DNA of 61,219 nucleotides from a virus (Duplodnaviria > Caudoviricetes): the IMG/VR virus record IMGVR_UViG_3300017788_000001, positions 1 to 61,219 of that record; one strand, written 5' to 3'. This document shows, in pieces, positions 1 through 61,219 of the stretch. The notes below the pieces were generated by a model that ran no database searches, was not told where the DNA came from, and saw only the letters and a list, made by a program, of their open reading frames with translations. The stretch's first letter is position 1. Each line of letters starts with the position of its first letter. The position numbers were made by a program, and so were the translations under genes.

Positions 1-123
1 AGAGGTGTCGATCACAGGCTGTGAGCCGGGTAACGCGCTGAATGGTCCCTGATAAAGCCATGATGTTTCTTTGTTAGGCGTGGTCAGAATGTCTGTGTCG
101 GCTGTGGTGTACTTAGCTGCGCC
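1..123. repeat. 123-bp direct terminal repeat (copy 1), most likely assembly overlap of a circular contig
   Basis: 1-123 is identical to 61097-61219; the large minus-strand ORF reads in frame across the junction. Confidence 0.95.
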
Positions 124-390
124 GACAGATCTGTCATAACCACCGCGTGCGGAAGTAGTGACTCTATCGACAGCCTTGCCAAGATCACTTAAGAACCCAC
201 CAGTTTCTTCGCTAGGAGCAGCCGTGCCTGTCCGGCCCCTGCGCGGCTCTGCGGCCGGGGGCGATATACCAGTGAGGGCAGCAAAGTCCTCAAGCTGGCG
301 ATCTGAGATGTCACCATTCTCGTACATCTCGCGATAACGAGGCGACAGACTGGCGACAATCTTACTCTTGTAACTATTGGACAACGGCAT
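1..390 (-). CDS. N-terminal 130 codons of the giant internal virion protein (continues at 61096..54842)
   Basis: ATG at 390 preceded by AGGAG; open frame MPLSNSYKSK...PGSQPVIDTS joins the 2089-aa ORF in frame; total about 2214 aa. Confidence 0.9.
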   Translation of the reverse strand, partial: MPLSNSYKSKIVASLSPRYREMYENGDISDRQLEDFAALTGISPPAAEPRRGRTGTAAPSEETGGFLSDLGKAVDRVTTSARGGYDRSVGAAKYTTADTDILTTPNKETSWLYQGPFSALPGSQPVIDTS

Positions 391-402
391 GAAAGCTCCT
401 TT

Positions 403-1092
403 TTATTCGCTCTTTGGTTTACCGAACACAGCCTCTTCAGCTCTTAGACGAGAACGTGTGTCTATGCCTCTACGGACGGACGGCGTACGCAAGAACTCAG
501 TCTCGAATCTACGCAGCCACGCCTCGTCCTTACCCTCATCAATGCCCTGCTTCATTCTAGTGTAGGCCGCCACACGCTCCATGTCCGACAGATTGTAATC
601 TTTCATGCTGTCGGCGATTCTAGCAGCAAGGGCGTGTAGCTCTGGTTTAGTACGGGCTGGGTTGGTTTCTTTGGAACCTCCGCCACCACCTCCACCACCT
701 CCACGATCAAGCCCGAGCAGATTGGTCGCTTTACGCTTATATGCGTTTTCAAGGCGCTTGCCTTCTATATCTAGACGACCGGCCTCCTCGGCCAGCAGCT
801 CGCTTGATGTGGCCTCGCGTCTACCGATCACCTGTCCTTCCGAGTTGACCATCACATACTGCTTAGCCTTCGGATCTAGATAAGACTGCCTTGCGTCTAC
901 AGACTTGAGGGAGTCAGTGCGATTGCGATTGTACTCGTAGTCGCTGGTCTCACGGCGCAGCGCTTCTACTGCACGGATCTTTGCGAGTTCACGCTCGTCT
1001 CCCGCAATAGCAGCGTCGCGCTTTTCTTGCTCTCTTTGCTGACGGAGTAGTTCGTTGCTTGCTCCGCCTAGAAAACTCCAGAAGTCTGTCAT
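403..1092 (-). CDS. putative internal virion protein (229 aa)
   Basis: Coupled ORF in the late operon just upstream of the giant protein; charged helical sequence with a poly-Gly linker. Confidence 0.6.
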   Translation of the reverse strand: MTDFWSFLGGASNELLRQQREQEKRDAAIAGDERELAKIRAVEALRRETSDYEYNRNRTDSLKSVDARQSYLDPKAKQYVMVNSEGQVIGRREATSSELLAEEAGRLDIEGKRLENAYKRKATNLLGLDRGGGGGGGGGSKETNPARTKPELHALAARIADSMKDYNLSDMERVAAYTRMKQGIDEGKDEAWLRRFETEFLRTPSVRRGIDTRSRLRAEEAVFGKPKSE

Positions 1093-1553
1093 TACATACC
1101 TCCCATGCCCTGCAGGCCGGGCTGCTGAGGCACCTGTTGCTCGGGCGCGGCGCCTGCCATCTGTTCATCGCCCTGCATTACGACAGCCTTGACAATCTCC
1201 ACAACCTCCGCATACACCTGCTCTGAGAACTCTGGAGGAAGCATGAGCTTCTGCTCAAGGTAGTCAAGCATCTCCTCTAGGAACCCGCCCTTAGCTAGGA
1301 AGGCGCGAGGATCAAGCTGCAACTGTCCTACAATCTCTTCACCCATCTTCATGATGAGCTGCGCCATGAACTGCCCGACAACCTGTGCGGGATCTTGGCT
1401 TGTGTCGAGAGCCTGCTTGATAACGCCCAGACCGCCCTGTCCCAGCAACTTAATACCAGAACGCACGAGCAGCTCGACATCCGTATCAGGTACAGGCTTG
1501 TCGCCCATCTCTTCCACAGCTCTGTTTGTCAATCGCTGGTCTATACTAGCCAT
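1092..1553 (-). CDS. hypothetical late protein (153 aa)
   Basis: Coupled ORF in the structural operon; Gln/Gly-rich C-terminus. Confidence 0.65.
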   Translation of the reverse strand: MASIDQRLTNRAVEEMGDKPVPDTDVELLVRSGIKLLGQGGLGVIKQALDTSQDPAQVVGQFMAQLIMKMGEEIVGQLQLDPRAFLAKGGFLEEMLDYLEQKLMLPPEFSEQVYAEVVEIVKAVVMQGDEQMAGAAPEQQVPQQPGLQGMGGM

Positions 1554-1555
1554 TA

Positions 1556-1921
1556 TTACCCCGCGTTAGGTTTGTTAGGAACTACAGGCAGGGCCGGTAG
1601 AGTGTAGTCATCAGGAGCATACGTCCCTAGCTTTGAGAAAGAACCGTAAGTGTCGAGCGCTCTGCGCTTGTCCAGCTTATCTTTCTGCTTGTAGTAGTAG
1701 TCTAGATCCTTCTCAAAAGCGCTAGTGCGTCTAGCCTCAAGACCCTGCAGTCCTACGATTTCCTTTTGTGCTTTTGTGTCATTCTTCCGGCCCTTGCTGT
1801 CGGACCTGCTCTGGGAGTAGGAAGAGATACCTGACAGGATAGCGCCCCACCAGTTAGTCCCGCTCCCACTACCACCAGAACCATAACTGTCACCGCTGAA
1901 CAAGCTGCTATACCATGCCAT
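1556..1921 (-). CDS. putative small internal virion/ejection protein (121 aa)
   Basis: Gly/Ser-rich hydrophobic N-terminus typical of podovirus core proteins; operon position. Confidence 0.55.
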   Translation of the reverse strand: MAWYSSLFSGDSYGSGGSGSGTNWWGAILSGISSYSQSRSDSKGRKNDTKAQKEIVGLQGLEARRTSAFEKDLDYYYKQKDKLDKRRALDTYGSFSKLGTYAPDDYTLPALPVVPNKPNAG

Positions 1922-1923
1922 GA

Positions 1924-2904
1924 TTAACCCCTAGGTCTGTTGCCGTACTGCGGGAAGTACGTACTCAGAATCTGAGCGAAATTCTGGTTGAAGAAATTGC
2001 TCATACCGCTGATGACTTCCGCTGTATACACTTCTGGATTTTCCAGAGCATACGTCTGAATCAGGCTGTTCAACTGATAGGCAGAGTTGATAGGCATCAT
2101 GCTGAGCACGCCATAAAACTCTCTATCGAACTGTCTTGAATTGGCCCAGTCTTCAAGCTGTGCTCGTGTATAGTCTCTATTACGCTCAAGTCTGTTCTGT
2201 TCGCCTTGGAAAGCAAATCCTTCTCGTTGCCCATGCAGCTGCATAGCCGCATTGAACAGAGGCGCTGCGCCCTCTAGAGCTGCCCGCTGGCTAGCACCCG
2301 CTGCAATGGAACTGCCAGCTCTGTTGCCTCTGCCTGCCGCTTGTTCAAGACCCCTCATCCTAGCGTTACGTATGTAGGCACCATTAGGATCTATGATCTG
2401 ATTCATGGTGTCCGTGACTACGTTTGCCGGCGAGAATCCACCTTGCAGGTTAACCTGAGAGGGATTTGGCGGTAAGTTACCGCCTGTGCCCTGCGTGCCC
2501 TGAGGAGGCTTACCTCCTCTCCACTGCGACGGGTCGGAAGGAACCGCTGGATTATTACCACCAGTGCCTTGCGTTACAGGAGGTTTCAACGGTAGAGCCG
2601 GCGCATGACCGCCAGATCCTATTGGATACTTACCTCCTTCCCATGGTGTGAGCGAAGCCGGGTTGTTGCCTCCAGTGCCCTGTGTAGGTGTGGGAAGTGC
2701 AGGAGCGTTCCCTCCTGTCCCTATGGGGTACTTGCCGCCTTCCCACGGAGTTAGTAACGCCGGGTTATTTCCTCCTGTACTTACAGTAGGCGGCGGTGGC
2801 TGTATCCATGAATTACCCTGTAGCTGAGGCGGCGTGTTGCCACCCGTCAGAGGTGTTCTGGGGGCTGAAGGTAAAGCACCACCAGTCCCTTGTGTGATAT
2901 ACAT
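1924..2904 (-). CDS. putative internal virion/pilot protein with about 12 xGGxxP repeats (326 aa)
   Basis: ATG at 2904 after AGAGGGG; disordered repeat N-terminal half and a helical C-terminal half (GLEQAAGRG...SSIAAGA) resembling ejection proteins; directly downstream of the tail gene. Confidence 0.65.
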   Translation of the reverse strand: MYITQGTGGALPSAPRTPLTGGNTPPQLQGNSWIQPPPPTVSTGGNNPALLTPWEGGKYPIGTGGNAPALPTPTQGTGGNNPASLTPWEGGKYPIGSGGHAPALPLKPPVTQGTGGNNPAVPSDPSQWRGGKPPQGTQGTGGNLPPNPSQVNLQGGFSPANVVTDTMNQIIDPNGAYIRNARMRGLEQAAGRGNRAGSSIAAGASQRAALEGAAPLFNAAMQLHGQREGFAFQGEQNRLERNRDYTRAQLEDWANSRQFDREFYGVLSMMPINSAYQLNSLIQTYALENPEVYTAEVISGMSNFFNQNFAQILSTYFPQYGNRPRG

Positions 2905-2944
2905 ATCATCCCCTCTGTAAAGATGATTTTTCTTATGGAAGCCA

Positions 2945-5497
2945 TTAACCATCCTGATGTCCCTCCACTCTCGGATAAACTACCATGACTTGTACTATGT
3001 GGGAAGGCTCTACGGTTGATAGGTTACTCGCCTGCCCACCTTCTATTCTAAGGGACACACCTAGGCCCCAGTTCGCATGATCCACAAAGTTAGTGACATC
3101 TTGCTTACTTCTGTAGAAGTGCGCCGGAGGTGTGTACGGAAGGGAGATGTCCTGACTAGCCGTGGTGTAAGATTGATCGAAGTCTCTCTCTATACCCTTG
3201 GCTTTTACAACAAGATTCGCCATACCGTGACTTTTACCGAACAGCCGTATACCCTCCACGCCTAAGAAGTTGGACGCGTTGTCATTGTAAAGATGCGCCA
3301 ATTCAAAGTAATGGGTAAACGTAATACCGTTGAAGCCCCATCCTGAGTCCAGCTCATACACCCTAGTGCCGTCAACAGGATCATTAGATTCCACGTAAGG
3401 GTAGTCTGTAGCAGCATATCTACCGTAGAACACATCCCACACGACGTGCATACGTTCTTGCCCGTTGTCCTGTACTTGACTACTCCATGCCAGAGGCAAT
3501 CTGGCTACACCGTCATTGCTATAGTTTGACATAGCAATCAGAGGCTGCTCCCCTGTCATACAGAACGAATAGACATCACCTGAACGCAGGAATAGTCTGT
3601 ACTGATTCTTGCCTCTCACAGGCATCGCGCAATGCACACCGCCGATCTCTGTATCAAATAGTGACACAACCATCTTAGGCTTGAGCTGCGCCTGTACCTT
3701 GTCGCTAGCCCTGTACCCCATAAAGTCGGAGTACGTGCTGCTCTGCTCTAGGACGCTCACACCATTCTGATCAGCGAATACAGGGACCCTGCCGACATTG
3801 ACGCAGCTGTAAGGTAGTGCTCCGCTGTCAGGAGATATTGTCTCTGTAGCTATGTTGTCACCAATACCTGCCAGTCTGCTGATAGAACGCCTGCCGAACA
3901 CAAGCGTGGAATCGCCCACGCCTTCGAGCAGTCCCGTGATTTCATCGCCCATGGGAAACGTCTGCGCGCCATCTATACCAGAGAAGTTGGAAGGCTCGTT
4001 AGGTACAGACAAGTTCACAGTGCCTCCCAAATACCCTAGAGACAGGCAGAGTCTAGCATGCCTTCCTGCCCACTTCGGCTTGTCGTTTGCCTCCACATCT
4101 GGGTCAGTGATAATGGAACCGTAGGAAGCATAACGTTCCAGCCCAAGCTCTAATACGTCAAGCGGCACAGCGTAGCCCGTACGAGGCGGGCTGTAAAACT
4201 TAGCCCAAACAGCACGTGATGCACCTGTGGCCAAGTACGCCTCAGCATCCTCATCAATGCCGTAGAAGTTGGCGGTCAGTCCGACAAAGTGAGATTCGTA
4301 CTGCCTCAGCTTCTTGGTACCGGCAACGTTCGTTCTAATGATGGAGTCGACTGTGAGAATGTTGTTACCGTTTATTCTTACGACATCACCTACAACTATC
4401 TTGTTGTATGCGCCGGGACCGGAAGCACCGCTCAATGGGTCTAGCGGGTTGAACGGTATCAGCTCCACGCGACCTGTGGCATTTCCTGCACTCCAACTAC
4501 CGCTAGTCAGTACCACGGATTTGATAAGCATTTTGTAGTGGTTGGAGGCGAAGGCTGGTCCGACGTTGACAATATCTCCCACACTAGGATCAGCGCTTGC
4601 CGCCTGCGTCCCGTTGTCAAACGTCACGATAATCGAACGGTACATCCTAGCAGCGCCTCTGCTCTCATGTGTTTGAGGGGTGTGCCGTGCTACACAGTAA
4701 GACCAGTCAGACTCACCCGAATGCTCTGTGACAGAAGAGGCAGTAGCCGTGGAAGCTGCTGTGTTATCTTTATTACGGACACTAATTGATGTAGAGGCGG
4801 TACCTTCTACATAGGGCTCTATCCACACAGTCAAAGGTGACGTAGTTTTTGCTATGACAAGCCCATCAATAGTGCCTATTCTAAGTGTGTCGCCTACTTC
4901 CGTGAAGCTATTGGACACACCGTTTAATACGTAACTAGGAGCATCTCTGAACTCAAGCAGGTTGTTCCTGAACCAGTGCAGCCCACACACAGGGGTAGGT
5001 GAGGTCTCTATAGACGCCCTGAGTATAGTGGCGATAGCGCGTACCAAGTCTACGTAGTTGTCTACCGTCTCAGTGCTGTGCCTGCCAACGGCGTCACTGA
5101 TCGTATTAGCATCGACTGTAGAACCGCCGTCAACAATGATCTCGTCACCAGCACGTAGAACGGATTGGTCTTTAGTTATTGGGCAGTACAGAAGTTCATT
5201 ACCGCCGTGAGAGATATACACGCCTACATTGAACGTGCCCTGATCGGTGATAAGCTTTATGATGTCACCGGCCTGCACAGAAGAGAAAGCACCCGCATCA
5301 CTGATGCTGATGTTAACTGCCCATACATCAGTCAGGGCACCATTAGCCCAGCCGTCGTAAAGCTCAGTGCCGTCAATACGGCTGATGCCTCCGAGGGTTG
5401 TAAACTCATAATTCATGCAGCCGATTAGACTCCCCGGCTCTTTAGCCATGGCAGGGGAGGTGTGGTCTAGTCCTTTGTTTAGGGCAATGGTCAGCAT
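2945..5497 (-). CDS. putative tail tubular/nozzle protein (850 aa)
   Basis: Size, beta-rich composition and position after the adaptor gene; SVPNEPSNF...GDEITGL segment typical of podovirus nozzle proteins. Confidence 0.6.
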   Translation of the reverse strand: MLTIALNKGLDHTSPAMAKEPGSLIGCMNYEFTTLGGISRIDGTELYDGWANGALTDVWAVNISISDAGAFSSVQAGDIIKLITDQGTFNVGVYISHGGNELLYCPITKDQSVLRAGDEIIVDGGSTVDANTISDAVGRHSTETVDNYVDLVRAIATILRASIETSPTPVCGLHWFRNNLLEFRDAPSYVLNGVSNSFTEVGDTLRIGTIDGLVIAKTTSPLTVWIEPYVEGTASTSISVRNKDNTAASTATASSVTEHSGESDWSYCVARHTPQTHESRGAARMYRSIIVTFDNGTQAASADPSVGDIVNVGPAFASNHYKMLIKSVVLTSGSWSAGNATGRVELIPFNPLDPLSGASGPGAYNKIVVGDVVRINGNNILTVDSIIRTNVAGTKKLRQYESHFVGLTANFYGIDEDAEAYLATGASRAVWAKFYSPPRTGYAVPLDVLELGLERYASYGSIITDPDVEANDKPKWAGRHARLCLSLGYLGGTVNLSVPNEPSNFSGIDGAQTFPMGDEITGLLEGVGDSTLVFGRRSISRLAGIGDNIATETISPDSGALPYSCVNVGRVPVFADQNGVSVLEQSSTYSDFMGYRASDKVQAQLKPKMVVSLFDTEIGGVHCAMPVRGKNQYRLFLRSGDVYSFCMTGEQPLIAMSNYSNDGVARLPLAWSSQVQDNGQERMHVVWDVFYGRYAATDYPYVESNDPVDGTRVYELDSGWGFNGITFTHYFELAHLYNDNASNFLGVEGIRLFGKSHGMANLVVKAKGIERDFDQSYTTASQDISLPYTPPAHFYRSKQDVTNFVDHANWGLGVSLRIEGGQASNLSTVEPSHIVQVMVVYPRVEGHQDG

Positions 5498-6471
5498 GAT
5501 TTATCGAATCTGTGTAAACCCAAAGTTATGGTAGGCAGAGAATCTCTGCGCATGATGTAATCCCACTTGTCATACTCCTTCTTTGCACGAGAGTACAGCT
5601 GTGTGTTCCTGTCATAATCTGCGTAAGACATGATGGCACCCCACATAATCTTCTCGTCGTACATAGGGTCTAGCAAGACGGGCGTGTCGTTGTACAACGT
5701 CATGGACGACGCGTCCTGAGTGTAAGAAAACGACACATCATATGGAACATTAGGACGTGGGTAGAAGTCATACAGGCCGTCGTCTGTGCGTACAATATAT
5801 CCCGGCCTACCGGACGGTGTATTGAACGCGTCAAACCTGCCTACCCAGTTTTCAACCGGCAGTGCGATAAGAGAAGGGGCTGCTTGCAGATCACCCGGAG
5901 ATGGGGAAGACGCTGTGGCCACTGTAGGCTGGATGTACACAGAGCGTTCATCAAGCTCATCAAACCCTGTCACAAGCTCGTGAAAGCTGTACCGTCCACG
6001 GCCCTTTATGCTACCTAGTTCAGGGGTAGGGCTCGGACTAACTCTGTCAAACTTCTCGTTCAGGATGAGGTTGTCTGCTTCTGATGGATCACCGACGTAC
6101 TCCACGGAAACCGTGTACTCAGTCAGAAGGTTAAGCTCTGCATCTTCTGTGGAATGCACAGCTACTACTTCAAACTGTACACCAGATGATGTCCCTTCTA
6201 AAACGTTACCGACCGAGACAATACCCGGTCCGGGCAGTATCAGCTGTAGACGTGGGTGGATAGTTACGGTGGTGCGTTCCTTGCGGAAGTACCACTCATT
6301 TCTATCAATAAGAATACTGCGATAAGCACGATTTGTCCACTTCTTGAACAGATTGTACAGAATCGTCCTAGGTGGCGATGCAAAATTCAAAGAAGTCAAA
6401 GGGTCCAACGACACCTTGCACTCGTCGATTGCATCATTAACAAGTTCCATGTATGTTTTGTGGGCAGGCAT
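5491..6471 (-). CDS. putative head-tail adaptor / tail tubular protein A-like (326 aa)
   Basis: N-terminal TYMELVNDAI and C-terminal GRP...FYPRP...Y pattern typical of podovirus adaptors. Confidence 0.6.
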   Translation of the reverse strand: MPAHKTYMELVNDAIDECKVSLDPLTSLNFASPPRTILYNLFKKWTNRAYRSILIDRNEWYFRKERTTVTIHPRLQLILPGPGIVSVGNVLEGTSSGVQFEVVAVHSTEDAELNLLTEYTVSVEYVGDPSEADNLILNEKFDRVSPSPTPELGSIKGRGRYSFHELVTGFDELDERSVYIQPTVATASSPSPGDLQAAPSLIALPVENWVGRFDAFNTPSGRPGYIVRTDDGLYDFYPRPNVPYDVSFSYTQDASSMTLYNDTPVLLDPMYDEKIMWGAIMSYADYDRNTQLYSRAKKEYDKWDYIMRRDSLPTITLGLHRFDKSC

Positions 6472-6490
6472 TATTGGACCCTTCTATTCA

Positions 6491-7144
6491 TTACTGCTTG
6501 AGTGCTAGATGTCTTTCGACAGTCTGCAGTTCTCTTTCGTTGCGCTCAAACTCCATCAGTTCACCAACAGTCGGCCACTTGCCGATAGCGTCGTAGAACT
6601 TCTTCTTGCGAGCGTAGTGAGCGCCGCGTTGGTCAAGCTGCGACTTGAATCCAGAATCCTTGGTGTGGGGGCGGACCCTCAGCACTTGGAACGGATAGCT
6701 ATAAATCTCTTCCTCCTTGACCACACCTTCCGGCTTGTGCAGGCTGGGCGCCTCTATCTGTCTAAGGATAGAAGCTTTGGCGTCTGCAAGCACTCCGATG
6801 AATTCAAGAGGAATGACGAACTCAACGCCTCGTGGAGCGATGAACATACGACCGTTCAAGCCCAGAGGAATTGAAGAATTATTGTGTCCGGGAGTAGGAT
6901 CACGCATAATCAAAATCTTCGCGTGTCCCGGCGGTAGATCGTCCTGATCCTTTTCATCTTCAGCCGCGCTATAAAGAGCAGACGCTGACTGCTTCAGCTT
7001 GATAGCAGCGATGAAATCATTCTTATCCCAGTCTCTACGGGCGCTGATACCCATCAGCTTCGCGTACATACGCAGCTCAGACATACCGAGCGAGTCTAGG
7101 GTATCTTCGGACTCATCCTTTTGAGTCATAGTGTTCTCTGACAT
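6491..7144 (-). CDS. hypothetical late protein (217 aa)
   Basis: GGAG RBS; lies in the structural operon. Confidence 0.7.
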   Translation of the reverse strand: MSENTMTQKDESEDTLDSLGMSELRMYAKLMGISARRDWDKNDFIAAIKLKQSASALYSAAEDEKDQDDLPPGHAKILIMRDPTPGHNNSSIPLGLNGRMFIAPRGVEFVIPLEFIGVLADAKASILRQIEAPSLHKPEGVVKEEEIYSYPFQVLRVRPHTKDSGFKSQLDQRGAHYARKKKFYDAIGKWPTVGELMEFERNERELQTVERHLALKQ

Positions 7145-7162
7145 TTGTGTTTCTCCAAGGTG

Positions 7163-7188
7163 AAAGGGGCCCCGACATCGAGGCCCCC
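7163..7188 (-). terminator. probable intrinsic terminator
   Basis: GGGGCC...GGCCCC stem followed by TTT on the minus strand, after the 184-aa gene. Confidence 0.55.
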
Positions 7189-7198
7189 ATTGTTACAC

Positions 7199-7753
7199 TT
7201 ACGCGTTCTTGTACTTGGTGGAATTGAACTCAGTGTAGATCAGCGGAGCGGTCTGCTGCTCGCCGAGGAACACTGCTTCAAGGATGATGTCAACATCACC
7301 ATCGGCCACCGAAAACGCACCAGCACCCGAGGGGGTGAGGGTGACGTAATACGGCGCCCAGTTCTGGACATCGGCCACAGTGTCTACCTCAGTGAAGGTC
7401 GCCATCTCGTCAGTGGTCAGAGCAGTAGATGCCCCGAGACGAGTGTCCGATTCAGTCACAGGAGTGAACACAGTTCCATCCGGCCGCGTGAGGTTGCTTG
7501 CCGAGACCGGCGAAATGCCAACCGAGAAGCTCGGATTGGTCAGCACCGGAGTACCACTAACCTCCTTGATCAGCACGGTGATGCGGATCGGACGAACATT
7601 CTCGCCAGCCGGTACCATACGAATCAGATCAGAAGTGGCGATGGAGCCACCGGCAGCCACACGCACGCGCGCGGAAACCGACTGCTCCTTACCATTGGCA
7701 AGGCCGCGATGGCGGACGCCCTTTACGACAAGATCACTATCAAAATTAGCCAT
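7199..7753 (-). CDS. putative capsid decoration/virion structural protein (184 aa)
   Basis: Immediately downstream of the capsid gene; GGAG RBS; beta-rich sequence. Confidence 0.6.
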   Translation of the reverse strand: MANFDSDLVVKGVRHRGLANGKEQSVSARVRVAAGGSIATSDLIRMVPAGENVRPIRITVLIKEVSGTPVLTNPSFSVGISPVSASNLTRPDGTVFTPVTESDTRLGASTALTTDEMATFTEVDTVADVQNWAPYYVTLTPSGAGAFSVADGDVDIILEAVFLGEQQTAPLIYTEFNSTKYKNA

Positions 7754-7765
7754 TTGTATTTCTCC

Positions 7766-7792
7766 AAAAAGGGGCTAGACGACACTAGCCCC
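7766..7792 (-). terminator. intrinsic terminator after the major capsid gene
   Basis: GGGGCTAG/CTAGCCCC stem followed by TTTTT on the minus strand. Confidence 0.75.
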
Positions 7793-7800
7793 ACTTCTCA

Positions 7801-7877
7801 TTAGAGGGCCGAAGCGGCAACCTCAAGACGGAACATCCAAGCCTCGTTGAGGCGGACACCCGCATACCACATCTTCC
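7801..7877 (-). CDS. major capsid protein, exon 2
   Basis: Encodes (W)KMWYAGVRLNEAWMFRLEVAASAL*, the expected N4-gp56-family C-terminus; 928+77 nt = 335 codons in frame with exon 1. Confidence 0.9.
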
Positions 7878-8848
7878 GTCTACTGTTACTTCAGCGCCGT
7901 GGTGAGCGCCTTAGGACCTAGATAACTATCTAGGCGGGTAGCTGTTTCCACTACCTCCGGTAATTTCGTACCGGGACAGACTATATCATCACCTTTACGA
8001 TGCTCAGTAAAGGGCGTCACGTTGTATCAACTACGGGCTAATCAGGCCCTTGTGGGTGATAAATCTATCTTATACCGCATACTATGGTGGACATAAGGCT
8101 CGATCATGGCTAGGAACTTAACGGCATTTGTCCTGTTCATAACCAAGTTGTACGTGCCTTTACCCGACTTATGTATAGCCACGTCTAGGCTGTGCACCAC
8201 CTTAAAGTACCGTTGCATTATGTAATGCTCTTCTAGAGAGAAGCCTTGCGTACACAGCTTTACACGTAAGCGGGCCAGTCTTTCTTCTCCGCTGGAATTA
8301 GTGTAGAACTTTTTCTCAAGACATCCGTCATCCATGTACCATATAGCCAGCCCTAGAGGACTTAACATGTTTAGCAGCTTTCGTGTGACCTTCTTGGGAT
8401 GACCACACAACTCAAGGAAAGGATTGAGCTTATTGATATGCTTTGACACTGCGTAGCATATCAGCCTTTCTTTTCCAAAACTGCTGGATGTCTGCGTCTT
8501 TACCCCGGAGCCTCTTAGATCACCTAGTAGAGAATCCTTCCACTTTAGATAATCTAGCTGCTTTATTCCGTGCCTCCAGCGCAGGGCTGTGTTACTTGTA
8601 GGTCCATTGGATCTTCTTAGGTGACCATCACCCAGTATGCTCCCTAAGATTAGTTGCTTTTGATTTTCAGATACTGGATATTTCATCCTTATCCTTTATG
8701 TAGTTGATTAGTCGTTGAGGGGAGGACTTTCACCTCTTCCCTGCTGATTGTCCTCGGCACCCTTGCCTTGGGCCGTTAGGAGTTTCCAGCATATAGTGAC
8801 GTTTTAGTTGCGCAGAAGATTAGGCCGCGAGGGCTAGTTCTTGTGTTA
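7878..8848 (-). mobile_element. group I intron in the major capsid gene (971 nt)
   Basis: P1 GUUGCGU/GCGCAAC with U-G at the splice site; P3 CGTCAC/GTGACG; P4 TGCTG/CAGCA; P7 GACTA/TAGTC; P8 and P9 hairpins; ORF enclosed by ATCAACTAC/GTAGTTGAT. Confidence 0.9.
8042..8686 (-). CDS. intron-encoded LAGLIDADG homing endonuclease (two-motif, I-SceI-like)
   Basis: LILGSILGDG and LAIWYMDDG motifs; AT-richer than flanks; AAGGA RBS. Confidence 0.9.
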   Translation of the reverse strand: MKYPVSENQKQLILGSILGDGHLRRSNGPTSNTALRWRHGIKQLDYLKWKDSLLGDLRGSGVKTQTSSSFGKERLICYAVSKHINKLNPFLELCGHPKKVTRKLLNMLSPLGLAIWYMDDGCLEKKFYTNSSGEERLARLRVKLCTQGFSLEEHYIMQRYFKVVHSLDVAIHKSGKGTYNLVMNRTNAVKFLAMIEPYVHHSMRYKIDLSPTRA

Positions 8849-9776
8849 ACGCAACGTAGCCACGCTGACCCAGCGGATCTTCGTAGGTCTCACCCATCTT
8901 GGGATTCTTGACCACGACATTAGCCGAGGAGCGTCCCTTCAGAGCAGTTGCAGCGAAAGCGTCCTGACCGAAGAACACGACAGGATACACGTCAACGTTG
9001 GTACCGTTGTGCAGGATACCAGTGGTGACGGCGGCGCCAGCACCAGCGAAGTAGGTCAGGTGAGGAAGCAGAATGAATCTGACATCCTGAACCTTACCGA
9101 TCTCCATATCGTGCAGCAGCTTTGTGGAGTCCGAGTAGTGCTCACGCGGGACGAAGCCCGAGACCGCGCGGATGTCCTGCTCAAGATTGGTGTGACCGAA
9201 AGCCACATAACCCGGAGCAACCGGCTGAGTGCTGATCTTCTCACTGGCAGTGATGATCTTGGTGATCGGCTTGGCCATCGCAACCTTGAGGGCGCGAGTA
9301 GCAAGCTGAACATCGCCGAGATCGATCGGAGCCTGCACAGTGGCACGAGAAGTGGCAGCACCGGAGTACGCCACGTTAGTGCCTGCGACGAGGGTGTTCC
9401 ACAGGATACGCTCCTTGGTAAGAGCGGCCTGTTCACCAGCGCCCATCGTGAACTGACGAAGATTGTCGTCTTCATGAGTTTCGATCAGAATGTCGGTGAA
9501 AGGAATCCACGCGCCGTACTGAGCGATGGTGCTGGACACATCTTCGTACACAACGCCGGTCGGCGAAGGAGTGATACCTTCGACCAGCTGTTCCATCGAA
9601 GCATTGAACGGAACCAGTCGACGCCACTTGACCAGCTGACCACTCTTCATGGGAACTTCAACCAGCTGCGCGAACTTCTCCAGCGCCAGCATCGGCTGGG
9701 CATGGGCGAGGAACTGCGCTACTGCATATAGACCAATGCGTACGCCGAGGTCCGCATATTGAACGCCTGAAAACAT
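8849..9776 (-). CDS. major capsid protein (N4-gp56 family), exon 1
   Basis: VKWRR, LVEGITP, QYGAW, EIGKV and DPLGQRG motifs; follows the scaffold gene; spliced product 334 aa. Confidence 0.9.
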
Positions 9777-9787
9777 TTGCTATCTCC

Positions 9788-10786
9788 TTAACGGATATTG
9801 TTCTCTTTGAGAATATCCTGATAAATCTGAGAATACAAAGCATCTTCATCTACCGGCCTGTTACCCTGCTTGTTAGCAGGAGAACGTGTAGTAGCCGTAG
9901 ACGCCAGTTTACGCTTACGAGCCTCTTCCACCGGATTAGGCTGAGTGGTCTCTTGGCTCTGCTGTGTAGTGCTCTGTGTCTCTTTTTGAGTGGACTGATT
10001 GAGAATCTCTACTACGCGAGGAAAGTCAGCCTTGAACGCCGACACAGCCATGGAGTATTCGTTGGCGAAAGACGACTCAGCAAGAGCGCGGTGCTCGGGC
10101 TGCAACATCTCCTTCCACTTGTCCCAGTAGTAACGCATGTCGCCTCCCGGCAAAATACGATCCACGTCTGGGTGAATCCTCTTGACTACTGCCAGCTCTT
10201 CTTCCAGATCTACTCCGTCATCGTCTACCTCAAGCTGGGGCGCGGCCTTGGTGGCGGCGTACTCCTCTCGCATTGCGGCAAGTGCATCGGCTAGGTCTTC
10301 GTCTGCGGCCCTCACTTCGTTAATCTTCTCTTCAGCCTTACTAGGCTTGCTAGCAGCAGTTTCTGCGGCTTGCTTCTTGTATTTGTCGACTTCTCTCTTT
10401 AGTCGTGACAACTCTGACTGCAGATGATTTACACGCCCGCTATTCGAGGACAGCGCATGCAACTGTCTCTTTAGGGCTTCAATCTCCTTAGCCAGAGGAT
10501 TGTCGGCGTCGGGCGTCGAGTTCTCGACGACGGACTGGTCTTCTTCCCCCTGCTCTTCTTCCTTCTTTTCCGCATTCTCGTCGGCAACAGCGTCAGCGTT
10601 GTCAGGCGGAGTTTCCTCGGACTGCTCCTGCTGTTCGCCTTGCTCAACTGAAAGCTTCATCAGACGATCGATTTCTTTATCATCGCCGTCACTCACGGCC
10701 TTGTTAAGGGCGGCGAAGTAGGCGTTATCGTCCATAACTGAGTTGGTATCCTGTTCAGTATCAGGCTGGTTCTTTTCGGTATTCAT
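9788..10786 (-). CDS. putative capsid scaffolding protein (332 aa)
   Basis: Acidic coiled-coil protein between portal and capsid genes. Confidence 0.7.
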   Translation of the reverse strand: MNTEKNQPDTEQDTNSVMDDNAYFAALNKAVSDGDDKEIDRLMKLSVEQGEQQEQSEETPPDNADAVADENAEKKEEEQGEEDQSVVENSTPDADNPLAKEIEALKRQLHALSSNSGRVNHLQSELSRLKREVDKYKKQAAETAASKPSKAEEKINEVRAADEDLADALAAMREEYAATKAAPQLEVDDDGVDLEEELAVVKRIHPDVDRILPGGDMRYYWDKWKEMLQPEHRALAESSFANEYSMAVSAFKADFPRVVEILNQSTQKETQSTTQQSQETTQPNPVEEARKRKLASTATTRSPANKQGNRPVDEDALYSQIYQDILKENNIR

Positions 10787-10803
10787 TGGTTAATCTCCGG
10801 TTC

Positions 10804-11016
10804 TCATCCTTGGGGTGGCGGTGTATACGGCCCCTTACCTAGACCAAGCAGCTTGTTTATAAAAGCGGCTTTGCCTCTCAGCTGCTGCGTCTCTTCAGCT
10901 GTCGTATCATGTGCGGCTAGTTTCTTGTAGACTGACTGGAGTTCATTCTCCAGCCAGCCCGTGAATTTAGCCCATTCCCCAGAGCTGGGCTCTGGTCTGA
11001 AGTGAGCATACATCAT
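10804..11016 (-). CDS. small hypothetical protein downstream of portal
   Basis: Coupled to the portal stop; TQQLRG motif typical of small post-portal genes. Confidence 0.65.
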   Translation of the reverse strand: MMYAHFRPEPSSGEWAKFTGWLENELQSVYKKLAAHDTTAEETQQLRGKAAFINKLLGLGKGPYTPPPQG

Positions 11017-13163
11017 CAGATACCTGTTCCTTTCTCTCTCTTGAGTTCCAGTTCTTCCGATATTAGCAGCTGATCAATCTCCTTCTGCTGCCCTCTCATT
11101 CCTTCGATGAAGATCTTGGCTTGGCTGTCATTCTCCTTGATCATCAGCTTGGTTTCAACATCAAGTTGCTTCTCTTCTCTACGAGCGGAAAGCTGAATCA
11201 TTTCCTTTTCTACCTCTGCTCTAGCCTTGATCACCTGCGCCTGAGCCTCTTGTACTCGGGCGTAGTTTGCAGACATTCTCTCTTCGTGCTCCCACGCTGC
11301 GCGTTGCTGGGCCTCCTGCATTTCAAACTGCAGTCTTGCCTCATTTAGCGCAAGTTCCCTATCAGCTCTCTGTCCTTCAGCTGCTTTGATTTCAAGCTCA
11401 ATCATCTGGGGATTAGGCTGCTGCTGGGCCTGCTGCGCTGCCTGCTGATACTCTTCTTCAGTACGAATGATCTTGCCCGGAGGCAGGCTCATCGTGTGTA
11501 GACGGGTGCGAGCAAGTTCGTCAACATTCACCCACAACGCAAGAGCCGGGTTCTGGGCTGTCTCCATGGATAGGCGCTCAAGGTCTCTGACATACAGCTG
11601 CTTGTTCTTGTAAGCAGAGCTAGATCTGACATCGATCGAGTAGTCACCCTTGATCTCTTCCTTCGGATTGTACTGCATATTCCAACCGTACATACGACGA
11701 ATGATCTTCTCCGTGATGTGGTCGTCCCACTCTTCCGACAAGAAGTCCAGAAGTGTGGTGGAGTTCTGCTGCATCACCAGCTGTCCTGTAGCCGACTCAG
11801 CTGCTTGCGGAGAAGGCATACCAGAAGCAAGTGCTGTCGTAGCTGACTCCTCCTCTGCGAACTGACGTGCCAGCTGTAGCATCGGCATAATGTTGGCAAT
11901 AACGTTAGTCGGATACCAGAACTTGATGGCGTCATCCATTTTGGCTGACGGGTCTGTCAGCAACCACACCTTGTTAGGCGTGATGTCCCACACACCGTCT
12001 GCTGGCTGAATGTACTGATGGTACATGCTAACCTGTGGACCGGAAGTCAGCGAAGCGTTGTCGAGCATCATGTGGTACGCCTGCGTCACGACATGCTGTG
12101 CATCTCCAAGAAGCAGTGGATGACCAAACCCAAACGGAGACGTGGGGTCTTCCTTCCATACAGAAACTGCGTACGGAGTTTCACAAGCGCCCTCAATGTT
12201 CTCAAGCTCCATGCGAATGATCTTGCCGCAGCATACCCACACTTCACCGTAATACTCAGAGGTAGGCGTTTCGTACGTGGGCTCAAGGCCCAGCTTCGCC
12301 ACCACGTCATACGACACCGGGCCGTGATACTCGATCACAGTGTATCTGTCTTTGTACATGTGGGGCTGGCCCCAAGTCAGTGCGTTTATCTTTGACAGAT
12401 AGTTAGAGTTATAGTGGCTGGCCTTTACGCCACGTTCCTTGGAGAGGACATCCGCGATAACCGATGCATCAAAGCCTCTACTGCGTCTCAGAAGAGACAG
12501 GTCTAGGGCTGTCATAGGATGCAACTCTATGTCGGACATGGACTCCGCATGCCTCTGAACGCTCAGATCGGGGTAGAACCGCCACAGGCTGACGTGCTCG
12601 ATGCCGGGCTTCTTGTCCTCGACGAATTCAGGCACCCAGACCTCGCCCTGCTTGACGTACTTTGTGCGCAGCTTACCTGTGTTAACAGGTCCCTTGAGTA
12701 CACCCGAACCAAGAATAACGCGTTCCGCCATCGCCCTACGGGCGTGCATGGGATACTTACATTCCTCAAGCTGCGCCGCAATCTCCTTCTCCATACCACG
12801 GCACTTTTCGGCTGTTTCCTTGGTGTCGTCGTTGGCCGGCGGCCACAGATCCCAGTTCTTGTCACCAATGGCAAACTGCATGGACACACAATTAGCCACA
12901 GCTGTGTCACACTTGGTGCGCACAATGTTAGGGGTAGGGCGTCTACGACGCGTGTCTGACTCGAAAGGACGGTCAGGATTGAAGTACCCATCGTCTGTCA
13001 GCGGGCTGTTGTACAACCTAATGCACTCTTGCCACTGACGCTCTTTTGCAACACGGTCATTAGCCCGCAAACAGAATTCATCTTCTATCTGCTTGGCCAG
13101 CCCTGCCAGAATAGCCTCACGCTCTGCGTCGCCAGTCTCGGGCTTCTTGTCGTTTTCAGACAT
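11016..13163 (-). CDS. portal protein (715 aa)
   Basis: Follows the terminase; FYPD, FGFG and MMLDNA motifs; long C-terminal coiled-coil. Confidence 0.85.
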   Translation of the reverse strand: MSENDKKPETGDAEREAILAGLAKQIEDEFCLRANDRVAKERQWQECIRLYNSPLTDDGYFNPDRPFESDTRRRRPTPNIVRTKCDTAVANCVSMQFAIGDKNWDLWPPANDDTKETAEKCRGMEKEIAAQLEECKYPMHARRAMAERVILGSGVLKGPVNTGKLRTKYVKQGEVWVPEFVEDKKPGIEHVSLWRFYPDLSVQRHAESMSDIELHPMTALDLSLLRRSRGFDASVIADVLSKERGVKASHYNSNYLSKINALTWGQPHMYKDRYTVIEYHGPVSYDVVAKLGLEPTYETPTSEYYGEVWVCCGKIIRMELENIEGACETPYAVSVWKEDPTSPFGFGHPLLLGDAQHVVTQAYHMMLDNASLTSGPQVSMYHQYIQPADGVWDITPNKVWLLTDPSAKMDDAIKFWYPTNVIANIMPMLQLARQFAEEESATTALASGMPSPQAAESATGQLVMQQNSTTLLDFLSEEWDDHITEKIIRRMYGWNMQYNPKEEIKGDYSIDVRSSSAYKNKQLYVRDLERLSMETAQNPALALWVNVDELARTRLHTMSLPPGKIIRTEEEYQQAAQQAQQQPNPQMIELEIKAAEGQRADRELALNEARLQFEMQEAQQRAAWEHEERMSANYARVQEAQAQVIKARAEVEKEMIQLSARREEKQLDVETKLMIKENDSQAKIFIEGMRGQQKEIDQLLISEELELKREKGTGI

Positions 13164-14748
13164 TGTATCTAGTTCCCTTGTAGTTTACGCCAGCAATGGG
13201 CCCCGTTGTTTTTCTGGAGATCATTCTGTTCATATTATTGATGACATACCGTGCAGCGTCCATCAAGTGATCGTCTTCATCGACGACATGCCCTCGCTGG
13301 TCACGTCTGTACAGCATATACTCTTTCTGGAAGTTTGTGAGAGTGCTAAAGACTCGGGCCTTACCTGTAGCGAAACGCTGTGCCAGTGCTTGAATCCCGG
13401 ACTCCCTTTCATTCTTGGCTAGGAACAGCTTGAGTCCCATTCCCTTGTACATAGTCCAGAGCTTCTTGCCGTCTGTCTGGCTACGTCCGCGAGTCGCGGG
13501 ATCAATCGCTCCGTTAATCCACTCACCCATACTCTTGATCGCATGAGCGTGAAGGTAAGGCTCGTCGCCTCCCTTGTAATGCTCGGCGTAGAAATAGAGG
13601 GTATCTGAGTTGGGGTCTAGAGCAGCCCATATAACAGCTGTCCTGTTCCAGCCCACGTCCATTCCATACATCCTAGGCCACGAATCTGGAATCTCGAATG
13701 GAGGACACACAACCTGCTCGATCGGTGTAGAAAACACGTTACCTGCTCCCATTGATGGAATACCCTTGGATCGCGCAGCGCGCAGGTGCTCAGGAGTATC
13801 TTCCAGAAGTCGTGCCTTGGTTGCTGCCGTGAGCCATGGAGCGTCGTCCCAGCCCGCCTGTATCACTGCCTTCTTCTTGGTAGCCCCTACGGCCTCCTCT
13901 CCCTCAGCGTCCTCTTCGTCAGACAAGGCCACGATAGGCTTTGCTCCTAGAAGGAAATCCGCCTTTCGGCAGAAGTTAACCACCATGCGGGTAAGACCTT
14001 CCAGCGGCGTGAATGTCGCGAAAATGATACCATCTGTGGTAGCTGTACGGATGTTACATTCGTTCCATATCTCGATAGGGCATTCTTCGTCACACCAGAT
14101 CCAGTGCATCTGCGTTCCCATGAACGCCTGAATATCCTGCTTGTAGTTCTTGAACCCGATTGTAGACCAGCCGCCGGACACGTGCTTGATGCGTATCATG
14201 TCTACAGCGCCTGTAACGCCCTGCAGAGCCGTGCAACGTCCCAGCGTGTGTGCCGGTAGCATACCAGTGCCCCACGATCCTATGTCACCTAGCAGCTCTT
14301 TTTGCACAGTGTCGCGAACAGTACGTGCGTCAGGTCCAGCAACCCAGCCCTGTGTCGGGCCGTCAAAACGCCTACCACTCCACCAGCTCGGATATAAACC
14401 AGTTGCATGAACAGCCGCTTCATACGCCCCGCATACAGACTTTCCTACGCGGTTAGCCGCCATGAACAGACGTTCAGGGTAGATGATACCTGCGTCAAAG
14501 AATGCCTTGTGTTTCGGTGTCGCTTCGAGAGGGTAGCCGGACGCCTCAGAGAACCACTTGTCCATGCCGCTGGCGGTCTTCATGCCTTGCAGCTGTCGTG
14601 CCAGTTCTACAGCACGGGCAAGATCTCTAGCGTATCCAGCGGATGTCTGGTTAGACGGCAAGGACTTCAACAAATCCTCACCGTCATCGAAGGAAGGGAT
14701 GGAAGCGAGGAAGTCCAGACTTAATTCTTGTGAAAATTTCTCGCTCAT
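13156..14748 (-). CDS. terL: terminase large subunit (530 aa)
   Basis: Walker A MAANRVGKS, Walker B WIWCDEE, TFTPLEG, and nuclease motifs GMDVGW and DDHLMDAARY. Confidence 0.95.
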   Translation of the reverse strand: MSEKFSQELSLDFLASIPSFDDGEDLLKSLPSNQTSAGYARDLARAVELARQLQGMKTASGMDKWFSEASGYPLEATPKHKAFFDAGIIYPERLFMAANRVGKSVCGAYEAAVHATGLYPSWWSGRRFDGPTQGWVAGPDARTVRDTVQKELLGDIGSWGTGMLPAHTLGRCTALQGVTGAVDMIRIKHVSGGWSTIGFKNYKQDIQAFMGTQMHWIWCDEECPIEIWNECNIRTATTDGIIFATFTPLEGLTRMVVNFCRKADFLLGAKPIVALSDEEDAEGEEAVGATKKKAVIQAGWDDAPWLTAATKARLLEDTPEHLRAARSKGIPSMGAGNVFSTPIEQVVCPPFEIPDSWPRMYGMDVGWNRTAVIWAALDPNSDTLYFYAEHYKGGDEPYLHAHAIKSMGEWINGAIDPATRGRSQTDGKKLWTMYKGMGLKLFLAKNERESGIQALAQRFATGKARVFSTLTNFQKEYMLYRRDQRGHVVDEDDHLMDAARYVINNMNRMISRKTTGPIAGVNYKGTRYNV

Positions 14749-14755
14749 ACTTTCC

Positions 14756-15172
14756 TTATGCTGCGTTAGTGGTCAGGTGACGCACAAGCTCAGGGTCTTT
14801 CTCTTGAAGCTTCTTGACCAAGGACGAGAATTCGCTACGCAGCTGGTCAGCGCTGATGTCGCCTGTACCGTCCTGCGAAGTTTCCACCTTGTCCTTCCAT
14901 CCATACATGTTCTTCATGGCGAAGTTGAACAGAGCGGTGTTGAATCCCTGCTTGGTGAAGCTCTTGCGTAGAGTTTCCATGTACCATGCGTGCGCTATGG
15001 TGCGGCCATGATCGATTAGATTGGCGAAAGCCTCACTATCGGCATACATCCTGTCAAAACGACTACGCGTAATACCTAGAAGCTTGCAGATCTCAACATC
15101 AGAGGCGCCTTGCTCGTACAGATCCAGTACCTCGTCCCACTTATTCGGTGATTTCTGTGGAGACTGGCTCAT
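14756..15172 (-). CDS. terS: terminase small subunit (138 aa)
   Basis: N-terminal HTH-like segment and FAMKN...WKD motif; directly upstream of terL. Confidence 0.75.
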   Translation of the reverse strand: MSQSPQKSPNKWDEVLDLYEQGASDVEICKLLGITRSRFDRMYADSEAFANLIDHGRTIAHAWYMETLRKSFTKQGFNTALFNFAMKNMYGWKDKVETSQDGTGDISADQLRSEFSSLVKKLQEKDPELVRHLTTNAA

Positions 15173-15482
15173 TGTCTGCTCCTACGCTGCTGGGCGGGAT
15201 GAACGCTTGCGAAGTATCCTGATTCAGGATCTCTGCAATCGGATAAACCTCTGCATCACCGTCCTCACCCCTGTTCAGACCCACCAGAAGCATCACTGGA
15301 GCGTTGTCTGTCTTCCTTTTAGCGGTCATTACGCCGATTGTGTTGGTGAATACACCACGATAGAACAGATCTAGTACCTGAAAGGGTGCTGGGTTATCCT
15401 GCTCGTCCGTGAAAACCCACGGAATCATCTCGTTTTCGAGAATCGTTGGTGCATTATTTGCAATTTCATTGGTCTCTGCCAC
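15141..15482 (-). CDS. hypothetical protein (113 aa)
   Basis: AGGAG RBS before a GTG start. Confidence 0.65.
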   Translation of the reverse strand: MAETNEIANNAPTILENEMIPWVFTDEQDNPAPFQVLDLFYRGVFTNTIGVMTAKRKTDNAPVMLLVGLNRGEDGDAEVYPIAEILNQDTSQAFIPPSSVGADNEPVSTEITE

Positions 15483-15587
15483 TGTCTTTCTCCTGATTGA
15501 GTAAGGTTGTGTGGGCGGACAACGCTAGCCGAGTGCTTTTCCGTACTATTGTCGTCCACCGCTGCCTGTTGCCGCCCACACGATTCA

Positions 15588-16145
15588 TTAAACCTGATGC
15601 TCTCTGGCTATTTTGCCTGTCTCAAGACGCTCTACAAGCTCTTTGGCCCTATTACCTACCTGTTTAAACCACAACGACTTGCGTAGATTGGTACCTGCTG
15701 CTGCATACTTTCCGCTGTTCAACAGACTTAGTGTCGTGTCAAACTTGGACAAGCGTTCTGTTCCCATATTAAAGATCAGATTAGCCACTACCGTCTGTGC
15801 GTAAAGAGGGAACTTCGTTCTCCATCCCGGAGTGAGGCTGTCAAGACCCTTCACGTGATCGATCACTTCCTCTTTTAGACGCTCGACGGACCGTGTGTGA
15901 GTGATCGTGCTGTTCACATTCACACCTCTGGTGAAGCCGTGACCAACAGTCCACGGTCTTCCGTTAACCTCGTTAAGGTTCAGCTCCTTCAAAATCTCAG
16001 CTGCCGGGCGAAGACCCCACTTGCGGGCTCTGCCGCCAAACGCCTTACCGATTTTTGAAAGAGGGTCTGGGTAGGCGTATGGCCTAAACCCTTCGTGTCT
16101 CTCAAGATCGGACAACACCTGCTTCATGTATGCTGGATCAGCCAT
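15588..16145 (-). CDS. endolysin, T4-lysozyme-like (GH24)
   Basis: HEG...Y.D, WTVGHG, FNMG and SLWFKQVGNRA motifs. Confidence 0.9.
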   Translation of the reverse strand: MADPAYMKQVLSDLERHEGFRPYAYPDPLSKIGKAFGGRARKWGLRPAAEILKELNLNEVNGRPWTVGHGFTRGVNVNSTITHTRSVERLKEEVIDHVKGLDSLTPGWRTKFPLYAQTVVANLIFNMGTERLSKFDTTLSLLNSGKYAAAGTNLRKSLWFKQVGNRAKELVERLETGKIAREHQV

Positions 16146-16492
16146 TATAGTTCCACCTCTAGTTCCGCCGTCACGGTATCAGATGCCGCATAACTACCGT
16201 TACCTGTGTCAGTGACTTCACATTTCAACACGCCAGACCGTAGCCCGGCAGCGCCTGTATCGGTGATGATAGTACACGTCGCTGACGTGGAGTTTAAAAT
16301 ACTCATACCAGAGCCTCCTGAGTCCCACGACCACGCATAGGTGAATGCGCCCACACCGTCTGTCACATTAGCTGTGACAGCTGCAGACGCCTGCGACGGA
16401 GCTGCGGAGGAACTGTAAACAGGGTCCGGTGTTATATTAACCGTGTGATTTGTTACACCACTTCTATGCATCATCAACTGCACTACGGCCAT
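16145..16492 (-). CDS. small beta-rich (Ig-like) tail-fibre-associated protein
   Basis: Coupled to the fibre gene; GVGAFTYAWSW pattern. Confidence 0.5.
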   Translation of the reverse strand: MAVVQLMMHRSGVTNHTVNITPDPVYSSSAAPSQASAAVTANVTDGVGAFTYAWSWDSGGSGMSILNSTSATCTIITDTGAAGLRSGVLKCEVTDTGNGSYAASDTVTAELEVEL

Positions 16493-17658
16493 CAGGTCAC
16501 CCCTGCGCCCGACACAATCGCCTCAGATGCGGACTGGAAATAGATGTAAGCCACGCCATAGGGCGCCAGCGTTCTATTACCTGTCGTGGCCGTGCCTCCG
16601 AGTCTGAGCGTGACACCAGACCCTTGGGCAATAGTGATGTTGCCGGACGATCCGTTGTTAACCACCGTGATCACGTCCCCTGCGGCATGGACGCTGTTGT
16701 CGACTGTGTACGTGTAGGCCGTTGTATTAGTCTTACGCCGAGCGTTACCGGCGTCACTTGCTACAAATGTGTATGTGGCGTTCTGGTCCGTGAGCGGCAC
16801 CTGCCCCAGCCGTGTCGTAGCGATAGCGCTCCAATTCTGCAGGTTGGTGCTCAGCGTTAGAGTGATTGACCCACTGCCTGTGACAGGGCCGCCTGACGGC
16901 GTGATACCCGTGCTGCCTGTGATATCCACGGAGGTCACAGTACCCGCGCCTGCAGGCGTGGCCCACGTCCCATCACCTCTCCAGAATGTAGAAGCGCTGG
17001 CGCTTGTTCCGCTGTTAAGTCGTGTGACAGCGAGATTACCCGTCAGGTCTGCTGCACTACCAGAGGTGGCGACAGTTGCCAATCCTGTGATGGTGCCCGC
17101 TGCCTGCGTCCCTGTGTGCGTGCTTCTATCTCTGAGCTGAGCGTTCGTGGCATTGGCTGTCGCTCCGGTGGCTACGCCGTCCAGCTTGTTCTTATCTGCG
17201 GCTGACATAAAACCAGCCGTAGCACCTGTGGCGTCAGAGTGCGTGTGACCGGCTGCAGCAAAGTCACCAGAGTTGGAAGTGGCGGCTGTGCCCAGTCCGA
17301 GCGTAGATCTAGCAGCGGCAGCGTTAGCGTCATCCAACAACGTGAGAGCAAATGCTGAAACGTCCCCAGCTGTAAGGCTGGCGGCGGCCAGCTCCTGAAG
17401 AGCGTCCTCTACAGTGGTTGCCGTAAAGTGCCCGCCAAGATCAGTGATGCCGATCAAATCAGCGCCGGCCGTGCTTTGTATTTCCGACATGAAGTCGTAG
17501 AAGTTCTCAAAGTCCGGGGCAAAGTCGTCCCGGACAAAATCTCCCAGTCTGTCCGACATCCTCACTAGAGCCATCTGCGCCTCCCCCATGTAATATGGGA
17601 CAAGCGCTTCCGTCAGAGAAGATGCCCCAGCTGGGGTGAGGTACAGATAATTAGCCAT
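16492..17658 (-). CDS. tail fibre protein (388 aa)
   Basis: Fibre repeats LLDDANAAAARSTLGLG, GFMSAADKNKLDG, GLATVATSGS and TFWRGDGTW. Confidence 0.8.
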   Translation of the reverse strand: MANYLYLTPAGASSLTEALVPYYMGEAQMALVRMSDRLGDFVRDDFAPDFENFYDFMSEIQSTAGADLIGITDLGGHFTATTVEDALQELAAASLTAGDVSAFALTLLDDANAAAARSTLGLGTAATSNSGDFAAAGHTHSDATGATAGFMSAADKNKLDGVATGATANATNAQLRDRSTHTGTQAAGTITGLATVATSGSAADLTGNLAVTRLNSGTSASASTFWRGDGTWATPAGAGTVTSVDITGSTGITPSGGPVTGSGSITLTLSTNLQNWSAIATTRLGQVPLTDQNATYTFVASDAGNARRKTNTTAYTYTVDNSVHAAGDVITVVNNGSSGNITIAQGSGVTLRLGGTATTGNRTLAPYGVAYIYFQSASEAIVSGAGVT

Positions 17659-17939
17659 TAGAAAGCCTCTTGAATCACAGTGGCAGTACGAAGAGAGATC
17701 AGCAGATTATTGTAGGCAGTGATCACATCACCTAGCGTAGCGCCTCCGCTTAGCTCCCCGGGGTCAGTACCTTGCTTGACAGTTCCGAAGGTAGTGACAG
17801 TGGCTTGCGGAGTGGGTTCTGCGGCCTCTGGTTCGGGTAGAACGTCCAGCGCCTTCAGGAGTCCTCTGACCTGTCCCTCCGCCATCTCGGTTTGAAGAGC
17901 CTCGACTACAGATCGTCTAACGGTAGCTGAGATAGCCAT
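17658..17939 (-). CDS. putative head-fibre/decoration-like protein (93 aa)
   Basis: G.VK...GGATL..VIT..N.L motif; paralogous to 17941..18210. Confidence 0.5.
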   Translation of the reverse strand: MAISATVRRSVVEALQTEMAEGQVRGLLKALDVLPEPEAAEPTPQATVTTFGTVKQGTDPGELSGGATLGDVITAYNNLLISLRTATVIQEAF

Positions 17940-17940
17940 A

Positions 17941-18210
17941 TCAACGATCCACAAAATCCATGACGCCTGCGTCCTGCATGTCAGTACGCAAGGTGTTCAG
18001 CCACGTGATCACTGTCTCCAGTGTGGCGCCTCCTGCAAGGGCTCCCACATCATCAACCATCTTCACAGAACCCCGCTCTGTGGGAGAGGCATTCTTGGGG
18101 TTGTCCGCCCCGATGTCGAAGCATTGGGCAATCGCTTGCTGTTCAAGGGTGTCGAAGTGCCCGTTAAGGGCTTGTACAATCTGCTGCTTTGCTGCAGTGC
18201 TGAGTGGCAT
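17941..18210 (-). CDS. putative head-fibre/decoration-like protein (89 aa)
   Basis: AGGAG RBS; same C-terminal motif as the downstream gene. Confidence 0.5.
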   Translation of the reverse strand: MPLSTAAKQQIVQALNGHFDTLEQQAIAQCFDIGADNPKNASPTERGSVKMVDDVGALAGGATLETVITWLNTLRTDMQDAGVMDFVDR

Positions 18211-18818
18211 ACGTCTCTCCTATGTGTATGGATTACGTTTGTAATCGCGAGGGTATAGTATACACATAAGTGCTGAACCTAAGCTGAATAGAATCATTGT
18301 ATCTAGATTGATTGCGTAATGCGCTTGGTTTCGTTCAGGCTCAGTTCAGCGGCTATATGTATACTATACGTATGTCACCGTCGCATCGCTTCGCCTGCTT
18401 TTGAGCAGGGAAGGGTCCGGGACTTGTAGGTGCCGCTCGTCACTTTAATCCGAGCCTCCGGTAGTGGAGAGGACTACACGACACACTGGCTCTGTCGACT
18501 CGAACCAGCGTTGTATACAGCGGGTATGTGCTGACCTACATACCGCCAAGGTTCTGCGGGACAATCGGCAGGGACTTTGGGACAATGCCTCTACTGTGGA
18601 GTGATCTAACAGAGGCGAACGTGGGCGAATCGAGCGCGTAGATCGGGGGAGAACCTCTTCTCTAATTAGCTTCGATAAAACCTGATACCTCATTCTCATG
18701 TATCCGGCGAGCCATTCTTCCCCATCACGGTGGGGAGGGATGGCTTTGCCCTAACGTTTCCTCTTCTCATATATCCTAAAGAACACGTTACACCGAACGC
18801 TCTGTAAGAGCGTCGTAT

Positions 18819-19370
18819 TTAAAGCGGGGTAGAAGCGTCCGTAGAATCCAGAACAGCTCCCATACGTCTAAGGGCATATTCGTGTCCATCGAAATAAACA
18901 ACGCCCGTCTGCCTGTCCTTCACGAGAATGGACTCCAAGCAGATGGGCTTTTTTGTGTCCAGCCTCCACACTGTCGGCACCTGTCCTTCCGGCACCTTCA
19001 CGTTCTCTTCCCACTCCTGTCGCGTCATCAAAAATTTCGTACCCCTCTTCTTCCATCTACGGACGTAGTAGCTGTACCAATCCCCCGCCTCCAGCTCCTT
19101 GCGCATCATCGGGACAGTCACGTTCCTGTACCGTGCAGCCATGTAGGGCCTCATGTACTCCCTGTTCTTCTTGAGGCGTGTCTTCCAATGATCCTTCTTC
19201 CTCTTGGGCTTGCGTGCCTTGGCCAGAGCGTCCTTGGTGCTCTTGGTCTCCATCATCCTCAGAAGCTTCTCCCTTTCCGTAGGAACCACCTCCGGGAGAT
19301 CTGCTCTGATCTTTTCCGCCTCCATCACTTTCAGGATGCGGACAATCTGTTCCGGTGTCATCTCCGTCAT
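18819..19370 (-). CDS. basic hypothetical protein (183 aa)
   Basis: GAGGAGG RBS and its own sigma70-like promoter; Lys/Arg-rich. Confidence 0.75.
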   Translation of the reverse strand: MTEMTPEQIVRILKVMEAEKIRADLPEVVPTEREKLLRMMETKSTKDALAKARKPKRKKDHWKTRLKKNREYMRPYMAARYRNVTVPMMRKELEAGDWYSYYVRRWKKRGTKFLMTRQEWEENVKVPEGQVPTVWRLDTKKPICLESILVKDRQTGVVYFDGHEYALRRMGAVLDSTDASTPL

Positions 19371-19403
19371 TCGTGTTCCTCCTCATCGATTACACGTGTA
19401 ATC

Positions 19404-19432
19404 ATTATACGTATTCGGGTGTGCCTTGTAAA
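19404..19432 (-). promoter_or_regulatory. sigma70-type promoter
   Basis: TTTACA-17 bp-TATAAT on the minus strand. Confidence 0.8.
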
Positions 19433-19569
19433 CAAGAGGGCGATGTGTCGTTAAGCTTTTGTTCACTCTTGTGTCAATCGCGTAGAAAATTGCTGGTGGG
19501 GCCCCACTCACCGGCCGGACAAGGCCGGGGGTCGAAGGGGATACCCCCCGGGGTCAAAACCCGCGACAA

Positions 19570-19900
19570 CGGGCACGGACACGGCACCAAAACACGCGCC
19601 CCCTTTTTTTTCGTGTGCCCTAGAACGCACGCACGCGCCCGTCACGCCACGCACGCGGGGACCGTGGGGTGTAGCCCACCAGAACCCGGCCCCACGACCA
19701 CGCACGCCCCTAAGCACGGCACGCAATATGCGAACATTTCACCTAGGCATTACATAGGACAGGGTGTTTAACGACTAAACGTCCTCAGCCGACGAGCGGT
19801 CATCTAATGGCTTTCGTTTCCTGTATACTGCACGCACGCCCCAAGAACAGGACTCGCCGACAAATGAACGCTCGCCTGATATCCCGCAACATTCACTCAC
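19570..19900 (+). repeat. cluster of about 16 CACG/GCACGC short repeats in the non-coding divergence region
   Basis: Counted by eye, all in one orientation. Confidence 0.6.
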
Positions 19901-20023
19901 GTCGTGTGTTCCGGCCCGTCGGCCGGTTCAAGCTAACCCGTGCCATGGCATGCGCTGGCCGTGTCGTGTGGTGCGGAACCAAGGCCGGTATATACAAATT
20001 CATCACATTGGAGGACTGACACC

Positions 20024-20206
20024 GTGCAATCGCCCGAAGTCGTGTTTCAGCTTCCCGGTTATGATGTCCTGTTCATCATGCTGTCATACGCTGAGCTATT
20101 GTTGCTCGCGCTCAAGCTTGGCCTAATGTGGGCGGGTTGGGCGTGCCTGTCCGAAGTGTGTAAATGCCTGCGCATCCTGCGCAACCAATGGGAGAGTGAG
20201 AAATGA
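20024..20206 (+). CDS. small hydrophobic early protein
   Basis: GGAGG RBS and GTG start; stop overlaps the next ATG. Confidence 0.5.
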   Translation: MQSPEVVFQLPGYDVLFIMLSYAELLLLALKLGLMWAGWACLSEVCKCLRILRNQWESEK

Positions 20207-20385
20207 GCATCTTTCGTACAATCGTCGCCGCTGTCGTCGGGGCATACGTCTACGTCATGACATGGGTCGGGGCGTTCTTGGGCGCCATCATGTATCCCGT
20301 GGCCTATGGGTACAGGCTGGCACAGATGCGACTTGCCCTGATCGATGCCGAGCGCAAGGTGAGACGCGGCGAAAGCCACATGTGA
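20203..20385 (+). CDS. small membrane protein (60 aa)
   Basis: Hydrophobic N-terminal half; followed by a terminator. Confidence 0.6.
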   Translation: MSIFRTIVAAVVGAYVYVMTWVGAFLGAIMYPVAYGYRLAQMRLALIDAERKVRRGESHM

Positions 20386-20392
20386 ACAAACG

Positions 20393-20415
20393 GCCCGGGG
20401 AGACCCGGGCTTTTT
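20393..20415 (+). terminator. intrinsic terminator
   Basis: GCCCGGG-GAGA-CCCGGGC-TTTTT. Confidence 0.85.
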
Positions 20416-20432
20416 GTTGCCCGTAGAAAGAT

Positions 20433-20519
20433 GTTAAGAATATGTTAATGAACAGAGGCTTAACTTAACGTTTATTTAACACGCTTTTAACGGACATTTA
20501 ACGAATAAGGGCGTATGAT
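20433..20519 (+). promoter_or_regulatory. promoter overlapped by phased TTAA boxes
   Basis: CGGACA-17-TATGAT (20491-20519); TTAAC at 20465, 20476, 20487 and 20498; TTAA at 20434 and 20445. Confidence 0.6.
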
Positions 20520-20525
20520 TGCATC

Positions 20526-21015
20526 CATGAAGAGTGAGCGGGGCGCATAGGCCGCCGCTCGCGATTCATCTACCGTCGCGTGACGTGCCGTGTCCGGGAC
20601 TGACCGGAGCGCGTTATAGCTATACGGGGTATGGCCGGCGGTAGGCTTTAACAGTTAATCGCAATCTTCGAATGTTAAGTAAGTCGATTAGCTGTTGTGG
20701 AGGTGTCTCGGAGACATCGAGCAAACCCGGCCCACGGATGGGTCACCAATTCAGCTAAGCCGGTGTGTCGAATGCTGGCAGGACTACATTTTTTGGGAAT
20801 GAATACGTCCTGCTGTCCCCTTGTCGGCATGCCGGCCCCTTTGTCCCGCTCATGCGTGTTTGTAGGGCATGAGAGAGCAAGCAAGCCCCGCTAGGGTCGG
20901 CCGCAATCGCGTCCGCTTCCATGCCCTACCCTGTCACGCTCTACAGGGTGCCCGGTTCGATTCCGGGACGCGGGGACGTATGTATAGACAAGACGCGCGC
21001 TGTCGCGTCTTTTTT
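20526..21015 (+). ncRNA. putative ~490-nt structured non-coding RNA with a tRNA-like T-arm
   Basis: Bounded by a promoter and a terminator, no credible ORF, several 7-10 bp helices and CCCGG-TTCGATT-CCGGG. Confidence 0.5.
20991..21015 (+). terminator. intrinsic terminator
   Basis: AGACGCG...CGCGTCT followed by TTTTT. Confidence 0.8.
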
Positions 21016-21067
21016 ATGCGTATGAACAAAGTTTAAGCGTTAAACCATACCGTTTGTCGGGAAAGTG

Positions 21068-21095
21068 TTGCAAAGGACGGGGTGTGTGGTAGGCT
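21068..21095 (+). promoter_or_regulatory. probable sigma70-type promoter
   Basis: TTGCAA-16-TAGGCT with an extended -10 TG, upstream of the 21140 ATG. Confidence 0.5.
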
Positions 21096-21139
21096 ATGTA
21101 TGTCGGATGTCCCGACATCAACCTACAGGAACCAAGACC

Positions 21140-21886
21140 ATGCAACTTGACAAAACATCCCGCATCATGTTCGGTATCGTGGAAGCCATTTCGGCGAATC
21201 GTGCCGAACTGCTGGCAAAGATCGACGCCGAAGCCTCCGCACTCGCCGGTATCAAGCAAACGGCCAGCGAAGCGAGCAGGGAAGCCCGTGAATCCGCTTC
21301 TCCGGCCTTGTGGACTTCCGTCGTCGAGCTGGCCGAAAGTGTCACCAACGCGGCCGGCTCCGAGGAGTTGGACGCCGCGCAGCGCAACGTCGTCTTTGCA
21401 GCGCTCATCACGGACGCCGTAAAAGGTGGGGAACCTGCCGTCAAGAGCGTCAAGGCGTACACCAGTACGGCGAAGTCTTGCATCTCCGCTGTCACCGCCG
21501 GGAAGCTGAATTGGCACCAAGTGCGTTCCAAGCTGGTGAAGGAAGGCGATGAGATGCGCGAAGCTTCCGTGACGTATAAGGAAGTGCGCGACATGCTCAA
21601 GAGCGGCGGCCAAAAGGAACTTGACGCACTGTGCAAGCAAATCGAGACGGACTTGCGCGAACTTCGCGGACGCGAAAACGATACGCGTTCAGTCGACTCG
21701 CGCATGGCCGACCTGCGATCGCTGCACGATCTGATTGCGCCGATGGCCGCGAAAGTACGCGAAGTGCGGGAAATGGCGAAGTCTGCCAACAAGCGGGCCG
21801 CAGCCGTCAACAGCCTGCGACAGCAGCAGCCGGCCGGACCGATGACCACGGAAGTCACGGCCAAGCCCGAAGCCGTCGCCGCCTAA
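21140..21886 (+). CDS. early hypothetical protein (248 aa, Ala-rich helical)
   Basis: CAGGA RBS, strong codon bias, downstream hairpins. Confidence 0.8.
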   Translation: MQLDKTSRIMFGIVEAISANRAELLAKIDAEASALAGIKQTASEASREARESASPALWTSVVELAESVTNAAGSEELDAAQRNVVFAALITDAVKGGEPAVKSVKAYTSTAKSCISAVTAGKLNWHQVRSKLVKEGDEMREASVTYKEVRDMLKSGGQKELDALCKQIETDLRELRGRENDTRSVDSRMADLRSLHDLIAPMAAKVREVREMAKSANKRAAAVNSLRQQQPAGPMTTEVTAKPEAVAA

Positions 21887-22022
21887 AGCTGCGACAGCAG
21901 CGCCCTACCCTAGCCCCTTCGATAAGAGGGGGCTAGCTCTGCATCCTTAGCAGGGAACTAAGCTAACACCTTGTCAACAGGGTGTTAGCGTGGCAATCCT
22001 GCCATGCACCGGAGCATTACAT

Positions 22023-22205
22023 ATGTCCATCGCAGCAGCCAAGCGTCGCAGGCGGCAAGTCGCGAAATGCAATCGTCACCTTGCCAAGATTGGGCGCCCC
22101 GGCACCCCGAAGAAAATCAGCGCTAGCAAGAGCGCGGCACGCCTGCAACGTGTCATCAACAAGCAAAAGCTCATCGCCCTGCGCAGGGGCCAGAAGAACC
22201 GCTGA
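22023..22205 (+). CDS. very basic small protein (60 aa)
   Basis: GGAG RBS; followed by a terminator. Confidence 0.6.
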   Translation: MSIAAAKRRRRQVAKCNRHLAKIGRPGTPKKISASKSAARLQRVINKQKLIALRRGQKNR

Positions 22206-22223
22206 TCCCTGCCACAAGACACT

Positions 22224-22244
22224 AGCCCGCTCCGGCGGGCTTTT
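22224..22244 (+). terminator. intrinsic terminator
   Basis: AGCCCGC-TCCG-GCGGGCT-TTT. Confidence 0.8.
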
Positions 22245-22290
22245 GTCGTGCCTGAAAAACAGGAAAGCGAAGAGATTAACAGTTAAAAGG

Positions 22291-22452
22291 ATGAGCATGT
22301 ACTACCGCTACCGAGAGCCTCACAAGCACAGAGTTGCATGGTCGCGATATGGCTTTTGGTACGCCGTGTCACCGTGTAATAACGGGCGCACGTTCGCCTT
22401 CGCACAGATGCTTAACAAACTCAATGTGCCTGCTAGCCCCTACTGGCACTGA
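22291..22452 (+). CDS. small hypothetical protein
   Basis: AAGG RBS following a palindrome copy. Confidence 0.4.
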   Translation: MSMYYRYREPHKHRVAWSRYGFWYAVSPCNNGRTFAFAQMLNKLNVPASPYWH

Positions 22453-22608
22453 AGGACACAGACATGTCTAACGAAAACAAACAGATAGCGCGACTGAAGA
22501 CGGGATAAGTCCCCGAAAGACCCCCGGCGCTAACAATGTAATCCGAGCCGGCAACCAACCCGGCCCGCACCACCCTATCATCCGTTTAACCATTAAACAG
22601 GTGCAATC

Positions 22609-22800
22609 ATGAGAGACTACCAACCGCTTCGCCAGTTCAAGGGCCCGGGAAGCCGGGCAAAGAAAGGACTTCCGTCGTTCGCCGAGATGAGCAAGACAGC
22701 GGCAAATCTGACACCCGCACAAATCGAGGAAAAGTACAGATTCCGCTGCTGCCGCTATGGAAAGACTCATCGCGATCACCAGAAACAGCCGAGTCTGTAA
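22609..22800 (+). CDS. small hypothetical protein (63 aa)
   Basis: CAGGT RBS following a palindrome copy. Confidence 0.5.
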   Translation: MRDYQPLRQFKGPGSRAKKGLPSFAEMSKTAANLTPAQIEEKYRFRCCRYGKTHRDHQKQPSL

Positions 22801-22806
22801 GCGTTC

Positions 22807-23018
22807 CCTGCCGTCCCTGCAAACTAGCCTTTTCTAGATAATGCGTTATCGTTCCGATGAGGGGATCAGGAAAAGTCCGGGGACGGCAGGCTTTGGTTTT
22901 TTGGAAAGTGGACTTGTTCATGGCAGGTACGCGACTGTCCGTCATAATAGATGCTCGTTCGGAAAGCCGAGCCTCTGACGGATAGGATGTGTGGCGCGGA
23001 CGTTGTGGACGAGTCCAC
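22807..23018 (+). ncRNA. putative two-domain structured RNA
   Basis: Helices 22807-17/22880-90, 22908-20/23006-18 and 22935-44/22976-85 in an ORF-free gap. Confidence 0.45.
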
Positions 23019-23080
23019 CTCCTAAAGAGTCAATGATTAACGATTAAACGTAGCAGCCAGTGACATCAGGAGAAAACAAC

Positions 23081-23644
23081 ATGCTTCACACCACATTAAA
23101 GCACCTGCGTTATCATTTCGCTTGTATGCCACGCTATAGGAAGCTGCGTGAAAGTCTCCCGCGCGATCATGCTTCTGATACGCCTATCAGCCTGTTGCAT
23201 GTCCTTGAATTCAATGGAATCAAGGATGCCGTGTGGGCGCTCCGGGCGACGATCGAGCCAGACGGAGAGACGATGGCTCGGGAGTTCATCTGCCGCGTTA
23301 CCGAGAATGTATTACCTACCTTCGAGGGGCTGTTCCCAGACGACAAGCGTCCTCGCGAGGCAATTGAAGCTGCTCGCGCCTACAACAAAGGCACGATCTC
23401 CGCAGCGCGTCTCCATGCGAAGTACCTCGCCGCCCGCGATGCATACATCAGCGTCTGCGCCCTCCGTGCGCTCTATGCCACAGGCGTCGGAAGAGTCCCT
23501 CACTTCGCCCTTCTTGCCACCGCCCAACACTCCTGCCACTATGGTGCCCGCACTGTTCTCGATTTCACTTACTCTCCTGTCAGACGAAAAGCATGGACGG
23601 CTTGCTTCCGTGAACTTCTGGAGCAGTACGGTGCTCAGCCATGA
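23081..23644 (+). CDS. Imm5-like domain protein
   Basis: AGGAG RBS; PDDKRPREAIEAAR motif. Confidence 0.55.
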   Translation: MLHTTLKHLRYHFACMPRYRKLRESLPRDHASDTPISLLHVLEFNGIKDAVWALRATIEPDGETMAREFICRVTENVLPTFEGLFPDDKRPREAIEAARAYNKGTISAARLHAKYLAARDAYISVCALRALYATGVGRVPHFALLATAQHSCHYGARTVLDFTYSPVRRKAWTACFRELLEQYGAQP

Positions 23645-24162
23645 GCGGTGAACCGATGAGCGCGGCGGAGGTGCTGGCCAGTCTGCAGCAGTACGTCCCG
23701 TACGTGCAGAAACACAGCGCCGCCCGCAAGGGCTACGTCGTCGGCATGCGCCGCAAGAACAAGCGCGACGAACTCGACGAAGTGCACACATACCTGCACG
23801 CGCCCAGCGCTCGCATCGCCGTCGCCGCCCTGATCGCCCGCGTCGATGCGCTGGAGGCCGAGAACAGGGCGCTGCGGGACATGCCTTTCGTTCGCACTGG
23901 CACATTCGACAGAAACGGCCGCGGGATTCTGGCCGGGGACCGGGTTCTCTACATCGGCAAAAGCAAACATACCAAGCGCGAATACTGGTTTCCCGAATAC
24001 ATCGTCGAATGGCGTGCGCCAAGGTTCCGCCTGAGCTATGCCGGCGGAGACAAAGACAACTCGTCGGCTCACTTCGCTTTCGAGCACACCCACGACGATA
24101 GCTGGCGGGCTGAGCTTGAAGTGATCGACGCAGCCCGCGCGGAGGCCGGCAGCCATGGCTAA
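23641..24162 (+). CDS. hypothetical protein with a YopX-like C-terminal segment
   Basis: TGTFDRNGRGILAGDRV; GC-richer than flanks. Confidence 0.55.
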   Translation: MSGEPMSAAEVLASLQQYVPYVQKHSAARKGYVVGMRRKNKRDELDEVHTYLHAPSARIAVAALIARVDALEAENRALRDMPFVRTGTFDRNGRGILAGDRVLYIGKSKHTKREYWFPEYIVEWRAPRFRLSYAGGDKDNSSAHFAFEHTHDDSWRAELEVIDAARAEAGSHG

Positions 24163-24361
24163 GAGAATTTTTTCTGACATCGCGTACATGGCGACGCTCA
24201 TCGCTACCGCATACGGGCCGACTGTTGGTTCCGATATCTACGACCGGCACCACTCAAGCCGCATCAATTCGCGTCGCACGAAGTCTCGCAAGACGACCAC
24301 TGTCGCTGCGATGAAGCGCGAGGCCAAGAAACGCCGCGACAGGAGAAAGAGCCATGGCTAA
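24155..24361 (+). CDS. hypothetical protein (68 aa)
   Basis: GGAGG RBS; overlapping start and stop. Confidence 0.55.
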   Translation: MAKRIFSDIAYMATLIATAYGPTVGSDIYDRHHSSRINSRRTKSRKTTTVAAMKREAKKRRDRRKSHG

Positions 24362-24554
24362 GGACGCATGTTGCCGCATTCCGCGATACGAAGCCGAGCA
24401 ATTCGCCGGGATGCTCGTTTTTCGAGTGGTCAAAGGCCTCAAGAAGTATCGGTGCCGATGCGCAAGCTGCGGAACAACCAAAGATGTTGGAGCTATCGAG
24501 GCTCAGCGGATAACACGCCGTGCCACCCTCGCAGCGTGCAGGGGGATTTCATGA
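24354..24554 (+). CDS. small Cys-containing hypothetical protein (66 aa)
   Basis: AGGAG RBS; CRCASCG. Confidence 0.5.
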   Translation: MAKDACCRIPRYEAEQFAGMLVFRVVKGLKKYRCRCASCGTTKDVGAIEAQRITRRATLAACRGIS

Positions 24555-24772
24555 CCCGCTTCCTCGCCCGTCTGCTCGCTGCTAACGGATTACAGCCGCC
24601 ACGCACTCATGAGAACGCGTTCAAGCAATCACTCGAACAGCATTGCGAAAGCAATCCGAGCTATCAAACACACTCGCTCATCGAGAAGAATCCGTGGGAC
24701 GGCGTGCCTGTCAAATGCGATATGGAAGCTGCCGGGTTCAAGTTCGACGAGAGCTGGAAACTAGAAGATTAA
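24551..24772 (+). CDS. hypothetical protein (73 aa)
   Basis: GGGGG RBS; ATGA overlap. Confidence 0.55.
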   Translation: MTRFLARLLAANGLQPPRTHENAFKQSLEQHCESNPSYQTHSLIEKNPWDGVPVKCDMEAAGFKFDESWKLED

Positions 24773-24784
24773 CCGTTAATCATT

Positions 24785-24861
24785 CCGTCTATAGCTCAAC
24801 TGGATAGAGTAGCGGCCTTCTAAGCCGTGGGTTGGGGGTTCGAGTCCCTCTAGGCGGACCA
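24785..24861 (+). tRNA. tRNA-Arg(TCT)
   Basis: Cloverleaf: CCGTCTA/TAGGCGG acceptor, GCGGC-CTTCTAA-GCCGT anticodon arm, GTTCGAG, ACCA. Confidence 0.95.
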
Positions 24862-24882
24862 TCCATTCAAAGGAACAATCAC

Positions 24883-25215
24883 ATGACTGACAAGTTCATT
24901 CCCGGACAGACGTACAAAGACCGTGAAGGTCGTGAGTACGTATTCGTAGGCTACGCCCCGCATGCACTAGAAACCGTTCGTGCTGTGTTCACGATAGGTC
25001 AGCACTTGACCGGCAGGTACGAGGACGGCAAGAGCAGTTTTCGCGAACACGATATCGTGCAGACAAAGGACGTATGGGTGAATGTCTACCGTTGCCCATT
25101 AAACACGACCGGCGTGAGATGTTCTGTCGCCACCTACTCATCTGAAGGAGAGGCAGCGCGGTACGCCCACGACGGCGGCTACCTGTCCCCGCAGAAGATT
25201 ACGGTTACCATCTAG
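24883..25215 (+). CDS. hypothetical protein (110 aa)
   Basis: AAGGA RBS; GQTYKDREG...WVNVY pattern common in phage accessory proteins. Confidence 0.65.
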   Translation: MTDKFIPGQTYKDREGREYVFVGYAPHALETVRAVFTIGQHLTGRYEDGKSSFREHDIVQTKDVWVNVYRCPLNTTGVRCSVATYSSEGEAARYAHDGGYLSPQKITVTI

Positions 25216-25326
25216 TCGCAGCCTATCTGGACATCTCATGAAAACTCCATTCTTTCCTTTCACGCTTCGCGCCAACGACAGTTCGTGCAAGCGATGACTG
25301 GTATGCTTAATTAATAGGAGACAGTC

Positions 25327-25506
25327 GTGGAACCAAAAGAACAGCAAAGCGAGACTCCCAAGATCGTCATCACTTCGATCATGATCGAGAGGGCTGCTGA
25401 GGCGTACCACAATTTCAGAGATCCGACACTCTCAGCCTCATTGTCGGCGTTTGCATACGATGAAATTCGTATGGCTCATGCTCTGGCTGCGGCTATTAAT
25501 CGTTAA
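25327..25506 (+). CDS. hypothetical protein (59 aa)
   Basis: AGGAG RBS and GTG start. Confidence 0.5.
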   Translation: MEPKEQQSETPKIVITSIMIERAAEAYHNFRDPTLSASLSAFAYDEIRMAHALAAAINR

Positions 25507-25512
25507 TCTCTC

Positions 25513-25824
25513 GTGTCCAAGAAACAACGCCAAAGCATTACAGCTTATGCCTTCGACAAGAAGGGCAGGCTGCTAGGCGTAGGACGTAACTCCTACACCA
25601 AGACGCATCCTCTGCAGCTGTGGTATGCCAAGCGTTGTGGGCTGGATCACAAGATGTATCTGCACGCTGAGATTGCAGCACTCATCAAGACGCGCGGGCA
25701 CAAGGTTCACAAGCTAGTCATCGTGCGTGTAGGGAAGGACAAGAGCTTGCTCAACGCAAAGCCTTGCCCTGTGTGCCAACTCGCAATAGAAGAGTTTGGC
25801 GTCAAGGTTGTAGAACATTCATAG
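25513..25824 (+). CDS. Zn-dependent deaminase (cytidine/dCMP deaminase fold)
   Basis: HAE and PCPVC motifs. Confidence 0.8.
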   Translation: MSKKQRQSITAYAFDKKGRLLGVGRNSYTKTHPLQLWYAKRCGLDHKMYLHAEIAALIKTRGHKVHKLVIVRVGKDKSLLNAKPCPVCQLAIEEFGVKVVEHS

Positions 25825-25873
25825 CTGTTAGTCGTGTTTAACTGTTAATCGCACGGCCTAGTCGTGCTCATCC

Positions 25874-25951
25874 GGGCCTATAGCTCAATTGGTTAGCAGT
25901 AACGGGCTCATAACCCGTAGGTTGCAGGTTCGAGTCCTGCTGGGCCCACCA
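25874..25951 (+). tRNA. tRNA with CAT anticodon (Ile2-like acceptor stem; identity Ile or Met uncertain)
   Basis: GGGCCTA/TGGGCCC acceptor, ACGGG-CTCATAA-CCCGT anticodon arm, GTTCGAG, ACCA. Confidence 0.9.
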
Positions 25952-25974
25952 ATCAACACACGAAGGATACGACG

Positions 25975-26256
25975 ATGGACAGGTTGTACGAGGGGTGCAA
26001 GGTAAGGATTGATCCGGCGTATGCCACGGTGTTCCAGCTCCCTGTCGACACCGAAGGTATCGTCGTGACACGATCTCCTATCGTTAGTGACAGATGGGTG
26101 GTGCAGTTCGGGACGTTGCCCCGCCCCCTTCATCTACAGGACAACCGTCTCATCGCTCTATCTCCCGCACGACGCGAGCAAACCGTCACCATAGACGAAC
26201 TGGTCGCCGCCGTCCCCTACGCCAGTCGTGCCCTTTCCATTCCTGATCCGGAGTAA
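25975..26256 (+). CDS. hypothetical protein (93 aa)
   Basis: AAGGA RBS. Confidence 0.6.
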   Translation: MDRLYEGCKVRIDPAYATVFQLPVDTEGIVVTRSPIVSDRWVVQFGTLPRPLHLQDNRLIALSPARREQTVTIDELVAAVPYASRALSIPDPE

Positions 26257-26259
26257 CAC

Positions 26260-26649
26260 ATGCATTTCTTTTTCTACGGCACATTGATGTCGGGATTCTA
26301 CAACAACAACTTTCTCACGAAGTTACCGGGCAGCAAGAAACTGTTCGACGCGACAGTGAGGGGCTACAAGCTGTGGGGTACGGGACGTATTCCCATCGCT
26401 GTCAAGAGCAATGACCGAGACGAGCTGACGCACGGCGAAGTGTGGGAAGTGAGCAATCCGTATGCTGTCGCTGCTCTGCATCAGATGGAAGTGCGTGCCG
26501 GATACAAGGCCGTGGAAGTCACGGCTGCGAACGTACCTGAAGCAGAGTATATGGAGGGTGTCTACATGTACGTCCACGACGAGCAACACGTGCTCGGCGA
26601 CTGGATGAAGCCTATCCCCAACAATAACTATCGAGAGTGGAGAAAGTGA
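26260..26649 (+). CDS. gamma-glutamylcyclotransferase (AIG2-like) family protein
   Basis: FFYGTLM, GEVWEV and catalytic-region E...GY. Confidence 0.85.
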   Translation: MHFFFYGTLMSGFYNNNFLTKLPGSKKLFDATVRGYKLWGTGRIPIAVKSNDRDELTHGEVWEVSNPYAVAALHQMEVRAGYKAVEVTAANVPEAEYMEGVYMYVHDEQHVLGDWMKPIPNNNYREWRK

Positions 26650-26801
26650 TGGAAATCCTCTATGGCCCGGCGGCATTCCTCATCGTCCTCGCGGCAGCAA
26701 TTCTGATTTCTGGTGGTGTAGCTATCATCGTGATGGTGGTGAGTCTCACCATTCGCATGATGTGGGACATCATCACTAAGCCGAAGCAGTCACGTTATTA
26801 A
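26649..26801 (+). CDS. small membrane protein (50 aa)
   Basis: GGAG RBS; one long hydrophobic stretch. Confidence 0.5.
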   Translation: MEILYGPAAFLIVLAAAILISGGVAIIVMVVSLTIRMMWDIITKPKQSRY

Positions 26802-26821
26802 CAGTTAAACAGGAGTGTGTC

Positions 26822-27049
26822 ATGAAAATCGTACTGTTGTTGATATTCCTGCTTTACGTCTTGCCGATGGTGACCGTTCTGACAGTGCTCGCCTCCGAAT
26901 ACCGTAAGGGCAGGCTAGAGAAGAATCTGGTGTTCAATGGCGTTATTGTCGCCATCACACCGACTCTTAATCTGGTCTGTCTGTTGTGGGCCGTGGGGTC
27001 AAGACTTGTGGACATCATCTCACACGCAATCACCGGAAGGAAGCGCTGA
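26822..27049 (+). CDS. membrane protein (75 aa)
   Basis: AGGAG RBS; two hydrophobic segments. Confidence 0.6.
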   Translation: MKIVLLLIFLLYVLPMVTVLTVLASEYRKGRLEKNLVFNGVIVAITPTLNLVCLLWAVGSRLVDIISHAITGRKR

Positions 27050-27351
27050 TGAAATTTCCTGTACGTGCTGTTGACAATCGCCCGTCCATCACCGCACAAG
27101 AACGTCTGTTCGTGCGTCAGTTTGGGGACAAACCTGCTGTCGTGAAATACACGGGGCGTGAGAGCCTTGTCGGGCTACGTGTGCTGGGTAAGCATAGCGG
27201 CTTACGAATCGAGCAGAACGCAGACGGACGGTACATCCGTGCCCTTGACATCGTGAACGGTGTTGAGGTTCCTACCACCAGAAAGCTCAAGCTTCGTTTC
27301 CGGGACAGCGCCAAGATGCTGGTGCCCGGTGTGCGTAGCTGGGTGAGATAA
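27049..27351 (+). CDS. hypothetical protein (100 aa)
   Basis: TGATG coupling; GGAAGG RBS. Confidence 0.55.
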   Translation: MKFPVRAVDNRPSITAQERLFVRQFGDKPAVVKYTGRESLVGLRVLGKHSGLRIEQNADGRYIRALDIVNGVEVPTTRKLKLRFRDSAKMLVPGVRSWVR

Positions 27352-27545
27352 CCAAAGGAAATAACAACCAAGTGAAACGTAACAGTCATGAAATGAGCCA
27401 CCTGCTGGCTCTCTTGATCGGCGTAGGCATGATTTGTGCCTGTGTCATCGCCTCCGCAGCAGTTATGAAGTAAGTTGCAGGCTCGCCTGCTCCTCGTTTT
27501 AACGATTAAACCCAACACATCCACTACACTTCAAGGAACAACATC

Positions 27546-27959
27546 ATGAACGACAACTCCGTCCGCTTCCTCCACTATCGTGCCTTCGCGAATGACGGCA
27601 CAGTCCTTCCCTACGGCGGCGCCACTGTCGCCTACCGCAAGATCGGTCCGGGCCAAGTGGCTTACGCCGTGGCACGCTGCCGTGACAAGACCAAGACGCC
27701 GGAAGTCAAGAGCGCCTACTCCGACAACTTCAACCGTCGTCGCGGCCGTGACATCGCTCTCGGTCGTCTGATGGACGACAGTGCAGGCAAGCGTCAGGAA
27801 ATCGGTACAGCTCCGGGCAATGAGCAGGCTACGTTCTGGGAATACATGGACCAGCGTATGCAGGACAGTCTCAGTTACAAGCGCCGTCGTCGTGCAGCCA
27901 CTCCGCTGTCGCCCGTCGATGAGAGCAGCTGCGCATGCGCCGCGTCATCCTGCTGCTGA
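27546..27959 (+). CDS. conserved phage hypothetical protein (137 aa)
   Basis: GGATVAY...A.C...DNF.RRRGR.IA..R pattern. Confidence 0.7.
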   Translation: MNDNSVRFLHYRAFANDGTVLPYGGATVAYRKIGPGQVAYAVARCRDKTKTPEVKSAYSDNFNRRRGRDIALGRLMDDSAGKRQEIGTAPGNEQATFWEYMDQRMQDSLSYKRRRRAATPLSPVDESSCACAASSCC

Positions 27960-28162
27960 TCGCGGCCATTATGGCTGCTGCGTGTACTGAACACGCCGTA
28001 GTAGCAGAAAAAGAAATAGCCAATGCATATAAGGTGTGCGCAGACAACGGAGGTCTCGCGGAAGTCAGGGCCTCTAATGTAGGCCCATCTTATCAGTGGG
28101 TTAGTCAAGCCTACTGCCGGAATGGCGCCCGTTTTTACTTTCCTCACAAGGTATCACAATGA
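27935..28162 (+). CDS. putative lipoprotein (75 aa)
   Basis: Signal-like N-terminus ending AAAC; C..NGG...C.NG. Confidence 0.55.
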   Translation: MRRVILLLIAAIMAAACTEHAVVAEKEIANAYKVCADNGGLAEVRASNVGPSYQWVSQAYCRNGARFYFPHKVSQ

Positions 28163-28335
28163 TTCGTCCATGTGTTTCTTCCTGCGGCAAGAAGCCGCGC
28201 AGCCAAGATCAGCTTCATGGTCAGGGCAATCGCGTGTTCAACGAGCAGCCCGCTAAAGATGGCCAGCAGGCGTTCAAGTGCACCGTCTGTGGTGCGATCA
28301 TCACCCAGTCCGTATCATCGAAGGAATCCAAATGA
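28159..28335 (+). CDS. small Zn-ribbon-like protein (58 aa)
   Basis: ATGA-coupled at both ends; C...C and CTVC. Confidence 0.5.
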   Translation: MIRPCVSSCGKKPRSQDQLHGQGNRVFNEQPAKDGQQAFKCTVCGAIITQSVSSKESK

Positions 28336-28583
28336 GCAAGACCACCAAGTTCATCAAGACCAGCAAGTTCCCCATCACCTTCGACCGCCTGCATCCGGGC
28401 AGTACGTTCATCATCCACGCCGAGCGTAGCCGTGGGTTCAACTTCTCTCGCGACTACACCGTCTACCGCAAGGCCACGGACGCTGAAGGCTTCTACGCCT
28501 ACCCCGCGCACGACAAGACCAAGGCAGCATGCCTCATGCCTTCCGACATGGTGTGGCCGGTGAAGGAACAAAGGAGCAGCTAA
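28332..28583 (+). CDS. hypothetical protein (83 aa)
   Basis: AAGGA RBS; coupled. Confidence 0.6.
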   Translation: MSKTTKFIKTSKFPITFDRLHPGSTFIIHAERSRGFNFSRDYTVYRKATDAEGFYAYPAHDKTKAACLMPSDMVWPVKEQRSS

Positions 28584-29230
28584 TGGCTCGCATTTTCACA
28601 TGTGATGCAGTGATGTGCTCGAAGCTGCTTCACACCAGACGTGAGCAGCTGGCGCGCGCCGGGCTAACGGTCATGGACATCGTGTATGTACCGGGCTTGT
28701 GGGCAGGGACAGCCAAGGCTTCGCAAGCGCTTTACATGGAGGATATCAACGAGGAACGAACTGCCGCTCATGGTGGCGCCCTTGGTATCATCTATGACAC
28801 GCAGGTAGAGCTGCCGGCGTCACTTCGAGAAGTAGGCTTCACAGGTACAGGTACCTTTTGCTGCCAGTCTATCTGTGAGTCGGGACCTTTGGGAAATAAC
28901 TTCTATCGCGCAGCTGCTCTCCTTCCGTGCACGCTGTTGCCTCTCTATAATCTCAATGACGAGAGTATGGGGCGCACAGCGTTTTATGGAACACCGACGG
29001 GCGCTTTTAAACGAGTGCATTACCCGTCAGTCGGTCCCTCTCGTTCTTCGCACGCATTCGATCGTGCACGAATGACCAGCACCTCTGAGGCTGTGGACAG
29101 ACTCGGATCGGCAGGCCGTATTGAGGCGAGTGTTCTTCTTGCCAGTGCGTTTCGAAGAAGTAAGCGTTCCATCCTCACCGATAGTAGCTACGAAACTTCT
29201 CTCCCATCATCGTTGCAAGGTACCATTTAA
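28583..29230 (+). CDS. hypothetical protein (215 aa)
   Basis: AAGGAG RBS; TAATG coupling. Confidence 0.65.
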   Translation: MARIFTCDAVMCSKLLHTRREQLARAGLTVMDIVYVPGLWAGTAKASQALYMEDINEERTAAHGGALGIIYDTQVELPASLREVGFTGTGTFCCQSICESGPLGNNFYRAAALLPCTLLPLYNLNDESMGRTAFYGTPTGAFKRVHYPSVGPSRSSHAFDRARMTSTSEAVDRLGSAGRIEASVLLASAFRRSKRSILTDSSYETSLPSSLQGTI

Positions 29231-29242
29231 CGGTTAAACATC

Positions 29243-30124
29243 ATGACAATTCTCATCACGAAAGAACGATACGAACAGGAACTGACCAATGCGCCTAACG
29301 GTGCGTTACTGCGAAACTTCGCCAGCATGCTCGGCAGAACCCCCACGGCTGCAGACTACAAGACGCTGCAGACGCGTTACATGACGCACCTCCATATGGC
29401 TGCTGAAGATCCTGCGGACGTTAGGAACTGGTCGCCTCACTGGCTGAAGTTCGGCAAGAGTACACGACCGTGGCACTTCGTCAGCCCCGCGTCTGTCCTT
29501 CCCGCCGATCAAGTGTGGGTGGGGTTCGAGGTGGAGACAGGCTATCACTCACGAGAAGCCCTAACCACTGCGCTGGGCAAGCTAGCTCGTTGCAAGCAGC
29601 TCATCGCGCTGGACGTGGAGGGTAGTGGCAGGCAGCCTATCGAAGTGACATTCTTCCCTGTCGCACTGGCTGATATGGAGAAGAAGGGCGGTCCGTCTCG
29701 TATCATCAATATGTCTACTTCTGTTCCCCCAGCAACGCACGATCCTGACCGTCTGGTTGGCACGCACTTCAACTTCAGCACACCTACCATGCGTAGCTCC
29801 GGTATACAGTTCGATGTGAATGGGGTTGGACATGCTATTCAAAACCTCACTGGCGAGCAGCGTGAGCTTCTGTTCGGTAGATCACGTGTGTACGGCCCCA
29901 CTCCCTACTGGCAAGGCACGCACGTCGAGTGCAAGTGGTTCAACACCACATACAACAAGAGCATGTGGAAGCGCTATTGCCGTGTCATGCGTGCGTTCAT
30001 TGCTGAAGTACAGGCTGTGGAGGCAGGTGCTCCCCAGCGCTGGGGCGCCTTCTTCAACACGCTCGCTGGGCGTGAACAGACACGTCTCATCAGAGAGGCG
30101 AACAGGAGCCGCCGTGCTAGCTAA
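29243..30124 (+). CDS. putative amidoligase (glutamine synthetase-like COOH-NH2 ligase fold)
   Basis: GFEVE, IEVTF, GTHFNFS and VECKWF motifs. Confidence 0.7.
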   Translation: MTILITKERYEQELTNAPNGALLRNFASMLGRTPTAADYKTLQTRYMTHLHMAAEDPADVRNWSPHWLKFGKSTRPWHFVSPASVLPADQVWVGFEVETGYHSREALTTALGKLARCKQLIALDVEGSGRQPIEVTFFPVALADMEKKGGPSRIINMSTSVPPATHDPDRLVGTHFNFSTPTMRSSGIQFDVNGVGHAIQNLTGEQRELLFGRSRVYGPTPYWQGTHVECKWFNTTYNKSMWKRYCRVMRAFIAEVQAVEAGAPQRWGAFFNTLAGREQTRLIREANRSRRAS

Positions 30125-30965
30125 CATCCTTCGACGACGTGGGCTGGGCAAGGGCAGCACGTCTGCTATTCACGCCATGAGTGAGGGCAGGATCGGGGTT
30201 GTCCGTAGTGACGATGCTGTCGCCGTGGCCGCGCTCGACTCTTCCCTTCCCCTGATTCGCTGGGGCTGCACGTCACAAACCCGACACCGAGGCCCCCAGC
30301 TGAATACGTCCGCATCAATCCACTGGTGCAACGACAAGCGCAGCGGCAGACTTGCGATGCAGGACGCTGGTGTGTCTGTGCCGGAAACGTGGGACGCTGG
30401 TGATTTTCTGTCAGCGAACAGAGAAGCGCTGTCTTATGTGGCGCGCCCTGTACATCACGCTCAGGGACGCAATCTGCTGGTCTTCGACGGTAATCGCCCA
30501 GAGCAACTGAGGGATTTCGTGAGCCGGACCGGAGGTGGTTATGTGTCACGTCTTATCGACAAGGTGGCGGAGTATCGCGTGTTCGTGTGCCGTGGCCGTG
30601 TTGCATGGGTGGCTCGCAAGCATCCGGGCAATCCCGACGACGTGGCGTGGAACGTGGCACGTGGCGGACGTTTCGAGAACGTGCGCTGGAACGACTGGCC
30701 GATGGAGTCCATCAAGCAAGCTCTTGCTGCAGCCCGTCTCAGTGGCACAGACTTCTGCGGTGTGGATGTGATGGTGGATGCTGACAACAGGGCTTACGTT
30801 CTGGAGGTCAACAGCGCTCCCTCGCAGACCAGCGAGTACCGCCAGCGCTGCACCACTAAGGCACTGCTGTACACGCTGGAGAACATGGACCAGACGTTCG
30901 AGTCCCCAACTAGATGGCGTTCATACAAGGATGTCATCCATCCAGCACTGAACACAGGAAACTGA
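30114..30965 (+). CDS. ATP-grasp ligase
   Basis: AGGAG + GTG at 30114; EYRVFV, WN...GG, DFCGVD and VLEVNSAP. Confidence 0.85.
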   Translation: MLANILRRRGLGKGSTSAIHAMSEGRIGVVRSDDAVAVAALDSSLPLIRWGCTSQTRHRGPQLNTSASIHWCNDKRSGRLAMQDAGVSVPETWDAGDFLSANREALSYVARPVHHAQGRNLLVFDGNRPEQLRDFVSRTGGGYVSRLIDKVAEYRVFVCRGRVAWVARKHPGNPDDVAWNVARGGRFENVRWNDWPMESIKQALAAARLSGTDFCGVDVMVDADNRAYVLEVNSAPSQTSEYRQRCTTKALLYTLENMDQTFESPTRWRSYKDVIHPALNTGN

Positions 30966-30966
30966 T

Positions 30967-31587
30967 ATGTGCGTAGCAATTGTAATCCCGGCAGGTAAGC
31001 GTATCTCACTTCAGCAGGTACGTGCCTGCCACACATCCAACGATGATGGGTGTGGCCTCGCCTATGTCAAGGGCAAGACGGTCAAGATCATCAAGGGGCT
31101 GTTCGAGCCCGACGAGTTCTACCAGAAGTATCTGGAAGTAGCAGACACGTATGGCGACAAGGCCATGCTCATGCACTTCCGTATCGCTACGATGGGCAGG
31201 GTGGCCGACAGGAACTGCCATCCGTTCTCTATCTGCGGGGGTGCCATGATTCACAACGGCAGTCTGTGGAGCGGACCGCTCACCAACGACAAGTCGGACA
31301 CTGCGGAGTTCGCGGAAATGTTCGGCAAGATGATGAAGGAGAAGTACGTATCCGCATCGCTGGACAAGATCGACAAGGCCGTTAGCTACAACAAGCTGGC
31401 CATGCTATATGGGTCTGGTAGGTACTACATCACCAACAGTAACCAGTGGCATAATATCGACGGCGTATTATTCTCCAACATCAACTGGAAAAGATTCGTC
31501 GACCAGTCTCCTACGCTTACGCAAGCCATGATCGACGAGGCGTGGGACGAGCACTATGCGTGGGGCGGCAGGGGAGGTGCTCACTGA
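30967..31587 (+). CDS. class II (Ntn) glutamine amidotransferase
   Basis: N-terminal MC; NDDG.G, HFRIAT.G, HPF, HNG and SDT. Confidence 0.85.
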   Translation: MCVAIVIPAGKRISLQQVRACHTSNDDGCGLAYVKGKTVKIIKGLFEPDEFYQKYLEVADTYGDKAMLMHFRIATMGRVADRNCHPFSICGGAMIHNGSLWSGPLTNDKSDTAEFAEMFGKMMKEKYVSASLDKIDKAVSYNKLAMLYGSGRYYITNSNQWHNIDGVLFSNINWKRFVDQSPTLTQAMIDEAWDEHYAWGGRGGAH

Positions 31588-31949
31588 TGAAAGACAACAT
31601 GCACAACTACCGTGTATGCTTTCGCAAGAAAGGTGTCAACAAGGAAGTTGCCATGAGCATAGGCGTCGATGATCCGCAGCGTCTGGAAAAGATCGTCATG
31701 GACGTTGCGGGGGTCAAGTCGCTCGACGAGCTGGATCAGTTCGAGAGCCACCTCATCAAAAGCGACGGTACGACAGAGATCACGCAGCATGTCAAGGAAA
31801 AGCCCGTACCCTCTTCTATCATTACTACTCTACCGTCTCGTCCCGGCGATCTGTTCCACGAAAGCAACAAGAACAAACTTCCATCACCGATGGGAGTTCT
31901 CACCCGTTTCTTCAAGACAGCACCTGCGCAGGTAAAAGCATATGCCTAA
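31587..31949 (+). CDS. hypothetical protein (120 aa)
   Basis: GGAGG RBS; TGATG coupling. Confidence 0.6.
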   Translation: MKDNMHNYRVCFRKKGVNKEVAMSIGVDDPQRLEKIVMDVAGVKSLDELDQFESHLIKSDGTTEITQHVKEKPVPSSIITTLPSRPGDLFHESNKNKLPSPMGVLTRFFKTAPAQVKAYA

Positions 31950-32583
31950 TCTGGCTCAATCCCTAGGCTCCTCTTATTTCTCCGAGAGAATGAGTGGGGT
32001 CTTGTTAGTACGTGATGGTCGCATCCTGAGCATCACGTCCTACCACACCCGTGACAATTCCATCGAATGCCATGTCGTCGCCTCTCCCGATCACTCGGGC
32101 GAAGGTGAGTCTGTCCGCATCGACGCAGACCTCATCAATTCATATGACGACGTGAGTACGCCTGCCATGGGCTACGTGCGTGTAGGCGATCATCTATGGC
32201 GTGCTACACGAAACAGTTCGGGCCGCGCCGCTGGCGGATTCCTTCAGAGCGGCGTGCGCTGGGAACCGTCACAGCTCACATACCTCATGCAGCTCAGCGG
32301 TGCGGGTGTGTCAAACGCGCCTCCGGCTAGAGATGGGTTGATGTCCCTCTACTTCCCGGCGCACAACACGTTGTCGGAGTGGAGCGCTATGGTTGAGGGA
32401 GAGCTGTCCGGTCTCGTCTTGTCCAAGGACATCATCATCGAACCTACGGTGCGTAACGACCGTGACGAGTACGATGTGTTCGTGAAGGGCATCAACATCG
32501 GAGCCCTTAACCCGGACATGAAGATTAACCGTTATACCCCCAAAGAGAACCGTGACACCATCAAGGAGATTCTTGCGTCATGA
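31942..32583 (+). CDS. hypothetical protein in the amidoligase cluster (213 aa)
   Basis: Coupled ORF with P.MGYV motif. Confidence 0.65.
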   Translation: MPNLAQSLGSSYFSERMSGVLLVRDGRILSITSYHTRDNSIECHVVASPDHSGEGESVRIDADLINSYDDVSTPAMGYVRVGDHLWRATRNSSGRAAGGFLQSGVRWEPSQLTYLMQLSGAGVSNAPPARDGLMSLYFPAHNTLSEWSAMVEGELSGLVLSKDIIIEPTVRNDRDEYDVFVKGINIGALNPDMKINRYTPKENRDTIKEILAS

Positions 32584-33656
32584 GTAAGAAGCCTGTACAT
32601 ATGTACTGCGGTGGCCGCAGGATGCCGCGTTTAAGTACGGTGTCCGGTATGTGGCCTGACAGCAGCCTGTTCATCGGACTTGAGATCGAGGCAGAGAACC
32701 TGCGATACTCAAATCGTTCGCGGACAAGCGACGACGACTATAACACGCTTGCTGAAGGTGGCTGGTGTGTCGACAATGACGGCTCATTGCGCGACGACGG
32801 TCGTGAGTTCAAGTTCGCCGGCCCTCTCTGTGGTATGGACATCACCACAGCGCTGGACGCGTTCTTCAACGTGGTGTCGTTCACTCCGTGTCACCGCGCA
32901 GGCATTCACATCCACGTGGACTGGACGACGGTCGATGACGCGGACAGTCTGGCCACACTGATGGCTATCGCCTACGGTCTGGAGCCCGCGCTGTTCAGCA
33001 TCGCCGGCGAGGGGCGTAAGGAATCTTCATTCTGCCGCCCTCTGCAGGACATCGACCCAGAAAAACTGGCAGGCGCAGTTCGTTCTGGCTCATTCGAGTG
33101 GATGCACAACAATCTATTGCCGGGTATCGGGCGCTACTATGGCGTCAATCTCGCGTCTATTGCCAAACACGGTACGGTAGAGTTCCGTCACTTCCCTTCC
33201 TTGTGCGACAGACAGAAGATCGAAACGTGGATTAAGCTTGTGATGCTATTCCGCATCGCAGCCACCAATCCCTCACTGACTCCTGTGAAGGTGTGTGAGA
33301 TGATGTCTACTCCGGCAGGTATCCATGAGTTCTGTCGTGCCTACTTCGGGTTCCATGACCTGCACACACTGCTGCTGGACAACATGGACATCGGTGCTGT
33401 GGCTCAGCGCATGAAGCTGATGCACGGTTTAATTCGTGTCAGACCTGTCGCAAAGGCTACCGTCACCCGCTCTCATGCAGACAAGCTCAGCGTTTCTGCC
33501 CGTCGTTTCATCGACAAGAAATACCCACAACTACGTCAGCAGCGAGCGCGCGCTGCGGAACTGGTAAAGGAACTGGTCAATCCGAACGTGCATGAGTTCC
33601 AGAGATTCCAAGAAGATATAATGGCACGAGTGACTTCCGGCGTGGAGACGATCTAA
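32580..33656 (+). CDS. putative amidoligase (phiEco32-like)
   Basis: IGLEIEAE, DGSLR, GIHIH, RY..VN and GTVEFRH. Confidence 0.85.
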   Translation: MSKKPVHMYCGGRRMPRLSTVSGMWPDSSLFIGLEIEAENLRYSNRSRTSDDDYNTLAEGGWCVDNDGSLRDDGREFKFAGPLCGMDITTALDAFFNVVSFTPCHRAGIHIHVDWTTVDDADSLATLMAIAYGLEPALFSIAGEGRKESSFCRPLQDIDPEKLAGAVRSGSFEWMHNNLLPGIGRYYGVNLASIAKHGTVEFRHFPSLCDRQKIETWIKLVMLFRIAATNPSLTPVKVCEMMSTPAGIHEFCRAYFGFHDLHTLLLDNMDIGAVAQRMKLMHGLIRVRPVAKATVTRSHADKLSVSARRFIDKKYPQLRQQRARAAELVKELVNPNVHEFQRFQEDIMARVTSGVETI

Positions 33657-34987
33657 TGTGCGGTATCATCGGTTTCATCAACGCCATGCCTCTATCCGGC
33701 ACCACTGGCGAGCGTCATGTCAGCTATCTCACCAAGGCAGATGACGTGATGACCAACGGTGTCGTGGCGTGTAGCGTGCGTGGTATGGACAGCACTGGCG
33801 TGTTTCAAGTGAACGGTAAGGGCAAGGTATTCGTCCACAAGCTTCCCGTGAACGCTTCCATGTTCATTCAGGATAAGGTGTCGAAGCAGTTCCTGAAGGA
33901 CACTATGACCTCCCCAATCACCGTGTTCCACACGAGAGCAGCGACTGAGGGCCGAGTGAACCTGAATAACGCCCACCCATTCACTGCGCTGGATTCCAAG
34001 AACAGGCTGCTGGTGGGCGTGCATAATGGCACACTGTCCGGGTGGAAATCTGCCAAGGATTCCGGCCGCTTCGAGGTGGATTCTGAGTGGGCCATGAACA
34101 GGCTCGCTCAAGATCCGTTCGATGCATTCGAGGATTTCCGTGGAGCATGGTCTTTCGTCTATTGGAAGGAAGAGCAGCCGAGCGTGCTGTATTTCGCTCG
34201 CAACAAAGAGCGCCCTATGTGGATGCTGTTCACCAAGAACCGCAAGCACGCGATCTTTGGCAGCGAGCCGGGCATGCTGAGCTGGATTGCCCAGCGCGAG
34301 AACATCGACGTGGAAGACACTGTGTATGAACTTCCGGTTGACCATGCCGTGATTGTGGATGTACACGCAGACACGCTGGAAATCAAGCACGCATTCAACA
34401 GTCAACTGCCTGCCCCTAAAACGGTGTACGTTCCTACAGGCAGTTACAGCTCGACGACCATCTATCGTGACTCGCGTAAAGACACACTCAGCGCCACAAT
34501 GGCCAAGATTCTTAGCGAAGCTGCCGAGGCGTTTCGTAAGGGCATCAATACTACTGCTGCTCCGACCGCTGTTCAGCAGCCTGCTGCGGAAATTCCGTTC
34601 GAGGCTGGCGAGATCGCGCCCCTGACTCCAGACATGTTCGACAACGGAGTCGCCACCGACTCCGAGAAGAAGATGGCCGAGCAGGAGGGACTGTATGGAC
34701 AGGTGGTGGCGTTCACTCCTACTGATGCTCGCAAGAACTCCGTGTCCGGTACGATCACCGTGCTACGCAACGAGGGTGAACTTGCAGAGGCTGATGCATT
34801 CCTACGACACGGGCAGGAGGACCTGCCGCTAGAGGCTGTAGTGGAACAGTTCGCGTGGGTAGCTATCGCCGGTATGTACACTGTCAAGGACGTCCTGATC
34901 TATGTACTCGCTCCGCTCAATGAGATGGGCGAGGACACGATTGCCGACGAGGTAGCGTCGTACGTCAGCGATGATCTCCCGCGATGA
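33656..34987 (+). CDS. class II glutamine amidotransferase with a C-terminal extension (443 aa)
   Basis: MCGIIG, RG.DSTG, HTRAAT.G, NAHPF, HNGT, VDSE and RN.ERP. Confidence 0.9.
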   Translation: MCGIIGFINAMPLSGTTGERHVSYLTKADDVMTNGVVACSVRGMDSTGVFQVNGKGKVFVHKLPVNASMFIQDKVSKQFLKDTMTSPITVFHTRAATEGRVNLNNAHPFTALDSKNRLLVGVHNGTLSGWKSAKDSGRFEVDSEWAMNRLAQDPFDAFEDFRGAWSFVYWKEEQPSVLYFARNKERPMWMLFTKNRKHAIFGSEPGMLSWIAQRENIDVEDTVYELPVDHAVIVDVHADTLEIKHAFNSQLPAPKTVYVPTGSYSSTTIYRDSRKDTLSATMAKILSEAAEAFRKGINTTAAPTAVQQPAAEIPFEAGEIAPLTPDMFDNGVATDSEKKMAEQEGLYGQVVAFTPTDARKNSVSGTITVLRNEGELAEADAFLRHGQEDLPLEAVVEQFAWVAIAGMYTVKDVLIYVLAPLNEMGEDTIADEVASYVSDDLPR

Positions 34988-35784
34988 GCGTCGCTGACTC
35001 AATCTCCCTTTCCTATTCGTACTTGCGTGAAGGGGAGTCCATCAATAGTCAGCTGTGCCCCGCTTGCGGGGGTGGGCACAGCAAGGAGAAATCGCTCACA
35101 GTCAGCCGTAGAAAGAGCAGGCTGGTGTGGCGCTGCTGGAGGGATGGGTGTCAGTCCGTAGGTATGTGCAACGACGGCGGTAGTTTAATCGTTAAACACG
35201 TCACCAAGCAGACTAAGTGGCTCAACTACAGGCTGCGTAAAATTCCGGAGGATCGATGCGAGCTGCTGCAGAACAAGGTATGTAACCGTCTGCTAGACGA
35301 TTGTCTGTGGACCGACGATCTCGGAGGCAGGTATGCATTTCCTGTGTACGATGCGTCTGGTAGTCTGAAAGGCAGAGTGCTGCGGTCATACGACAAAGAC
35401 AGTGCGCACACTAAAGCTTTGATAGACGTAGGTGATTACACGGGCTGCGCGTGGTCCGTGAACGGCGAGCATCCTGACATCGTGATGGTTGTAGAAGACA
35501 TCCCGTCAGCAGCAAGATGCGCCACGGAGCCCGGCGTAACGGGCTGTGCGTTGATGGGAACACACATCAGTGACGGTAAGGCGGAGGACATCAAGGACTC
35601 CAAGGCTCGCAGGTATTACATCTGCCTTGATCCGGGAGCTTTGAGCAGCGCGGTCAGGCAGACTGTGATGCTGCGTAACTCCCTTCCTCTAACTGTCATC
35701 CCTCTGTCGAAAGACATTAAAGATATGTCGCCCGAAGAGTTCGAAGCTCTGATGGCTAGCTTGAAGGAACACAAAGATGATTAG
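34984..35784 (+). CDS. DNA primase (Zn finger + TOPRIM)
   Basis: CPAC...CWRDGC; VVEDIPSA; LD. Confidence 0.8.
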   Translation: MSVADSISLSYSYLREGESINSQLCPACGGGHSKEKSLTVSRRKSRLVWRCWRDGCQSVGMCNDGGSLIVKHVTKQTKWLNYRLRKIPEDRCELLQNKVCNRLLDDCLWTDDLGGRYAFPVYDASGSLKGRVLRSYDKDSAHTKALIDVGDYTGCAWSVNGEHPDIVMVVEDIPSAARCATEPGVTGCALMGTHISDGKAEDIKDSKARRYYICLDPGALSSAVRQTVMLRNSLPLTVIPLSKDIKDMSPEEFEALMASLKEHKDD

Positions 35785-36439
35785 ATTCACGGTGGTTGAC
35801 AGACTGGTGCGCCTAGCGATGGCCGCCCTGTCACCGAGAGAGTGCGTGTACATGATGTACATTCTCGGGATCAGGAATGGCATACATCCGGGAGGCGCTT
35901 ATCTAGTAGGTGGTAACGAGATAGAAATTGAGAATGACCTGCGTACTAGAGACGCCGCGATGGGTGTACAGGAAGGCGTGTTCGAACTGCCTGACAGTGA
36001 GCGTCAAGTACAGGCTCCTCGTGGTAGGGGAGACGTAATGGGGCTTCTCAACACCGGCGCTGTTGGTACGATTATCTGTTTAGGCGTCCCGCATGAAGAC
36101 AGAGCACATGTGCGATGGACAAATGAATATGGGCCTTTATACCGAGATGCTACAGCTGATAATAGCAGGGGACAGACAAACGATCCTTATGAACAACCTG
36201 TAGTGCAGGAAGTCACGGGGTCTAGCACAGTATTCACAGCTCCTACACCGCAAGACGTGTGGATGGAGGAAGATGCACACCTGCATCTGGCCGAGCTGGA
36301 TGCGCGTAGAGAAGTGATTCAGGGCAGAACGCGCATTGTAGCTGTGGACGTAGAAGCGCCCGGTGCGAACATGTCTACAGAGCAGGTGAACGTGGCCTAT
36401 AGAGTGCTTGACACAGACTGTGACAACAGGAGACGTTAA
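35777..36439 (+). CDS. hypothetical protein (220 aa)
   Basis: Coupled between primase and helicase. Confidence 0.6.
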   Translation: MIRFTVVDRLVRLAMAALSPRECVYMMYILGIRNGIHPGGAYLVGGNEIEIENDLRTRDAAMGVQEGVFELPDSERQVQAPRGRGDVMGLLNTGAVGTIICLGVPHEDRAHVRWTNEYGPLYRDATADNSRGQTNDPYEQPVVQEVTGSSTVFTAPTPQDVWMEEDAHLHLAELDARREVIQGRTRIVAVDVEAPGANMSTEQVNVAYRVLDTDCDNRRR

Positions 36440-37650
36440 TGGAGAAAGTGCTGCTCAGCTCCGCACTGAATAGCCGTGAGGCGTTCTCGATATTCGCCAA
36501 GCACCTTGACCCCAAGGTAAAGAGTCGCGAATATCAGATTGTCATGCGGGCTATCAGCGACTATTACGCACGGGACGGTGACTGCACCAAAGTGGACCCT
36601 GCTGTACTGACAGAGCAGGTGATGGCTACGCTGCAGAATCCGAAGCACAAGGAGCGATTCGCGTCGCTCCTTGCCGAAGTGATTGCGCTAGACAGCTCAC
36701 CACCCAACGTCATCGAGCTGGTACTTGATGCCAAGCGTAACGAGCTGGCCGATCGCGTGGCCGTAGCACTAGCCAATAGGGACAAGGACGCAGACGAGCT
36801 AATCGACGAGTACAGGGAACTGCAGCGCGTGTCGTCTCTGGACGACATGATGTTCGAGGACGTTGTGTTCTTAGACTCCTCCAACATCGACGAAATTCTT
36901 AGCGAGGTGGTTAGCCCTGTCAATTACATGAAGCTCTACCCGCTGTCGGTCAACTCACGCGTCGATCAGAGACTGGCACCGGGCCATCACATCCTCACCT
37001 ACGGCCTGCCCGAGATGGGCAAGACTGCCCTTAACGTGACGTTCTCTGCGGGCTTCTGCTCGCAGGGCAAGAAGGTGATCTATTTCATCAACGAGGATAA
37101 GAACGAAGACATCTACACGCGTCACATGTGCTGTCTGTCAGGCATGTCCTACGACGCCATCCGTGCTAACCCGCAGAAAGCCAAGCAACTGGCGATGGAC
37201 GCGGGTCTTGAGAACCTCAAGGTGGTGGGCATATCGCCGGGTAACTTAACGATTATTGAACGCGTCATCGAGCTTGAGGAGCCCGACGCAGTATTCATCG
37301 ACCAGCTCATGAACCTGAACGAGAAGGGCGACGGGCTCACACAAGTGATGGGCCGAGGCTCGCGCGGAGCGCGTAAGCTTGTGAAGAAGTACGGCATCTT
37401 GGGTGTCAGTACAGCGCAGGCTGCGGACAGTGCGTCAGGCAAGGCAGTGCTGGATATCGGCGACGTTTACATGTCTAACATCGAAGTTCCCGCACAGTTC
37501 GATGTCATGATTGGAATCGGTGGTACGCCGGATCAACTCGCTACAGGACGGAGAGTCCTGTCCTTTGCGAAGAACAAGACGACAGGCGATCATAACCCTG
37601 TCGTCGTTAAGCTTCACCCGAGCATCAGTCGTTACACGGATGATGCGTAA
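36439..37650 (+). CDS. DnaB-like replicative helicase
   Basis: Walker A GLPEMGKT, FIDQL, STAQA, DVMIGIG and KNK. Confidence 0.85.
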   Translation: MEKVLLSSALNSREAFSIFAKHLDPKVKSREYQIVMRAISDYYARDGDCTKVDPAVLTEQVMATLQNPKHKERFASLLAEVIALDSSPPNVIELVLDAKRNELADRVAVALANRDKDADELIDEYRELQRVSSLDDMMFEDVVFLDSSNIDEILSEVVSPVNYMKLYPLSVNSRVDQRLAPGHHILTYGLPEMGKTALNVTFSAGFCSQGKKVIYFINEDKNEDIYTRHMCCLSGMSYDAIRANPQKAKQLAMDAGLENLKVVGISPGNLTIIERVIELEEPDAVFIDQLMNLNEKGDGLTQVMGRGSRGARKLVKKYGILGVSTAQAADSASGKAVLDIGDVYMSNIEVPAQFDVMIGIGGTPDQLATGRRVLSFAKNKTTGDHNPVVVKLHPSISRYTDDA

Positions 37651-37684
37651 GTGAATCATAAATAAACGTGCTTATATCAGACTA

Positions 37685-37713
37685 TTGCTTTTTGCTCCGA
37701 AATCTGCTACAAT
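37685..37713 (+). promoter_or_regulatory. sigma70-type promoter
   Basis: TTGCTT-17-TACAAT with an extended -10 TG in an AT-rich gap. Confidence 0.75.
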
Positions 37714-37833
37714 ATGTGTTGCTTTTAACGAGAGAGCGACAGCTCCCCTCTAATGGGGAGCGCAGCACGCGGTGCGATAGCGAACGAGTAAGCGACGATG
37801 TGTTATCGAAAACGAGAACACGAGGAGCGTGAC

Positions 37834-38286
37834 GTGGAAGTTAGTGTAAAAACGTACAGACGCACTGTTAACTTCGATCAAGACCCAGAACCGTACGGTG
37901 ATTGGCACGAAGACCTAGAGTCAGGAATACATTCTGTGTCGCTGCGCAGCCGGAAGTCCGGGCGCGAACGTGACTGGGATCTAGAAGAGGAAGTGTTCAA
38001 CATTCTTGAAGGGTCTACGGAATGTCACGTAGTAGTTGTGTACTATTCGGACGGTGACAGCTTCGGGAGATGCTCCGGAAAGATGGAAGTTGTATGGGCA
38101 TTCGGTGATGCTGCTAAGGCACGTGAGTGCCACAAGGCATACAGAGAGGCTATAGATAAGGACGCATACAGTGTTGTGTTTCTAGACGATCACGGCGTAG
38201 AGGTTACGCAGAACAATGTGTGCTTTGATTACTTCGCTCACGAAGACAGCCTTGACATTACGACATACACACTAAAAGGTAAGTGA
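37834..38286 (+). CDS. hypothetical protein (150 aa)
   Basis: GAGGAG + GTG; YSDGDSFG motif. Confidence 0.7.
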   Translation: MEVSVKTYRRTVNFDQDPEPYGDWHEDLESGIHSVSLRSRKSGRERDWDLEEEVFNILEGSTECHVVVVYYSDGDSFGRCSGKMEVVWAFGDAAKARECHKAYREAIDKDAYSVVFLDDHGVEVTQNNVCFDYFAHEDSLDITTYTLKGK

Positions 38287-38287
38287 C

Positions 38288-38467
38288 GTGAGAATACGAA
38301 TCCGTGCTAAAGTAGCAGATCTTACCGCAGAGCACGCGTGGTGGGCGTGGTATCCAGTTGTGGCCAAAGACAACAACGGTAACTTCTACATTGTCTGGCG
38401 AGAGCATGTAAGACGCCAGCTGTCGGGCACTAACGACTACTTCTTCTATGAATACAAGGTGTGGTGA
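38288..38467 (+). CDS. small hypothetical protein (59 aa)
   Basis: AAGGT RBS; W.AWYPV motif. Confidence 0.55.
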   Translation: MRIRIRAKVADLTAEHAWWAWYPVVAKDNNGNFYIVWREHVRRQLSGTNDYFFYEYKVW

Positions 38468-38470
38468 TTA

Positions 38471-38854
38471 ATGATTAAAATGCCGAAGGAACTGAAGCAG
38501 CGCTGGGTAGACGCACTGCGTTCTGGTAAGTACAAGCAAGCGCAAGGTGCACTGAAGAAGGACGGAGGCTATTGCTGTCTCGGTGTTCTGCAAATGGTAG
38601 TTGATGGTGAGGTGGAAATGGATCTACGAGAGGATCGGTACGGCGAAGATTACGCAGCCTCCGCCTGTTTGCCGTCGGAAGAGTGGTGCCAAAAAAATAA
38701 GATAGAGCACGATAAGTGGGAAATCCACGAGGTTGTAGAAGATTCGTATGGTAATGAAGATGATTATTATGACCTCCCTTCTTTGAACGATGAGTCATGC
38801 CTATCTTTCAAAGATATTGCAGGCATCATTGAAGAGCAGGTGGAGGGCGTATGA
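38471..38854 (+). CDS. hypothetical protein, paralog 1
   Basis: WVDALRSG.Y.Q...CCLGVL...ND...F..IA. Confidence 0.75.
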   Translation: MIKMPKELKQRWVDALRSGKYKQAQGALKKDGGYCCLGVLQMVVDGEVEMDLREDRYGEDYAASACLPSEEWCQKNKIEHDKWEIHEVVEDSYGNEDDYYDLPSLNDESCLSFKDIAGIIEEQVEGV

Positions 38855-39192
38855 TTCGCATGCCACAATGGATGAAAGACAAGTGGGTTGCTGCCCTTAG
38901 GTCCGGTGAGTATGAGCAAGGTCACCATAGGCTAAAAACAGGATATGGATACTGCTGCTTAGGTGTCCTGCAGCACAGTCTTTACGGAGATGTTGAACGA
39001 CACAAGAATGGAGCGTCTAGGCCTACACCTTCCCCTAAGTGGTGTACGGATAATGGCGTAGAATTTGAGCAAAGAACTAGTCCATGGGTTCCTAGTAATC
39101 TTAACATAAGCTTGGTGATTTTGAATGACCGTGGAGAGGCTACCTTTGACCAAATCGCTGATATCATCGAGAAAGGTGTAGAGGGATATTGA
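38851..39192 (+). CDS. hypothetical protein, paralog 2
   Basis: Same motifs as 38471..38854. Confidence 0.75.
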   Translation: MIRMPQWMKDKWVAALRSGEYEQGHHRLKTGYGYCCLGVLQHSLYGDVERHKNGASRPTPSPKWCTDNGVEFEQRTSPWVPSNLNISLVILNDRGEATFDQIADIIEKGVEGY

Positions 39193-39194
39193 TT

Positions 39195-39449
39195 GTGTCT
39201 AACGACTACGACGAGACGATAGACTACAATCTATCCGAGCGCGACTACAGCCTGCTGATCTCGGCGGGCTTCCGCAGCCAAGGACTATACTGGGACTTGA
39301 TGTGGGCTAGCGATACACAGGGTAACATCTGGCAAGCCTCTCTCGACGAGCACGAGCTTGTTCAGTTCTACGCCCACGGCCAAGACATGAAGCGGGAAAG
39401 CTCGCGATGCATGTTACGGTCTGAGTTCTGCCAATTGTTTGGAGTGTGA
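39195..39449 (+). CDS. hypothetical protein
   Basis: GAGGG RBS; GTG start. Confidence 0.5.
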   Translation: MSNDYDETIDYNLSERDYSLLISAGFRSQGLYWDLMWASDTQGNIWQASLDEHELVQFYAHGQDMKRESSRCMLRSEFCQLFGV

Positions 39450-39450
39450 T

Positions 39451-39672
39451 GTGAGTGTTAACTACAATAAGGTGTTAAAAGTTCAGCTGAAGAAAGTACA
39501 GGAACACGCTGATGCTTTATACAAACTGGTCTCGCAGAGCTGCCCGGACGGTAACATGTTTCGCGGGGAAACAGAGCAAGACAAGCGAATAGGCCAGGCC
39601 GTGTGGCACGCTCATGAAGTGAGCAAGTACCTGTCAGCGGCTCTGTACAACATAGAGAAGCGAGATGAATAA
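39451..39672 (+). CDS. hypothetical protein
   Basis: GGAG RBS; GTG start. Confidence 0.5.
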   Translation: MSVNYNKVLKVQLKKVQEHADALYKLVSQSCPDGNMFRGETEQDKRIGQAVWHAHEVSKYLSAALYNIEKRDE

Positions 39673-40201
39673 AATTGTATCGCGCGCCATGTCCGCCGGG
39701 AGGGTGGATAAGCGGACGCCGATTGCGTGGGCGGAAGATTGTGACTACGGGCGCGGGTACTCGTTCGCCGAGGAGTTTTTCGAGGCGTTCCCGACGTTCC
39801 CGAACCCGCCCGCCGACCCCGCCAAGGCCAGCGAACACGAGCGGGACATGTTGGCGAACGCGATCCGTGACGCGGCAATCAAGGCCGGAATCGCCCGCGA
39901 AGATGTTGTGTTGACTGGCCCTCACCTGCTGATGCTGTGCGACGACCTTGCAACCGCAGCCAAGGCCGGCGGCAGCGCGCCGGAGGTGACGGACCACGAT
40001 CTCCATCACGCGACATCGGCCGTCATCAACGATCCACACCACAATGGTGGCGCGGCTTGGCAATGGCAGCGCGGCGTCCTGCATCACAAGAGCGTGGGTC
40101 ACTCGAATTGGGTGAAGGTTTCCAGCATGAGTCCGACGCCGAAACGGATTCTTGCTATCTCCGCCGCCCTCACCGCAGCCCTGCAGGAGAAGAGCCCGTG
40201 A
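39665..40201 (+). CDS. hypothetical protein (178 aa), GC-rich cassette
   Basis: LTGPHLLMLCDD motif; coupled. Confidence 0.65.
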   Translation: MNKIVSRAMSAGRVDKRTPIAWAEDCDYGRGYSFAEEFFEAFPTFPNPPADPAKASEHERDMLANAIRDAAIKAGIAREDVVLTGPHLLMLCDDLATAAKAGGSAPEVTDHDLHHATSAVINDPHHNGGAAWQWQRGVLHHKSVGHSNWVKVSSMSPTPKRILAISAALTAALQEKSP

Positions 40202-40404
40202 GCAGCAGGACATGCAAGTGTGGGGACGCAAGAGGGCACGCAAGAGCGGTCGAGTCCGCTGTATTTCAGGCCCTGCAGAACGCATGCGCACATCCGGAGC
40301 GAGAAGGCTACTGGCGCGCACACGCAGACAGGCTTGAGCGCAAGTTCATCACGGAACACGGTGCACACATGTACGAATTCACGAAGAAGGAGCCGCAGCC
40401 ATGA
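40198..40404 (+). CDS. hypothetical protein (68 aa)
   Basis: AGGAG RBS; GTGA/ATGA overlaps. Confidence 0.5.
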   Translation: MSSRTCKCGDARGHARAVESAVFQALQNACAHPEREGYWRAHADRLERKFITEHGAHMYEFTKKEPQP

Positions 40405-41045
40405 GCAGCAAAGGCCTGGATGCGCTGGTCCTCCGTCTGAAAATCCATGCGGACGAACTGGCCGCACGAGGAAACGGATCGGTGAACGACCGTTTGGAAA
40501 TCGACCTGCGCAACGCTTCGCGCGAACTCGCCCGCCTGCAGCCGGCGCGGGTGCCGGAGGGGTGGATGCTGGTGCCGCGTGAGCCGACCAAAAGCATGCT
40601 GGATGCCGCCGACAGGGTTGGTGACTGGGGGCAAGACGCCCTGAGCATGCCGTACGACAATGGAAACGGCGGTGAAATATGGGATGCCATGCTCGCCGCC
40701 GCCCCTGCGCCCGACCATTCCGAGCAGGCCCTCGATATGGTCGCTGCGCCAACCCCCGGCGACTCGCTGCACGGGGGCGACGCTCACGCAGACGCCCGGT
40801 GCGCTGCGCTGCAGGCCGAACGCGACGCAGCATGGGCTGAGTATCATAAAAGTCAAGAGGCGGCGATTCGGCTTAAGTGCGAAGCGGACATGGCGATACT
40901 GGAACGCGACGCGCTCGCTGCGGATGCTAGGCGGTATCGGTGGCTGCGGGACTTGCCCATCGGAAATGAGTACGAGTACATCGGGAACATGCCCGGCGAT
41001 ACTTGGGATGAGCTGATCGACGCGGGCATGGAGGACGACTCGTGA
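40401..41045 (+). CDS. mosaic hypothetical protein (214 aa), GC-rich cassette
   Basis: VPEGWMLVPREPT..M, W.AMLAAAP and DARRYRWLRD segments typical of proteobacterial temperate-phage accessory genes. Confidence 0.7.
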   Translation: MSSKGLDALVLRLKIHADELAARGNGSVNDRLEIDLRNASRELARLQPARVPEGWMLVPREPTKSMLDAADRVGDWGQDALSMPYDNGNGGEIWDAMLAAAPAPDHSEQALDMVAAPTPGDSLHGGDAHADARCAALQAERDAAWAEYHKSQEAAIRLKCEADMAILERDALAADARRYRWLRDLPIGNEYEYIGNMPGDTWDELIDAGMEDDS

Positions 41046-41205
41046 TACAGACATTCGGGATTAACACGCAGGGGACAGACTACGTTGTCGCTACGAGAAC
41101 GTCACTTACATTGACACAGGTGCGGTGTTTGGCGGGCCTATGACAATCTTAAATCTGAACGCCCTATTCACGGATTCACCTCAAGTTCAGCAGCAATCCG
41201 TATAA
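41042..41205 (+). pseudogene. internally deleted Ser/Thr metallophosphatase (NinI-like) remnant
   Basis: N-terminus MIQTFGINTQGTDYVV joined out of frame to C-terminus NVTYIDTGAVFGG; catalytic core absent. Confidence 0.6.
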
Positions 41206-41215
41206 TGTGTTTCAT

Positions 41216-41336
41216 GGGATGAATGCGCAGGCTGATGCGCTTGGGTTATGAACGTAGACTGCTTAGCAGAAACCGGCTTGGACCCGGGTTCCAGATCGTA
41301 GACGCGACAAGCCGGAGATCAGCACCGGCCATCCCT
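41216..41336 (+). ncRNA. tRNA-shaped RNA with complementary loops
   Basis: TATAAT at 41201; GGGATG/CATCCC closing stem; GCGCA-GGCTGA-TGCGC and GCCGG-AGATCAGCA-CCGGC hairpins. Confidence 0.6.
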
Positions 41337-41360
41337 CCTTACATAAAAGGAATCATATGA

Positions 41361-43265
41361 GTGAGTGATTTGCCGTGGTTCATTACAGACCCTCTACGCG
41401 CCATTGATCGTTACATCACTCCCGGCAAGTACATTGTCCTCGACTTCGAGACAACAAACGTCGAGAGAGGGACACCGATTAACGATGAAAATTTCATCGT
41501 GCTGGCAGCGTGGTATGTCGTAGAGGGCGATCGCGTTACAAAGAAATACAAGTTTGCCGATCAGTACGGACAGGCAGAACTAGAAGAAGACATCCGTGCT
41601 GCCGACTTCATCGTCGCGCACAACGCCAAGTTCGAGCTTGGCTGGATTAGGCGTATGGGGATGGAGCTTCGCGACATTCTCTGTTACGATACATTCCTAG
41701 GTGAGTGGGTACTTGGCGGTAACACGTTCAAGCCATCCGATCTAGGACTAGATGCATCTGCCGCGCGATACGGCATAGGCACAAAGATCGCCTTAGCTGG
41801 TACGATGGTGAAGGGCGGTGTATGTCCAACAGAGATTCCGAAGAGATGGCTGTTGGACTACTGCTTTCAAGATGTTGAGCTTTCGTATCAGCTATTCAAG
41901 AAGCAGATAGCTTTGCTGCAAGAACGTCAGTTGATGCACATCGTTCTGGTGCGTAACCTGACGTGTGCTGTTCTGGCAGACATCGAATTCAATAGCTGCG
42001 AGCTGGACCCTGAACGCGTGCTCAAGGAATATGACGCCACCGTAGCGGAGTACAGGACGATACAAGAGAAGCTGTCCGTCGTAGCAAGTGGCGCCAATCT
42101 ACGCAGCGGGGCACAGCTAGCCAAGCTGTTGTACGAGACGCTGGGGTTTAGTCCACCCATCGATCCCAAGACGCGCAAGCCTGTCAAGACAGCGACAGGC
42201 AGGCTGTCCACCAACGCAGACACGCTGAAGAAGCTGAAGGTAGAGACACAGGCGCAGAGAGAGTTCATCGAGCTGTACACACGGCAGAACACGCTGGCAG
42301 CCCTGTTGTCCAAGAACCTAGAGTTCTTCAAGGGTGTCGTGACAGACTACGACGCCAAGTTCGTAGGCGTATTCAATCAAGGATTCACCGGCACGCACAG
42401 ACTGTCATCATCTGGCAGACCGCTAAGCTTCAAGGGTAAGAAGAAACTATCCGCCGCACAACTGCAAAATCTTCCACGAATATACAAGAAGTTGTTTTGG
42501 GCGGAGCATGCTGATTACCTGATCGGAGAGGCAGATGGAGCACAGCTGGAGTTCCGTGTAGCCGCAGAGCTGAGCCGTGATCCTGTGGCTATAGCTGACA
42601 TCGAGAACGGAGAGGACATCCACAGCCACACAGCCAAGGTCTTGACTGACGCAGGCGAGCAGGGCTTCAGGGAAGCGGCTCCAAAGGAACGTAGACAGAT
42701 GGCGAAGCCTCAAACATTCGCCCCTCTCTACGGAAGTTCAGGGAAAACAAAAGCAACAAAGGCTTACGCGAAGTTCTTCCGGGAAAAGTACAACAGTCTT
42801 TTTGAAGAACAAACGAGATGGACTAGAGAGGTACTAAACACCGGAAAGCTTCGCACTTCTTACGGGATGATCTTCTATTGGCCCGGCACTCGGATGAGTT
42901 CCACTGGCTACATAGACAACACCACGCAGATCTACAACTTCCCTATTCAGGGAATGGCGACTGCAGAGATCATTCCTATAGCACTTGTACACTTCTGGCA
43001 TCGTACCAGAGACCTCCCCATACAAGTGTGGAACACCGTACACGATAGCATCGTGTCTCGTATTCACAAGGACTACGTGAGTGCGTACGAGGAAATAAGC
43101 AAGCAGTGCCTCACACACGACGTATATGAGTTCTTGCGCGTTGTGTACAACTACGACTTCGTTGTCCCACTGGGTGTGGGCGTGAAGGTAGGCAAGCACT
43201 GGGGTGAGGGTGAAGAGAAAGTCTGGTCCGTGTGGCCAGACGGAAGAGAAACACTAAAACAATAA
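41361..43265 (+). CDS. family A DNA polymerase with 3'-5' exonuclease
   Basis: LDFET, HNAKFE, T.RLSS, QN.P, DGAQLEFR, RQMAKPQTFAPLYG, NFPIQG and VHDS. Confidence 0.95.
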   Translation: MSDLPWFITDPLRAIDRYITPGKYIVLDFETTNVERGTPINDENFIVLAAWYVVEGDRVTKKYKFADQYGQAELEEDIRAADFIVAHNAKFELGWIRRMGMELRDILCYDTFLGEWVLGGNTFKPSDLGLDASAARYGIGTKIALAGTMVKGGVCPTEIPKRWLLDYCFQDVELSYQLFKKQIALLQERQLMHIVLVRNLTCAVLADIEFNSCELDPERVLKEYDATVAEYRTIQEKLSVVASGANLRSGAQLAKLLYETLGFSPPIDPKTRKPVKTATGRLSTNADTLKKLKVETQAQREFIELYTRQNTLAALLSKNLEFFKGVVTDYDAKFVGVFNQGFTGTHRLSSSGRPLSFKGKKKLSAAQLQNLPRIYKKLFWAEHADYLIGEADGAQLEFRVAAELSRDPVAIADIENGEDIHSHTAKVLTDAGEQGFREAAPKERRQMAKPQTFAPLYGSSGKTKATKAYAKFFREKYNSLFEEQTRWTREVLNTGKLRTSYGMIFYWPGTRMSSTGYIDNTTQIYNFPIQGMATAEIIPIALVHFWHRTRDLPIQVWNTVHDSIVSRIHKDYVSAYEEISKQCLTHDVYEFLRVVYNYDFVVPLGVGVKVGKHWGEGEEKVWSVWPDGRETLKQ

Positions 43266-43275
43266 CAGGAGACAC

Positions 43276-43830
43276 ATGCTAGTACAAGGCGTTGTTCAAA
43301 ACATTCAAGCTCGTCAGACGAGCGTCGGCACTATGTACGACATCATCGTTGACGGTCAGTCGTACGGGAACGGTAAGTACGCCCCGCGTGATATTCAGGC
43401 AGGCGACACCGTAACGTTCACTGCCGAGATCAAGGGGAATTACAGGAATGTTGGACGCGGTACCCTGCGTAAGCTGAGTGCTCAAGCTAACACGGGCTCT
43501 GTTCCTCAGCCTTACTCGCCGCAGGCTGCTCCACAGCCTGCTACCAAGCAGCCAGCGGTAGTGTTCGATGATCGGCAGGCTGTCATCAGCAAGCAGGCAG
43601 CTCTCAACACGGCCCTTACGATGGTGGAAATCCTGCTCAGCAAGGACGCTGTAGCTCTGCCGAAGGCGGCTGCTGACAAGGCTCCGGCTATCGAAGCTCT
43701 TCTGGCGAATTACGTGGACAAGTTCCATACGTTCTCTACAGGTAAGAGCGCCAAGCTTGCGACGGATGGCATCACTGATAGTGGCGACGCTCCGTTCGAG
43801 GACGATGCTCTACCTCCGCTAGGCGGTTAA
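43276..43830 (+). CDS. putative single-stranded DNA-binding protein
   Basis: OB-like N-terminus, acidic PFEDD tail, position after the polymerase. Confidence 0.55.
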   Translation: MLVQGVVQNIQARQTSVGTMYDIIVDGQSYGNGKYAPRDIQAGDTVTFTAEIKGNYRNVGRGTLRKLSAQANTGSVPQPYSPQAAPQPATKQPAVVFDDRQAVISKQAALNTALTMVEILLSKDAVALPKAAADKAPAIEALLANYVDKFHTFSTGKSAKLATDGITDSGDAPFEDDALPPLGG

Positions 43831-43831
43831 T

Positions 43832-44044
43832 GTGAGCGTCGGGCTCATGGTGGGGGCCGGTCTAGTAGGACTGGCCCTATTAGTGGCTTACGTGTGGGGG
43901 CGTATTGTGGGCAGTAGAAAAGATGTCTATCACGACAGAGAGTTCAAAGAAGGGCTGGACGATCGTCATGTCTCGCCTCGCGCGCATCTTGCCGCTATTA
44001 GAGAAGCAGAGCGTATTTTAGGGAGGCAGCGTGACGACAGCTAA
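43832..44044 (+). CDS. small membrane protein (70 aa)
   Basis: N-terminal transmembrane segment. Confidence 0.55.
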   Translation: MSVGLMVGAGLVGLALLVAYVWGRIVGSRKDVYHDREFKEGLDDRHVSPRAHLAAIREAERILGRQRDDS

Positions 44045-44315
44045 CGACATCTTAGACGAGGCGGCCGGGATGCTCAGTGCCCGAGCCAACGACAGGGACC
44101 AGCCTGACGGTGAGCGCAGCATGGGCAAGATTGTTGAATGCTTCAACATTGCAACAGGGCACAACCTGTCCGAACGTGACGGCTGGCTGTTCATGGTGTT
44201 TCTCAAGGCTGTAAGAGCCGCGACCACACCGCAAGGAAAGCTTGACGACTATGTTGATGGGGCTGCATACTTCGGCCTAGCCGGAGAGGCTGGACACAAA
44301 GGAGGTGACGTATAA
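44031..44315 (+). CDS. DUF6378-like hypothetical protein
   Basis: ERSM...FN...GW.FM..LK..R...DDY.D..AY. Confidence 0.65.
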   Translation: MTTANDILDEAAGMLSARANDRDQPDGERSMGKIVECFNIATGHNLSERDGWLFMVFLKAVRAATTPQGKLDDYVDGAAYFGLAGEAGHKGGDV

Positions 44316-45314
44316 CAACGCCATGGAGCAGTATTGGGCTAATTACGTACAAGCGTACATACGCTAGGACGAACGAAGATGGCGTTGTCGAGGACTGGCC
44401 TGACACAATTGAGCGAGTGATTGCAGCATCTGACACACAGCTGAACGTAGGGTTCACGGATGAAGAGAAGGAAAGACTGCGTGGCTACATGACGCAACTC
44501 AAGGGCACTGTCGCTGGTAGATTCCTGTGGCAGCTGGGCACTAGCACGATTGACAATCTCGGACTTCCTTCCCTGATGAACTGTGCAGCAGTTGTCGTTG
44601 ACTCCCCCGTCCGCCCGTTCACTTGGACATTCGAGAAGTTGATGCTGGGGTGTGGTGTAGGATTCAACATCCAGAGAGAGAACGTAGACAAGCTTCCTCC
44701 TGTATTCTTTGGATTCAAACCGCCCATTCGTCAGGACGACAGCAGTGCAGACTTCATTGTCCCTGATACTCGCGAAGGCTGGGTCAAGCTTCTTGAGCTG
44801 ACGTTGGAGAGTGCGTTCTATGGAAAGCGCCCCACACCGTTCACCTATTCAACACAGTTGATTAGAGGTAAGGGTGTCCCCATCAAAGGATTTGGCGGGG
44901 TGGCTAGTGGACCAGAAGACTTGTGCTGGGGCATCGAGAAGATCAGTCAGATCTTGATGAAGCAGGCCGGTAAGAAGCTGCGTCCCATCCACTGCCTCGA
45001 CATCATGAACATCATCGGAAGTGTCGTGGTGAGTGGTAACGTCAGGCGATCTGCACAAATCGCTATTGGTGATGCCACGGACATCGAGTATCTGAAGTCG
45101 AAGCGCTGGGACTTGGGAAGCATCCCCAACTGGCGTGCGATGTCTAACAACTCTGTTGTCTGCGACGACATCAACACATTGCCCGACGAGTTCTGGGAGG
45201 GGTACAACGGCAAGGGAGAGCCATTCGGTTTGATCAACCTAGAGCTGTCAAGGAAGTGCGGAAGGATTGGAGATGAGCGTTATCCTGATCCTGATGTGAT
45301 AGGCTACAATCCGT
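44312..45314 (+). CDS. nrdJ: class II (B12-dependent, monomeric-type) ribonucleotide reductase, exon 1; apparent ATA start
   Basis: TPWS...TYKRTYAR, AGRFLW, LMNC, G.GVGF, GG.ASGP, V.SGNVRRSA and GYNP. Confidence 0.9.
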
Positions 45315-46147
45315 TAAAGTTAGCGGCCTTGCTGAGTAATCAGCATTGAATAATCAATCAAAAACGGTGAAAGTCCAGACCGGGCAATGCCGTGCCAATC
45401 CGATATGGAAGGTGTAACGACTATGAGTGATCCTAAAGAACTAATGAAGCGCGTCTCTTTTATGGTAATGGGAGATGGCGGTGTGTACAGAGGCGGCAAA
45501 GAGCACTACTTCGCCATGAACATGCTAAAGAAGAATATCGATTACGTCGAGTATTGCAGAAACACGCTGAGCGAGATCACAAACGCGACAGTGTACGAAC
45601 GCACTATCAGACCAGAAACAGACGGATTCCTGAGACAAGATCAAGTAAGGTTGCAGACTAGTTCTCACCCTTACTTCTCTAGAATCAGAGAGCGTGTGTA
45701 CGTTGACTCCTACAAGGGTCTTGATCCACACGCTATGAAACTTCTTGATCCAGAAGCGCTAGCTATCCTCTATATGTGTGATGGTAGTTGCTACACCAAG
45801 AAGGCAGGAGTCAGTCGCCTTGTAAACAACAGTTATTCAGTGAGTTTAAATATGAAGAGACTGTCATACGGCGACCAATTGTTTCTGAAGCGGGCACTAA
45901 GAGATAAGCTAGGGCTGGAATGGAATGTGAACAAGCACGGTTCTTACTGGTACCTACGTCTGAGGACGAAAGACATACCTGCTTTCTCTGCTATGATCGA
46001 ACCTTTCATCTTTGATAGCTTTAGGTACAAGCTCCCTTGGTTGAGATCCTCGCCAGAGGATCGTGAGATAGTCTGTTCCGTGCAGGAATGTGCGGAGGTT
46101 GACGGAAACGATCAGCCCCTGCTCGCAAGAGCAGAGTAACAATAAAG
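45315..46147 (+). mobile_element. group I intron in the RNR gene (833 nt)
   Basis: P1 CCGU/GCGG, P2 TGCTGA/TCAGCA, P3 TCAATCA/TGGTTGA, P7 GACTA/TAGTC, P8 GATCCTC/GAGGATC, terminal G at 46147; removal restores NPCAEQ. Confidence 0.92.
45423..46139 (+). CDS. intron-encoded LAGLIDADG homing endonuclease
   Basis: SFMVMGDG and LAILYMCDG motifs; start could be 45387 or 45423. Confidence 0.85.
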   Translation: MSDPKELMKRVSFMVMGDGGVYRGGKEHYFAMNMLKKNIDYVEYCRNTLSEITNATVYERTIRPETDGFLRQDQVRLQTSSHPYFSRIRERVYVDSYKGLDPHAMKLLDPEALAILYMCDGSCYTKKAGVSRLVNNSYSVSLNMKRLSYGDQLFLKRALRDKLGLEWNVNKHGSYWYLRLRTKDIPAFSAMIEPFIFDSFRYKLPWLRSSPEDREIVCSVQECAEVDGNDQPLLARAE

Positions 46148-47040
46148 GTGCAGAACAAAGCCTTAACAACTTCGAAACGTGTTGTCTGGCGGAAGTGTTC
46201 CTTCCGAACAGTGAGTCGTATGACGAACTGCTGGATGTGCTGACACTGTTGTATCGCATCAACAAGCACTCGCTACGCTTGCCTTGTGTCACTGCTCCTG
46301 AGACGGAGAAGATTGTCCACAAGAACATGCGTATGGGCATCGGGATGACTGGCTATCTACAGGCCACGGAAGAACAGCGTGGCTGGCTAGCGCCTGCTTA
46401 CGATCAACTCCGTAGCTTCGATGCCTACTACAGCGATTTGAAAGGCTGGCCGCAGTCGATCAAGTTGACCACGACGAAGCCGTCAGGTACGTTGTCATTG
46501 CTACCGGGTGTCACTCCGGGTGTTCACCCGGGCTACGCTCAGTACATGATCAGGCGCATCAGAATCTCCGCAGACCATCCACTTGTGGAAGTGTGCAGGA
46601 GTCACGGGTATCACGTGGAGTATCAGCGTAAGTTCGATGGAACGGACGATTACAACACTGTAGTGGTGGAGTTCCCGTTCAGCTATCCGGAAGGCACGGT
46701 GCTTGCTAAGGACGTGAGCGCTATTGACCAGCTTGAGTTTGTCAAGAGAATGAACACGGAGTGGAGCGACAATTCAGTCAGCTGCACGGTGTACATCAAG
46801 CCTGACGAGCTTGATGGCATCAAGGCGTATCTCGCCGAGCACTACAAGGACAACTTCAAGTCGCTCAGCTTCCTGCTACATCAAGGTCATGGATTCGACC
46901 AAGCTCCTCTTGAGGAGATCAGCAAAGAACGCTACGATGAACTCGTGGCAAACACTCGCCCCATCGTGAACACAGAGCTTACGACGTATCTGGAGATGGG
47001 TGATGATGAATGTGTGTCGGGCGCATGCCCTGTAAGATAA
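46148..47040 (+). CDS. nrdJ: class II ribonucleotide reductase, exon 2
   Basis: (C)AEQSL..ETCCLAE, TT.KPSGT.S, SVSCTV and C-terminal CVSGACPVR; 1003+893 nt = 632 codons. Confidence 0.92.
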
Positions 47041-47051
47041 AAGGAACAACT

Positions 47052-47204
47052 ATGCGTTACACTCTGATTAACAAGAACACTGGTAAGATTATGGGCGCTG
47101 GCAAGCTCAACTCCCGAGAGGCTGCTCGCAGCATGAAGCGTCGTCAGAAGAACCCCCTAAACTGGCGTATCATGGACGAGCGTAGCGGTCGCTACGTCCG
47201 CTAA
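47052..47204 (+). CDS. small basic protein (50 aa)
   Basis: AAGGA RBS. Confidence 0.6.
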   Translation: MRYTLINKNTGKIMGAGKLNSREAARSMKRRQKNPLNWRIMDERSGRYVR

Positions 47205-47214
47205 GGAGAACACA

Positions 47215-47361
47215 ATGTCCGATACTATTGGCTTCTTACGAGCAGCGGCTAGTCACTACAAGTCTGTGATAAAGTCGAAGTGGAACGCTTTGACCAAGAA
47301 AGAGAAGATTACTGCGGCTGTCGGTCTTGGCGCTGTAGTCATGCTGATCGTAATCTTCTAA
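47215..47361 (+). CDS. small C-terminally anchored membrane protein (48 aa)
   Basis: AAGGAG RBS; hydrophobic tail. Confidence 0.6.
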   Translation: MSDTIGFLRAAASHYKSVIKSKWNALTKKEKITAAVGLGAVVMLIVIF

Positions 47362-47370
47362 AGAGGTAAA

Positions 47371-47446
47371 GCGGGCATAGTTCAGTTGGTAGAACACAAC
47401 CCTTCCAAGGTTGGTGTCGTCGGTTCGAGTCCGACTGTCCGCTCCA
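47371..47446 (+). tRNA. tRNA-Gly(TCC)
   Basis: Cloverleaf; CAACC-CTTCCAA-GGTTG; TCCA end. Confidence 0.95.
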
Positions 47447-47450
47447 TTCA

Positions 47451-47538
47451 GGAAGCGTGAGCGAGGGGTTTATGCTAGAGCTTTGCTAAAGCTCCGGCCC
47501 GAAAGGGTCCGTAGGTTCGAATCCTACCGCTTCCGCCA
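47451..47538 (+). tRNA. tRNA-Ser(GCT)
   Basis: GAGCT-TTGCTAA-AGCTC; long variable arm; GCCA end. Confidence 0.95.
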
Positions 47539-47541
47539 TAC

Positions 47542-47618
47542 ACAGCGTTAGTTTAATTGGTTAGAACAACAGACTTTCAATCTGTACGATGCGGGTTCGA
47601 CTCCCGTACGCTGTACCA
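47542..47618 (+). tRNA. tRNA-Glu(TTC)
   Basis: ACAGA-CTTTCAA-TCTGT; GTTCGAC; ACCA end. Confidence 0.9.
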
Positions 47619-47622
47619 TTAT

Positions 47623-47679
47623 GGGGTAAGAAATTCAAGTGAGCTTGAATTCCTCCGTTCGATTCGGAGCACCCCACCA
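47623..47679 (+). ncRNA. 57-nt mini tRNA-like RNA without a normal D arm or anticodon loop
   Basis: GGGGT/ACCCC-ACCA, AATTCAAG-TGAG-CTTGAATT hairpin and T-arm CTCCG-TTCGATT-CGGAG. Confidence 0.7.
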
Positions 47680-47691
47680 ACAGGAAAACAA

Positions 47692-47859
47692 ATGACTGAA
47701 GTCACAATAACCAAGAAGCGTCTCGACGACCTACTTAAGGCGGAGGCAGAGCTAGACGCGCTACACGCTGGCGGTGTAGACAACTGGGAGTGGTATTACG
47801 AGTCCCTTAAGAACGCTGACCTAGCGGAAGACGACGATGAAGACGACGAGGAGGATTGA
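47692..47859 (+). CDS. conserved small phage protein (55 aa)
   Basis: L.AL.AGGVDNWEWY motif. Confidence 0.75.
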   Translation: MTEVTITKKRLDDLLKAEAELDALHAGGVDNWEWYYESLKNADLAEDDDEDDEED

Positions 47860-48065
47860 TGAAGAAGCTTGCAATTCTAGCCCTAGCTCTTCTGCTGGCG
47901 GCTAATGTTAGCGCAGCCAGCAAGCCGCGAATCACGGGCGGCAATCTACCCCCGATCCCGAGCAAGCCACGTATCACAGGTGGTAATCTCCCGCCTATCC
48001 TAGCAGATTACATCTGCGTTCCGTCAGCGCCTCGTGCTATTCGGCGCTATTGTCAACCGAGGTGA
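47859..48065 (+). CDS. small exported peptide with a duplicated SKPRITGGNLPPI core (68 aa)
   Basis: GAGGAGG RBS; Sec-type signal MKKLAILALALLLAANVSA; two repeats; a Cys pair. Confidence 0.8.
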   Translation: MKKLAILALALLLAANVSAASKPRITGGNLPPIPSKPRITGGNLPPILADYICVPSAPRAIRRYCQPR

Positions 48066-48068
48066 TTC

Positions 48069-48386
48069 ATGTGTGTAGTCAGTATGGTGGGCGATCACTT
48101 CAACGACCGCTTTAGAAAAGAGCCTGATTGGCAGAAGTACTTCCCTAGCAGCCCGGTGGCACCTACTCCTAGAGATGGCTGCAGACCTCTACTCCCTATA
48201 GATCGCGAAGAGTTTGACAGACTAAAGAAGCAGGTAGAGGAAATGCACGAGCTGCTCCGCAAGGCTAAGCAGTATGACGAATCCACTAACCAGTCTCATT
48301 GCGAGATGGAAGATAAAGTTGCCCTGCTGAAGCATATAGCCAAACAGTTTGGCGTTGACATGAAGGATGTATTCCCCTATGATTGA
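48069..48386 (+). CDS. conserved phage hypothetical protein (105 aa)
   Basis: MCVVSMVGD...AK.YD..T.Q..CE..DK pattern. Confidence 0.7.
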   Translation: MCVVSMVGDHFNDRFRKEPDWQKYFPSSPVAPTPRDGCRPLLPIDREEFDRLKKQVEEMHELLRKAKQYDESTNQSHCEMEDKVALLKHIAKQFGVDMKDVFPYD

Positions 48387-48927
48387 TACGGTAGATTTTT
48401 TAGAGTTCCCGAAGATGGCCCGTCTGTCACGCGAGTGCGTGATCACCGAGAAGATTGACGGCACTAACGCACAGGTATATGTCTCCGAAGACGGCGTAGT
48501 GATGGCAGGTAGTCGCAATAGATGGATCACGCCAGAGCAGGACAACTTCGGCTTCGCAAAATGGGTCAAGGATAATGAGGAGGAGCTACGCAAGCTCGGC
48601 CCGGGTCATCACTACGGTGAGTGGTGGGGCGCTGGTATTCAGAGACGTTATGGCCTAGATCACAAGAAGTTCTCCTTGTTCAATGTAGACAGATGGCAGG
48701 AAGACAGGCCTGTGTGTTGTGACGTGGTGCCTGTCCTTTACCGTGGTGTGTTTGATACTGCTGAGGTAGAACGTTGCATAGATAGTCTATGTGCTAATGG
48801 TAGTGTCGCAGCTCCCGGCTTTATGAACCCAGAAGGTGTAGTTGTCTACCACGTCGCCGGTAGAGTCGGTTTCAAAAAGACAATAGAGAGAGACGAAGTT
48901 CCAAAGACCCTTCAGGTGACACAATGA
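48367..48927 (+). CDS. RNA ligase-family nucleotidyltransferase
   Basis: Motif I TEKIDGTN, SRNR, GEW and PEGVV; start may be 48379. Confidence 0.75.
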   Translation: MYSPMIDTVDFLEFPKMARLSRECVITEKIDGTNAQVYVSEDGVVMAGSRNRWITPEQDNFGFAKWVKDNEEELRKLGPGHHYGEWWGAGIQRRYGLDHKKFSLFNVDRWQEDRPVCCDVVPVLYRGVFDTAEVERCIDSLCANGSVAAPGFMNPEGVVVYHVAGRVGFKKTIERDEVPKTLQVTQ

Positions 48928-49062
48928 TTATAACGATCACTGTGCCTAGCAAAGAGCACGACGTAGAGCACGCAGTATCTGTCCCTATCAGCCGTTACGA
49001 AGAGCTGCTACAGGCAGAAGCGCTGCTACGTTCTCTAGATGACTTATGTCCTTCGAGTAATC

Positions 49063-49230
49063 ATGACCGAGAAACCTAAGTTTAGACGAGGCCCATTGCC
49101 TGATCTGAGCAAGCCGTCGAAGCTACGCAATCCCAAGAAGAAGGCGCAGTTCGCTGGAACGTTCGCAGAAGACAACATCAAGCCTAGGCACAAGCCATAC
49201 AAGAGAAAGAAGGTGGTAACAGATGACTGA
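49063..49230 (+). CDS. small basic protein
   Basis: Lys-rich ORF overlapping the next start. Confidence 0.45.
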   Translation: MTEKPKFRRGPLPDLSKPSKLRNPKKKAQFAGTFAEDNIKPRHKPYKRKKVVTDD

Positions 49231-49456
49231 TCCGTTTTTCAATCCAGACAGCTACGGCACTATCACAGCGTTCGCTAGAAACATGACCACAGCTGAGCTG
49301 ATCGATCGTGCGAAGGACAAGTACTGGCTGGCGTCTCTCGACAAGAACGACCTGCGAGAGCTGGTGAGCGAGCTGGCGGACAGAGCCGAAGGGCTGGAAG
49401 AGTACGTCAATAGACAGCACGACAGGCCCGATGAATACTCACTCATTGACGACTAA
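49223..49456 (+). CDS. hypothetical protein (77 aa)
   Basis: AAGGTGG RBS. Confidence 0.55.
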   Translation: MTDPFFNPDSYGTITAFARNMTTAELIDRAKDKYWLASLDKNDLRELVSELADRAEGLEEYVNRQHDRPDEYSLIDD

Positions 49457-50222
49457 TCTACAGCCGTTAGTTGATGGCGACGTGCTGCGCTACAGGTGCG
49501 GCTTTGCTGCCGATTCCCAGAGAAGGAAGCAGCTGAAAGAGCAGCACCCCGACCTGAGTGAGGGCGACATAGAACAGCTGCTCTCGGACGAAGACTACTT
49601 AGGCTACGCCCTGAGTAACGTCAAGGAGTCCCTCACATCCACGCAGGAGATGTTCACCCTTCCGCCCCTACAGCTTTACCTGTCAGGCTCTGGCAACTTC
49701 CGAGAGCAAGTGGCTACCATCCTCCCGTATAAGGGTAATCGCACAGCGCGTAAGCCCAAGTATTACGAAGAGATAGGGCAGTACATGAAGGACGTATGGC
49801 GCGCTATTGTCGTGGAAGGGCAGGAAGCCGATGACGCTTTGGGCATCGAGCAGTACGGACGTACAGATAACAGCACTGTGATTGTGTCCATCGACAAAGA
49901 CTTGGACATGATTCCCGGCTGGCATTACAATCTCATGCGTAAGGAACTGTACGAGGTGAGTGAACGTGATGCTGATATCCAGCTGTTCCGTCAGATGCTC
50001 ATAGGAGACAGGACGGATAACATCCCGGGTATCGAGCAAGTAGGGGATGTTAGAGCAGAGAAGCTGCTGGCTTCCGTGGACTATGACGTAGATGCTGTGC
50101 GCAGCCTTGTCAAGGCCAAGTACCAAGAGCAGTATGCCAACGATTGGGAACGTGCATACAGGGAAGTGGGGACGTTGCTGTGGATCAGGCGTGAGCCTGA
50201 GCAGGAGTGCGTGCTACTGTGA
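49431..50222 (+). CDS. 5'-3' exonuclease (T7 gp6/FEN-like)
   Basis: DGD, NFR, YKGNR, EADD, SIDKDL and GDRTDNIPGI. Confidence 0.92.
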   Translation: MNTHSLTTNLQPLVDGDVLRYRCGFAADSQRRKQLKEQHPDLSEGDIEQLLSDEDYLGYALSNVKESLTSTQEMFTLPPLQLYLSGSGNFREQVATILPYKGNRTARKPKYYEEIGQYMKDVWRAIVVEGQEADDALGIEQYGRTDNSTVIVSIDKDLDMIPGWHYNLMRKELYEVSERDADIQLFRQMLIGDRTDNIPGIEQVGDVRAEKLLASVDYDVDAVRSLVKAKYQEQYANDWERAYREVGTLLWIRREPEQECVLL

Positions 50223-50419
50223 ACAAGGAGCGCTGGGAATCGCTGATGGAACTCGGCGGTCCTTTGACAAAGGAAGAGAAAGAGCAAGGCTGGCATTTCT
50301 GTCCAAGCCTTGACTACGCAGTGGTTGGTCCCGATCACATGTCTTGGGACTTCTGCGAGTGTTACCACATAAAGGATAGAGTTAATGACCGTAAAGAAAG
50401 GAACAAGAGTGAAGGTTAA
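50219..50419 (+). CDS. small hypothetical protein
   Basis: GTGA overlap; GWHFC motif. Confidence 0.5.
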   Translation: MNKERWESLMELGGPLTKEEKEQGWHFCPSLDYAVVGPDHMSWDFCECYHIKDRVNDRKERNKSEG

Positions 50420-50609
50420 CAAGGTGAAGTACGTCAATGTACTTTCAGAGCGCGCTGTCAAATGGTGGCCCGGTCCGTGGAAGGTAATTGAGGTTTTGCC
50501 GGATGATCCGAAGATGCTTGAAGAGAGGCTGACGTTTCTCAGAAACGATGCATTCATGCAGGAACGTGCCCACGAAGTGAGGGTGGATAGGGCGGTGTAT
50601 CGTGGGTAA
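50385..50609 (+). CDS. hypothetical protein (74 aa)
   Basis: AAGGA RBS. Confidence 0.55.
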   Translation: MTVKKGTRVKVNKVKYVNVLSERAVKWWPGPWKVIEVLPDDPKMLEERLTFLRNDAFMQERAHEVRVDRAVYRG

Positions 50610-51029
50610 TAAGACTCCCCCTTTCCGGAGTGGCCAGCATGGAGTAGCGCTAAGTTCTGGTCGTTTGTACGATCAGGACTGAGAGCCAAGTGGACCCGCT
50701 GGCCGCCGAAATACGCAGCACTAGCCGCTGCCCGTAGAGCTAGCAAGAGCAGTAACAAGCGTCTCAAGCACGAGTTTCAATGCAACAAATGTAAGGACTG
50801 GTTTCCACAGAAGAATGTTAGTGTGGATCACATAGTGCCATGCGGCACTTTGAAATCATTTGATGACCTACCAGCCTTTGTCGAGAAGCTATTTGTCGGA
50901 CAAGACAAGCTGCAGGTTCTCTGTCATCCATGCCACCTGATAAAGGGAGCGGAAGACAGGAAGCTAGCGGCAGATAACAACAAAGAGGAATGCAGCCATA
51001 AAACTAAAGAACCTAGAAAACGAAAGTGA
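50602..51029 (+). CDS. HNH endonuclease; needs a -1 shift near 50619-50625
   Basis: F.RSGLR...RWPPK, CNKC, VDHIVP and LQVLCHPCH; no start codon in the main frame upstream of these motifs. Confidence 0.7.
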
Positions 51030-51261
51030 ACAGGAGTTCACCGCAAAGATTGTGTTCACCAGCAAGGGCGTGTCGCCGATGGTGACGTTCTCTGTAGAGA
51101 CCAGTCACGACGTTGACGACGACGAGGGCCCTGTGAATCTTAGCGATCTCCCGGCGTCCTACCAAACCGTCGACCGGGTGATGGCTATCATCACACAGAT
51201 GGCTGGGCAGAATGCTCCTGAAGACTCGTTCATGGAAATCGCAGAGCGTACACTGAACTAA
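50998..51261 (+). CDS. hypothetical protein (possible ATA start; alternative GTG at 51052)
   Basis: GAGGA 8 nt before the ATA; open frame. Confidence 0.5.
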   Translation: MKLKNLENESEQEFTAKIVFTSKGVSPMVTFSVETSHDVDDDEGPVNLSDLPASYQTVDRVMAIITQMAGQNAPEDSFMEIAERTLN

Positions 51262-51271
51262 GGAGACTGTT

Positions 51272-52024
51272 ATCAAGATCTTGATTCTTGACATAGAAAT
51301 CTCTCCAGTGCTTGCTACGATCTGGGGCCTGTTCAACCAGAACATCGGCATCAATCAGATCACAGGTAACTCAGAGGTGATGTGCTGGGCCGCCAAGTGG
51401 CATGGGAGTGATGACGTGTATTTCTCCTCCATCGAGCTGACTTCCAAGAAGCGCATGCTCAAGGAGATGTACGATCTGATCGAGGAGGCTGACGCAATTG
51501 TCACGTACAATGGCAAGGCTTTCGACCTCAAGATTCTGAACAAGGAGTTTGCTCTGCAGGGATGGGCTGCACCTAGTCCTTACAAGAACATCGACATGCT
51601 CGGAGTCATGAGGAAGCAGTTCAGGTTCACGTCCAACAAGCTGGGCTATGTGGCCGAGCAGCTGAAGCTCGGGAAGAAGCTCAAGCACCAAGGTCATGAG
51701 CTGTGGCTGCACTGCATGAATCCAAAGTCCGAAGAGTACAAGAGCAGCTGGGACATCATGGAGGAGTACAACATTCAGGACGTATTGCTGCTTGAGTCTC
51801 TGTACGACAGACTCCTTGGCTGGATTCACAATCACCCCAACCATTCCACTGAGACAGGTGAGCACGTGTGTCCTAACTGTGGAGGTAGTCACTTGCAGAG
51901 CAGAGGCACATACACAACGGCGTCTCTGAGCTACAGGCGTTATCAGTGCAGGGACTGCGGTAAGTGGTCTCGTTCTCGTCTAGCCGACAAGGACAAGAAG
52001 GGTCGTCAGGTCGTAGGAGTGTAA
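51272..52024 (+). CDS. RNase H-like/DnaQ-like exonuclease with a C-terminal Zn ribbon (possible ATC start)
   Basis: ILDIE, YNGKAFD, YNIQD and CPNC...CRDC. Confidence 0.85.
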   Translation: MKILILDIEISPVLATIWGLFNQNIGINQITGNSEVMCWAAKWHGSDDVYFSSIELTSKKRMLKEMYDLIEEADAIVTYNGKAFDLKILNKEFALQGWAAPSPYKNIDMLGVMRKQFRFTSNKLGYVAEQLKLGKKLKHQGHELWLHCMNPKSEEYKSSWDIMEEYNIQDVLLLESLYDRLLGWIHNHPNHSTETGEHVCPNCGGSHLQSRGTYTTASLSYRRYQCRDCGKWSRSRLADKDKKGRQVVGV

Positions 52025-52506
52025 TGACAACGACAGTGTGGTACGGAAAGGAGAAGATCTTGTTCTCTGATCGGCAGATGGGACAAAGGAAAGTCGATGT
52101 CTGCAAGATCATCCCAGTGACGAACGGCTGGCTCACAGGAGCAGGCGACTACGATGTGCTGCAGGAAGTGGCAATGTGGGCTGAAGGGAATGGTGGCTTC
52201 GGGGACGGGGATCGTCCACAGCGCAGTGAGTGGGATGAACGTTCTCTTAACACTGACCTACTGTTCGTGAATGAGAAAGGAGAAGCGTTCATGATCACAC
52301 TGCCCTACCTACGTGCAATTCCTATACAGGAAGACGTGTGGGCTACAGGGTCTGGAGGAGACCTAGCCACAGGCGCTCTCGTAGCGTCTGGTGACATCCT
52401 CACGGCTATGTCCGTAGCACACAGCTACGATGCGACGACTGGCAGACAATTCGACGTAATCAAGATCGAGGACGCCATAGTCAATTCCTACATGGTGGAA
52501 GTATGA
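52024..52506 (+). CDS. HslV/proteasome-beta-like Ntn hydrolase
   Basis: N-terminal MTT; SD.Q, K, ATGSG...A.GAL and D..TG. Confidence 0.7.
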   Translation: MTTTVWYGKEKILFSDRQMGQRKVDVCKIIPVTNGWLTGAGDYDVLQEVAMWAEGNGGFGDGDRPQRSEWDERSLNTDLLFVNEKGEAFMITLPYLRAIPIQEDVWATGSGGDLATGALVASGDILTAMSVAHSYDATTGRQFDVIKIEDAIVNSYMVEV

Positions 52507-52697
52507 TCGTAGACGCGTCAGATAGATTTGCGCAGGAAGCAGCAAAGACGCTGTTGTCTCTTGAATGGGCGTCGGATGTAGAATCCGAGATGAAAAAAAG
52601 GGCGGCACATTGGCCGCCCGAATTTAAACGAAGAGTGTTTCTGTGGATCAAGTACCTGAAAGATCAACCTCCGGGTGAGCCCGAAGGACGCAGTTAA
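52503..52697 (+). CDS. hypothetical protein (64 aa)
   Basis: ATGA overlap; last gene of the plus arm. Confidence 0.45.
   Translation: MIVDASDRFAQEAAKTLLSLEWASDVESEMKKRAAHWPPEFKRRVFLWIKYLKDQPPGEPEGRS
52593..52619 (-). terminator. intrinsic terminator of the late arm
   Basis: GGGCGGC/GCCGCCC stem followed by T7 on the minus strand. Confidence 0.8.
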
Positions 52698-52950
52698 GCA
52701 GCTCTTGATACGCAAAGTTTAATGTTCCATATTGCTTGATTTGTGCCGCCGTTTGCCTCTTCAGACTAACGTAGTCCGGGGAAGTGAGCGGCGGCATTTT
52801 GCGTTCTGCGTCAGACAGGTATGCCTGTGGTGTGCATATGAATGGCTGCTTAGGAGGCGTTGGCTGCGTCAATAGCCTCGTTGAACTCCCGCAACTCGTC
52901 AGTGCTAAGAGTGCAGTCAGCACTAGCAGGTGCTTTAGATATCGCATCAT
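52648..52950 (-). CDS. o-spanin (Rz1-like lipoprotein)
   Basis: Lipobox LTSC, Pro-rich, overlaps the i-spanin 3' end. Confidence 0.8.
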   Translation of the reverse strand: MMRYLKHLLVLTALLALTSCGSSTRLLTQPTPPKQPFICTPQAYLSDAERKMPPLTSPDYVSLKRQTAAQIKQYGTLNFAYQELLNCVLRAHPEVDLSGT

Positions 52951-53227
52951 TAACTCCTTGGATCTCTCGATCTAGTTTATCTGCCTTGGCTTCTACGCGA
53001 TTGGTAGCTTTTATAGCTTCATTGCTGTCTTTTGCAACCTGTCGTGCCGCCTTGTCGGCTTGTTTGATTACACCCTTGGTCTGTCCAGCCAACATACTGT
53101 CTTCTTTCCTGTCAGCTCCTATGAAGAAGCCCGAGAAGAATATGACAGCAGCGGCTGCGGCAGTGTAACCGATCTTGCGCAGGTTAGCTGTGGCAGCCCA
53201 TGTCTTTAGTCCAGCGTAGCTTATCAT
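52850..53227 (-). CDS. i-spanin (Rz-like)
   Basis: N-terminal transmembrane segment, coiled coil and C-terminal Cys. Confidence 0.75.
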   Translation of the reverse strand: MISYAGLKTWAATANLRKIGYTAAAAAVIFFSGFFIGADRKEDSMLAGQTKGVIKQADKAARQVAKDSNEAIKATNRVEAKADKLDREIQGVNDAISKAPASADCTLSTDELREFNEAIDAANAS

Positions 53228-53628
53228 TTAGTTTCCTCATAATGCTGCGTATCAACCTCTATGATGATGGGCACCTCAATACCAGACGCTTTCATCAGAG
53301 ACTCTAGTCGCAGGATATGTAGCTCCAACTTCTTGTTCAGCAGCTCCAGTCGACGGCTATGCCTGCGCTCCGTGTCAAGCTCTTGTCGAAGTTGCTTGAC
53401 ATCACCGTCGAGAGCCTCCACACGTTTACTGAGAGAATCGTAGACAATCAGCTGAGCATCCGATACTGTCTTGTCAGCGTCAGATGCAGCAACGTCTGCC
53501 CCGAGCTTCGCTACACGCGCCTTGTGTTTCATCACAGCCCCGTACGCGATGCCCCCTATTGTCCCTAAGCCGGCCACCAAGCCGACAACAGCCTGTCCTA
53601 TCTTCTCCCAATCAACACTCTCAAACAT
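53224..53628 (-). CDS. putative holin-like membrane protein
   Basis: Single N-terminal transmembrane segment plus coiled coil, directly upstream of the spanins. Confidence 0.5.
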   Translation of the reverse strand: MFESVDWEKIGQAVVGLVAGLGTIGGIAYGAVMKHKARVAKLGADVAASDADKTVSDAQLIVYDSLSKRVEALDGDVKQLRQELDTERRHSRRLELLNKKLELHILRLESLMKASGIEVPIIIEVDTQHYEETK

Positions 53629-53639
53629 ACCGCCCCCTG

Positions 53640-54842
53640 TCAGTTAGCTGCGTTACTATATTGGGCATTATTCCATATCCCGTCTTTCATACCTTCCCAC
53701 ATAGCACGAGCAGCATCTCCCTGTATCGCCGTAGCGCCCCACGGCGTGAATCCGCCAGCAGCAGCCAGTCCTACTCCGTGGCCTAGACGCCCATTTCGTG
53801 CAGTAGCTTGTCTGCTTACATCATGAATCTCACGTGCGGTGAACGTCCTACCCGTGGCGGGATTGACGCGTCCCTCAAGGGCGGCCACGCCTCCTTGTCT
53901 AAAGGCATCTATATTTCTCTGCTGCGCGCTGGAGAAGTTGGTGAGTCCTCTTACGAAGCCAGCACCTACAGACTGTCCCGTGCGGGCGGTCTCCTGTTGC
54001 CTCTGCTGCTCAAGCCACGGGAACGCGTCAGCCATCCATCCTGTGCCTGCTGTGGCTGTGTACCCATTCTGGTTATACCAGTCCTGCATGGCAGCGGCAT
54101 CATTTTCCCCTTCCCAGTTGCGCAACCATCTAGCCACCGCATTAGGAGAATTTTGCGCCCAGTCGGTGTTGGCCAACCAGCCCAGCCCTCGTGTGATAGG
54201 AAGACCTGTATACTGGTCCACTATACCCAACCCTAGATTAGCCCAGTTGATATGACCACCCTGCACGGCGTCACCGGGCAAGAACCAGTCAATAACATTG
54301 CCTAACAATCCGTTCATACCCCAACGACTTGTGTTAAACCCAGACGTGTTAGGCAGGCCAGTAGAGATGGCGCTGTAGTTTGGGATACCCGTCCCGCCCC
54401 ATCCAATATCAACACCTAGCCCACGTCTCTGTCCGCCCAGCAGGGAAGGCCCTACCTGCGGGCCTCCGGGCGGTACAGTCGGACCGCCTGTAGGAGGAGT
54501 TACTGTAGGCCCTCCAGTAGGAGGCGTGGTTGGCGGGCGTGTAGGAGGGCGCCAGTTACCTCCGCCGCCTGACGGTACGTTAGGCATGGGGAAGCCGTTA
54601 CCTCCTATCCCCCAATCAAACCCTCCCGTCAAGAAGCCACCCCCTCCGCTAAAGCCGGGGTTTATTCTCCATTGGTCGTACGCGTTAGCCACAGGGGGGA
54701 GGTATCCCCCCATAGGCGGGTTGTTGTACACAGTGTTAGGATTGCCGTTGTTAGCGATGAGCGGTTGAGCATTCTGCGCCACAGACTGCGTGCCTGCACT
54801 GTTTTGTATAAAGCCCTGAGTAAGGGACTGCGGTGTTGACAT
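53640..54842 (-). CDS. Gly/Pro-rich late protein, putative internal virion protein (400 aa)
   Basis: AGGAG RBS; coupled to the giant gene; PPTGGPTV repeats. Confidence 0.65.
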   Translation of the reverse strand: MSTPQSLTQGFIQNSAGTQSVAQNAQPLIANNGNPNTVYNNPPMGGYLPPVANAYDQWRINPGFSGGGGFLTGGFDWGIGGNGFPMPNVPSGGGGNWRPPTRPPTTPPTGGPTVTPPTGGPTVPPGGPQVGPSLLGGQRRGLGVDIGWGGTGIPNYSAISTGLPNTSGFNTSRWGMNGLLGNVIDWFLPGDAVQGGHINWANLGLGIVDQYTGLPITRGLGWLANTDWAQNSPNAVARWLRNWEGENDAAAMQDWYNQNGYTATAGTGWMADAFPWLEQQRQQETARTGQSVGAGFVRGLTNFSSAQQRNIDAFRQGGVAALEGRVNPATGRTFTAREIHDVSRQATARNGRLGHGVGLAAAGGFTPWGATAIQGDAARAMWEGMKDGIWNNAQYSNAAN

Positions 54843-57800
54843 TAGTCAGCTCTCCTTTCAAATAGAAGCTCTAGTTTCTTTATCACGTCTTTGCGACGCT
54901 TGGCTTCCTCTTTCGCTTCCTCTTCAGAGAGTCCACGATCTTGGAAGGAGCCTGATTTCATGATGGAGTCCGCATCAATCAAGCTGGTCACATTGTCCGG
55001 TATCGATGCCTTCTTAATCAAGGCAATGTCCTGTGCCTGCACTTTGTTATCCTTCAAAATGGCCGTAGCCTTTGAAGGGCTGTACCCCATGCCTAGAAGA
55101 GCATCATACGTTTCTTTCAGCTTGAAATAAGCATCCAGCTCCGCCTGCCTCAAATCATCGTACTTGGCAAGAGCCGCGTACGGACCACGTAGTTCCAGTG
55201 TCTCGGCGATCTGGGCACGCCCTTCTTTTTGCAACGTGTCAAGTCTACTGCCCGCAATGAACGACGCCATGCCCGGATCGGCCACGTCCACCCTACCACC
55301 AGTGAACAATACGCTGGCGGCCAGCGCCCTCTCGTGAGGATCGATGTCTGTCACAGGCGTAGCACTCTCCTGATCGAACGCATTCATGACGCCCGGAAGG
55401 AAGCCGTCCACCACCTGAATAGCGGCTTCAGCCGTGCCGTAGTCGGCAGGCAGAGCGTTCTTGAAGGCAAGAGACGTGGCGGGGAACAGGCGTTCCAGCT
55501 TCGTTTTCTTGTTCTTGACAGGATCGTCCGTGAAGACGCTGGCCACGAACTTGGCTGTATCAGCTGTCGTGCGGGGCATGATCCACAGTTCCTTCAAGTG
55601 CTCCATGATTGCCTTAACCTTCACGTCTTCCGAGTCGTCAGATATGGCGATACGAATCATATCGTTCACCGGACCGTTAGGATCGAGACGTGACAGCCGC
55701 AAGAACACAGGATTGCCCTTCTCGTTCTTGCCTAGGTAGATGCCATCGCCGTAACGTCCTTCCGAGTACAGGAGCTTCTTCGCGGCCTCGATGTACTCCT
55801 CGTCATCATCATCGTTCAGCGCCTGAGCCAGTGCCTTGGTAGCGAATGCTGCCCCTGTCGTGGCTGCTGTAGCGCCTGCCAGACGCTTCGCGCCTTCCAG
55901 TGCATAGAGTAGCTTACCTTCAGGTGTCTGCGCTCTAGCGGCCTCTAGGAAGTCCTTGGCGGCCTGTCCATAAGCGTAGCCTGTGCTGCGGAACACGCCT
56001 TGGATGTATGTGGCGTACCACGTCAGAGGGAGCCTTTCAGCTAACTTGACTGCAGGAGCACCGCGCTGGAACGTAATCGTGGTGTCCTTGGTCATGTCAG
56101 CCGCCTGCTGTTCGATCTGTTCCTGTGTCCAGCCCTTACCCTCAGCCTTGTTGATGCGGTCGAGGAACCTCACGCGAGACAGAAACACAGCGGGCTTGAC
56201 CCACGCGTCGGACAAAGCAAACAGCTCAGTGACGAAGTTCTTGGCATTACCTGTCTTATCCGCAGCAGCTCTCAGGAGCTTGTTAGCTTCAGCCAGAGTC
56301 GTTGCCGATTCAAGCTCCACGACTAGCTTCTTGAGGAACTTCGTAGGCGTGGCCCTGAGTTCTTGACCGACCGCTGAATCAAGCAACGTGTACTTCAAGA
56401 ACAGCTCAAGGTCCGCGTCACGCGTCATGGGCGTGATCTTACCTACCACACCGCCCGGGGCAAGCTGATTGTTCAGCATGCGGGCCGACGCCTTCAGCGC
56501 TCTGAGCATGTCATCGGGAGTAGCGCCACCATTCTGCGCAATAACAGACCACGATCCTAGGAAATTAGCTGCTGTATTGAACGGCGAAAGGACGATCTGA
56601 ATGAACTTCTGCAGACTCGAAGTCTTGCGCAGAGCAGTCATCAGCTTGTTACCTGTAGCCTCAGCCGCACGATCCACAGTAGCGTGTGCCTGTGCCAGAG
56701 CGTTGGACAACGGAGTGAATATATCAAGTCCGTCATTCAATGCTGCCGCAATCTCAGGTGTTACACGCATACCGTTGAGTGGACCCCAGTCTTCACCAGT
56801 CAACTCTTCCGTAAATCGAGCATACTCGTCACTACTCCTATACGTCTCTGGATCTACAAACCACTTCTTGTTCCCGTTCTCGTACACTGTAGCCATCATA
56901 CGCATTCTGGAGGCTAGTTCACCCTGCTTCGCCAGAGTGATGGCAATCTTCGTGGGAAGATCTTCGATCTCTCCGAACAGCTGCAAGATTTCATTCGGGA
57001 TGTCCTCACGAGTCTTGAGTATAGAGCGGTCCTGTTTCATGCCTCTGTAATAACTCATCACCGGATTGCTCTGCTCATTCAAACCTAGCAGTCCGTTCAC
57101 AAGATATTCACCCTCCCTCTCCAGCTGATCCTTGTTGACACTCTGTCCAGCAGCTGCGATCTGCGCCTCTGCGAGCGCCCTGTACGCCTGACGCCTGTTA
57201 TGATCACCCTTGATCGACACGTCGTTCCTGATCTGCGTACGCAACTTCTCAGGATTCCCAACCCACAACGAGTACAGATAGTCCAGCTTGTCAAGCGACT
57301 GCTTGGCCAGCATCTCAGGATCGAACACACCGATGTCGTTGTTGATGACAAAGCGCACAGCGTCAGCATAGATCTTGTACGCATGCTTGTACTTGGACGA
57401 CACTTCCTTACCAGCGGCTTTCTGAGCCTTGGCAAGCTTGGCCTCTCTTTCAAGACGACGATTGCGTAGCTCTCCTTCCCTTCCTTGGAACGCAGCAAAG
57501 GTACGGGTGAAGTAGTTGTATCGATTCTTGATGATCGCTGAATACTTGCTAAGCTCCTCTTCCGTCATGGGACGTGGGTCACGCACACGAGCAGCGACGA
57601 TAGCCTTGGACTGTGCAGCGATGTTATCCAGCGCATCTAGCAGAGGACGTAGCTCCTTGTTCTTGTTGACATAAGAAGCAATGTGCTGTCTACGGGCGTC
57701 AACATCCTTGATGTCTGCTGCCTGCTTCAGCATCTGACCCACGTCGCTCTTCACCTGCTGTACGGACTTTCCGAGACGCTTGGCCATCTTCTCCATCCCG

Positions 57801-60800
57801 AACGCTGTGCGGTAGTAGTCACCTTCCGCCACGTAAGCGATGGAAGCAGCCTGCCCTTCCGCAAGCTCCTTGAGGTTGCCCAGCTCACGCCCCAGCACAC
57901 CGAAGCCAGAGAACTGGCCCAGCGCATTCTTTGCCGTGAACACGGACGCCTTGCCCTTCAGGGCTGCCTCGGCTTCCGCCAGAGCGTCAGCGCTAGCGCC
58001 CTTGAACTTGTCGAAGTTCAGGCTAGCCAGAGACAGCGTACGCATAGGCGTAGTCAGGTCGTTGGCAGCGATGATCACATCCCCCTTGTACTGAGGGCGG
58101 ACCATAACATCCAGTTCTTCCTGTGTACGTGAGGAGTTCTCACCAGTGAAGCGCGCTTCGCGCTCGCCTAGGAGGTCTAGATACTTCTGGTAAGTCTTCG
58201 CACGAATAGCCTTAGCTTTGCCGAGCGTGTATGTCACGTTGTTCGTAAGCGTAGAAAACTCATTGACGATGTTCTCGACTTCAGGAGTCTTCATAGGGTC
58301 GGCGTTGATTAGAGCCTTGATCTCTGTTGCTAGTTCACGACGTGTGATAGCACCGGACCTCACATCCGACTTCGCTTTCTCGATCAAATCCTCAGTTATA
58401 GGAGTGAGCCCCCAGCCATTCATCTGTCCGTTCTTTGCAAACACCTTGTGGTACATGTTGCTATACTTGGCTTCAAGCTTGGTGACTAGATCAAGGATCT
58501 TCTGGTCAGCCTTAGTTACGAACTCAGACTGGTTACCACCGCGAGCGAAGTCCTCGGCCGCCTGCACAGCGTGCTGCAACTCATGTAGCACGATGTTCGT
58601 AGCCAGAGTAGGGTCTTGTCTTGAACTCTCCAGCATGCCCTTTCCGAGCATGATCTCACGGCCGACAGCGTTGTCTGCATTACGCAGCTCCCCGTACAGC
58701 TCAGTGTTCTCAACGACAATTGGGATGTCTCCGAACAGGGCGTAATCTCCCGTAAACGCAGGAACGTCAATGATGTCCTTGACCTTTGTAGGAGTACCTG
58801 ATAGCAGACGATCCACAGACTCAGGTGACACGAAAGCACCGTCATCAGAGATGAGCGTCTTTTCCATGTCGTCGTAGTCTACGAACGTCTTGCCCTCTGC
58901 CTTGCGCTTATTGAACGCCGGGTGCCCGGGACCAACAACCATCTGAAGACTGGTGTCCTGCTGCGCAGCCACACTTCCGTTACTGATAGCAATCTCCTCA
59001 ACGAGCTTGTTGGCTAGATAACCAACGTCATTGAGATTGATGTCAGACTTACCAGTGATGTTCTTGTAGCCCGTACGTACGGACGATACGATGTCACGCA
59101 GGGCATTTGTGAGCACGCCTTTACCGGCCCTGTTGCTCATCGCAGCAGAGACGTAGTATGCGGGCAGCTCAAGAGCGAATATAGCCTCGTCGCCATTAGC
59201 GCCTTGTGTAGCGGCGGCGACAGCTGCCTGAGCGTCTGCATCACCCTTACCAGCTAGGTCGACAATCTTCTTGTGGATACGGGCGTTAGCCTCCTCACCG
59301 ATGAAGTGCCGAAGACCCGTAGCACCTTGAGCGCCGGCAACGTCACCAACGTGCTTGGCTTCGTGAGCCGCCACAACCATCAGACTGCCCTTGATGTTTT
59401 CAGGATCAAGCTGATCGGCCATCAGGTACATACGCTCACCGTCGTAGAAGCCCGCGCTGCCGTGCAGCGAAGGATCGTAGTTCGGGAGCTGTGTGGCGTC
59501 ATCAAGAAGTACGAGCTTACCGTCAGCCACCATCTTGCCAAGCGCAGCGGCCTCGCGGCTACTACCAATCTTGGACTGAATGCTGGACACAAGTTGTTCC
59601 GCTCTGCCGCCAGTCGTCTGTTGCCCACGGCTAGCCAGTCCGAATTGACGGATTGCGTCCTCAGACATCTCGGCTTGTGGGGCAGCTGGTTGTGCTGGCT
59701 GCTGTGTGACGACAGGGGCAACGGTTTGCTCGGGCTGCTGAACAGCCGGCTTAGGAGCCACAGTGTCCTTGGTAGGAACAGGGTTAGCCTCTGTCCAAGA
59801 CTTCAGGCCGCTGGCGACGAATCTAGCACGCTGCTCCTGTGGCATGTCCTTCGTGCTTTCCATAAGACGCTTCAGTTCACGCGAGCGGTCGTTTGTGTGC
59901 CTTGTCTTCGCCCTCTTCAGGGCCGCTGCTGCGTCCTTGTCGATGGTCTTCTGCGCTTCTTTAACGAAAGGAGAAAGAGCCGCCTCGTCGACCTTGGCAG
60001 CATCATCACGCGCCTGCTGGGCTTGAAGATCAAGACTCGCCTGACCCTGCTCAGCAGTGAGCGGAGCCGCCGGCTGAACCGGCACTCTCTCAGTGACACC
60101 TGCATAACGCTCAACGCGGTCGCGAGGCAGCGCGGCGTCACGTTCCATAGACATGAAGCCGGCTTCTTGTTCAGCTAGCTTTCTGGCAGCATCTTGTTCC
60201 TGCTGAAGATCACGCTGTGTGTAAGCCGTTTCTATGTCCAGACGCTTGTTAATCTCAGTAATGCGATCCGACGTTGCTCTAGTAGCGTCAGCAGCTCTGC
60301 GTTCGTTTGCACGCTGTCTGATCACAGCGCCGACTTCCGAATCACCACGAGCGACTTCGCGGGCACGACGGCCATTCTCTGCCGCCACTTCTAGCGGAGA
60401 GGTAACGGAACGAATAGCACCGCCTCCTACCATACCAGCCTTGAAGCTACGCCACGTGTCGGCAAATATGTCAGTAGATGCACGACTCTCAGCATAACGG
60501 CTTTCCTGCGCATTGTCTGATCCAGCGAGTATGGTGTTAGCACCTTCCTGAGCAAGTGTAGTTACTGCCTCAGACACACCTTCCTTGAACGCAGTACCGG
60601 CTACATCACCGACAACGCGACGGGTAGTAGTCTGGATAGCTCTACGTCCGCCTAGCTTTGCTAGAGCGCCGCCAGTCGGGATAGCAGAGATACCACCTTC
60701 TACGCCTGCCATGATAGTGGCGCGCTTTTCGGCCAGCTCTCTAGGAAGGCCCGCAGCTCTAGCGGCAGTGTATTCTTGGTTCCACACGTCTGCGGCGGGG

Positions 60801-61219
60801 ATAGTAGAAAATACACCGCCGGGCAGTGACGCAAGAGACGACGGACTACCGGCCACGTCTGCCACTGGCTCAGAGATAGAGCGTAGAAATCCGCTGGACA
60901 TAGACGCACCTAGCTGCTCAGCTCGTGCGCCGGCCTCTTCGCCGCGTCTGTATAGGGCGTACGCCTCCTCACGTCGCGCAGGCTGCTCTGCTACGTAACG
61001 TTCGATCTTAGCCTTCTCACTAGTGGCGTCACGGAACAAAGAACTTCTAGCACGCTCAGCGGCAAGCGCTTCGATCTTCTGCTGCTCTGACATACGAGAG
61101 GTGTCGATCACAGGCTGTGAGCCGGGTAACGCGCTGAATGGTCCCTGATAAAGCCATGATGTTTCTTTGTTAGGCGTGGTCAGAATGTCTGTGTCGGCTG
61201 TGGTGTACTTAGCTGCGCC
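54842..61219 (-). CDS. giant internal virion/ejection-type protein (about 2214 aa with 1..390)
   Basis: Uninterrupted frame; HEAKH and HELQH motifs; LHELQHAVQ..E.FARGG and Y..L.GE.EAR resemble LPD23 of large polyvalent proteins. Confidence 0.8.
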   Translation of the reverse strand, partial: GAAKYTTADTDILTTPNKETSWLYQGPFSALPGSQPVIDTSRMSEQQKIEALAAERARSSLFRDATSEKAKIERYVAEQPARREEAYALYRRGEEAGARAEQLGASMSSGFLRSISEPVADVAGSPSSLASLPGGVFSTIPAADVWNQEYTAARAAGLPRELAEKRATIMAGVEGGISAIPTGGALAKLGGRRAIQTTTRRVVGDVAGTAFKEGVSEAVTTLAQEGANTILAGSDNAQESRYAESRASTDIFADTWRSFKAGMVGGGAIRSVTSPLEVAAENGRRAREVARGDSEVGAVIRQRANERRAADATRATSDRITEINKRLDIETAYTQRDLQQEQDAARKLAEQEAGFMSMERDAALPRDRVERYAGVTERVPVQPAAPLTAEQGQASLDLQAQQARDDAAKVDEAALSPFVKEAQKTIDKDAAAALKRAKTRHTNDRSRELKRLMESTKDMPQEQRARFVASGLKSWTEANPVPTKDTVAPKPAVQQPEQTVAPVVTQQPAQPAAPQAEMSEDAIRQFGLASRGQQTTGGRAEQLVSSIQSKIGSSREAAALGKMVADGKLVLLDDATQLPNYDPSLHGSAGFYDGERMYLMADQLDPENIKGSLMVVAAHEAKHVGDVAGAQGATGLRHFIGEEANARIHKKIVDLAGKGDADAQAAVAAATQGANGDEAIFALELPAYYVSAAMSNRAGKGVLTNALRDIVSSVRTGYKNITGKSDINLNDVGYLANKLVEEIAISNGSVAAQQDTSLQMVVGPGHPAFNKRKAEGKTFVDYDDMEKTLISDDGAFVSPESVDRLLSGTPTKVKDIIDVPAFTGDYALFGDIPIVVENTELYGELRNADNAVGREIMLGKGMLESSRQDPTLATNIVLHELQHAVQAAEDFARGGNQSEFVTKADQKILDLVTKLEAKYSNMYHKVFAKNGQMNGWGLTPITEDLIEKAKSDVRSGAITRRELATEIKALINADPMKTPEVENIVNEFSTLTNNVTYTLGKAKAIRAKTYQKYLDLLGEREARFTGENSSRTQEELDVMVRPQYKGDVIIAANDLTTPMRTLSLASLNFDKFKGASADALAEAEAALKGKASVFTAKNALGQFSGFGVLGRELGNLKELAEGQAASIAYVAEGDYYRTAFGMEKMAKRLGKSVQQVKSDVGQMLKQAADIKDVDARRQHIASYVNKNKELRPLLDALDNIAAQSKAIVAARVRDPRPMTEEELSKYSAIIKNRYNYFTRTFAAFQGREGELRNRRLEREAKLAKAQKAAGKEVSSKYKHAYKIYADAVRFVINNDIGVFDPEMLAKQSLDKLDYLYSLWVGNPEKLRTQIRNDVSIKGDHNRRQAYRALAEAQIAAAGQSVNKDQLEREGEYLVNGLLGLNEQSNPVMSYYRGMKQDRSILKTREDIPNEILQLFGEIEDLPTKIAITLAKQGELASRMRMMATVYENGNKKWFVDPETYRSSDEYARFTEELTGEDWGPLNGMRVTPEIAAALNDGLDIFTPLSNALAQAHATVDRAAEATGNKLMTALRKTSSLQKFIQIVLSPFNTAANFLGSWSVIAQNGGATPDDMLRALKASARMLNNQLAPGGVVGKITPMTRDADLELFLKYTLLDSAVGQELRATPTKFLKKLVVELESATTLAEANKLLRAAADKTGNAKNFVTELFALSDAWVKPAVFLSRVRFLDRINKAEGKGWTQEQIEQQAADMTKDTTITFQRGAPAVKLAERLPLTWYATYIQGVFRSTGYAYGQAAKDFLEAARAQTPEGKLLYALEGAKRLAGATAATTGAAFATKALAQALNDDDDEEYIEAAKKLLYSEGRYGDGIYLGKNEKGNPVFLRLSRLDPNGPVNDMIRIAISDDSEDVKVKAIMEHLKELWIMPRTTADTAKFVASVFTDDPVKNKKTKLERLFPATSLAFKNALPADYGTAEAAIQVVDGFLPGVMNAFDQESATPVTDIDPHERALAASVLFTGGRVDVADPGMASFIAGSRLDTLQKEGRAQIAETLELRGPYAALAKYDDLRQAELDAYFKLKETYDALLGMGYSPSKATAILKDNKVQAQDIALIKKASIPDNVTSLIDADSIMKSGSFQDRGLSEEEAKEEAKRRKDVIKKLELLFERRAD
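61097..61219. repeat. 123-bp direct terminal repeat (copy 2)
   Basis: Identical to 1-123. Confidence 0.95.

Follow-up and report, generated by a model that had tools for sequence, protein, structure and literature searches.

The genome of a freshwater phage of the class Caudoviricetes (Duplodnaviria; IMG/VR record IMGVR_UViG_3300017788_000001), analysed here over a window of 61,219 nucleotides, contains two genes that share a short amino acid motif, TGGNLPP, and lie in different modules on opposite strands. The first (P0002) encodes a 68-aa product consisting of a predicted signal peptide, two identical copies of the 13-residue unit SKPRITGGNLPPI and a C-terminal segment with two cysteines. 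The second (P0001) encodes a 342-aa protein with a predicted disordered N-terminal half and a predicted helical C-terminal half, and is located where podophage ejection proteins are usually encoded. The features of both loci are listed in the table.

Features of the two motif-bearing loci and their neighbours (positions in the 61,219-nt window)
Coordinates	Strand	Feature	Observations
47692..47859	+	Upstream, translationally coupled gene for a 55-aa acidic protein	Matches phrog_6234, annotated 'host RecBCD nuclease inhibitor' (E 3.2e-20)
47859..48065	+	Gene for the 68-aa peptide with a predicted export signal (P0002), stop codon (48063-48065) included	ATG overlaps the TGA stop of the upstream gene by one base; GGAGGA stretch at 47850-47855
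47859..47918	+	Predicted signal peptide, residues 1-19 or 1-20	MKK, uncharged hydrophobic run of 12 residues, VSA/SAA small-residue sites; no lipobox Cys; residues 2-15 modelled as a helix by AF2
47919..47957	+	Motif unit 1	SKPRITGGNLPPI
47961..47999	+	Motif unit 2	SKPRITGGNLPPI; differs from unit 1 at 8 of 13 codons, all synonymously
48015..48053	+	C-terminal basic stretch	Bounded by Cys53 (48015-48017) and Cys65 (48051-48053)
1924..2952	-	Gene for the 342-aa putative ejection or internal virion protein (P0001)	85 homologues; synteny with StenR_269
2431..2952	-	Predicted disordered N-terminal half of P0001 (residues 1-174)	Six TGGNxPx motifs starting at 2847, 2778, 2718, 2676, 2565 and 2487, plus six looser xGGxxPx variants
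2467..2487	-	Exact TGGNLPP heptapeptide in P0001	Context TGGNLPPNPS matches TGGNLPPIPS of the peptide at 9 of 10 positions
1927..2430	-	Predicted all-helical C-terminal domain of P0001 (residues 175-342)	The part conserved in the distant relatives StenR_269 and DES1
2945..5497	-	850-aa protein directly upstream of P0001, nozzle-like	Position of the gene annotated 'tip attachment protein' in StenR_269; no family hit
54842..61219	-	Giant ORF, vRNAP-like by position	Continues across the contig ends into 1-390(-); position of the putative virion RNA polymerase of StenR_269; three small ORFs (403-1921) lie between it and P0001

The preliminary description of this locus, which reported the signal peptide, the synonymously diverged tandem units, the cysteine pair and the recurrence of TGGNLPP in the late gene together with about 12 xGGxxP variants, proved accurate in what it observed, and the observation extends beyond this phage. 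One correction concerns the start of the late gene, which had been placed at 2904. This position corresponds to an internal Met, and the longer N-terminus is shared by the 82%-identical homologue P0022. When 8 random substitutions were simulated, the encoded peptide stayed unchanged in only 2 of 200000 trials, which indicates purifying selection on the peptide sequence. In the six-frame translation of all 61219 bases, TGG[NPH]xP occurs only in these two genes, 2 times in P0002 and 6 times in P0001, and TGGNLPP was observed 3 times against an expected count of 0.0002. One peptide unit aligned to the N-terminal 174 residues of P0001 scores 45, a value that was reached by 4 of 5000 composition-preserving shuffles. 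The codons differ between the two genes, so the shared motif is not a recent DNA copy.

P0002, for which 24 homologues were found, belongs to a conserved family of about 25 metagenomic peptides, of which 17 (including the query) came from a single search and the others from additional searches. The residues T26, G27, G28, N29 and P31 are invariant in a 20-row alignment, and the members carry 1 to 3 tandem copies of the unit. In 19 of the 21 members checked, an A/V-x-A site directly precedes K/R-P-R, the start of the near-invariant KPRITGGN, and all 21 have exactly two Cys in the mature part, which fits a periplasmic disulfide. As judged by inspection and regular expressions rather than by SignalP, the N-terminus has the features of a Sec signal peptide cleaved by signal peptidase I. 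A lipoprotein or o-spanin was rejected because no Cys lies at the end of the signal peptide, the first mature Cys being residue 53, and because spanin-like genes lie elsewhere, at 52648-53227(-). The mature peptide has no predicted structure. The gene is located in a + strand block that also holds genes for an RNA ligase, an exonuclease and DNA polymerase subunits, far from the spanin and endolysin-like genes. A scan for promoters and terminators around the gene was at chance level.

No known family matches either protein. For P0002, PHROGs, Pfam and PADLOC returned no families, and the sequences of PDB gave only noise (E 0.44 or worse). NCBIfam gave no families for P0002 and P0005, and only far-sub-threshold hits for P0114 and P0121 (E 0.065-0.094, 13 bits against cut-offs of 33-45). 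An Atlas search with the peptide gave scores of 0.78 or less and thus no lead. P0001 had no match in PHROGs or Pfam, and its 41 homologues searched against Pfam gave only chance-level hits (best E 0.013, at most 2 of 41 members sharing a family). A PDB profile search and a Foldseek search of the P0001 model against PDB (nothing at E 0.001 or better) were likewise negative. The only lead, a weak one, is a language-model match to P22 gp7 (PF25688, P22_gp7; score 0.86, family on 22% of that cluster). PDB sequence searches with the nozzle-like protein found nothing useful, and the portal gave one weak hit.

The assignment of P0001 as a virion protein of this uncultured phage rests on gene order and that weak lead, and the paper on StenR_269 contains no mass-spectrometry passage. 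P0001 lies between the nozzle-like gene on one side and three small ORFs followed by the giant vRNAP-like gene on the other, the same order as in StenR_269, and ejection proteins of T7-like and P22-like podophages are released into the periplasm (PMC8954989). In line with such a role, which would require a largely helical or flexible protein able to pass through the portal channel, residues 1-174 have no predicted secondary structure and residues 175-342 are predicted to be all helical (pLDDT 65-80 in the helical part). The motif is a conserved short linear motif of this family: of 86 members, 49 carry TGG[NP]xP[PAVSG] and 15 carry exact TGGNLPP, up to seven copies each and 42 copies in all. 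In a partial relative, six TGGPLPP copies all use different codons.

Motif variants run in parallel in the two families. Six of the eight peptide heptamer types also occur among the 32 types of the putative virion family, including the double variant TGGNYPA, which is found in peptide P0114 and in the putative virion proteins P0033 and P0034 with the same RI flank (RITGGNYPA; 10 of 14 identical, next best 8). The unit frame P-x-x-TGGNLPP-L-x-x-P is shared at 10 of 14 positions. However, the peptide variants TGGNHPP, TGGNSPP and TGGNLPQ have no exact counterpart among the 86 virion-family proteins retrieved, the KPR flank is specific to the peptides, and the parallel variants are not shown to come from the same genomes. 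The peptide family is also much smaller than the motif-bearing virion family (4 clusters at 50% identity in 1.84 billion representatives, about 25 sequences, against 49 motif-bearing proteins). Many motif-bearing phages may therefore do without the peptide, or, alternatively, small ORFs may be under-called on short contigs.

Among the records examined, only this genome holds both genes, and co-occurrence could be checked in only this one complete genome. A megablast search of the GenBank phage collection with positions 47300-49300 found nothing, and tblastn with the peptide gave only noise (E 2 and 7). Scans of IMG/VR with the peptide, the 342-aa protein, the nozzle-like protein and the peptide alignment found no relatives. 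A profile (A2) found 12 IMG/VR loci, of which only one (L010) carries the motif, but its record is 46% complete and lacks the early module, with no exonuclease match, and therefore says nothing about the peptide. Degenerate DNA patterns fared no better in IMG/VR: the pattern for TGGNYPA gave 39 single matches and no contig with two, and that for KPRITGGN gave 2 loci, both out-of-frame chance matches in unrelated contigs. In a collection of genome contigs, the peptide alignment found nothing, whereas the A2 profile found one 8.5-kb MAG contig (L024) from a genome without a peptide match. In metagenome contigs, a single 6-kb locus (L007) holds a peptide homologue in a syntenic early module but no structural genes. 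Both the peptide and the motif are absent from the cultured phages StenR_269 and DES1 and from 4 IMG/VR genomes that are at least 94% complete, but these 6 genomes are phylogenetically distant, so their joint absence is weak evidence. The disordered region of StenR_269 has no second copy in its own genome. Among sequencing runs, one DNA run labelled freshwater metagenome, probably the source of the window, contains one identical contig and no variants, and no RNA run was listed.

The preliminary description had interpreted the peptide as an exported decoy: the virion protein would use TGGNxP motifs to engage a periplasmic or inner-membrane host factor during DNA ejection, as colicin translocation boxes do, and the soluble copy would saturate that factor and block related phages, or titrate a host sensor or protease. 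This interpretation is partly supported by our data, and the parallel with colicins remains an analogy. In the explanation that we tentatively favour, the 68-aa product is exported by the Sec pathway and trimmed by signal peptidase, so that the mature, disordered peptide begins at or within two residues of KPRITGGNLPP and copies the repeat unit of the disordered half of P0001. The latter is most likely an internal virion (ejection) protein, which would be released into the periplasm of a Gram-negative host when DNA is delivered. Because its gene sits in the early/replication block, the peptide would fill the periplasm soon after infection and compete for whatever the TGGNxPP motifs bind, either a host envelope factor or a partner ejection protein that the motif 'tapes' together. 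In either case, later-arriving phages of the same kind could not complete DNA entry, a superinfection exclusion by self-mimicry. This reading fits the predicted export signal, the early-module position and the parallel variation. The analysis itself establishes the gene, its conservation and signal-peptide features, the motif shared by both families and under purifying selection in each, the (predicted) disorder of the motif-bearing regions, and the gene positions, whereas export, the presence of P0001 in virions and its release, competition for a ligand, and exclusion are all inferred, without an identified partner or functional data. A complex prediction of the mature peptide with the helical domain of P0001 scored 0.00 against a mark of 0.32, which is neither for nor against binding.

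The sequence evidence for a shared ligand applies equally to a purpose other than exclusion, in which the exported peptide would occupy or neutralise a host periplasmic factor for the benefit of the current infection, such as a protease, a peptidoglycan enzyme, a porin or Tol-type protein, or an envelope sensor of a defence system that recognises the ejection protein. Possible benefits are silencing an envelope alarm or preventing progeny from being triggered on debris. The early-block position and the coupled upstream gene, whose match to a family annotated as a host-nuclease inhibitor suggests a takeover function, fit this view, but there is no candidate host factor in an as yet unidentified host, and a sensor would meet the incoming virion protein before the decoy is made. 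Although nothing in our data separates this reading from exclusion, we regard it as the less likely of the two. Somewhat less likely still is descent without a shared function, whereby a fragment of the repeat region of the virion gene was captured behind a signal peptide and now does something unrelated, for example a membrane-active or envelope-modifying role carried by the basic Cys-bounded tail. The similarity of unit frame and flanks is what common descent predicts, and the tail is peptide-specific and conserved in pattern. However, the motif and not the tail, which differs between subfamilies, is the most conserved part of the peptide, the codons differ throughout, so the copy is old and the motif has been kept by selection, and the same variants recur in both families.

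A secreted signalling pro-peptide, from which the tandem KPR-flanked units would be cut out as small diffusible peptides reporting infection density, as in arbitrium-type systems or multi-copy pro-hormones, appears very unlikely. A signal peptide followed by tandem copies of a near-invariant unit with basic flanks would be consistent with it, but no receptor-like gene lies nearby (the neighbours are the 55-aa acidic protein, an unknown 105-aa protein, the RNA ligase and the exonuclease), the downstream neighbour differs in L007, and no lysogeny gene was seen among the roughly 40 ORFs scanned of this genome, which is of the vRNAP podophage type. Furthermore, the conserved unit is at the N-terminus of the mature part, in contrast to AimP, where the mature peptide is C-terminal, and this reading does not explain the motif in the virion protein. 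A RiPP precursor was rejected as well, since no modification or processing enzyme was found among the 10 neighbouring ORFs scanned and the N-terminus is a classical signal peptide rather than a leader. Chance resemblance between two low-complexity stretches rich in G, P, T and N, or a spurious ORF, is refuted as far as sequence evidence can go by the shuffling, heptamer counts, family conservation and synonymous divergence described above, even though the profile of the peptide family also picks up unrelated giant repeat proteins with TGGVxPS units.

Several known systems resemble parts of this arrangement. P22 SieA is a phage-encoded envelope protein that blocks DNA delivery of kin phages, with escape mutations mapping to the ejection proteins gp16 and gp20 (PMC10883804); the system targets the ejection machinery and is specific to kin. 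The protein described here, however, is predicted to be a small soluble disordered peptide in what appears to be a lytic phage, and no PHROG or Pfam hit relates the two. T4 Imm and Sp, HK97 gp15, T5 Llp and Ltp of Streptococcus phage TP-J34 are envelope proteins made after infection or from the prophage that stop DNA entry or block the receptor for later phages, and Ltp is exported and acts on the incoming tape measure protein. These are folded membrane proteins or lipoproteins, none is known to work by copying a motif of the phage's own virion protein, and P0002 shows no family match. Colicins carry, in unstructured N-terminal translocation domains, short conserved epitopes such as the TolB box and OmpF-binding sites that engage periplasmic or outer-membrane proteins during import and with which free epitope peptides compete, but they are bacteriocins and their epitopes are unrelated in sequence. 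The N-terminal 'molecular tape' of T7 gp16 stitches gp15 into the periplasmic tunnel by short flexible segments (PMC8954989), and a soluble copy of such a segment would act as a dominant-negative inhibitor. P0001 has no sequence or fold relation to it, and no T7-encoded soluble copy is known to us. The HXS defence system includes HxsA, an exported periplasmic repeat effector that arrests phage DNA entry (PMC13128918), but HXS is host-encoded, needs rSAM maturation enzymes and a peptidoglycan-binding domain, is proposed to bind DNA electrostatically, and is not a mimic. No PADLOC hit was found here. In the literature library searched, supplementary files excluded, no paper contains TGGNLPP, TGGNNPA, TGGPLPP, TGGNYPA or ITGGNLP, and keyword searches on exclusion and ejection found no description of a motif-mimicking exported peptide.

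The pairing itself is real and unusual, while its mechanism is inferred. In the most far-reaching version, which remains doubtful, the decoy would co-evolve with the ejection protein, with Leu, Tyr, Gln, Asn and Pro variants tracking between the two genes, so that exclusion would be tuned to kin that use the same motif-ligand pair. This would be the first case of short-linear-motif mimicry between two genes of one phage genome and would give a handle on a still unknown periplasmic step of podophage DNA delivery. How short-tailed phages get their DNA across the periplasm is poorly understood outside T7 and P22, as is the way in which infected cells shut the door on later phages. A conserved, repeated motif in the disordered part of a likely ejection protein, together with a putatively exported peptide that consists almost entirely of that motif, points to a specific, testable binding step, for which the natural variants (TGGNLPP, TGGNYPA, TGGPLPP, TGGNHPP) offer ready-made specificity controls. 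If the decoy reading holds, it adds a new mechanism, motif mimicry of a phage's own virion protein, to superinfection exclusion, and it suggests that small exported ORFs repeating motifs of virion proteins could be sought as a general strategy.

The genome analyzed here is a 61219-bp IMG/VR virus record, rated 100% complete and classed as having direct terminal repeats, with 53.7% G+C and five tRNA genes, three of which form a tight cluster immediately upstream of the gene pair that encodes an acidic protein and the peptide considered here. The 123-bp terminal repeat of the record lies inside a single giant ORF (about 2200 aa, vRNAP-like by position) that runs across the contig ends, so the 'direct terminal repeat' may be an assembly overlap of a circular or permuted genome rather than the true physical ends. 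The virion and lysis genes are carried by the − strand, whereas the block around the peptide gene is on the + strand and carries an RNA ligase, an exonuclease and a DNA polymerase exonuclease subunit. Homing-endonuclease-like genes lie inside the modules. The only cultured relatives that we found, Xanthomonas phage DES1 and Stenotrophomonas phage StenR_269, are distant; these are podophages with a putative virion RNA polymerase (PMC10747016). The spanin matches point to a Gram-negative host, and the one sequencing run found to contain this DNA, probably its source, is labelled freshwater metagenome.

Coordinates of the features discussed in the text
Position	Strand	Feature
54842-61219 and 1-390	−	Giant ORF, vRNAP-like by position
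1924-2952	−	342-aa putative virion protein
2467-2487	−	TGGNLPP in the 342-aa protein
5491-6471	−	Tail/adaptor-like protein
6491-7144	−	Homing-endonuclease-like gene, endonuclease VII-like N-terminus (E 3.5e-5)
8042-8686	−	Homing-endonuclease-like gene, LAGLIDADG type (E 4e-14), next to the major head gene
8820-9776	−	Major head protein
11016-13163	−	Portal
13156-15172	−	Terminase subunits
15588-16145	−	Endolysin-like gene
24785-24861, 25874-25951, 47371-47618		Five tRNA genes (Arg-TCT, Met-CAT, Gly-TCC, Ser-GCT, Glu-TTC), three of them at 47371-47618
47692-47859	+	55-aa protein with an acidic tail, matching a PHROG annotated 'host RecBCD nuclease inhibitor' (E 3.2e-20)
47850-47855	+	GGAGGA stretch
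47859-48065	+	68-residue peptide
47919-47957	+	Unit 1, SKPRITGGNLPPI
47961-47999	+	Unit 2, SKPRITGGNLPPI
48379-48927	+	RNA ligase
49431-50222	+	Exonuclease
50823-51029	+	Homing-endonuclease-like gene, HNH fragment (E 7e-11)
51281-52024	+	DNA polymerase exonuclease subunit
51964-52506	+	180-aa protein at the end of the replication block, matching a PHROG annotated 'peptidase HslV family' (E 3e-20)
52648-53227	−	Spanin-like genes
L010 3001-3819 (G001:C1:14174-14406)		Homologue of the 342-aa protein in a partial IMG/VR phage, six exact TGGPLPP copies

The preliminary description had noted a signal peptide, two identical repeats that differ only synonymously, a Cys pair and a heptapeptide shared with a late protein, and this observation holds in every detail. 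The N-terminus of the peptide consists of MKK, a 12-residue uncharged hydrophobic run and VSA/SAA sites, and the two repeat units, which are followed by Cys53 and Cys65, differ at 8 of 13 codons, all synonymously; in simulations with 8 random substitutions, only 2 of 200000 left the peptide unchanged. The ATG overlaps the stop of the upstream gene, which encodes the 55-aa acidic-tailed protein, by one base; the two genes are translationally coupled. The start previously placed at 2904 in the late gene proved to be an internal Met. This gene holds 12 xGGxxPx variants in all, the exact heptapeptide included. In the six-frame translation of the whole genome, TGG[NPH]xP occurs only in these two genes, and the expected number of TGGNLPP is 0.0002. 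When only the composition of the N-terminal half of the putative virion protein is preserved, 4 of 5000 shuffles reach the observed alignment score. The codons differ between the two genes.

The peptide belongs to a conserved family. A search of 5.8 billion proteins found 16 homologues of 63-83 aa, all metagenomic and unnamed, and a profile search of 1.84 billion representatives added two more (P0107 and P0114), while cluster listing added another two (P0116 and P0117) and a second profile search a further four (P0121-P0124), giving about 25 sequences that fall into only 4 clusters at 50% identity. In the 20-row alignment, T26, G27, G28, N29, P31 and R38 are invariant, and K22, P23, R24 and I25 are nearly invariant. 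In 19 of the 21 members checked, A/V-x-A directly precedes K/R-P-R, and the mature peptide would therefore begin with KPRITGGN; the two exceptions, the peptide studied here and its closest relative, have two extra residues. All 21 members have exactly two Cys in the mature part. The unit is usually present in two copies, but in one copy in P0114 and in three in P0004 (83 aa), where an extra, degenerate first unit (KPRITSVSREGQAT) stands ahead of two intact units, suggesting that units are gained and decay within the family. AF2 with the family alignment predicts only the signal-peptide helix and no structure in the mature part. No family in Pfam, PHROGs or PADLOC matches, NCBIfam gave only sub-threshold hits to two homologues, and no PDB entry matches meaningfully. 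The one homologue whose surrounding DNA was obtained, on a 6-kb locus (L007), sits in a comparable early module, with a small ORF upstream that likewise ends in an acidic run and a homologous exonuclease downstream, although its immediate downstream neighbour is different. The first profile search also picked up giant proteins of unknown origin (P0108, 2609 aa, and P0110, 3707 aa) that carry 14-18 copies of a 13-residue unit with TGGV[AT]PSLAQ; this is the same period as the peptide unit, but probably represents unrelated low complexity.

The motif is likewise a conserved feature of the family of the 342-aa protein, for which we identified 85 homologues. Of the 86 proteins, 49 carry TGG[NP]xP[PAVSG] and 15 carry exact TGGNLPP, 42 copies in all and up to seven per protein, whereas other lineages use TGGNLPA, TGGNYPA, TGGNQPP, TGGNTPP, TGGNAPV, TGGNNPA/P or TGGPLPP. 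AF2 with 41 homologues predicts no secondary structure for residues 1-174, where all the motifs lie, and an all-helical domain for residues 175-342, with pLDDT 65-80. Only the helical domain is conserved in StenR_269 and DES1, whose N-terminal regions are Pro/Thr-rich but lack the motif. In IMG/VR, 12 loci encode relatives, of which only L010 has the motif; each of its six TGGPLPP copies is encoded with different codons, which shows the same protein-level conservation as the two units of the peptide. The gene lies directly after that for an 850-aa nozzle-like protein and is followed by three small ORFs and the giant vRNAP-like ORF. This is the order seen in StenR_269 and the place where T7-like and P22-like podophages encode proteins that are ejected into the periplasm (PMC8954989). 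However, assignment of the 342-aa protein to such proteins rests on gene order and on a weak lead to P22 gp7 from a search of the Atlas; direct family membership could not be shown, with Pfam, PHROGs, a PDB profile search and Foldseek all negative.

The two families vary in parallel. The peptides show eight TGGxxPx heptamer types, six of which (TGGNLPP, TGGNLPS, TGGNNPP, TGGNQPP, TGGNYPA and TGGPLPP) also occur among the 32 types of the putative virion-protein family. The clearest case is TGGNYPA, which differs from the commonest form, TGGNLPP, at two positions: peptide P0114 reads PRITGGNYPARIL and protein P0033 of the virion family reads LRITGGNYPAQTL, 10 of 14 identical, with the next best match at 8. 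There are counter-examples, as TGGNHPP (P0121-P0124), TGGNSPP and TGGNLPQ have no exact counterpart among the 86 virion-family proteins retrieved, and none of these pairs is shown to come from one genome. The peptide studied here (TGGNLPPIPS) and the 342-aa protein of the same phage (TGGNLPPNPS) agree at 9 of 10 positions, and the common peptide unit PRITGGNLPPLEKP and the virion unit PAGTGGNLPPLVQP agree at 10 of 14, with the same Pro-to-Pro frame.

Both genes could be examined together only in this genome. Six distant relatives, namely StenR_269, DES1 and four IMG/VR records at least 94% complete, lack both the motif and the peptide; this joint absence is consistent with linkage but is confounded by phylogenetic distance. 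The record of L010 has the motif but is 46% complete and lacks the early module, whereas L007 has the peptide but no structural genes.

Functionally, the nearest systems are the exclusion proteins that act on DNA entry. P22 SieA targets the ejection proteins gp16 and gp20 (PMC10883804). T4 Imm and Sp, HK97 gp15 and TP-J34 Ltp are further exclusion proteins of this kind. The host HXS system uses a periplasmic repeat effector (PMC13128918). None of these is described as copying a motif of the phage's own virion protein, and none is related in sequence. No paper in the library searched contains the motif strings, and keyword searches, which did not extend to supplementary files, found no description of such a decoy.

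Several explanations could account for the pairing. The shared motif may reflect a shared ligand that is used for host manipulation rather than exclusion, or common descent of the two sequences with an unrelated present function of the peptide, and neither of these can be excluded with sequence data. A signalling pro-peptide and chance resemblance, by contrast, fit the data poorly.

The finding is real and unusual, and is stronger than could be known from the single sequence on which the preliminary description was based. The interpretation offered there, a decoy or superinfection-exclusion peptide that competes for a host factor engaged by the virion protein, is only partly supported: the analysis establishes the pairing of the motif at the family level, whereas export of the peptide, the virion location of the 342-aa protein and the decoy or exclusion mechanism itself are inferred, and we regard this mechanism as well motivated but tentative. 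In the most economical reading, the motif would be a short linear binding motif displayed multivalently on a disordered arm of a protein that reaches the periplasm during DNA delivery, and the exported peptide would be a soluble competitor for the same site. The ligand may be a host envelope protein, in line with the colicin analogy proposed initially, or equally a partner ejection protein, by analogy with the T7 gp16 'molecular tape' (PMC8954989); one complex prediction of the peptide with the helical domain of the 342-aa protein gave no verdict and counts neither way. Because in this view the peptide is made from the early block and sent to the periplasm, the proteins with which it can compete would be those of later-arriving virions, which would give exclusion of kin.
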